This document shows, piece after piece, positions 1-32,000 of a stretch of 32,000 bases of DNA. The translations under genes were made by a program, and so were the position numbers. This DNA comes from Vibrio alginolyticus NBRC 15630 = ATCC 17749 (GTDB lineage: Bacteria > Pseudomonadota > Gammaproteobacteria > Enterobacterales > Vibrionaceae): the NCBI RefSeq assembly GCF_000354175.2, contig NC_022359.1, positions 1,020,001 to 1,052,000 of the forward strand, read 5' to 3'. The stretch's first letter is position 1. Each line of letters opens with the position of its first letter. Under the pieces are notes generated by a model. It was not told the origin of the DNA. It saw nothing but the letters and a program-made list of their open reading frames with translations, and searched no databases.

Positions 1-942
1 GGCACCTTGAACTTGGCCGATCTCTACACCAAAGTAGGGGAAAATGAATTGAGCATCAACATGATGCTGTCCGCGCTATTTTTGTTTGCCTTTTCTATTA
101 AAGCGGCACTCTTTCCTTTATTTGCTTGGTTGCCAGCTTCTTATCACACGTTACCAAGCGGTGTGGTGGCACTGTTTGCCGCGTTGCTTACTAAAGTCGG
201 TGTATACGCGTTGATAAGAGTCTTTACCTTGGTATTTCCGCTCGCCGAGAGTGGTTGGCAACCGACGTTAATTTGGGTCGCAGGGCTAACCATGTTAACG
301 GGCGTTTTAGGAGCGGCTAGCCAATTCGACATTAAGAAAATTCTTTCTTTTCATATTATTAGCCAAATAGGCTATATGATCATGGGGTTGGCTATTTACA
401 CTCCCTTAGCTTTAGCCGGTGCCATTTTCTACATTGTTCATCACATCATTGTAAAAGCGAATTTGTTCTTAATAGGTGGATTCATCGAGCGCAAATATGG
501 CTCTAGTCAACTTGAACATTTGGGTGGGGTATACAAAGCTATGCCTTGGTTAGCGTTCTTGTTTCTTGTCCCTGCGTTTTCTCTGGCCGGTTTCCCACCG
601 CTATCGGGTTTCTGGGGAAAGCTATTGGTCATCAAGTCGAGCATACAGGCTGAGTATTACTGGTTAGCAGGTACCGCGTTATTGGTGGGGTTGCTTACTG
701 TCTACTCGATGACGAAAATTTGGAGTGAGGCATTTTGGAAAAAGCCATTTAGAGAGAAGCCAGAACAGACTCTGCAGGCCAAAGTACATTGGTTGTACTG
801 CGTTCCAATTATTGTATTGACAACGTTGACGCTAATCATTGGCTTAGTGGCGGAGCCTTTTTATCAATTTTCCGTTCAAGCTGCAGAACAACTGTTAAAT
901 CCGACTGAATACATCAGAGTGGTGTTAGGAGGAAATGCATGA
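1..942 (+). CDS. mrpD: Mrp/Mnh cation:proton antiporter subunit D, C-terminal ~313 aa. The gene is truncated by the window start.
   Basis: Frame 1 is open from base 1. The product is polytopic and NuoN/ND2-like (FPLFAWLPASYHT, GFPPLSGFWGK). The small MrpE/F/G genes follow directly, with an ATGA overlap at 939-942. Confidence 0.85.
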   Translation, partial: GTLNLADLYTKVGENELSINMMLSALFLFAFSIKAALFPLFAWLPASYHTLPSGVVALFAALLTKVGVYALIRVFTLVFPLAESGWQPTLIWVAGLTMLTGVLGAASQFDIKKILSFHIISQIGYMIMGLAIYTPLALAGAIFYIVHHIIVKANLFLIGGFIERKYGSSQLEHLGGVYKAMPWLAFLFLVPAFSLAGFPPLSGFWGKLLVIKSSIQAEYYWLAGTALLVGLLTVYSMTKIWSEAFWKKPFREKPEQTLQAKVHWLYCVPIIVLTTLTLIIGLVAEPFYQFSVQAAEQLLNPTEYIRVVLGGNA

Positions 943-1415
943 TCTATCTATTCCTCAATTTTTTCTTAGCGTTAGCGTGGATGATGCTTAATGGCAGCTA
1001 TTCGAGTCTGAATTTTGTTGTCGGATTTACGGTCGGCTTTTTTGCTTTAAGGTTGAGTCAACCATTTGGATTGAAAACGAGCTATTTTCAACGTTTTGCA
1101 TCTGCATTGAAGTTATTGGTGTACTTCGCTTATGAAATGGTTATATCGGTTGCGAAAGTGGTGTGGGACGTCGTGACACCTACTCATTTGAGTCAGCCTG
1201 ATATCGTTTATGTCCCTCTGGAGGTCGATTCTGATCTAGAAATCACATTACTGGCGAACATGGTTTCTTTAACACCGGGTACGCTTAGTTTGGATGTTAC
1301 GGCTGATAAAAAGTATCTTATCGTTCATGCCATGTTTGCACCTGAACATGAAGAGGTTATTCGCGGAATTAAAGATGGGTTAGAGCATCGAATTTTGGAG
1401 GTGACGCGTGGATAG
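939..1415 (+). CDS. mrpE: Mrp/Mnh antiporter subunit E
   Basis: 158 aa with two N-terminal TM helices. It sits between the D and F subunits and overlaps both neighbours, which suggests translational coupling. Confidence 0.8.
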   Translation: MIYLFLNFFLALAWMMLNGSYSSLNFVVGFTVGFFALRLSQPFGLKTSYFQRFASALKLLVYFAYEMVISVAKVVWDVVTPTHLSQPDIVYVPLEVDSDLEITLLANMVSLTPGTLSLDVTADKKYLIVHAMFAPEHEEVIRGIKDGLEHRILEVTRG

Positions 1416-1686
1416 TTGGCTGCAAATAACGGTCACTTTTGCCTATTCTGGGCTACTACTCAGCTTTGTTATGGCTTTTGCTCGTTTAATTCTAGGACCA
1501 ACGCTAGCTGATCGAGTTGTGGCGTTAGATCTGATTTCATTTATCACTATCGGATTTATTACGGTTTACACCTTAGACAGCGGTGAGGACGCTCTGTTAG
1601 ACATCGCCATTACATTAGGTTTGGTCGCATTTCTCGGCACGATCGCATTTGCACGTTTGATCGTTAAAAGAAAGGAGAAAGAATAA
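1408..1686 (+). CDS. mrpF: Mrp/Mnh antiporter subunit F
   Basis: 92 aa with three TM segments and a GTG start overlapping mrpE. Its size and position in the operon are typical of MrpF. Confidence 0.8.
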   Translation: MDSWLQITVTFAYSGLLLSFVMAFARLILGPTLADRVVALDLISFITIGFITVYTLDSGEDALLDIAITLGLVAFLGTIAFARLIVKRKEKE

Positions 1687-1979
1687 TGGACGTGTTGATT
1701 GGACTATTTTTATGCTTAGGAACATTGTTGACCTTGGTTGCAAGTCTAGGTGTCCTGAGGCTTCCTGATTTGTATACCCGAATGCATGCAGCGACCAAAG
1801 CTGGAACTGTCGGAGTGAGCTGCTTGTTATTAGCGGTCGCTTTCTCACTCCCTGAAGTTACCGTGATCTCTCGGGTTATCGGTACGATGTTGTTTATCGT
1901 TCTCACTGCGCCAGTCGCCTCCCACCTGCTCGGCAGAGCAATGCGAGAGGTCGGATATAAGATTTGGCGCAATGATTAA
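1686..1979 (+). CDS. mrpG: Mrp/Mnh antiporter subunit G
   Basis: 97 aa. It carries the MnhG-like motif RLPDLYTRMHAATKAGT and has a TAATG overlap with mrpF. It is the last gene of the operon. Confidence 0.85.
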   Translation: MDVLIGLFLCLGTLLTLVASLGVLRLPDLYTRMHAATKAGTVGVSCLLLAVAFSLPEVTVISRVIGTMLFIVLTAPVASHLLGRAMREVGYKIWRND

Positions 1980-1998
1980 CCATTAGCGTCGAATAGTA

Positions 1999-2706
1999 CT
2001 ACGTCCTAGTTGAAATAAACTCGAAGCTGTATTGATGAAGTCGGAAGTAATTGACGGTATATTCAAATGCACGACCATCTTCTAGGTAACCAGTGGACTC
2101 AACTTTTAGAATAGGGGAAGCTTCTGATTCATTCAGGTATGAGGCCGTCTCTGCATCTAACAAATACGGTTTGACAGACTGACTGCTTTTCGCAATTTTC
2201 AATCCTTTGCTATTTTCAATGTACTCATATTTAGAACCATTCATTATGGCTATGCTCAAGTCTGGAAATAACACTGCTGGCATATGAGTGACTTCGTAAA
2301 TTTCAGGCTCATCATTAATACATCTGAGTCTATGTATTTCATATGTATCATCATTGGGCGAGAGATTTAACTGCTTAGCAACCTGTTCATTCGGTTTTTT
2401 AAGTTCGAACTTTATGACTTGAGAGCTAGGCGTTTTCCCCTGTTTACTGACTTCCTCGATAAAACCCAGCAAATGTAAGGCATCATGTTGGGCTTTTAGA
2501 TCGTTTACATAAGTTCCACTACCTCTTGTCCGACTAATTAAATTATTGTCGACCAGAATTTGTAAGCTTTTTCTGATGGTTACGCGGCTTACGGAAAACT
2601 CTTCTTGCAAATCACTCTCTTTTGGAAGCATCGATTTAGGTTGTAGTTCCCCATCTTTGATCTTTTTTTCTAATCGTTCCGCAATGTCTATGTATTTGGG
2701 TTTCAT
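1999..2706 (-). CDS. GntR-family transcriptional regulator, HutC subfamily (winged HTH plus UTRA effector domain)
   Basis: The N-terminus LPKESDLQEEFSVSRVTIRKSLQILVDNNLI is a GntR HTH. The 235-aa length and the C-terminal pattern fit a UTRA domain. It is divergent from the sugar-phosphate utilisation genes. Confidence 0.85.
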   Translation of the reverse strand: MKPKYIDIAERLEKKIKDGELQPKSMLPKESDLQEEFSVSRVTIRKSLQILVDNNLISRTRGSGTYVNDLKAQHDALHLLGFIEEVSKQGKTPSSQVIKFELKKPNEQVAKQLNLSPNDDTYEIHRLRCINDEPEIYEVTHMPAVLFPDLSIAIMNGSKYEYIENSKGLKIAKSSQSVKPYLLDAETASYLNESEASPILKVESTGYLEDGRAFEYTVNYFRLHQYSFEFISTRT

Positions 2707-2757
2707 AATACCTCGCTAAGTCTTGGATCATGATAGCAAGAATGTGATCTGAGATGT

Positions 2758-2768
2758 AGTTAATACTT
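2758..2768. promoter_or_regulatory. Candidate second, half-palindromic GntR/HutC operator site (AGTTAATACTT)
   Basis: It matches 10 of 11 positions of the core AGTATTAATACT palindrome at 2834-2847. It lies in the same divergent intergenic region. Confidence 0.3.
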
Positions 2769-2820
2769 TTCCTTAGGATCTTTGTGTGATTTTTATCTCG
2801 TATCTTTGTGCTTACACTTT

Positions 2821-2860
2821 AAATGTATCATAAAAGTATTAATACTTATTTTATACATTT
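2821..2860. promoter_or_regulatory. 40-bp near-perfect palindrome with a perfect 14-bp core AAGTATTAATACTT (2834-2847). Candidate operator of the adjacent GntR/HutC regulator.
   Basis: AAATGTAT...AAGTATTAATACTT...ATACATTT was read directly from the sequence. The GT-N-AC core is typical of HutC-type operators. It ends 27 bp upstream of the GH4 gene ATG. Confidence 0.5.
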
Positions 2861-2886
2861 TCAGGATAAACATTTGAGGTAGCGAA

Positions 2887-4215
2887 ATGAAACATCAAAA
2901 ATTAACGATTGTTGGTGCTGGCAGTACATACACACTTGGTATGATGAACAGCCTTATTGCCGAAAAAGATAACTTTCCACTCGCAAAAGTCGTGTTTTAC
3001 GACATAGATGAGAAACGCCAAGAATCGAATGCATTAGCTACTGAAATTCTATTGCGAGAACACTATCCAGAAGTTGAAGAGTTTGTTTATACAACGGATA
3101 AATCTGTCGCATTCGCAGATTCGGACTTTTTCTTTATCCAGATCCGCACTGGTGGGTTGGCCATGCGCGAGCGCGATGAACAAATCTCGCTATCCAACTC
3201 TTGTGTTGGGCAAGAGACATGTGGCGCGGGAGGAATGGCATATGGACTTCGCTCTATCGGCGACATGATCCAGCTAGTGAACGAGATCCGACAAACGTGT
3301 CCAGATGCGTGGATTCTTAATTACACCAACCCGGCGGCAATTGTCGCTGAAGCTTTAAATCGTGAATTTCCGCATGATAAGCGAATTCTAAATATCTGTG
3401 ATATGCCAGCAGCGATTATGGTCAGCTATGCGCAATTGTTAGGATGTGAAATTTGGGACTTCGTTCCTGAATATTTTGGGCTTAATCACTATGGCTGGTT
3501 TACCAAAATTCGTAACAAACAGGGTGAAGACTTAACGGACAAAATTAAAAATATCATCCTAAAAGAAGGGATCAGTGCGGTTGATGCGGAAATAGCGGAT
3601 GACCCATCGTGGCAAGCCACATTCAAAAACATGAGAACAATGCTTGCTGATAATCCAGAGTTTTTGCCGAATACGTATCTTCAGTACTATTTGTACCCTG
3701 AAAAAATGGTGGCGAAAGAGGATATCAACAATACCCGCGCAAGGCAGGTAATTAACGGCCGTGAGAAACGAGTGTTCGAATTGAACGCAAGAATAATTGA
3801 AGCGGGCACCACGAAGCACGAAACACTGCATGCCGATATCCATGGTCGATACATGGTGAGAGTTGCGGCTTCGCTTGCCTACAACTTGAGCGATGTGTAT
3901 CTCGTCATCGTACCGAATAATGGTGCTATTACAAATTTACAAAATGACGCCATGGTAGAAGTTCCAGCTGCGCTAACTAGTGATGGACCGAAAGCTTTTA
4001 CTGTAGGAAAAATCCCAACCTTCCAAAAAGCCATGATTGAGAGCCAACTTGGTTACGAGAAATTAGTTGTGGATGCTTGGTACGAAGGAAGTCAGCAAAA
4101 GCTGATTAATGCACTCACACTTAACCGTACCGTGGTTAATGTGCCAAAAGCTAAAGAAATAACAAAACAATTACTAGAAGAAAATAAAGCCTACCTTCCT
4201 CAATTTTTTCAATAA
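2887..4215 (+). CDS. Glycoside hydrolase family 4 6-phospho-alpha-glucosidase (maltose-6'-phosphate glucosidase type; NAD+/Mn2+ dependent)
   Basis: An N-terminal Rossmann motif (KLTIVGAGSTYT) and the NICDMP metal/catalytic motif are present. The 442-aa length fits, and a PTS EIICB gene follows directly. Confidence 0.9.
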   Translation: MKHQKLTIVGAGSTYTLGMMNSLIAEKDNFPLAKVVFYDIDEKRQESNALATEILLREHYPEVEEFVYTTDKSVAFADSDFFFIQIRTGGLAMRERDEQISLSNSCVGQETCGAGGMAYGLRSIGDMIQLVNEIRQTCPDAWILNYTNPAAIVAEALNREFPHDKRILNICDMPAAIMVSYAQLLGCEIWDFVPEYFGLNHYGWFTKIRNKQGEDLTDKIKNIILKEGISAVDAEIADDPSWQATFKNMRTMLADNPEFLPNTYLQYYLYPEKMVAKEDINNTRARQVINGREKRVFELNARIIEAGTTKHETLHADIHGRYMVRVAASLAYNLSDVYLVIVPNNGAITNLQNDAMVEVPAALTSDGPKAFTVGKIPTFQKAMIESQLGYEKLVVDAWYEGSQQKLINALTLNRTVVNVPKAKEITKQLLEENKAYLPQFFQ

Positions 4216-4227
4216 CAACTGGACGTT

Positions 4228-4249
4228 CGGGGCCTACTTGTAGGCTCCG
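4228..4249 (+). other. Intercistronic RNA hairpin between the GH4 and PTS genes
   Basis: CGGGGCCT-acttgt-AGGCTCCG forms an 8-bp stem with one G:U pair and a 6-nt loop. No T-tract follows, so it is unlikely to be an efficient terminator. Confidence 0.35.
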
Positions 4250-4270
4250 TGAATGAAACAAGAGGTTTAT

Positions 4271-5821
4271 ATGAAAGACATTATTCAAAGGTTCGGAGCC
4301 GCGATGTTTGTTCCCGTTCTATTATTTCCAGCAGCGGGCATGTTATTGGGTTTCTCTGTTGTGCTGTTAAATCAAGAAGTGTTTCCTTGGGCACTAGAGG
4401 GGAGTGCTTGGGTTAAAGTCTCGACGATCATTTTACAGGCATCTCTCGCTGTATTTAAAAATATGGCACTTATTTTTGCCGTTGGGTTACCTATCGCTTT
4501 AGCTAAAAAAGCATCTGGTCGCGCTGTACTTGCAACACTCGTTTCCTACATTACGTTTAACTACGTTATTGGTGGAATCCTTCAATTTTGGGGACCAGAA
4601 CTGGGCGTGAACTATACGGAAGGTGAGCGAGGTTTGACTGAAGTTGGTGGCATTCTAACGCTTGATACCAACTTACTAGGTGCCATTTTAATTGCAAGTC
4701 TCTCTGTTTGGGTTCACAACCGATTCTTTGATAAAAAGCTACCGGATTGGGCGGCTGTATTTGGCGGAACGCCATTGGTTGTGATCATTAGTTTCCCCAT
4801 TATGGTCGTGATGGCAATTCTAACTTGTTTGACTTGGCCAAGTATTCAGCATGGTATTAACAATCTGCAATCATTTTTGGTTTCTGCTGGATCGTTAGGG
4901 GTATGGCTATTTACGTTTTTAGAGCGAATCATGATACCAACGGGGTTGCATCATTTCGTATATGGTCCCGTTTTTTATGGGCCAGTTGCAGTCGATGGCG
5001 GAACGGTTGCCTATTGGATTCAAAATATACAGACATTCGCCCAGAGCTCGGAAAGTTTAACGACACAATTTCCTCAGGGTGGTTTGATGTTGACGGGAAT
5101 GGGTAAAGTGTTTGGTTGTACGGGTATCGCACTAGCACTCTATTCAGTTGCGAAAAAAGAAAATAAAAAGATGGTGATGGGGTTAGTGCTCGGAGCCGCA
5201 ATCACAGCAATTCTTACAGGGATAACCGAACCAATAGAGTTTACATTCTTATTTATCGCACCTGCGCTGTTTGCTTTGCATGCGTTGTTATCTGCGACAA
5301 TGGCAACGATCGCCTTTATGTTTGGTGTTTCCGGTAACTTTCAGACTGGCTTGATAGACTTCATTTTCCAAAACTGGTTGCCTTTGGCTGGTAACCATGC
5401 AGGAACATACGTGATTCAGATTATTATTGGTCTCATGTTTACTGGTGTTTACTTTGTTACGTTTCGCGCGCTTATTTTAAAATACAACATACTTACTCCG
5501 GGACGTGAAGGTGCAGATAGTAAGTTGTATTCCAAAGCTGACTACAAAGAAGCGAAAGCGGTCCATAACAGTAGCGCAAGTCCGTCACAAGCTAGTGCCT
5601 TTATTGAAGGTCTGGGTGGAAAAGAAAACATTGAATTGTTAACTAATTGCGCGACGCGTTTGCGTGTTAAAGTTAAAGATGTCTCTCTTGTAAAGGAGAA
5701 CGCATTTTTCACACAGTACGGAGCGGTGAATATTGTTAGAAATCAAGAGAGCCTTCAAATCATCGTTGGTTTAACGGTGCCACAAGTTCGCGAAGATATG
5801 AGCCAACTGATAAAAGCTTAA
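4271..5821 (+). CDS. PTS alpha-glucoside/maltose-type transporter, EIICB component
   Basis: It is a polytopic EIIC with a C-terminal EIIB domain carrying the phospho-Cys motif NCATRLRV. I prefer the ATG at 4271 because AAGAGG lies 6 nt upstream; the ORF-track start is 4253. No EIIA domain is present. Confidence 0.9.
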   Translation: MKDIIQRFGAAMFVPVLLFPAAGMLLGFSVVLLNQEVFPWALEGSAWVKVSTIILQASLAVFKNMALIFAVGLPIALAKKASGRAVLATLVSYITFNYVIGGILQFWGPELGVNYTEGERGLTEVGGILTLDTNLLGAILIASLSVWVHNRFFDKKLPDWAAVFGGTPLVVIISFPIMVVMAILTCLTWPSIQHGINNLQSFLVSAGSLGVWLFTFLERIMIPTGLHHFVYGPVFYGPVAVDGGTVAYWIQNIQTFAQSSESLTTQFPQGGLMLTGMGKVFGCTGIALALYSVAKKENKKMVMGLVLGAAITAILTGITEPIEFTFLFIAPALFALHALLSATMATIAFMFGVSGNFQTGLIDFIFQNWLPLAGNHAGTYVIQIIIGLMFTGVYFVTFRALILKYNILTPGREGADSKLYSKADYKEAKAVHNSSASPSQASAFIEGLGGKENIELLTNCATRLRVKVKDVSLVKENAFFTQYGAVNIVRNQESLQIIVGLTVPQVREDMSQLIKA

Positions 5822-5854
5822 CCCCCAAACTAATGCTCCCGCTCATATGGCTCA

Positions 5855-5888
5855 AAGGTGAGATAGAATTATCTCACCTTTTTTGTGT
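5855..5888 (+). terminator. Rho-independent terminator of the alpha-glucoside operon
   Basis: A perfect 11-bp stem AAGGTGAGATA/TATCTCACCTT with a 4-nt loop is followed by TTTTGTGT. Confidence 0.85.
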
Positions 5889-5999
5889 ACATGAAGCATA
5901 TTTCGCGCAGTTTCCACGAAAGTGGGGAGGAGTTATCGAGCGAGCTAAAAATACAGTTAGGTTATACCCGTCTGTATTGTTGGAAGACTTGTTGAGTCT

Positions 6000-8030
6000 C
6001 TAATTGACAGTGGCGCCACTTTCTATGTTGAAAAGCGTTTTAATTTCTTCCAGCACTTCTGGGTTAGCAATAGCACCAATGTTTTTTACAGCTTGTCCGT
6101 TTACCAATTGTTTCACTGCTAGCTCAACCAATTTGCCTGAGCGCGTTTTAGGAATATCACTGATGGCAAAAATTTGTCGTGGGACATGGCGCGGTGAACA
6201 TTTTGTTTTCAATGTTTGGCGAATTGAATCGGTGAGTTGTTGGGTTAACTCGACGTTGTGAGCGAGTTTTACTAGTAACCAGATTTCTTCAGACTGCTGG
6301 TTTAACTTGCCGACAGCGATGGAGTCTTCAACCTCGGGTAACGCGTTCACTTGCTGATAGATTTCAGCGGTACCGATGCGTACGCCGCCTGGATTTAAGG
6401 TTGCGTCACTACGGCCATAAAAAATGAAGCCGCCATGTTCGGTTTGCATCACATCGTCGCCATGGTGCCAGATATCGGTAAACTTGCTCCAATAAGCGTT
6501 GTGATAGCGTTCGCCGTTGTCGTTCCAGAAGCCAATAGGGAAGTTAGGTAGCGAGTTATTACAAGTCAGTTCGCCGCGTTTTTGCGTAATAGTATGTCCA
6601 CCATCCTCTAGAACACGTGCGTCGATTCCCAGCCCTGCGCCTTGGCATTCACCTTTGTAAACTGGTGAAATAGGGTTTCCAAGTACAAAGCATCCGCAAA
6701 TATCTGTGCCGCCAGCGATAGAAGCGAGATGCAAGTCCTGCTTGATGTGCTGATAGACATAATTAAATTGTTCTGGGTAAAGCACCGAACCAGTTGAGCA
6801 AAGAGTTTTGAGTGACTTCAGGTTATGTTCTAGTTTTGGAGAGCAGTTTGCCTGTTCCAGTGCTTCTAAGTATTTCGCTGAAGTACCAAACAGCGACACG
6901 CTATGTTCTTCTGCTAATTGCCATAAGACGGAGTGATCAGGGTAAACCGGACTACCGTCGTAAATCACTAAGGCTGCACCACTCGCAAGAGCGGAAACAT
7001 GCCAGTTCCACATCATCCAACCACATGTTGTGTAGTAGAAAACCTTGTCTTGCGATTTGATGTCGCAATGCAGTTGATGTTCTTTGAGGTGATTGAGCAA
7101 GGTACCGCCTGCGGAATGGACAATACACTTAGGTTGACCTGTTGTACCAGAAGAATACAAAATGAACAACGGGTCATTAAACAGCGTTGGTTGATATTGA
7201 ATTGATTGTGGAGAAAAGTGGTGAGTAATATCGGACCAAGAAACAAACTCAGAAGTGCTAGCACTCTCAGCGTTTTGTAAATATTCGATTTGGCATACGC
7301 TAATAGTAGTCTCTTCGGAGGCACTGCTTAACTTACTACTAAGAGTGGTGTTCTTGTTCGTCATATCGAAAGCTTTGCCTCCGAACTGGTAGCCATCACA
7401 GCAAAAAAGAACTTTCGGTTTGACCTGACCAAAACGCTCTACGACGCTATCGATACCAAAATCAGGAGAGGTTGAAGTCCAAATGGCACCAAGACTGGTG
7501 GTGGCCAGCATGGCAATAACGGTTTCAGGAAGGTAGGGCAAATAACCCGCAACGACATCGCCTTTACCGACACCACAATTGAGTAGCCATTGTTGAATGG
7601 CAGAAACTTGTTCAAGCAACTGTTTACCGGTGAGTTGTCGGTGTTCACCGCTTTCATTGCTAAAAACAATAAACTCACGCTCTGGTGATTGTTCAGCCTG
7701 AGATAGGAGGTTCTCTGCGTAGTTCAGCGTGGCGTCAGCAAACCATACTGTGTCTCTATTTACATGATGATGATTAGAACCTGTTGGTGTCCATTTGGGA
7801 CTGCCAAGGCTCTTGACTTGCGAACCTATATCTCCGATTACGTTGCAAAACTGCCAAGTATGTCGCCAAAATTCATCATTGTGCTCAATGGACCACTGGT
7901 GTAGAGACGTGTAATTGTTGATTACGGTACCTTCGGCTTTGTCTTTATTAACCTTTTCGATGAACCGTAATAAGTTGCTATTGCTGACGCGCTCAGCAGA
8001 TGGTGACCAAATAGGTGCAGAATTTGGCAT
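6000..8030 (-). CDS. aacS: Acetoacetyl-CoA synthetase (acetoacetate-CoA ligase, ANL superfamily)
   Basis: The N-terminus PIWSPSAERVSNSNLLRFI, the YSSGTTGQPK P-loop and the overall length are typical of AacS. I chose the start at 8030 (AGAGGG RBS) because the longer ORF-track start at 8090 runs through the etfA terminator. Confidence 0.85.
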   Translation of the reverse strand: MPNSAPIWSPSAERVSNSNLLRFIEKVNKDKAEGTVINNYTSLHQWSIEHNDEFWRHTWQFCNVIGDIGSQVKSLGSPKWTPTGSNHHHVNRDTVWFADATLNYAENLLSQAEQSPEREFIVFSNESGEHRQLTGKQLLEQVSAIQQWLLNCGVGKGDVVAGYLPYLPETVIAMLATTSLGAIWTSTSPDFGIDSVVERFGQVKPKVLFCCDGYQFGGKAFDMTNKNTTLSSKLSSASEETTISVCQIEYLQNAESASTSEFVSWSDITHHFSPQSIQYQPTLFNDPLFILYSSGTTGQPKCIVHSAGGTLLNHLKEHQLHCDIKSQDKVFYYTTCGWMMWNWHVSALASGAALVIYDGSPVYPDHSVLWQLAEEHSVSLFGTSAKYLEALEQANCSPKLEHNLKSLKTLCSTGSVLYPEQFNYVYQHIKQDLHLASIAGGTDICGCFVLGNPISPVYKGECQGAGLGIDARVLEDGGHTITQKRGELTCNNSLPNFPIGFWNDNGERYHNAYWSKFTDIWHHGDDVMQTEHGGFIFYGRSDATLNPGGVRIGTAEIYQQVNALPEVEDSIAVGKLNQQSEEIWLLVKLAHNVELTQQLTDSIRQTLKTKCSPRHVPRQIFAISDIPKTRSGKLVELAVKQLVNGQAVKNIGAIANPEVLEEIKTLFNIESGATVN

Positions 8031-8062
8031 AGGTCCCTCTAATTTCAATTCTTTTGAATATG

Positions 8063-8107
8063 ACCAAAAACAAAATAAAGGGGCGAACATAGCAGTGTTC
8101 GCCCCTT
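8063..8107 (-). terminator. Rho-independent terminator after etfA
   Basis: On the minus strand, AAGGGGCGAAC-actgctat-GTTCGCCCCTT forms a perfect 11-bp GC-rich stem. It is followed by TTATTTTGTTTTT. Confidence 0.8.
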
Positions 8108-8117
8108 ATCTGATCGT

Positions 8118-9044
8118 TTAAAGTTGTTCGGCAAGCTGAGGTAGTACCTCAAATAAATCACCAACCAATCCATAGTCGGCAACTTCAAAGATAGGAGATT
8201 CTGGATCTTTGTTGATCGCGACAATCACTTTGGATTCCTTCATTCCTGCAAGATGCTGGATGGCACCGGAAATCCCAACCGCTATATAAAGCTTAGGTGC
8301 AACGATTTTACCGGTTTGACCCACTTGTAAGTCGTTGGCAACAAACCCGGCATCAACCGCCGCGCGAGAAGCGCCAATGGCAGCACCTAGTTTATCGGCT
8401 ACTTGTTCGATCAACGCGAAGTTCTCTTTGCTACCGACCCCGCGTCCACCTGACACAACCACCTCTGCCGCGCTTAATTCAGGACGTTCTGACACGGTTT
8501 TATCGACAGAAACCAATTCAACCATTGGAGCTGAGATAGTGACCTGCTGATGCTTAATATCAGCTTGGTTGTGACAAGTAACCGGCTCAAACGCAGACGC
8601 GCGCACGGTGATGACGCGAACCTTGTCGCTGGTGGTCACTTTGGCAAATGCGTTTCCTGCGTAAATAGGGCGGATAAAAGTGTTTTCATCGATAACTTGG
8701 ACAATATCGGAAATTTGCCCAACGCCGAACTTCGCTGCTACTCGAGGTGCAAGGTCTTTCCCTTTTGATGATGAGCTAGCCCAGATTGCGTCAAAACCTT
8801 CAGCAATACTCACTACAATAGGTGCGATACTCTCGGCAAATTGATGCTTAAGTTGCTCATCATCGACACAAATTACGTTTGATATACCATCAACGCGACA
8901 AGCTTGCTGAGCGACTTCTTCACACTGGTGGCCCACTACGATCAAAACATTGTCTTGGCTGACTTGTTTTGCTGCATTAACCACTTTGAGTGTGTCCGCA
9001 TGCAATTGGTTATTGTCATGCTCTGCTATGATTAAGTTCTTCAT
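8118..9044 (-). CDS. etfA: Electron transfer flavoprotein, alpha subunit
   Basis: 308 aa. The C-terminal FAD-binding region ([19 protein letters not shown]) is present. An ATGA overlap with etfB occurs at 9041-9044. Confidence 0.92.
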
Positions 9045-9793
9045 GAAATCACCTTCGCTTCGTTACGCAGCTTATCGAGAAGCTCTGAGACAGATTCAAC
9101 CTTGATGCCACCTTTTCTTTGCGCTGGCGGTGTGATTTCTTGAATGGTTTGGCTAAATACCACTTCAACACCCAGACTGTCAGGTGTGATGGTATCTAAC
9201 GGCTTGCGCTTAGCTTTCATGATATTAGGCAAAGAGGCAAAACGCGGTTCATTCAGGCGTAAGTCAGTACTGATCACCGCAGGTAAGTTCATCGCGACCG
9301 TCATCAAGCCGCCGTCCACTTCTCTCACGACCTGAACTTTTTGATCTTCAATCTTCACGTCGGAAGCGAAAGTTGCTTGAGGCCAGTCAAGTAGGGCGGC
9401 CAGCATCTGAGCCACTTGGTTGTTGTCAGTATCAATGGATTGTTTACCCGTAATCACAAGCTGTGCTTGTTCTTGCTCAACCAGAGCTTTGAGCAGCTTA
9501 GCGACGACCAATGGCTCTATTTTGTCTTCAGTATCGATATGAATAGCGCGATCGGCACCTAACGCAAGCGCAGTACGTAGTTGCTCCTGACACTGGCTAC
9601 CGCCGGCACTGACAACGATGACTTCATCTGCAATACCTTGCTCCTTTAGTCGTACGGCTTCTTCAACGGCTATTTCGCAAAATGGATTAATCGTCATCTT
9701 GACGTTATTGGTTTCAACATCGCTATGGTCCGCTTTCACGCGAACTTTAACGTAGGGATCAATGACCCTTTTGATTGGCACTAGTATTTTCAC
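9041..9793 (-). CDS. etfB: Electron transfer flavoprotein, beta subunit
   Basis: 250 aa with an [10 protein letters not shown]...[11 protein letters not shown] signature. It has a GTG start with AAGGAA 6 nt upstream. Confidence 0.92.
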
Positions 9794-9804
9794 GTTAGAT
9801 TCCT

Positions 9805-9844
9805 TTTACAGTGAAGACTATGTGTTTACAGTGAAGACGATGTG
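9805..9844. repeat. 20-bp tandem direct repeat (2 copies, 19/20 identical) in the etfB 5' leader
   Basis: TTTACAGTGAAGACTATGTG (9805-9824) is followed directly by TTTACAGTGAAGACGATGTG (9825-9844). Confidence 0.9.
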
Positions 9845-9861
9845 ATGACGTCTTTAAAATG

Positions 9862-9890
9862 ATGTTAATTTACCTTTACGTTTGCGTCAA
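9862..9890 (-). promoter_or_regulatory. Candidate sigma70 promoter of etfBA
   Basis: On the minus strand: TTGACG (-35; plus coordinates 9885-9890), a 17-nt spacer, then TAACAT (-10; 9862-9867). The palindromic motif fills the -35 and spacer. Confidence 0.45.
9875..9890. promoter_or_regulatory. 16-bp imperfect palindrome TTTACGTTTGCGTCAA, a candidate operator shared by the divergent etf promoters
   Basis: Its reverse complement TTGACGCAAACGTAAA matches 13 of 16 positions of TTGACGTTTACGTAAA at 11702-11717. The half-sites are TTkACG. Confidence 0.5.
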
Positions 9891-9903
9891 CTTTAAATAT
9901 ATT
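9875..9903 (+). promoter_or_regulatory. Candidate sigma70 promoter of the ETF-QO gene
   Basis: TTTACG (9875-9880), a 17-nt spacer, then TATATT (9898-9903). It shares the palindrome with the divergent etfBA promoter. Confidence 0.4.
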
Positions 9904-9948
9904 GTTGATTAACAAGTTGGCAACATGCAAAGAAAAAGGAATGCAATC

Positions 9949-11586
9949 ATGGAAAGAGACTGCATGGAATTTGATGTTCTGATTGTAGGCGCTGGTCCCG
10001 CAGGTTTGTCTGCGGCATGCCGAATCAAACAATTAGCAGCAGAAAAAAAACAAGACCTCTCTGTTTGCGTGGTAGAAAAAGGTTCTGAAGTTGGAGCGCA
10101 TATTTTATCGGGTGCGGTGTTTGAAACGCGGAGTTTGGATGAGCTTTTTCCCGACTGGGAAGAGAAAGGCGCGCCGCTCAATACCAAAGTAAACCAAGAT
10201 AAAACCTACTATCTAGGCAATGACATCAATGGTCATGAACTGCCTTCTTGGGCGGTGCCTAATACGTTACATAACAAAGGTAATTACATCATAAGTTTGG
10301 GCAGTCTATGCCGATGGATGGCGTTGCAGGCTGAGAACTTGGGGGTGGAGGTCTACCCAGGTTTTACCGCCAGTCAAGCGATCATCGATGAAGATAGTCG
10401 TGTTTGTGGCGTGATCACGGGCGATATGGGATTAGATAAAAATGGTGAACAAAAAGGAAATTTCGAACCTGGTATTGAACTACGAGCGAAGTTTACTTTA
10501 TTTGCTGAAGGCGCACGGGGGCATATTGGTAAGCAGTTGATTAACCGATTTAATCTTGCTGAAGAGAAAACGCCTCAACACTACGCTATCGGTTTTAAAG
10601 AGCTGTGGGAAATCCCATCAGAGCAGCATCAGCAAGGTTTAGTAGTGCACGGATTAGGTTGGCCGTTATCAAATGAAGCTACAGGTGGCAGTTATCTCTA
10701 CCATTTAGAGGGAAACCAAGTTGCCGTCGGGTTGATTGTTGACTTGAATTATAAGAATCCGCACTTGAGTCCATTTGATGAGTTTCAACGTTTTAAACAC
10801 CACCCGTTGATTGAGCAATACCTCAAAAATGGGAAGCGTATTAGCTATGGCGCGAGAGCGATCACCAAGGGCGGCTTTCATTCGCTTCCCACGCAACAGT
10901 TTGCTGGTGGCTTGTTAATTGGCTGTGATGCAGGAACACTTAACGGCGCTAAAATCAAAGGCACACACACCGCAATGAAATCTGGCATGCTTGCCGCTGA
11001 AGCAGTATGTGAAGCCCTTGAGAGTCAGTCAGTTACTGCTGATTATCAAAAGCATTTCAAACAGTCTTGGCTGTATGAAGAGCTTTATCAAGCACGTAAC
11101 TTCTCAAGTGGTATTCACCGCTTTGGATCGTGGCTGGGCGGTGGTTTAGCGCTGCTGGAACATAACGTATTAAAAGGCAAAGCTAAGTGGCATATCCGCT
11201 GTGATAAGCCTGATCATCAGTCTCTGTTATTGGCGGAAAACAGCAATGAAATTGTCTATCCGAAGCCTGATGGCGTGTTAAGTTTCGATCGCCTCTCTTC
11301 TGTTTATCTATCCAATATCTTCCATGAGGAAGATCAACCATGCCACTTACGACTGGAGAACCAGCGGATCCCTATTGAGCAGAACCTTGAATTATATGCA
11401 GAGCCAGCACAGCGCTATTGTCCGGCTGGCGTGTATGAAATCGTACAGGGGGAGCAGCAGCCAGAGCTGCAAATAAATGCGGCCAACTGTATCCACTGTA
11501 AGACCTGCGACATCAAAGATCCAAGTCAAAATATTACCTGGATTCCGCCAGAAGGTGGTGGTGGTCCGAACTATCCAAATATGTAA
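9949..11586 (+). CDS. etfD: Electron transfer flavoprotein-ubiquinone oxidoreductase (ETF-QO)
   Basis: It has the FAD motif DVLIVGAGPAGLSAA and a C-terminal 4Fe-4S region (CPAGVYE...CIHCKTCDIKDP). I prefer the start at 9949 (MERDCMEFDV, AAGGA 6 nt upstream); the ORF-track start is 9925. Confidence 0.9.
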   Translation: MERDCMEFDVLIVGAGPAGLSAACRIKQLAAEKKQDLSVCVVEKGSEVGAHILSGAVFETRSLDELFPDWEEKGAPLNTKVNQDKTYYLGNDINGHELPSWAVPNTLHNKGNYIISLGSLCRWMALQAENLGVEVYPGFTASQAIIDEDSRVCGVITGDMGLDKNGEQKGNFEPGIELRAKFTLFAEGARGHIGKQLINRFNLAEEKTPQHYAIGFKELWEIPSEQHQQGLVVHGLGWPLSNEATGGSYLYHLEGNQVAVGLIVDLNYKNPHLSPFDEFQRFKHHPLIEQYLKNGKRISYGARAITKGGFHSLPTQQFAGGLLIGCDAGTLNGAKIKGTHTAMKSGMLAAEAVCEALESQSVTADYQKHFKQSWLYEELYQARNFSSGIHRFGSWLGGGLALLEHNVLKGKAKWHIRCDKPDHQSLLLAENSNEIVYPKPDGVLSFDRLSSVYLSNIFHEEDQPCHLRLENQRIPIEQNLELYAEPAQRYCPAGVYEIVQGEQQPELQINAANCIHCKTCDIKDPSQNITWIPPEGGGGPNYPNM

Positions 11587-11701
11587 GCGTTTGAGAATAA
11601 TTTTTATTAACAATTTATTTACTTAAAGTTTGCGTTAGTTCAAATCTTTCTCGATGAACTCGATTGCAACTTAATCTTTCAGGCACTATTCTGATTTTAA
11701 A

Positions 11702-11717
11702 TTGACGTTTACGTAAA
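11702..11717. promoter_or_regulatory. Second copy of the TTGACG-N3-ACGTAAA operator-like motif. It contains the perfect 12-bp palindrome GTTTACGTAAAC.
   Basis: TTGACGTTTACGTAAA was read directly from the sequence, 112 bp upstream of the first ABC gene. Confidence 0.5.
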
Positions 11718-11828
11718 CTGAATACAAAGTTGATGCATAGGTGTAAAAGCGGTTACCAGTATCAAAGTTAGGTTTGATCAAATAGTGCTCAATGGAACGC
11801 ACTTAAAATAACGAAAGGGAGATCAACT

Positions 11829-12629
11829 ATGGTATCGGAATCGCCTCTGTTGCAGGTAAACGATATTTCATTGGCTTTTGGTGGGGTGAAAGCTTTAACT
11901 GACGTGAGCTTCCATGTGAATGAAAAGGAAATTTTTTCAATCATTGGTCCAAACGGTGCAGGTAAAACCTCAATGCTCAATTGCATCTCTGGTCGATACA
12001 CACCAAACAAAGGCTCTGTAATCTTCGCTGGAGATGACGTAACTAAACGTACACCAAGCCAACGAGCTGAGTTAGGGCTGGGAAGAACCTTCCAAAACTT
12101 AGCGCTCTTTTCTCATATGTCGGTACTGGACAACATCATGGTTGGCCGACACCACCTACTGAAAAATAACTTCGTCACGGGGCCACTCTATTGGTTCTCC
12201 AATGCGCAGAAAGAAGAGATGGCGCACCGCAAATATGTGGAAGACGTGATCGATTTTCTAGAAATCCAGCACATCCGAAAAGCGACTGCAGGCACCCTAT
12301 CTTACGGCTTACGTAAGCGTGTAGAGCTTGCTCGTGCCATTGCCTTAAAACCTAAGTTACTGCTGCTTGATGAACCAATGGCAGGTATGAACTTGGAAGA
12401 AAAGGAAGACATGGCACGTTACATCATGGATCTGAATGAAGAATTAGATATCACGATCATCATGATTGAGCACGACATGGGCGTGGTCATGGACATCTCT
12501 AATCGCGTTTTGGTTTTGGATTTCGGTAAACACATTGCTACGGGTGAGCCTGAAGAAGTGATGGCCAACCCACATGTGAAACAAGCGTACTTAGGCGAAG
12601 AGTTACCGACATTAGAGGAGAGTGCATAA
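11829..12629 (+). CDS. ABC transporter ATP-binding protein, LivG-like (HAAT family)
   Basis: Walker A (GPNGAGKT), the signature motif (LSYGLRKRVELA) and Walker B (LLLLDEP) are all present. An AAGGGAG RBS precedes the start. Confidence 0.9.
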   Translation: MVSESPLLQVNDISLAFGGVKALTDVSFHVNEKEIFSIIGPNGAGKTSMLNCISGRYTPNKGSVIFAGDDVTKRTPSQRAELGLGRTFQNLALFSHMSVLDNIMVGRHHLLKNNFVTGPLYWFSNAQKEEMAHRKYVEDVIDFLEIQHIRKATAGTLSYGLRKRVELARAIALKPKLLLLDEPMAGMNLEEKEDMARYIMDLNEELDITIIMIEHDMGVVMDISNRVLVLDFGKHIATGEPEEVMANPHVKQAYLGEELPTLEESA

Positions 12630-14581
12630 TGGCACAGCAACATAATGATTGGGCAGATATAACCCGCTTAGATACCTTTCCAAAAGTGTTGCAACACAAT
12701 GCCAAGAACTGGCCCGAACAAGTCGCAATGCGTGAAAAGGAGTTTGGTATATGGCGAGAGTTCACTTGGAAGGATTATGAAAACCGCGTCAAGTGGATGG
12801 CACTGGCACTACGAGATTTGGGTATTGGTGAGCAAGATGTCGTTGGTTTGCTAGGTGATAACCGCCCTGAATGGGTATGGGGCGAGTTAGCGGCACATGC
12901 GATCAAAGGTTTCTCGCTGGGCATCTATCAAGATTCTATGCACGAAGAGGTGGCGTACCTTATCAACTATGCAAAAGCAAAAGTCGTGATTGCCGAAGAT
13001 GAAGAGCAATGCGACAAGCTGCTTGAGCTTGGTGATGAAATTCCTAGCGTTGAATACATTATTTACTGCGATCCTCGTGGAATGCGTAAATACGATGATC
13101 CAAGATTAATTGATGTTGAACAGGTCTACAAAAAAGGTCAGCTGATTGATAAAGCGGACCCAGACAAATATCTCAATATGGTTGTTGAAACCAAAGGCAG
13201 CGATCTTTCAATTCTTTGTACTACGTCCGGTACGACTTCTAAACCAAAATTGGCTCAGCTACACAGTGGCACGTTCTTGGATCACTGTGCGGCTTACTTG
13301 CGTGCAGACCCTCGTTCCCCAGGCGACAACTACGTTTCTGTTCTGCCTTTGCCTTGGATTATGGAGCAGGTTTACGTGGTTGGTCAGGCGTTGATTTCTC
13401 GTCAAATCGTTAACTTTGTGGAAGAACAAGAAACCATGATGTCCGACTTGCGTGAAATCGGTCCAAACTTTGTGCTGTTAGCGCCACGTGTGTGGGAAAA
13501 CATTGTGGCAGACGTGTCTGCACGAATGATGGATTCGACACCGTTTAAGCAAAAGATGTACAAACTGGGCATGAGCTTAGCCAACAAAGCGCTGGAGCAG
13601 GGTAAACGCTCTAAGTTGGCTGAATGGATTCTTCTGCGTGCTCTGCGTGACCGTTTAGGGTTTTCGAACCTGACATCTGCGGCAACCGGCGGTGCGGCGA
13701 TGGGACCGGATACTTTCCGTTACCTACAAGCTATTGGTGTGCCACTTAAGCAGCTTTATGGTCAGACCGAAATGTGTGGCGCATACACCGTGCACCAAGC
13801 GGATGATGTGGATTACGATTCCGTTGGTGTTGCGTTTGATAATGCAGAAGTGAAAGTCATCAACCCGGACAGCAATGGCGTTGGTGAAATCATCGCGAAA
13901 AGTACAGGCATGTTTACTGGCTACTTAAACAACCAAGCAGCATATGATGAAGATGTTCAAGATGGTTGGATGCACACAGGCGATGCGGGCTATTTTAAAG
14001 ATTCCGGTCACTTGGTGGTGATTGATCGTCTGAAAGATATGTCGGAAACCAGCCATGGCGACCGTTATTCGCCACAGTTTATCGAAAACAAACTCAAGTT
14101 CTCGCCGTTTATTGCAGAAGCCGTGGTGGTAGGTAAAGGTCGACCTTGGCTGTCTGCCATCATCTGTATTCGCTATGCGATCGTCGCGAAGTGGGCAGAG
14201 CAACGCGGCTTGGCATTTACCAACTACACCAACTTATCTGCTCAACCAGAAGTGTACCAAGCGATTCGTGAAGAAGTTCAAAAAGTGAACGAATCCCTAC
14301 CGGATGCACAGAAGATCAGCAAATTCATTCTACTTTACAAAGAGCTGGATGCCGACGATGGAGAGCTAACTCGCACACGTAAAGTACGCCGTGGTGTGGT
14401 TGCAGAGAAATACGGAGACATCATCGAAACCATCTACAGCGACGATCCAAAAGTCGATGTCGATACAGTGATCACTTATCAAGATGGCACCAAAACACGC
14501 ATTCAAACGTCGCTAGTTATTGAAACGCTTATTGAGCATGAGCCAACACTAGTGGATAGCGAACAACGGAGGATCGCATAG
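12629..14581 (+). CDS. AMP-forming acyl-CoA synthetase, long-chain (ACSL/FAA1-like) type, embedded in the ABC operon
   Basis: 650 aa. It has the canonical ANL motifs TSGTTSKPK, YGQTE and GWMHTGDAGY...VIDRLKD. It overlaps both neighbours by 1 nt (TAATG at 12627-12631; TAGTG at 14579-14583). Confidence 0.85.
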   Translation: MAQQHNDWADITRLDTFPKVLQHNAKNWPEQVAMREKEFGIWREFTWKDYENRVKWMALALRDLGIGEQDVVGLLGDNRPEWVWGELAAHAIKGFSLGIYQDSMHEEVAYLINYAKAKVVIAEDEEQCDKLLELGDEIPSVEYIIYCDPRGMRKYDDPRLIDVEQVYKKGQLIDKADPDKYLNMVVETKGSDLSILCTTSGTTSKPKLAQLHSGTFLDHCAAYLRADPRSPGDNYVSVLPLPWIMEQVYVVGQALISRQIVNFVEEQETMMSDLREIGPNFVLLAPRVWENIVADVSARMMDSTPFKQKMYKLGMSLANKALEQGKRSKLAEWILLRALRDRLGFSNLTSAATGGAAMGPDTFRYLQAIGVPLKQLYGQTEMCGAYTVHQADDVDYDSVGVAFDNAEVKVINPDSNGVGEIIAKSTGMFTGYLNNQAAYDEDVQDGWMHTGDAGYFKDSGHLVVIDRLKDMSETSHGDRYSPQFIENKLKFSPFIAEAVVVGKGRPWLSAIICIRYAIVAKWAEQRGLAFTNYTNLSAQPEVYQAIREEVQKVNESLPDAQKISKFILLYKELDADDGELTRTRKVRRGVVAEKYGDIIETIYSDDPKVDVDTVITYQDGTKTRIQTSLVIETLIEHEPTLVDSEQRRIA

Positions 14582-15474
14582 TGAATACGGATTTATTACT
14601 GCAACTCGTCATTAATGGCGTGATCGTTGGCATGTTGTATGGCGTTGTCGCCATGTGCTTTGTATTGATTTACAAATCGACCCAGGTGGTCAACTTTGCT
14701 CAGGGTGAGTTCCTGTTGATTGGCGCATGGGTATGTTGGGCGGCATTGGTACACCTACAGTTACCGTTTTTTATAGGCTTTTTACTCACGCTCGCGTTCA
14801 TGATGATTTTTGGTATCGCCGTGCAAACCATTGTGCTCAGACCGTTGATTGGTGAACCGATTATCTCTGTGATCATGGTGACCATTGGTCTATCGATGTT
14901 TTTCCAAGCGCTGATGAAGTGGATATTCGGTGTCTCTGCTGTGTCGTACCCGCAAGTGTTCGAAACCAACGTGGTGAATATCGGAGGTTTGAATGTTGAG
15001 TTTGCTTACATTCTGAGCTTGATCTTCTCAATGCTCATCATGGGCGCGTTCTACTGGTTCTTCAAATTCAGCAAAATGGGTCTGGCAATGCGCGCAACGG
15101 CATTCAACCAGCAAGTAGCCCAGAGTCTTGGCATTTCCATCAAGAAAGTGTTCGCCATCAGTTGGGCCATTTCGGCAATGGTATCTGCAACAGCAGGGAT
15201 TGTTATCGGTATCGTTAACGGCGTATCTGACGCGCTATCCATTATTGGTATCAAAGTTTTCCCAGCCGTTATTTTAGGTGGCTTAGATTCGGTAGTCGGC
15301 GCAATTGTCGGTGGTATCACCATCGGGGTGCTAGAAAACTTGGCTGAGTTTTTTGATAGCCAATACCTGCAAGTGGGTAACTTATACAACATCGCACCAT
15401 TCTATGTGCTGTTAATCATTCTTGCCTTCAAGCCATATGGCCTGTTTGGTACCAAAGATATTGAGCGTATTTAA
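14581..15474 (+). CDS. ABC transporter permease, LivH-like
   Basis: 297 aa, polytopic, with a LivH-type N-terminus (LLQLVINGVIVGMLYGVVA). GTG start. Confidence 0.88.
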   Translation: MNTDLLLQLVINGVIVGMLYGVVAMCFVLIYKSTQVVNFAQGEFLLIGAWVCWAALVHLQLPFFIGFLLTLAFMMIFGIAVQTIVLRPLIGEPIISVIMVTIGLSMFFQALMKWIFGVSAVSYPQVFETNVVNIGGLNVEFAYILSLIFSMLIMGAFYWFFKFSKMGLAMRATAFNQQVAQSLGISIKKVFAISWAISAMVSATAGIVIGIVNGVSDALSIIGIKVFPAVILGGLDSVVGAIVGGITIGVLENLAEFFDSQYLQVGNLYNIAPFYVLLIILAFKPYGLFGTKDIERI

Positions 15475-15485
15475 GGAGAAATAAC

Positions 15486-16553
15486 ATGGCTCAACTTAGC
15501 ATGCGCCCATGTGGGGATTTTCGAACCACATACAAAAGCGATACGCCAATTTTTGAAACCAAAACCATCAGAAGCCTTGCGATTGCAGGTGTCATCGCCA
15601 TGCTGGCAGCACCGCTGGTCTTGGATATTTACTTCCTAAACCTGTTTATTCAGATTGCATACCTCGGTATCGCGGCATTGGGCTTAAACATTTTGGTTGG
15701 TTTTACCGGACAAATCTCGCTAGGTCACGGTGCGTTCTTTGGTTTTGGCGCCTTTGCATCGGCTTGGTTAAATAACCAGTTTAACATTCCAGTCGTGTTT
15801 GCGATTCCGCTTGCGGGTTACTTAACCATGATTGTGGGGATGCTGTTTGGTCTGCCAGCGGCTCGAATTAAAGGTTTATATCTAGCTATCGCAACGTTGG
15901 CGGCGCAGTTTATTTTAGAGGACTTCTTTGCTCGCGCAGATTGGTTCAGTGGCGGCTCATACGGTGCAAGCGCGAACCCAATTAATTTGTTTGGTTTTGA
16001 GTTTACGACTGACGAAAGCTTCTTCTACATCGCTCTGTTTGCGCTGATCTTCATGTATATGTGGGCATCAAACTTAATCCGTTCTCGTGACGGTCGCGCG
16101 TTTGTCTCAGTACGAGATCACTATCTGTCAGCAGAGATCATGGGCATCAACCTAACCAAGTATCGTCTGCTCTCATTTGGAGTGTGTGCATTCTATGCGG
16201 GCATCGGGGGTGCACTCTACGGACATTATCTAGGGTTTGTATCAGCAGAAGGCTTCACCATCATGATGTCTATCCAGTTCTTGGCAATGATCATCATTGG
16301 TGGCTTAGGCTCAGTCAAAGGTACGCTGATGGGGACGATATTTATCGTATTGCTGCCTGAAGTTTTAGAGTTTGGCGTAACGGGGCTTTCAGCGTTTGGT
16401 GATACCACCGCTTTCACTGATGGTCTGGCTTACTTCAAAGAGATGGCGATTGGTTTAGTCATCATGCTGTTCCTCATTTTCGAACCTCAAGGATTATCGC
16501 ATCGCTGGCAACAGATTCGAGCATATTGGAAACATTATCCGTTCTCATATTAA
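15486..16553 (+). CDS. ABC transporter permease, LivM-like
   Basis: 355 aa, polytopic, with the motif [16 protein letters not shown] typical of LivM-family permeases. Confidence 0.88.
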
Positions 16554-16598
16554 CGTGGAATTAAGTGGAATATACCTCAATAACAAGGACAACGAGTT

Positions 16599-17843
16599 AT
16601 GAACAAAGGACATTTAGCGACAACGTTGGTGCTGTCATCTGCACTGTTTACTACCGCAACTTGGGCAAAAGATTCTGTGTTTGTCGGGCAATTAGTCGAC
16701 TTTTCTGGACCAACGGCTTATGTGAGCAAGCCTTATGGTTCTGGCGTGCGAGACGCATTGCGTTGGATTAACCAAAACGGTGGCATTAACGGTACCGAGC
16801 TCGAATTTGAAACAGTAGACATGGCGTACAAAGTACCAGTGGCGATTTCTAACTATAAACGTTGGGTGGCGCGTAAAGACATGGTTGCGCTGCAAGGTTG
16901 GGGTACGGCGGATACCGAAGCACTTATTTCGTTTGTTACCAAAGACAAAGTGCCGGTGTTCTCTGCTTCTTACTCTGGTCACTTAACTGACCCAACTGGC
17001 AAAAACCCAAAAACCGCGAAACCAGCGCCTTATAACTTCTTTTATGGTGCGTCGTACTCAGATGCGTGTCGTGCGCTAGTTAAGTGGGCGAAAGAAGATT
17101 GGGAATCTAAGGGCAATCAAGGTGCGCCGAAATTTACGCACATTGGCGATAACCATCCATTCCCGAATGCGCCAAAAGAAGCGTGTGCAGAGTACGCCAA
17201 AGAACTTGGTTTTGATGTGCAAAACCCAGTCGTTGTGTCACTAAAACCAGGGGACTTCAAAGCGCAATGTTTGTCGCTGAAAGAGTCAGGCACCAACTAC
17301 GGTTACATTGCTAATATCGGTAGCTCGGTTATCTCACTAGTGAAGTCTTGTAACACGGTTGGGACAGAGTTCCAGTACATGGCAAACATTTGGGGCGGCG
17401 ATAAGCCAGTGCTTGAAGCAGCAGGCGATGGCCTTAAAGATTACGTTTTCCCAGGTATGACAGCGTTTTGGGGAGATGATAATGAAGGCATGAAACTGGT
17501 CCGTGAGATTTCTAAGCAGTCTGAATCAGAGCCGGGCGAATTCAGAACTCACCATTACATTCGCGGTATTTGTTCTGCGTTCTATATGAAAGAAGCAATG
17601 GAGTGGGCGAAAGACAACGGTGGTATCACAGGTGAAAACATCAAGAAGGGCATGTATGTCCATGACAACTGGGTACCACAAGGCTTAGAAGGTGTTTGTG
17701 TCCCTGCGAACTGGAAACCGGAAGATCACCGAGGCACAACAACCGTGAACGTCTTTATGGGCAACAACGATGGCGGCGCAGTTGATATCAAGAAAGTATC
17801 ACAGGTGACATTGTCACGTCGTGACGATTGGCTAGGTTACTAA
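16599..17843 (+). CDS. Periplasmic substrate-binding protein of the ABC importer (type I PBP, LivK-like fold). Ligand unknown.
   Basis: It has a signal peptide ([11 protein letters not shown]). The 414-aa length and operon position fit. Its sequence is not obviously close to classical Leu/Ile/Val binders. Confidence 0.8.
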
Positions 17844-17884
17844 TCTACGACTTATTAATAACAAAGCTTACTGAAAATAAGGAT

Positions 17885-17906
17885 GGGTGAGAGAACACTC
17901 TCACCC
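17885..17906 (+). other. Intercistronic RNA hairpin between the SBP and LivF-like genes
   Basis: GGGTGAGAG-aaca-CTCTCACCC forms a perfect 9-bp stem. No T-tract follows. It ends 4 nt before the AAGGAG RBS of the next gene. Confidence 0.6.
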
Positions 17907-17923
17907 TAGCAAGGAGTAGCTTG

Positions 17924-18745
17924 ATGGCTGAATTAGCAACGAATATCGAACCGGCAGAAATACTGCTTTCAGTGAACAACATTGAAGTCGTCTACGACGA
18001 AGTAATACTAGTACTTCGCGGTGTGAGTTTAGAAGTTCCAAAAGGGCAGATTGTGACCTTACTGGGGGCCAACGGTGCGGGTAAATCCACAACGTTGAAA
18101 GCCATTTCTGGTTTATTGAAAACCGAAGATGGTGAAGTGACGCGCGGCGAAATCAACTTCATGGGCGAGCGTATAGACAACAAAAGCCCGGAAGAGATCG
18201 TCCGTTCGGGCATCTTCCAAGTTATGGAAGGGCGCCGAATTGTTGAAGATATGACGGTAATAGAAAATCTTCGCTTAGGCGCTTATACACGCACTGACAA
18301 CGAAGTTGAACAAGACATCGAAATGGTGTTTGACTATTTCCCGCGACTCAAAGAGCGCACTGGCCTGGCGGGCTATTTGTCTGGCGGTGAGCAACAAATG
18401 TTAGCGATTGGCCGAGCGTTAATGGCTCGACCGAAGATGATTTTGTTGGACGAACCGTCTATGGGGCTTTCTCCACTGCTAGTTAAAGAAGTATTCAGCA
18501 TTATTAACAAGATCAACAAAGAGCAAGGTATTACCATGCTTTTGGTTGAACAGAATGCCAACTTCGCTCTTCAAGCGGCCGATTACGGTTACATCATGGA
18601 ATCAGGCAAAATCGTACTAGATGGCAGCAAGCACGAATTGCTAAACAATGAAGACGTAAAAGAATTCTACCTTGGCGGCGGCGATGAAGATCGCAAGAGC
18701 TTTAAGAATCTGAAATCTTACAAACGTCGTAAGCGTTGGTTGTAA
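17924..18745 (+). CDS. ABC transporter ATP-binding protein, LivF-like, with a basic C-terminal tail
   Basis: Walker A (GANGAGKST), the signature motif (LSGGEQQML) and Walker B (ILLDEP) are present. The ATG at 17924 lies 7 nt after AAGGAG. The C-terminus KSFKNLKSYKRRKRWL extends beyond a typical LivF. Confidence 0.88.
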   Translation: MAELATNIEPAEILLSVNNIEVVYDEVILVLRGVSLEVPKGQIVTLLGANGAGKSTTLKAISGLLKTEDGEVTRGEINFMGERIDNKSPEEIVRSGIFQVMEGRRIVEDMTVIENLRLGAYTRTDNEVEQDIEMVFDYFPRLKERTGLAGYLSGGEQQMLAIGRALMARPKMILLDEPSMGLSPLLVKEVFSIINKINKEQGITMLLVEQNANFALQAADYGYIMESGKIVLDGSKHELLNNEDVKEFYLGGGDEDRKSFKNLKSYKRRKRWL

Positions 18746-18754
18746 GGAGCAAGG

Positions 18755-19957
18755 ATGAACGAACTATTTGATGCGAAAGAATCGTTGTCTCTACAGGCGC
18801 GAGAAGAGTCGTTGTTTCAACGTCTGCCAACGTTGATTGAAAATTCGAAAGTCAATAGCGAACATTACGCGGCGCATTTTTCTGGGTTAGAGCCTACATT
18901 GGCAAACAATCGTGAAGGGCTTGCTCAGTTCCCGATTACACGTAAGTTCAATGTACCTAATCAGCAGCAACTTAAACCGCCGTTTGGTGGCTTAAATAGC
19001 GTTGCCATTGGTCAAATGGCGCGTGTTTTTCAGTCTCCTGGGCCTTTATATGAGGCTCAAACGGATGAGGCCGATTTCTGGCGTATGGGGCGCGCGTTTC
19101 ACGCTGCTGGGTTCTGTGCGGGTGATTTAGTGCATAACACGCTCTCTTACCATTTCTCTCCTGGCGGATTTATTATGGATGGTGGCGCAAGGGCTTGTGG
19201 CTGTGCGGTATTTCCGGCTGGAGTAGGCAATACCGAAGCGCAAATAGAGGCAATTAAACAGCTTCAACCTAATGGTTACACTGGCACACCTTCTTATTTG
19301 CTGACGTTGCTACAAAAGTACCAAGAGAAATACAATGAGCTGCCTAGCTTTGAGAAAGCTCTGGTCTCTGGTGAAGCGGTTACAGCAGGCATGCAACAGA
19401 TGTTTGAGGAAAAAGGCATTGCAGTCTTTCAAGCCTACGCAAGTGCAGAGCTTGGTTTGATTGCTTATCAAGTGTCTGGTGAACAAGGATTAGTGATTGC
19501 CGAAGATATTATTGTTGAAATCGTTGATCCTGATGGTGTTCCTGTACAACCGGGAGAAGTCGGTGAAGTCGTTGTAACGTCGTTCGATGAGAAGTTCCCG
19601 CTGATTCGCTACGCAACGGGAGATTTATCGGCATATCTAGAGACAAGTTCTGATTCTTCACGCACGAATGCACGAATTAAGGGCTGGATGGGACGAGCAG
19701 ACTCCGCGGTGAAAGTAAAAGGGCTGTTTGTTTATCCGCATCAAATCCAAGAAGTCTGTCGTCGCCACGATATTAAAGGCTCCTTGAAAATTGAGCGCGA
19801 TGGCTTCAACGATGCCATTACTTTTTGTTGTCATGATGTGCATGTATCAGCAGAGGACATTCAAGCAACACTACAGTCAGTCACTAAACTGAAAGGCAAT
19901 GTCCAGTTTGTACCGAACCAAGTGGAGCAGCCGTTAATCAATGATCTTCGCAGTTAA
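18755..19957 (+). CDS. Phenylacetate-CoA ligase (PaaK)/F390-synthetase-family adenylate-forming enzyme homologue with a degenerate P-loop
   Basis: 400 aa. PaaK-like blocks are present (GTPSYLLTLL, AYASAELG, IRYATGDL, GRADSAVKVKG). Where SSGTTGKP is expected, the sequence reads QSPGPLYE. Confidence 0.75.
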   Translation: MNELFDAKESLSLQAREESLFQRLPTLIENSKVNSEHYAAHFSGLEPTLANNREGLAQFPITRKFNVPNQQQLKPPFGGLNSVAIGQMARVFQSPGPLYEAQTDEADFWRMGRAFHAAGFCAGDLVHNTLSYHFSPGGFIMDGGARACGCAVFPAGVGNTEAQIEAIKQLQPNGYTGTPSYLLTLLQKYQEKYNELPSFEKALVSGEAVTAGMQQMFEEKGIAVFQAYASAELGLIAYQVSGEQGLVIAEDIIVEIVDPDGVPVQPGEVGEVVVTSFDEKFPLIRYATGDLSAYLETSSDSSRTNARIKGWMGRADSAVKVKGLFVYPHQIQEVCRRHDIKGSLKIERDGFNDAITFCCHDVHVSAEDIQATLQSVTKLKGNVQFVPNQVEQPLINDLRS

Positions 19958-20029
19958 CTCATTGGTGGCATAAGTGCAGTAGAAAGTGGTTGTCATAAAA
20001 AACTAACAACGTCAGACAAAAGGCTAGAA

Positions 20030-20068
20030 AAGGGATACCACATTGCGCTGCGTATCCCTTTATTTTTT
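20030..20068 (+). terminator. Rho-independent terminator of the ABC/ligase operon
   Basis: AAGGGATAC...GTATCCCTT forms a 9-bp stem with a 13-nt loop, followed by TATTTTTT. Confidence 0.65.
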
Positions 20069-20093
20069 ACTACCGCAATCAGGGAGCGGGTAA

Positions 20094-20690
20094 ATGAAAC
20101 AGGCACCAATGATTAACACACAATTCTGGGATGATTTGTTTATCCGAGGCACTATGCCTTGGGATGCCCAATCGACACCTCAAGAACTCAAGGACTATCT
20201 CGACAATTCACTTCATGTAGGCCAGTCAGTGTTTATTCCTGGGTGTGGTGCCGCTTATGAACTGAGCACTTTTATTCAATATGGGCATGACGTGATCGCG
20301 ATGGATTACAGCCAAGAAGCGGTAAAAATGGCGCAATCAGCGTTAGGTAACTACAAAGATAAAGTCGTATTGGGTGATGTATTTAATGCCGATTTTTCTC
20401 ACTCGTTTGATGTCATTTACGAGCGGGCCTTTCTCGCAGCACTACCAAGAGACATGTGGTCAGAATACTTTGCTATGGTGGATAAATTATTGCCAAGCGG
20501 AGGTTTTCTAATTGGTTTTTTCGTCATTGATGATAATTACCTATCACGCTTCCCTCCATTTTGTTTGAGAAGTGGGGAACTGGCATCTTTTCTAGAGCCC
20601 ACGTTTGAACTTGTGGAATCCTCAGTGGTGGTAAACAGTGTTGAGGTTTTTAAAGGCAGAGAGCAATGGATGGTGTGGCAGAAACGTTAG
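20094..20690 (+). CDS. SAM-dependent methyltransferase, TPMT family (thiol/halide methyltransferase-like)
   Basis: The N-terminus FWDDLFIRGTMPWD resembles the W..(F/Y)....TPWD motif of TPMT/HOL enzymes. The SAM-binding motif is FIPGCGAAYE. 198 aa. Confidence 0.7.
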   Translation: MKQAPMINTQFWDDLFIRGTMPWDAQSTPQELKDYLDNSLHVGQSVFIPGCGAAYELSTFIQYGHDVIAMDYSQEAVKMAQSALGNYKDKVVLGDVFNADFSHSFDVIYERAFLAALPRDMWSEYFAMVDKLLPSGGFLIGFFVIDDNYLSRFPPFCLRSGELASFLEPTFELVESSVVVNSVEVFKGREQWMVWQKR

Positions 20691-20978
20691 TCGTCACTGA
20701 GACTTCTTTAGAAAGTATTCGCGGAAACTGTCTGGTTCTTTGTGAATCGCTGATACATAAGTCTTCACTCTATACCTGATGGAATGCTCACATAGTTTGT
20801 CGGTTTGTGTGAAACATTAATTTCTCGTTGCTGGTTTAAGTTGTTGAGATATCTCTAACAGCGGTTGAGTGGTTGAGTTTATTGCTGGCATGGGTTGTGT
20901 GCTCAGAGCGTAAAGCGACAGATCAGCATCGATCCGAAAGGTAGTAGAACGTCTCTTACTGATCTGTCTATTTCATGC

Positions 20979-21737
20979 TTATACTATTTTAGGTTGACCA
21001 TCTGATGCGGTGGCACCGCCGTCTACAGGTAGGTTTACGCCATTAATGAAAGATGCGTCATCACTTGCCAAGAAAGTCACGACAGACGCAATTTCTTCAG
21101 GTTCGGCTGCTCGGCCAAGCGCAATGCGCTCATTGAATTTATCGCGGATGTCCTGCGGCCAGCCGTTTGTCATGTTGGTTTTTACTAAACTTGGGCATAC
21201 GGCGTTAATTCTTACCCCATCCGCACCATGGTCCAATGCCATCGCTCGGGTAAGGTTCACCACTGCACCTTTACTCGCGCAATAGAATGCGGCACCCCAG
21301 TCACCACCCAAACCGGAAACGGACGCGGTATTTACCATACAACCTTTCGTTTTTAAGAGTTCAGGCAAAGCAAACTTCGCGCAATAAACGACGCCGTCAA
21401 TGTTTACACCAGAGATCTTCTTCCAGTCTTCCACACTACCTTCAATCACGGAACCAGGGACATGTACGCCAGCATTGTTTACTAAAATATCCAGTTTACC
21501 GAAACGGGTAACAACATCAGAAATCAGTGCTGCGACTTTTTCTGGGTCAGAAACATCAATAGAATGCGCAGACACACGCTGTTTATCAAAGCCCTCAACG
21601 GCGTTTGCCAACTGCTCTTCATTCCAATCGGCAAGAGCGACGTTTGCGCCTTCTTCATACAAACGTTTTGCGATGGCCAAACCAATGCCATTGGCAGAAC
21701 CAGTGACGAGTGCGACTTTATTTTTTAATCCTCTCAT
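20979..21737 (-). CDS. Short-chain dehydrogenase/reductase, probably an acetoin/diacetyl reductase (AlsO/BudC-like role)
   Basis: It has the classical SDR motifs TGSANGIG, NNAG and YCASK. An ATGA overlap with alsS makes it the third gene of the acetoin operon. Confidence 0.75.
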   Translation of the reverse strand: MRGLKNKVALVTGSANGIGLAIAKRLYEEGANVALADWNEEQLANAVEGFDKQRVSAHSIDVSDPEKVAALISDVVTRFGKLDILVNNAGVHVPGSVIEGSVEDWKKISGVNIDGVVYCAKFALPELLKTKGCMVNTASVSGLGGDWGAAFYCASKGAVVNLTRAMALDHGADGVRINAVCPSLVKTNMTNGWPQDIRDKFNERIALGRAAEPEEIASVVTFLASDDASFINGVNLPVDGGATASDGQPKIV

Positions 21738-23437
21738 GCGATTTCTCCTTCGAAACTTACAAAAACGGGATCTTGATTTTTCTCTGTGCGCGGCAACATC
21801 AGTTTGTCGTTGTCGCTGTAATCTACGGGGATAGCCACCACTGCTGGTCCTTCAACGTCCATGGCTTTATTCAATGTCGGTAGCAATTCGTGTTGACTAG
21901 TCACTGCGAAGCCTTTCGCGCCAAATGACTCGGCGTAGGCCTTGAAATCAATTGGTCCAAATTTCACACCAGAGCAGCGCTGATATTTGTTGATCTCTTG
22001 CATTTCTACCATGTTGTAGGCGTTATCAACCCACACAATATGGACGATATTGCAGTTCAGTCTAACCGCGGTTTCTAACTCCATGCTCGATTGCATAAAA
22101 CCGCCGTCTCCTGATATCGATACCACTTTGCTACCAGGTTTTAGTAGGCTGGCACCAATGGCCCATGGCAGTGCAACGCCCATCGTTTGTTGGCCGTTAG
22201 ACACCAGCATTTGGCGAGCTCGAAAACAGCTTAAGTAACGAGCGATCCAGATGTGGAAGCTCCCCATATCAAGGCATAGCGTGGTATCTGGTGTGATGAT
22301 AGATTGCATGGCTTTAATTAGCGCCAGTGGATGAAACCCTTGCTTGTTATAGACTTTGGGATAAGCCTTGATCACTTGCCGTTGCAGTGCTACCTCTTCC
22401 AGTATTGAAAGTGCCGTTGGGGAAAGGCGAGCATATTCAGAGATATAGCTGCCCATTTTATCTAATGACTGCGCAATGTTTCCGACGATTTCAACACAAG
22501 GTTGATAATTAAGTTGGTATTCTGCTGGTTCAATATCGAGGTGAATCACTGGGTTGCGGTGGCTGTTCCAAAGCTCAGGGTCATACTCTATTGGGCTAAA
22601 GCCGATGGTGAGAATTAAATCGGCGTCCCGCAGTAAAACATCGCCAGGTTGGTTATTAAACAAACCGACACGCCCAGCAAAGTGATGATAGTAATTGATG
22701 TCTACCGTGCCGGCGGCCTGGTAAGTGCCGACAACGGGTAGCTGCGTATTTTGAAGAAATCGGGCGATAGCAGCAGCGTTTTGACTGCGGCTCGCGTGAA
22801 GGCCAAGTAAAACCACACAGCGCTTTGCTTTACTGATTCGACTGACCGCTTCTTCGATTGCTACGATGTCTGCGCAACCAGGCTGTGTGTAAGGCGAGGG
22901 GACAATAATGTCCGTTTGGGTTTGCTCGGATAAAACATCTTGGGGGAGACTCAAAAAGCAAGCCCCAGGACGACCTGACTCTGCGATACGAAATGCGTTC
23001 GCCATGATCTCGCTTGCGGCGTCCACATGCTGCACTTCAGCACTGAACTTAGTTATAGAGCGAAAAATACTGACGGTATCCATGCTCTGGTGTGTTTGTT
23101 TTTGCTGGTCAGTTCGTTTCACCGCACCACCGATAGCAATCAGCGGATCGCCTTCGGAGTTTGCTGTTGCCACCCCCGTAACTAGATTTCCACAGCCAGG
23201 GCCTGACGTAACCATTGTGACGCCTGCTTTGCCGGTTAGTCTTCCCATAACGCCCGCCATAAATGCGCCGTTAGCCTCGTGGCGTACCGGAATCATTTGG
23301 ATGTTAGTGTCTTCAATCGCATCGAACAGTCGATCGATTTTTGCACCGGGAATACCGAAAATGTACTTAATGCCGAGAGACTCTAGCTGTTGAGCGATCA
23401 ACTGAGCTCCATTTTTATTTGAAGGTTTGGATTGCAT
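21734..23437 (-). CDS. alsS: Catabolic acetolactate synthase (ThDP-dependent)
   Basis: 567 aa. The ThDP motif is GDGGFMQSSMELETAVR. The N-terminus is GAQLIAQQLESLGIKYIFGIPGA. It lies between the acetolactate decarboxylase and the SDR. Confidence 0.9.
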   Translation of the reverse strand: MQSKPSNKNGAQLIAQQLESLGIKYIFGIPGAKIDRLFDAIEDTNIQMIPVRHEANGAFMAGVMGRLTGKAGVTMVTSGPGCGNLVTGVATANSEGDPLIAIGGAVKRTDQQKQTHQSMDTVSIFRSITKFSAEVQHVDAASEIMANAFRIAESGRPGACFLSLPQDVLSEQTQTDIIVPSPYTQPGCADIVAIEEAVSRISKAKRCVVLLGLHASRSQNAAAIARFLQNTQLPVVGTYQAAGTVDINYYHHFAGRVGLFNNQPGDVLLRDADLILTIGFSPIEYDPELWNSHRNPVIHLDIEPAEYQLNYQPCVEIVGNIAQSLDKMGSYISEYARLSPTALSILEEVALQRQVIKAYPKVYNKQGFHPLALIKAMQSIITPDTTLCLDMGSFHIWIARYLSCFRARQMLVSNGQQTMGVALPWAIGASLLKPGSKVVSISGDGGFMQSSMELETAVRLNCNIVHIVWVDNAYNMVEMQEINKYQRCSGVKFGPIDFKAYAESFGAKGFAVTSQHELLPTLNKAMDVEGPAVVAIPVDYSDNDKLMLPRTEKNQDPVFVSFEGEIA

Positions 23438-23466
23438 TTGTTGTCCTTATTATTTGCCTGACTTTG

Positions 23467-24252
23467 TTACTTTTCCGCCTTTTCTATGGCGGTATTTATA
23501 TCTTCCGGAGCCAAATTGGCGTTGAGGAAGTCTGTCGATACTGGGGTATCAATCACTAGCCGTGAGACTTTGCCAATCTGGAGAAATCCTGACGAAATGC
23601 TGTAATCCTGGATATGACCACCTCCTTGGCGGTCATCGGTAATAAAATGTTCGTGATAGCCGGGTACATTGATGCCAGTCGTATATTTAGGACTGCGAAA
23701 GCCGGCGACCACGCCTTGCTTATGCGTGAAGCGGAATGTTGGTTGTTCTTTGACCACTTCAAGCATTGGTCGATAAGGGCGTGTTTGTTTAGGTACGGTA
23801 CGAGTACGAACTGAATCGAAAACACCATCAATGCGCACTGCGCAAAATAGGTTATCGCTTGGAACCAGGTCGTCTATGAGGCTATGGACTTCATGACGTG
23901 ACATGCGCGATGTCAATGGCAGCTCGATATCAGGCTTAAAAAAAGTCATGACAGCAAAGGGCGTTTTTTGCTCTAGGTCTGCCGGGTTTGCGGAGCCATC
24001 CGACTTGAGTTGAAAAACTTCCTTATCAAAAGCAATCAACTCACCATCCAATTCATTGAACGTACCTAAACCAAAATCCCCATGTTTCAGCAGTTCTTCT
24101 ATGGTTGTCGAGCCTTCGTAAACACCAGCGATCAAAGCACTCATTAACGAAGTCTGATAAATCTCACCATCTCCGGTAACGTGATGGTATTCAGAAAATT
24201 CTTTCGCTACTTCAAGCGAACAAGCGCATAGAGGGTTATAAAATCCACGCAT
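23467..24252 (-). CDS. budA: Alpha-acetolactate decarboxylase
   Basis: The blocks [33 protein letters not shown] and [16 protein letters not shown] closely match known BudA/AlsD proteins. Confidence 0.92.
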
Positions 24253-24349
24253 GAGTAAGACCAGTTATGCAATGAAGAGTATATTTAGATTGACTTCTAC
24301 ACGGTGCTAAATCCAATATAAAAAAGATTTATTTTGATATGGAAAATAT

Positions 24350-25231
24350 ATGGAATTTCGCTACCTGAAGTATTTTGTCGCGGTCGCCGAGACTCGTCAC
24401 TTTACCCGAGCAGCTGAACGGTTAGGGATTGCGCAACCTCCTTTGAGTCAACAAATCAAAAAGCTAGAGCACGAGCTTGGCGTGGACTTATTTAAGCGCT
24501 TGTCTAGAGGAGTAGAACTGACCCATGCAGGGCAAGTCTTTTATACGGATGCGGTAAATATTCTTGCTGATGTGGAACGCGCTAAAGCAAAAGCCCGACA
24601 GATTGCCCGTGGTGAAAATACGCAGGTTAAAATTGGGTTCGCGACGTCAACATCAACCTGCATTAAGGTATTGGAGAGGATTGGGCGTATTCAAGAGAAT
24701 GGGGTTCATTTACAGACGGCGGAACTGTCAATGCCAGAGCTTGCCACTCAGTTAAAAAGCAAACAACTTGATCTCGCAATCATGCGGCTACCCTGTTACG
24801 CCAGTGAGCCTTTTGAGCACAAGGTGTTGTTTAACGACCCGTTTGTCGCGGTGATTCCGGCGGGCCACGAACTGGCAAAGTATCCCTGTATCCAGATGAA
24901 ACAGTTGAGAGGCCATAAAATTTTACTGTTTCCACGAGAGACTGGACCCGCATTGTTTGATGGCATGAGTACACTTTTTGCCGACGCAGGAGTAAGGCTC
25001 GAACCACAGTTCGCAGCACCGCAACTTCGTACGACGATTGCCATGGCGCAGGCCGGGTTAGGTATTGCTCTCGTTCCGCGCTCACTGGCTGAACATCTCG
25101 ATGATTCCGCGACAGTCGCCGAGATTGAGGATATCCCTCTCACTAGTCGTGTTGTTGTTGCTTGGGAGGCATCTAATCTCAATAAACAAGCGCTAAAAGT
25201 AGCCATGCACATCGGTCATGTTGAGGCTTAA
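24350..25231 (+). CDS. alsR: LysR-family transcriptional regulator, AlsR/BudR-like activator of the acetoin operon
   Basis: It has a LysR HTH (MEFRYLKYFVAVAETRHFTRAAERLGIAQPPLSQQIKKLE) and is divergent from budA. Confidence 0.85.
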   Translation: MEFRYLKYFVAVAETRHFTRAAERLGIAQPPLSQQIKKLEHELGVDLFKRLSRGVELTHAGQVFYTDAVNILADVERAKAKARQIARGENTQVKIGFATSTSTCIKVLERIGRIQENGVHLQTAELSMPELATQLKSKQLDLAIMRLPCYASEPFEHKVLFNDPFVAVIPAGHELAKYPCIQMKQLRGHKILLFPRETGPALFDGMSTLFADAGVRLEPQFAAPQLRTTIAMAQAGLGIALVPRSLAEHLDDSATVAEIEDIPLTSRVVVAWEASNLNKQALKVAMHIGHVEA

Positions 25232-25360
25232 AGATGAGTCATCGAACTGGCTCTGATAGCCACAGGCAAATGTGATACTCTCACTCGTTATATGCAAAGC
25301 TATGCTTTGGTTGAATAGACAAATCTTACTCAACGAATAGAACTTACTGAGGATGTACCA

Positions 25361-26086
25361 ATGATATACGCTGCGGTCTTTGATATGGACGGGTTGCTGA
25401 TTGATTCAGAACCTTTGTGGAAGGAAGCGGAAAAGCAGGTGTTTTCATCAGTTGGTGTCCAAGTGACCGAAGTGCTGTCAAAGCAGACTGCAACTATGAC
25501 GACAGGTGAAGTAACAAGGTTTTGGTATGAACGTAATCCTTGGCAAGAAAAGAGCCTAGAGGAAGTAGAGAATGCTGTTGTGGATAAAGTGGAGGCATTA
25601 ATAATTGAAAAAGGATGCGAATTAGAGGGTGTTACAGAAACACTCAAATTGCTTAAGGAAAAAGGGTTTAAGATAGGGTTGTCTACTAATTCACCTTATC
25701 AACTCATTCCCATCATTTTGAACAAACTCGGTATTGCCAGTTACTTTGACGCGATATCATCGTCAGACGATGTAGAGCAGGGTAAGCCAGAGCCAGATGT
25801 CTACCTTTTAACAATCAATAAACTAGGTGTAAATTCAAGTAACTGTATTGCCTTTGAAGACTCTTATTCGGGTATGCTTGCGGCAACACGAGCAAACATA
25901 AAAACAGTCGTGATACCTCAACCTGATAAGTTCTACCAAGAGTTTAATGAAGCCAGTCTAAAGCTGCAAAAGCTATCAGAGTTTAATGAAAGCCATTTGG
26001 CGAGTTTAATGGACTTGAATTTGAAAGAAACAATTGCACCAACACCGCATGAAAGTTTTTTAGAAGAAGGACTTGATTGTGAATAG
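25361..26086 (+). CDS. HAD-superfamily hydrolase, subfamily IA (sugar-phosphate phosphatase, YniC/beta-PGM-like)
   Basis: The HAD motifs are present: I (FDMDGLLIDSE), II (STNS) and III/IV (K...FEDSYSG). Confidence 0.8.
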   Translation: MIYAAVFDMDGLLIDSEPLWKEAEKQVFSSVGVQVTEVLSKQTATMTTGEVTRFWYERNPWQEKSLEEVENAVVDKVEALIIEKGCELEGVTETLKLLKEKGFKIGLSTNSPYQLIPIILNKLGIASYFDAISSSDDVEQGKPEPDVYLLTINKLGVNSSNCIAFEDSYSGMLAATRANIKTVVIPQPDKFYQEFNEASLKLQKLSEFNESHLASLMDLNLKETIAPTPHESFLEEGLDCE

Positions 26087-26585
26087 TCGGTCGCTGAAAA
26101 AATACCTACTGCCAATGTTCTTATTGGTTTTACCTATAGAATCATTCGCAAAAGATACGACTATGTTGGACGAGCTCAATAATCGATTTGTTACATTTGA
26201 AAGGCGATTTGATGATTGTATCAACTCTGCTTCTCAAAATGATATGAGTGAAAACATTGTCGGTCAGATTCAAGCGCTTAATATTGATTTTGAAATTTCG
26301 GTTGGCTATTTATACAAACAATCACTTTATTTATGCTCTGATGATGAATTCAGTGATTTAGCAAGAATTATCATGATAATTGAAACCTCCGATAATGATG
26401 GATTGCAATTATCAAAGGCAAAAGCTAGTCAAATTAGAAAGCTACTTTTTAGCAAAGTGGATTTACGTTTAGAGTCGAAGTTTCAAAGTTTACCGCAAGA
26501 TAAAAAGGAAGCATTACTGAGCATTGCGAAAAAGCTTGAACCTTTTGATCTCGTAAGCATGCATGAACGACTTCAGGCAATGTAG
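26073..26585 (+). CDS. Hypothetical secreted protein of about 170 aa with no recognisable family
   Basis: It has an N-terminal signal-like segment (KKYLLPMFLLVLPIESFA/KD) and two Cys residues. By hand count it is roughly 30-33% GC, against roughly 45-50% in most lines I sampled. The start is ambiguous (TTG 26073 or GTG 26079, which follows GAAGGA). It overlaps the end of the HAD gene. Confidence 0.55.
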   Translation: MIVNSRSLKKYLLPMFLLVLPIESFAKDTTMLDELNNRFVTFERRFDDCINSASQNDMSENIVGQIQALNIDFEISVGYLYKQSLYLCSDDEFSDLARIIMIIETSDNDGLQLSKAKASQIRKLLFSKVDLRLESKFQSLPQDKKEALLSIAKKLEPFDLVSMHERLQAM

Positions 26586-26657
26586 ACTTATGAAAGAATG
26601 TTTTGAGTAGATTCTTAACGCTTGGCTTTTTCATTAAGATTGAGTATTAGGTTCAAC

Positions 26658-26698
26658 GCCTCTAGCTCTTACACAAGATCTAGAGGCATCCATTTTTT
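26658..26698 (+). terminator. Candidate terminator between the convergent hypothetical gene and the cio operon
   Basis: GCCTCTAG...CTAGAGGC forms an 8-bp stem with a 14-nt loop. ATCCATTTTTT follows on the plus strand. Confidence 0.45.
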
Positions 26699-26718
26699 AT
26701 TGACTTAAACGTGTCGAG

Positions 26719-26847
26719 CTAAGATTTTAACCCTGCAGCGGTCATCATGACGCGAAATAACATAGACACTAACCCTAATGCAGCGACGCTAACGACCCAA
26801 ATTCCAACCATCCAAGCCCACTGGCGGCACCAATTTTTGATTTTCAT
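26719..26847 (-). CDS. Small membrane protein of 42 aa, DUF2474-like, downstream of the bd-oxidase subunit II gene
   Basis: This ORF is not in the ORF track. My own translation is MKIKNWCRQWAWMVGIWVVSVAALGLVSMLFRVMMTAAGLKS. AGGAG lies 5 nt upstream of the ATG. The ORF starts 20 nt after the cydB stop and encodes a single TM helix. Confidence 0.7.
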   Translation of the reverse strand: MKIKNWCRQWAWMVGIWVVSVAALGLVSMLFRVMMTAAGLKS

Positions 26848-26867
26848 ACTCACTCCTTATCAACTCG

Positions 26868-27890
26868 TTAATGGTACGCTTCGTCTTCTTTCACTTTTCC
26901 GGAGAAGACGTAGTAACTCCAAAAGGTGTAAGCCAGAATGATCGGGATGATGATCACCGCTCCAACGAGCATAAAGCGCTGACTGCTTGCAGGAGCCGCT
27001 GCTTCCCATATCGATATGCTAGGAGGAATGATATTTGGCCAGATACTGATGCCAAGCCCAGCGAACCCGAGAATCACGATCACCAATGCCATCACGAAAG
27101 GGCTGCGCTCTTTACGCTTTTTAACGGAGTCGGCAATCTTCAAACAGACCAGCCCAGTAATGACAGGTACGGGCAGTAAGTAGAACAAATTAGGCAGAGA
27201 AAACCATCTTTCCGCAATGGCAGGGTAAGCAAGTGGAGTCCAAGCGCTCACAATGACTAATGCGGAGATCATTGCCAGTAGTGTTTTGTTAGTGAAGCGG
27301 TACATCGTGTTTTGCAGTTCACCTTCCGTCTTCATGATGAGCCATGTGCTACCAAGCAGCGCGTACGTTGCGACTAAACCCAAACCACAAAAGATGGGAA
27401 AAGGGCTGAGCCAGTCGAGTTGGCTACCTACGAAGACGCGGTTTTCCACCGCAAAGCCTTGAATTACCGCGCCAACAACGATGCCTTGGAAAAACGTGGT
27501 TAAAATCGAGCCGACCATAAAAGAGCGATCCCAGAACTTTAAGTGGCTTTCCAATGCTTTAAAGCGAAACTCAAACGCGACGCCACGAAAGATCAAAGCA
27601 ATCAACATCAACGTTAAAGGGATGGTTAGCGCTTCAATAATCACCGCGTAAGCCATCGGAAAAGCGCCAAATAGAGATGCGCCTCCAAGCACAATCCAAG
27701 TTTCGTTGCCGTCCCAAACTGGCGCGACACTGTTGACCATGACGTCTTTTTGTTTTTCATCCTTGATGAAGGGCATCAGTATTCCAATACCCAAATCGAA
27801 GCCGTCCATGATGATGTACATCAAAGTGGCAAAAACGATGATCGCGAACCAAATCACGGATAAATCAAAATGCATATTCTCTACCTTCAC
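26868..27890 (-). CDS. cydB: Cytochrome bd-type ubiquinol oxidase subunit II (CioB-type)
   Basis: 340 aa, polytopic, with a CydB-like N-terminus (LSVIWFAIIVFATLMYIIMDGFDLGIG). It follows subunit I after a 13-nt gap. Confidence 0.9.
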   Translation of the reverse strand: MKVENMHFDLSVIWFAIIVFATLMYIIMDGFDLGIGILMPFIKDEKQKDVMVNSVAPVWDGNETWIVLGGASLFGAFPMAYAVIIEALTIPLTLMLIALIFRGVAFEFRFKALESHLKFWDRSFMVGSILTTFFQGIVVGAVIQGFAVENRVFVGSQLDWLSPFPIFCGLGLVATYALLGSTWLIMKTEGELQNTMYRFTNKTLLAMISALVIVSAWTPLAYPAIAERWFSLPNLFYLLPVPVITGLVCLKIADSVKKRKERSPFVMALVIVILGFAGLGISIWPNIIPPSISIWEAAAPASSQRFMLVGAVIIIPIILAYTFWSYYVFSGKVKEDEAYH

Positions 27891-27903
27891 TTTGTGACAA
27901 ATT

Positions 27904-29268
27904 CTAAATGCGACCTGAAACGGTCGTCATGTCGTGCTCATCGTGTTCGATTGCATCGGGGCCTTTCTTGATTTGGTGGATCATATAGTAATAACCAAAA
28001 CCAAATACCAAGCTGTATACAACAAGGAAACACAGCAGGCTGATGCTCATTTGTAGGTCTCCGTGTGCAGAAACCGCATCACGCGTTTTTTGTACGCCAT
28101 ACACGACCCAAGGTTGCCGACCAACCTCTGTCGTAAACCAGCCAGCGAGTATTGCGATAAGACCAGATGGCCCCATAAACAATGAAAACTTGAGGAACCA
28201 ACGCGAAGTATAAAGCGTGTTCTTTTTTCGTAACCATATGCTGTAGAAGCTTTGAAAAATCATCAGAAGTCCTAGCCCGACCATGATTCGAAATGACCAA
28301 AAGACGATAGGTGAGTTCGGTCGTTCCTCTTTCGGGAAGTCTTTCAGCGCCGGGATTGGCTCAGTTAAACTGTGGCGTAGGATCAAACTTCCTAAAACAG
28401 GAATTTCTAAGGCATAGTCTGTGCGTTCTTGTTCCATGTTTGGCATGCCGAACAATATCAATGGGGTTGGTTTGCCATCGCTGTTATCCCAATGTCCTTC
28501 GATGGCAGCGATTTTGGCGGGCTGGTGTTCCAGAGTGTTTAGCCCGTGCACATCGCCAATCACGGCTTGGAGTGGCGCAAGGAACACTAAGATCCCGAGC
28601 GACATCGAAAACATGGTTTTTACCGCAGTCGATTGATTGCCTCTCAATAAATGCCAAGCGGCTGACGCGCCTACAAAGAGTGCTGAACTGACGAAAGCCG
28701 CGACGCTCATGTGCGCCAAACGATAAGGAAATGAAGGATTGAAAACGATAGCAAACCAGTCGGTTGGCACCACACGTCCGTCGACAATTTCATAGCCTTG
28801 TGGCGTTTGCATCCAACTGTTGGAGGCGAGAATCCAGAACGTCGAAATGATCGTGCCTAACGCCACCATCGAGGTTGCAAAAAAGTGCAGCTTTTCGCCG
28901 ACGCGACGCCACCCAAACAGCATTACGCCAAGAAATCCGGCTTCGAGAAAGAAAGCCGTTAACACTTCATAAGTCAGTAATGGGCCAGTGATAGAACCAG
29001 CGAAGTCGGAGAAACCACTCCAGTTGGTGCCGAATTGATAGGCCATGACAAGACCAGATACAACACCCATTCCAAAGTTAACCGCAAAAATTTTCGACCA
29101 GAAGTGATAGAGCTTTTGGTAATCGGGATTGCGTGTTTTTAGCCATAAGCCTTCCAGCACGGCGAGATAGGTGGCCAAACCTATGGTGATAGCGGGGAAA
29201 ATAATATGAAAGGATACCGTAAAGGCGAACTGTATCCGTGCAAGCATAAATGCGTCGAGGCCAAACAT
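27904..29268 (-). CDS. cydA: Cytochrome bd-type ubiquinol oxidase subunit I, short Q-loop (cyanide-insensitive oxidase CioA-type)
   Basis: It carries the conserved blocks ARIQFAFTVSFHIIFP and GWFTTEVGRQPW. At 454 aa it is shorter than the roughly 520-aa long-Q-loop CydA. Confidence 0.9.
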   Translation of the reverse strand: MFGLDAFMLARIQFAFTVSFHIIFPAITIGLATYLAVLEGLWLKTRNPDYQKLYHFWSKIFAVNFGMGVVSGLVMAYQFGTNWSGFSDFAGSITGPLLTYEVLTAFFLEAGFLGVMLFGWRRVGEKLHFFATSMVALGTIISTFWILASNSWMQTPQGYEIVDGRVVPTDWFAIVFNPSFPYRLAHMSVAAFVSSALFVGASAAWHLLRGNQSTAVKTMFSMSLGILVFLAPLQAVIGDVHGLNTLEHQPAKIAAIEGHWDNSDGKPTPLILFGMPNMEQERTDYALEIPVLGSLILRHSLTEPIPALKDFPKEERPNSPIVFWSFRIMVGLGLLMIFQSFYSIWLRKKNTLYTSRWFLKFSLFMGPSGLIAILAGWFTTEVGRQPWVVYGVQKTRDAVSAHGDLQMSISLLCFLVVYSLVFGFGYYYMIHQIKKGPDAIEHDEHDMTTVSGRI

Positions 29269-29404
29269 TAAACTTCCTTTGATCTTTTAAGTTTTATGAG
29301 AGAGCTATTTTAAGAGGAGCGGAATGAGGGAAGTAGGTACAGACAGTGACTATAAACCTATAACAGATTAAATATTGAAGTGTTATTATTTTGAATTCGG
29401 CTTT

Positions 29405-30838
29405 ATGGAAGGGGATTTGCGTTTGGCGAAGTATCAAGAGTTAGTGGAACAGCTTAAAAGGCAGATAAAATCGGGGATATGGCATCCGGGTGACAAGCTG
29501 CCTTCGCTGCGTCGCCAATCTGAACACTCGGGTTTGAGCTTGATGACGGTGTTGCACGCGTATCAAATTCTGGAATCTCAAGGCTGGGTCACGTCACAGC
29601 CGCGATCTGGTTATCGAGTAGCGCCCAATATTAAGAGCTCAAATGAACCCCAAGCGCCAGCCGCGGTTTCGTGGACTGAGCAGGTAGACATCAATGAGTT
29701 TATCTTTGATGTTCTGCAGGCGAGTAAAAATCCATCCATGATCAATTTTGGCTTTGCCTATCCAGACCCAAGTTTGTACCCACGATATCACGTGAATCGG
29801 GCGATGAGCGCAGCCGCTCGCAATATGCCGATTTCCACCACCTTTGATAACTTACCGCCGGGAAACGAGCAATTACGCACCATCATCGCGAAGCGTTATG
29901 CTGCGAAAGGCATTGAAATTTCACCCGATGAAATTGTCATTACGGCAGGCGCGCTGGAGGCGTTAACGCTCAGTTTGCAAGCCTGCACAAGACCGGGAGA
30001 TTGGGTGGTTGTGGAGTCGCCTGCATTTTATGGTGCATTGCAATCCTTAGAGCGGTTAGGTTTGAAAGCGCTCTCAGTAAGAACAGACCCAGTCACGGGC
30101 ATTGACCTAGACTCATTGGAACGAGCGCTGCAAACACACGATGTGAAAGCGTGCTGGCTGATGTCGAACTTCCAGAATCCTCTGGGTTTTACGCTTTCTA
30201 ACGAGAAAAAACAAAAGCTGATTGAACTGACACAGCGATATAACGTGCCAGTGATTGAAGATGACGTGTACAGCGAACTGCATGCAGGGAATGACTCGGT
30301 TTATCCACTAAGAATGTTTGATGACACGGGCAATACCATGTTGTGCTCCTCGTTTTCAAAATCATTAATCGCAGGGCTACGTATTGGTTGGGTTGCGGCG
30401 GGAAAGCGGGCGCTAGAGGTACAAAAGTTACAGTTAATGAGTACATTAGCGACGAGTGCACCAGTGCAAATGACATTGGTACACTATTTAACAAGCCGCA
30501 ATTATGAATCTCATTTGAAGCAGTTACGGAAAAAGCTGTTTGAACGTAAAAGTAAGATGACGGTTCTGCTTAGTGAGCTGTTACCTGAAGCAGTCAAAGT
30601 GTTAAGCCAAAGCGGTGGGTACTTTATTTGGTTAGAGCTTCCCAAGCATATTGATGCCTTGCCGATATATCGAGAAGCGCTAAAAGGTAATATCAGCATC
30701 GCACCGGGAAAGATGTTCAGCCTGACAGAACAATACGATCACTGTATTCGTCTTAACGCTTCTTTTGAGCTCAATGACAAATATGTTCATGCTCTCAATC
30801 TGCTCGCTAATATTATTCGCGAGCATTTGGCGAAATAG
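29405..30838 (+). CDS. MocR-subfamily GntR regulator (winged HTH fused to a fold-type I PLP aminotransferase-like domain)
   Basis: A GntR HTH (LPSLRRQSEHSGLSLMTVLHAYQILESQGWV) is joined to an aminotransferase-like domain containing SFSKSL, the PLP-Lys context. I prefer the ATG at 29405; the ORF-track start at 29375 is a TTG. Confidence 0.85.
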   Translation: MEGDLRLAKYQELVEQLKRQIKSGIWHPGDKLPSLRRQSEHSGLSLMTVLHAYQILESQGWVTSQPRSGYRVAPNIKSSNEPQAPAAVSWTEQVDINEFIFDVLQASKNPSMINFGFAYPDPSLYPRYHVNRAMSAAARNMPISTTFDNLPPGNEQLRTIIAKRYAAKGIEISPDEIVITAGALEALTLSLQACTRPGDWVVVESPAFYGALQSLERLGLKALSVRTDPVTGIDLDSLERALQTHDVKACWLMSNFQNPLGFTLSNEKKQKLIELTQRYNVPVIEDDVYSELHAGNDSVYPLRMFDDTGNTMLCSSFSKSLIAGLRIGWVAAGKRALEVQKLQLMSTLATSAPVQMTLVHYLTSRNYESHLKQLRKKLFERKSKMTVLLSELLPEAVKVLSQSGGYFIWLELPKHIDALPIYREALKGNISIAPGKMFSLTEQYDHCIRLNASFELNDKYVHALNLLANIIREHLAK

Positions 30839-30847
30839 CGACTTTCT

Positions 30848-31396
30848 TCAGTTTTTTGGTTTAATGGAGCGCGCCGGATTTCCAACAACTCGATCGCCCG
30901 GCGCAACGTCTTTGGTTACGACAGAGCCAGCGCCGACGACGGCCTCATCGCCAATGGTCACGCCCGGCAGTATGATTGCGCCCCCACCAATCCAAACGTT
31001 ATTGCCAATTGTTACCGGTTTGGCGATCTCATCTCCGGCTAAGCGTCTTTGTGTATCGAGTGAATGAGCGGCTGTGTAAATTTGCACTCTAGGCCCAATC
31101 ATGACGTTCGCGCCAACCTCAACCTGCCCATTGTCCAGAATAATGGCATCCCAGTTGATGTAGGTGTTTTCTCCGATGGACAAGTGACAACCGTAGGTAA
31201 GTTGTAGCGGTGGCTCTATACAGGCGCTGTTTTTTAATTGGACGCCCATTTCCGCCAATAGTTGTCTACGGATATCTGGGTTTGGCTCGTGGTTAAATTG
31301 GAAGACAAGCTGCGCAGTTTTGGCGCGCATTAGCTTTAGTTCTTCATCCAGACAATTATAGGCTTCTCCAGAGCGCATCCGAGTCAGTTCTGACAT
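30848..31396 (-). CDS. Maltose/galactoside O-acetyltransferase-like protein (left-handed beta-helix, hexapeptide repeat)
   Basis: It has hexapeptide repeats (IGNNVWIGGGAIILPGVTIGDEAVVGAGSVV) and a Maa-like N-terminus (MRSGEAYN). I prefer the start at 31396; the ORF-track start is 31435. Confidence 0.85.
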   Translation of the reverse strand: MSELTRMRSGEAYNCLDEELKLMRAKTAQLVFQFNHEPNPDIRRQLLAEMGVQLKNSACIEPPLQLTYGCHLSIGENTYINWDAIILDNGQVEVGANVMIGPRVQIYTAAHSLDTQRRLAGDEIAKPVTIGNNVWIGGGAIILPGVTIGDEAVVGAGSVVTKDVAPGDRVVGNPARSIKPKN

Positions 31397-31726
31397 AACA
31401 ATCATTCCATCAATGTTATTTGCAATAAGGTGCATAATAGGTGAGAGTGATTCGAAGTGAAAATTTGATGCTTAAAAATCAGAAAGTTATCACTGATTTA
31501 CCTTGCGTATCCAGTTGGTTGATTGGCTCGTTTAGTTCACAAAGACGTATTCCCTAAATGGCTTAATCGGTTGAAAAAGTGGGAAACCACTCGAAGCGTT
31601 TTACGTAGATTACAATATAGTTAATAGGAAGAACTTAATTGAGCCGCTGCGCTATCGATTGGGCTAAAAATATAAGACTTATGCGCTCTGGCTTGCTGAT
31701 AACGATGAATCAAGAGTGAGCACTTT

Positions 31727-32000
31727 ATGTTCGAACGGGTCATTTCATTTTTAGAAACAACACTGTTTACCTTTAACGAACAACCTATCACGTTGTGGGC
31801 GATATTGATGGTGCCGACATGGGTCATTGTCGCTTTATGGTTATCCAAAATTTTGATCAAAACCGTTACGTCAAGAATGTCTTCATCGGGGAAAGACCCA
31901 AACGTGATTCATTTGGTTAAACGGATATTATTTGTCATCGCTCTCGCCATTATTTTTATGACCACACTTTCGATGATAAATGTGCCAATTACCGCGTTTG
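31727..32000 (+). CDS. Probable mechanosensitive (MscS-family) channel, N-terminal 91 aa. The gene runs off the window end.
   Basis: The frame is open from the ATG at 31727 to the window edge, so it is not in the ORF track. It encodes two TM helices. The pattern (F..EQPITLWAIL...; basic linker; second TM) is typical of MscS-family N-termini. The antisense 79-aa ORF on the opposite strand is less plausible. Confidence 0.5.
   Translation, partial: MFERVISFLETTLFTFNEQPITLWAILMVPTWVIVALWLSKILIKTVTSRMSSSGKDPNVIHLVKRILFVIALAIIFMTTLSMINVPITAF

Follow-up and report, generated by a model that had tools for sequence, protein, structure and literature searches.

A widespread Liv-type ABC importer operon with an embedded acyl-CoA synthetase: a candidate carboxylate uptake system in Vibrio alginolyticus

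The window analysed here is a 32,000-nucleotide stretch of the Vibrio alginolyticus NBRC 15630 = ATCC 17749 genome (contig NC_022359.1). It carries seven open reading frames, all on the plus strand and together spanning 11829-19957, that encode the parts of a Liv-type ABC importer and two proteins of ligase type, called L1 and L2 (Table 1). The coordinates are those of the initial annotation, and its family assignments are upheld by Pfam and NCBIfam.

Table 1. Features of the operon and its upstream region (positions within the window)
Feature	Position	Strand	Remarks
Acetoacetate-CoA ligase (aacS)	6000-8090	-	911.9 bits vs cutoff 639
ETF alpha and beta subunits	8118-9793	-	Pfam and NCBIfam
Operator 2, TTTACGTTTGCGTCAA	9875-9890		divergent etfBA-aacS / ETF-QO promoter region
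ETF-ubiquinone oxidoreductase (ETF-QO)	9925-11586	+	Pfam and NCBIfam
Operator 1, 16-bp palindrome TTGACGTTTACGTAAA	11702-11717		127 nt upstream of first gene; putative MerR-type (LiuR-like) site
LivG-like ABC ATPase, 266 aa	11829-12629	+	ABC_tran PF00005 + BCA_ABC_TP_C PF12399; short acidic C-terminal tail
L1, 650-aa ACSL/FadD11-like acyl-CoA synthetase	12629-14581	+	AMP-binding PF00501 + AMP-binding_C_3 PF23562
LivH-like permease, 297 aa	14581-15474	+	BPD_transp_2 PF02653
LivM-like permease, 355 aa	15486-16553	+	BPD_transp_2 PF02653
Periplasmic SBP, 414 aa	16599-17843	+	Peripla_BP_6 PF13458
Intra-operon stem-loop 3' of SBP gene	17885-17906	+	without U-tract
LivF-like ABC ATPase, 274 aa	17921-18745	+	ABC_tran PF00005; probable start ATG 17924
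Basic C-terminal extension of LivF-like ATPase, 21 aa, GDEDRKSFKNLKSYKRRKRWL	18680-18742	+	
L2, 400-aa PaaK-fold protein	18755-19957	+	AMP-binding; PaaK is best match
Intrinsic terminator at operon end	20030-20069	+	hairpin + U-run

The 1-nt stop/start overlaps that had been reported on either side of L1 can be read directly in the sequence (TAATG at 12627-12631 and TAGTG at 14579-14583). Gene calls made independently in Xanthomonadaceae, Marinobacter and Aestuariirhabdus show similarly tight junctions, the livG-type gene overlapping L1 by 1 nt and L1 overlapping the livH-type gene by 4 nt. The start of the LivF-like protein is more likely the ATG at 17924, with AGGAG 7 nt upstream, than the TTG at 17921. 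A terminator is present where it had been proposed, with a hairpin at 20030-20061 followed by UUUAUUUUUU (-14.3 kcal/mol, z = -2.3). The stem-loop within the operon is the stronger of the two structures (-16.6 kcal/mol, z = -4.2), and none of 200 shuffled sequences folds as well.

One way in which the proposed link between ligase and transporter might have failed is that the ligase genes are not conserved with the transporter genes in related genomes, and the outcome is the contrary. A sample of 80 loci anchored on L1, which spans Pseudomonadota (alpha, beta and gamma), Desulfobacterota, Myxococcota, Acidobacteriota, Chloroflexi and Firmicutes, contains the complete seven-gene set in 53 cases and the genes from livG-type to livF-type together in 62. 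The canonical gene order is kept in 44 of the 80, and contig ends interrupt most of the remaining loci. Sampling on L2, on the SBP or on the LivF tail gives the same picture of co-conservation across phyla. Fusions of an ATPase with a ligase were also sought, and neither the 80 loci nor the best 150 representatives at 50% identity (at most 726 aa) contain one. Some loci, which we call type-2 variants, retain the two ATPases and L1 but have very different permeases and SBP. Judged from these sequence comparisons, the transporter appears to be a widespread and distinct subfamily of HAAT-type ABC importers that invariably come with a dedicated cytoplasmic ACSL-type synthetase, L1, and often with L2.

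Within the cluster, conservation is highest for the gene of the LivF-like ATPase (median 77% identity), compared with a median of 71% for the LivG-like ATPase over type-1 loci. The unusual Lys/Arg-rich tail noted in the initial annotation exists (KSFKNLKSYKRRKRWL), whereas E. coli LivF ends at ...AYLGG. Its terminal pattern, [YF][KR]RRKRW[LIM], is near-invariant in every cluster copy listed (YKRRKRWL in Vibrio), and is missing from E. coli LivF and from other LivF paralogues encoded within the same loci. When the tail served as anchor for a metagenome scan, an L1-like gene was found in 31 of 31 assessable loci. The basic tail thus seems to be a signature of the ligase-linked subfamily.

All ANL motifs are intact in L1. 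In the family alignment, S200 and G201 of the P-loop do not vary, conservation reaches 90% or more at T199, T202, P206 and K207, and D452 (A7) and T581/K585 (A10) are again invariant. The protein is extended at its C-terminus by some 45 aa, which are also conserved. Matches in the PDB include fatty-acyl-CoA synthetases, luciferases and FadD5 (8r2q).

The situation is different for L2, and the earlier proposal of two adenylate-forming ligases is not borne out. The PaaK segment SSGTTGKP aligns with QSPG----P in L2, a deletion of four residues in the P-loop, and every one of the 56 aligned sequences (55 orthologues and the window copy) has the resulting SPGP. The A10 lysine is missing as well from the Vibrio copy, which has EQPLINDLR in place of the C-terminal NDGKVIxDxR motif, although the GK of A10 is present in most orthologues and motifs A5, A7 and A8 are retained. 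Given the missing P-loop and lysine, the Vibrio L2 is predicted not to be a canonical ligase. It is also an optional member of the cluster, absent from six L1-anchored loci with room for it and present in 9 of the 31 loci of the tail-anchored scan. These findings bear on the idea that the operon takes up and activates an aromatic acid such as phenylacetate and that L2 is its dedicated aryl-CoA ligase. The PaaK fold of L2 (model pLDDT 88) would fit, as would the HAAT SBPs of R. palustris that take benzoate and coumarate derivatives and adjoin CoA ligases (PMC3223731; PDB 4evs, 4f8j). However, besides lacking the P-loop, L2 scores only 131.7 bits against a PaaK equivalog cutoff of 646.3, the cluster has no recurrent paa, box or bad neighbours, and most tail-bearing systems do without L2, so we consider this idea highly improbable.

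A more conventional possibility is that the operon encodes a genuine branched-chain amino-acid importer feeding LiuR-controlled catabolism of Leu/Ile/Val, with the ligases merely co-expressed as metabolic enzymes for acids or lipids further along. The five transporter proteins do all resemble Liv components, but every Liv equivalog score lies far below its cutoff: 258 bits against 362 for the LivG-like ATPase, 229 against 441 for the LivF-like ATPase and 19.6 against 477 for the SBP under the LivJ/K model, while the LivH-like permease resembles LivH and UrtB to much the same degree and falls short of both cutoffs. The SBP model (pLDDT 87.6, with low values for residues 1-21 that fit a signal peptide) has as its closest structure 3eaf, which shares the signatures that set this SBP apart as a distinct Peripla_BP_6 subfamily: GWGT(A/G)DTE, SASYS, PYNFF and N-x-WG-x-D. 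Its second-closest neighbour, 3lkb, has valine bound, which favours amino-acid import and counts against the reading we prefer, but the signature motifs are missing from 3lkb. Moreover, the position of LivJ Glu226, the ligand of the amino group in LivJ, is occupied by the variable Ile264, acidic residues are absent there throughout the SBP family, and Tyr202 of LivJ has no equivalent. PDB relatives that bind fatty or aromatic acids include 4n03, 4q6w and 4evs. A gene for a DcaP-family porin, a carboxylate type, lies immediately upstream of the operon in four loci of marine gammaproteobacteria (Marinobacter, Shewanella, Alteromonadaceae and Colwellia). Because the SBP lacks a Glu226 equivalent and because of these porin genes, a free branched-chain amino acid is an improbable substrate. 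Nor would amino-acid import account for L1 being wedged between ATPase and permease genes with stop/start overlaps across phyla, given that catabolism of Leu/Ile/Val needs no CoA ligase, the 2-oxoacid dehydrogenase already yielding the acyl-CoA. Other observations support the amino-acid proposal: the LiuR regulon is one of branched-chain amino-acid utilisation in which liv genes are listed (PMC3223726; PMC5343134 supplement), and a study of Calditenuaceae takes acsL-flanked Liv-type transporters to be amino-acid transporters (PMC12979851). On balance we find it quite unlikely.

The initial annotation had also considered Leu/Ile/Val improbable, given the two ligases and the neighbouring aacS, etf and ETF-QO genes. 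That conclusion probably stands, but the neighbouring genes are no reason for it, since an operator common to them and the operon ties both to a branched-chain acyl-CoA catabolic regulon. The pattern TTKACGTNNNCGTMAA has only two sites in the window, against 0.07 expected, and the second putatively marks aacS, the ETF subunits and ETF-QO as co-regulated partners. The operator is found at a matching position in a Vibrio sp. (-131) and a Rhodospirillaceae locus (-126), and in one Xanthomonadaceae locus it lies upstream of both the cluster and an adjacent MerR gene. The regulator might therefore be of MerR/LiuR type, a name that derives from MerR adjacency in one MAG and from published regulon membership rather than from a published motif. 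For a few genomes, LiuR regulon tables include livFGHKM, lcfA and paaK (PMC5343134 supplement), and aacS, the liu/ivd cluster RS18535-RS18590 and the orthologues RS18425-RS18445 are jointly up in V. parahaemolyticus CHN25 transcriptomes (PMC7756092; PMC8783578).

Genes of the same pathways recur beside the cluster elsewhere. These are either liu genes (isovaleryl-CoA dehydrogenase, methylcrotonyl-CoA carboxylase alpha and beta, HMG-CoA lyase) or methylmalonate-semialdehyde dehydrogenase with an acyl-CoA dehydrogenase, seen in Vibrio sp., Xanthobacter, Methylobacterium, Craurococcus, Maritalea, Falsiroseomonas, Methyloligella, one Acidobacteriota MAG and one Xanthomonadaceae MAG; in Inmirania, the neighbour is ETF-QO.

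We modestly favour the view that the operon imports a branched or short-to-medium-chain carboxylate, which is trapped as acyl-CoA by L1 under LiuR-type control. The SBP would capture an aliphatic carboxylic acid in the periplasm, and the LivH/LivM-like permeases, driven by the LivG/LivF-like ATPases, would import it. L1 would then at once make the CoA thioester and so trap a membrane-permeant weak acid. The acyl-CoA would pass to acyl-CoA dehydrogenases, with electrons flowing to the products of the adjacent ETF and ETF-QO genes, and in Vibrio the shared operator would coordinate the operon with etfBA-aacS and etfD. Given that shared operator, isovalerate, 2-methylbutyrate, isobutyrate or similar short-to-medium-chain fatty acids feeding liu/ivd pathways seem the most likely substrates. 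A physical complex of the ligase with the importer, as had also been suggested, is purely hypothetical.

Several observations count against this favoured reading. The liu/ivd neighbours are limited to a minority of loci, with a Crp/Fnr-type regulator in their place in Bradyrhizobiaceae and a PAS_7 hybrid kinase in Alteromonadales. The long ACSL/FadD11 type of L1 is usually tied to long chains rather than C4-C5 acids, and an additional MbcS/Acs-like synthetase, which adjoins the cluster in 11 loci, could be the real short-chain activator. The SBP and L1 might instead be suited to C8-C18 acids or dicarboxylates. The best NCBIfam and PDB matches of L1 (FadD11, FadD5 and long-chain acyl-CoA synthetases) point this way, as do the fourth structural neighbour of the SBP (4n03, a 'fatty acid ABC transporter SBP'), the derivation of the DcaP name from dicarboxylate uptake and the R. 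palustris HAAT SBPs beside the pim operon that bind C7-C14 fatty and dicarboxylic acids (PMC3223731). The divergent permeases and SBP of the type-2 variants further suggest many substrates across the family. However, fadBA-type beta-oxidation genes do not recur by the cluster, whereas liu/ivd, ETF-QO and MbcS/Acs-like genes do, and the Vibrio operator ties the operon to etf/aacS, which the literature places in a branched-chain catabolic regulon rather than under a fatty-acid regulator. We therefore regard preference for these longer or dicarboxylic acids as unlikely.

We found no characterisation of this operon type in the literature searched, and the near-invariant LivF tail, the P-loop-less L2 and the operator common to the operon and the etf promoter are new here. 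One of the nearest known systems is E. coli LivJ/LivK-LivHMGF (HAAT, TC 3.A.1.4.1), which likewise has two BPD_transp_2 permeases, LivG/LivF-type ATPases and a Peripla_BP_6 SBP. The Vibrio operon differs from it in the ligase gene between livG and livH, the PaaK-like gene after livF, the basic LivF tail, the SBP residues and the equivalog scores described above. Others are the HAAT transporters of R. palustris, whose COG0683 SBPs bind fatty, dicarboxylic and aromatic acids, not Leu/Ile/Val, and are encoded near an activating CoA ligase (pimA or p-coumarate-CoA ligase) (Giuliani et al. 2011, PMC3223731). There, however, the ligase sits in a neighbouring catabolic operon rather than among the transporter genes, and neither an invariant ATPase tail nor a P-loop-less PaaK paralogue is described (PMC3223731). 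By structure comparison, no solved SBP from R. palustris is a near relation of the Vibrio one. In Calditenuaceae archaea, a K01897-type synthetase gene (acsL) adjoins Liv-type genes, a likeness of gene juxtaposition; a passing remark calls them 'BCAA transporters', assuming amino-acid substrates, on which these archaea grow, and the paper offers no analysis of conservation, tail or function (PMC12979851). PaaK (2y4o, 2y27, 4r1l) and 2-hydroxyisobutyryl-CoA ligase (6he0) share the two-domain fold of L2 (TM 0.85-0.88), which differs from PaaK in its shortened P-loop, in the missing lysine of the window copy and in a locus without paa catabolic genes.

In vectorial acylation by E. coli FadL/FadD, immediate CoA thioesterification makes fatty-acid uptake productive, FadL being an outer-membrane channel without an ATP-driven inner-membrane step. 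The mycobacterial mce1 operon includes a ligase gene, fadD5, and Mce is a different transporter class. Although neither system has a HAAT importer with a periplasmic SBP, both have the principle of thioesterification in common with the mechanism proposed for Vibrio.

Transporter and ligase genes are coupled at the genomic level in this operon, and the simplest reading is an importer for aliphatic carboxylates whose import product L1, the 650-aa ACSL-type acyl-CoA synthetase encoded among the transporter genes, would trap in the form of a CoA thioester. The seven ORFs run in the order G-L1-H-M-S-F-L2, where G and F are LivG- and LivF-like ATPases, H and M are LivH- and LivM-like permeases, S is the periplasmic binding protein (SBP), and L2 is a 400-aa PaaK-like protein. 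Both the ORFs and their families agree with the operon proposed in the initial annotation, and the 1-nt stop/start overlaps around L1 and the closing terminator, a hairpin followed by a U-run, are likewise present in the sequence (see table). L1 is 97% identical to V. parahaemolyticus proteins. The LivF-like ORF opens with TTG-ATG, and the ATG is the more likely start because an AGGAG lies 7 nt upstream of it. A GC-rich stem-loop without a U-tract (-16.6 kcal/mol, z = -4.2) separates the SBP and LivF-like genes; its role may be to protect the mRNA 5' of it or to attenuate transcription in part, so that binding protein is made in excess. No RNA family in Rfam matches positions 9500-20500. Beyond the terminator, both the window and a second Vibrio genome (L001) carry a TPMT-like methyltransferase gene (54% identity). 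An acetoin/2,3-butanediol cluster with an adjoining divergent LysR regulator and several unrelated neighbours are also found in the window.

Features of the operon, its surroundings and selected related loci
Feature	Locus	Coordinates	Strand	Details
Unrelated neighbours	window	1-5821 and 26868-29268		Mrp antiporter subunits; cytochrome bd oxidase subunits; sugar cluster (GntR / GH4 6-phospho-glucosidase / PTS EIICB)
Acetoacetate-CoA ligase, ETF alpha and beta	window, upstream of operon		-	
ETF-ubiquinone oxidoreductase (ETF-QO)	window, upstream of operon		+	
Operator copy	window	9875-9890		divergent etf promoter
Operator copy	window	11702-11717		127 nt 5' of operon
Seven-gene operon	window	11829-19957	+	L1 AMP-binding, SBP Peripla_BP_6, F LivF-like ATPase, L2 PaaK-like
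Stop/start overlap	window	12627-12631		TAATG
Stop/start overlap	window	14579-14583		TAGTG
Stem-loop	window	17885-17906		between SBP and LivF-like genes
LivF-like ORF opening	window	17921-17926		TTG-ATG; more likely start ATG 17924
Terminator	window	20030-20069		hairpin and U-run
TPMT-like methyltransferase	window	20094-20690		3' of terminator
TPMT-like methyltransferase	L001	17559-18158		3' of terminator
Acetoin/2,3-butanediol cluster	window	20979-25231	-	SDR, acetolactate synthase-like TPP enzyme, alpha-acetolactate decarboxylase
DcaP-family porin gene	L086	2054-3094		
DcaP-family porin gene	L004	7950-8990		
DcaP-family porin gene	L005	7939-8988		
DcaP-family porin gene	L006	1277-2332		
Acs/MbcS-like synthetase	L022	16049-21848 (region holding the synthetase gene)		
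Acs/MbcS-like synthetase	L035			
Acs/MbcS-like synthetase	L078			

The transporter has the composition of the HAAT family (TC 3.A.1.4). Both permeases are of the LivH/LivM-type BPD_transp_2 family (PF02653 at 1.2e-29 and 4.8e-39), the two separate ATPases have LivG (5e-77) and LivF (4e-68) as their top NCBIfam matches with scores that fall under both equivalog cutoffs, and the SBP matches the Peripla_BP_6-type family PF13458 at 6e-60. The structural model of the SBP adopts the type-I periplasmic binding protein fold (TM 0.79 to 3eaf and 3lkb), with disordered, signal-like residues 1-21, and the ligands of its structural neighbours in the fold search range from valine and fatty acids to aromatic acids and urea. 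A branched-chain amino acid substrate would fit the Liv-type matches and the valine bound in 3lkb, but we consider it less likely than a carboxylate. The SBP is remote from LivJ/K, scoring 19.6 bits with the LivJ/K NCBIfam model against a cutoff of 477, and an hhalign search for the residues of LivJ/LivK-type Leu/Ile/Val specificity (E. coli LivJ, probability 97.6%) did not find their equivalents. Tyr202 of LivJ, which along with Glu226 we take from LivJ structures to hold the alpha-ammonium and alpha-carboxylate main-chain groups of the amino acid, is replaced by Ile240, and Glu226 by a variable Ile264 flanked by conserved N263 and W265. The SBP family instead has signatures of its own, namely GWGT(A/G)DTE, SASYS, PYNFF and N-x-WG-x-D. 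These are absent from valine-bound 3lkb, whereas the unannotated structural genomics entry 3eaf from Aeropyrum pernix carries them, including NVWGxDE; thus, a solved structure of this SBP subfamily already exists, and the family may extend into Archaea. RB-TnSeq has revealed an ABC transporter for C7/C8 fatty acids in Cupriavidus and Ralstonia, which may or may not belong to the family of the Vibrio importer.

Two adenylate-forming ligases had been proposed for the operon, and this proposal is only half right because L2 has lost its P-loop and, in the window copy, its A10 lysine. L1, a predicted ANL acyl-CoA synthetase, carries the complete set of core motifs: the A3 P-loop TSGTTSKPK at 199-207, A5 YGQTE at 377-381, A7 TGD at 450-452, and the A10 lysine in TRTRK585. 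Across an alignment of 40 relatives drawn from a search of 50%-identity representatives, each of these motif positions is either invariant or conserved in no fewer than 90% of the sequences. The protein also has a conserved C-terminal extension of ~45 residues and is acidic (net charge -25). L2 retains the two-domain PaaK fold (Foldseek E = 8e-35, TM 0.85-0.86 to 4r1m and 2y4o; model pLDDT 88, TM 0.85-0.88 to PaaK2 and 2-hydroxyisobutyryl-CoA ligase) as well as AMP, ribose and hinge motifs. However, where the P-loop of PaaK reads SSGTTGKP and contacts the ATP beta/gamma phosphates, L2 has QSPG----P, and SPGP is found in 56 of 56 aligned L2 sequences (the window copy and 55 orthologues). Most orthologues end in NDGKVIxDxR, which we read as the A10 motif. 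The corresponding stretch is EQPLINDLR in the window copy and NELPLIDDKR in Vibrio sp., and the lysine is lost in the window copy, Vibrio sp. 99-8-1 and Shewanella abyssi.

L2 reaches only 131.7 bits with the PaaK NCBIfam equivalog model (cutoff 646.3), and databases name it no more precisely than ‘phenylacetate-CoA ligase family’, ‘AMP-binding’ or ‘F390 synthetase’. Between two Vibrio species it is the fastest-evolving gene of the cluster (66% identity versus 86-95% for the others), changing at 3-7 times the rate of its neighbours. It is not a decaying pseudogene, because purifying selection persists (pN 0.23 versus pS 0.84). The AF2 model of L2 lies nearest to thioester-forming conformers (TM 0.88 versus 0.72), a resemblance we set aside as functional evidence because it concerns a predicted conformation only.

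The association of ligase and transporter genes extends far beyond Vibrio. A scan for L1 relatives using one genome per species yielded 589 confirmed matches, and all ORFs of the best 80 loci were compared with the seven window proteins. Among these best 80 of 589 loci, all anchored on L1, the full gene set is present in 53, the genes from G through F in 62, and the order G-L1-H-M-S-F-L2 in 44; the incomplete loci are mostly cut by contig ends. The cluster occurs in Vibrio, Shewanella, Colwellia, Thalassospira, Bradyrhizobium, Xanthobacter, Methylobacterium and Lautropia, and also in Geobacteraceae, Myxococcaceae, Desulfarculaceae, Chloroflexi and one Firmicutes MAG, with a rotated gene order in Acidobacteriota. 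Because this sample was anchored on L1, other anchors were tried, and both of the L2 homologues and all three of the SBP homologues examined fall in the same cluster. The question of whether the ligase genes travel with the transporter genes, raised in the initial annotation, can therefore be answered in the affirmative. In independent gene calls of the L2- and SBP-anchored loci, G again overlaps L1 by 1 nt, and L1 overlaps H by 4 nt. Fusions of ATPase and ligase, a second possibility raised at that stage, were seen neither in the best 80 loci nor among the best 150 of the 50%-identity representatives from the L1 search. Some high-GC loci have ‘L1’ or ‘G’ ORFs of 877-1003 aa that resemble fusions, but these are out-of-frame upstream extensions, because both genes stay separate ORFs.

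Conservation within the cluster is highest for F and G. In a type-2 variant, where L1 precedes G, identities are 58/63/55/44% for G/F/L1/L2 and 34/39/24% for H/M/SBP, which indicates that a conserved cytoplasmic set serves diverged membrane and periplasmic parts. The type-2 arrangement and further permutations, such as G-H-M-S-L1-F and F-G-L1-H, are found in L018, L053, L055-L058, L081 and many of the loci recovered through the LivF tail described below (L090, L117, L129, L202 and others). They have conserved ATPases and L1, with highly diverged permeases and SBP.

The basic tail of the LivF-like ATPase, a 21-aa C-terminal extension flagged early on as unusual, proves to be a hallmark of the cluster. 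Every cluster LivF-like protein runs on with a near-RKSFKNLKSYKRRKRWL sequence, whose final eight residues hardly vary, from Vibrio through to Chloroflexi and Firmicutes. E. coli LivF stops at …AYLGG before the tail position, and other LivF paralogues within the same loci end at …EWLEV and are tail-less. When the tail was back-translated and metagenome contigs were scanned, 105 of 120 matches proved to be the C-terminus of a LivF-like ORF. An L1-like gene (33-65% identity, often in a different gene order) is present in 31 of the 31 tail-anchored loci that show F, H and M, a count that is biased towards L1-bearing loci, whereas L2 is present in only nine. An L1-like gene was present in every tail-anchored locus whose free flanks measured 2.3 kb or more on each side; L140, where no L1 is visible, has a short flank only. 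Thus, the tail marks a large L1-linked HAAT family, in which one branch has L2 as an accessory.

Regulation and gene neighbourhood point to branched-chain acyl-CoA metabolism in Vibrio. The 16-bp palindrome TTKACGTNNNCGTMAA occurs at two sites only in the window (0.07 expected by chance), so that the operon and the etf promoter share an operator, a putative LiuR site, as members of a LiuR regulon would. According to the literature, etfABD take part in branched-chain degradation, a pathway under the master control of LiuR in Vibrio (PMC3858670), and LiuR targets in a few genomes include livFGHKM, lcfA and paaK (PMC5343134 supplement). The orthologous genes shift together with aacS and one liu/ivd cluster in two transcriptomes of V. 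parahaemolyticus CHN25. The operator lies at a matching distance in Vibrio sp. and one Rhodospirillaceae genome, and in a Xanthomonadaceae MAG it precedes both the cluster and an adjacent MerR-family gene. It was found 5' of the cluster in these three taxa only, and this mode of regulation is therefore lineage-specific. The Bradyrhizobiaceae cluster has a Crp/Fnr-type regulator instead.

Related genes adjoin the cluster more widely. Either liu genes or genes for methylmalonate-semialdehyde dehydrogenase and acyl-CoA dehydrogenase flank it in at least eight lineages, and in Inmirania it adjoins ETF-QO. A co-directional DcaP-family porin gene lies directly 5' of the livG-like gene in Marinobacter, Shewanella, Alteromonadaceae and Colwellia, and a divergent PAS_7 hybrid sensor kinase (~1150 aa) is located further upstream in the first three (L086, L004, L005) and in Nitrincola (L007). 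In 11 loci, a third ligase adjoins or sits inside the cluster; it is an Acs/MbcS-like acyl-CoA synthetase (~555 aa), and in Craurococcus its gene is directly followed by those for isovaleryl-CoA dehydrogenase and methylcrotonyl-CoA carboxylase.

According to the simplest reading, an aliphatic carboxylate would be imported by the HAAT-type system and trapped when L1 converts it to the CoA thioester, and in Vibrio the acyl-CoA would be passed to the liu/ivd pathways and ETF/ETF-QO. Short acids in their protonated form can diffuse back through membranes, and thus ATP-driven uptake would be worthwhile only with immediate thioesterification. The ‘long-chain’ type of L1, along with the extra short-chain synthetase of some loci, would also allow the ligases to divide their tasks in another way.

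Transporter and ligase might form a physical complex, as suggested by a tail that hardly varies and strictly accompanies L1 and by cytoplasmic parts that are unusually well conserved. A bolder proposal, which we consider rather unlikely as a whole, is that the ligase belongs to the importer itself, as a cytoplasmic subunit in fixed stoichiometry. Docking of the acidic L1 and, where present, L2 would fall to the LivF tail (…FKNLKSYKRRKRWL), which is invariant, amphipathic and basic, and the acid would be thioesterified while leaving the permease. L2 would then be a non-catalytic adaptor or sensor, or else an enzyme for which the transporter completes or gates the nucleotide site in trans. If this proposal is true, the system would be a ‘group-translocating’ ABC importer for carboxylates that ranges from Pseudomonadota to Firmicutes, and possibly to Archaea.

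The module is strictly conserved and available in tractable organisms such as V. alginolyticus, V. parahaemolyticus, Marinobacter, Shewanella and Bradyrhizobium. Whether an ABC importer can be tied firmly to CoA activation, which would amount to metabolic trapping of membrane-permeant weak acids, could be examined in it directly, and it provides two concrete handles on importer-ligase coupling, the near-invariant LivF tail and the PaaK paralogue without a P-loop. With the right substrate assignment, models of how short- and branched-chain fatty acids turn over in marine and soil bacteria should improve as well. The full-text articles searched, few of them from subscription journals, yielded no characterisation of the architecture, of the LivF tail or of a P-loop-less PaaK paralogue; the matches for the architecture are tables of transcriptomes and regulons, together with one remark made in passing, which places acsL beside Liv-type transporters in archaea (PMC12979851). 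All parts of the module are of known kinds, and transport-coupled activation is itself a known principle.
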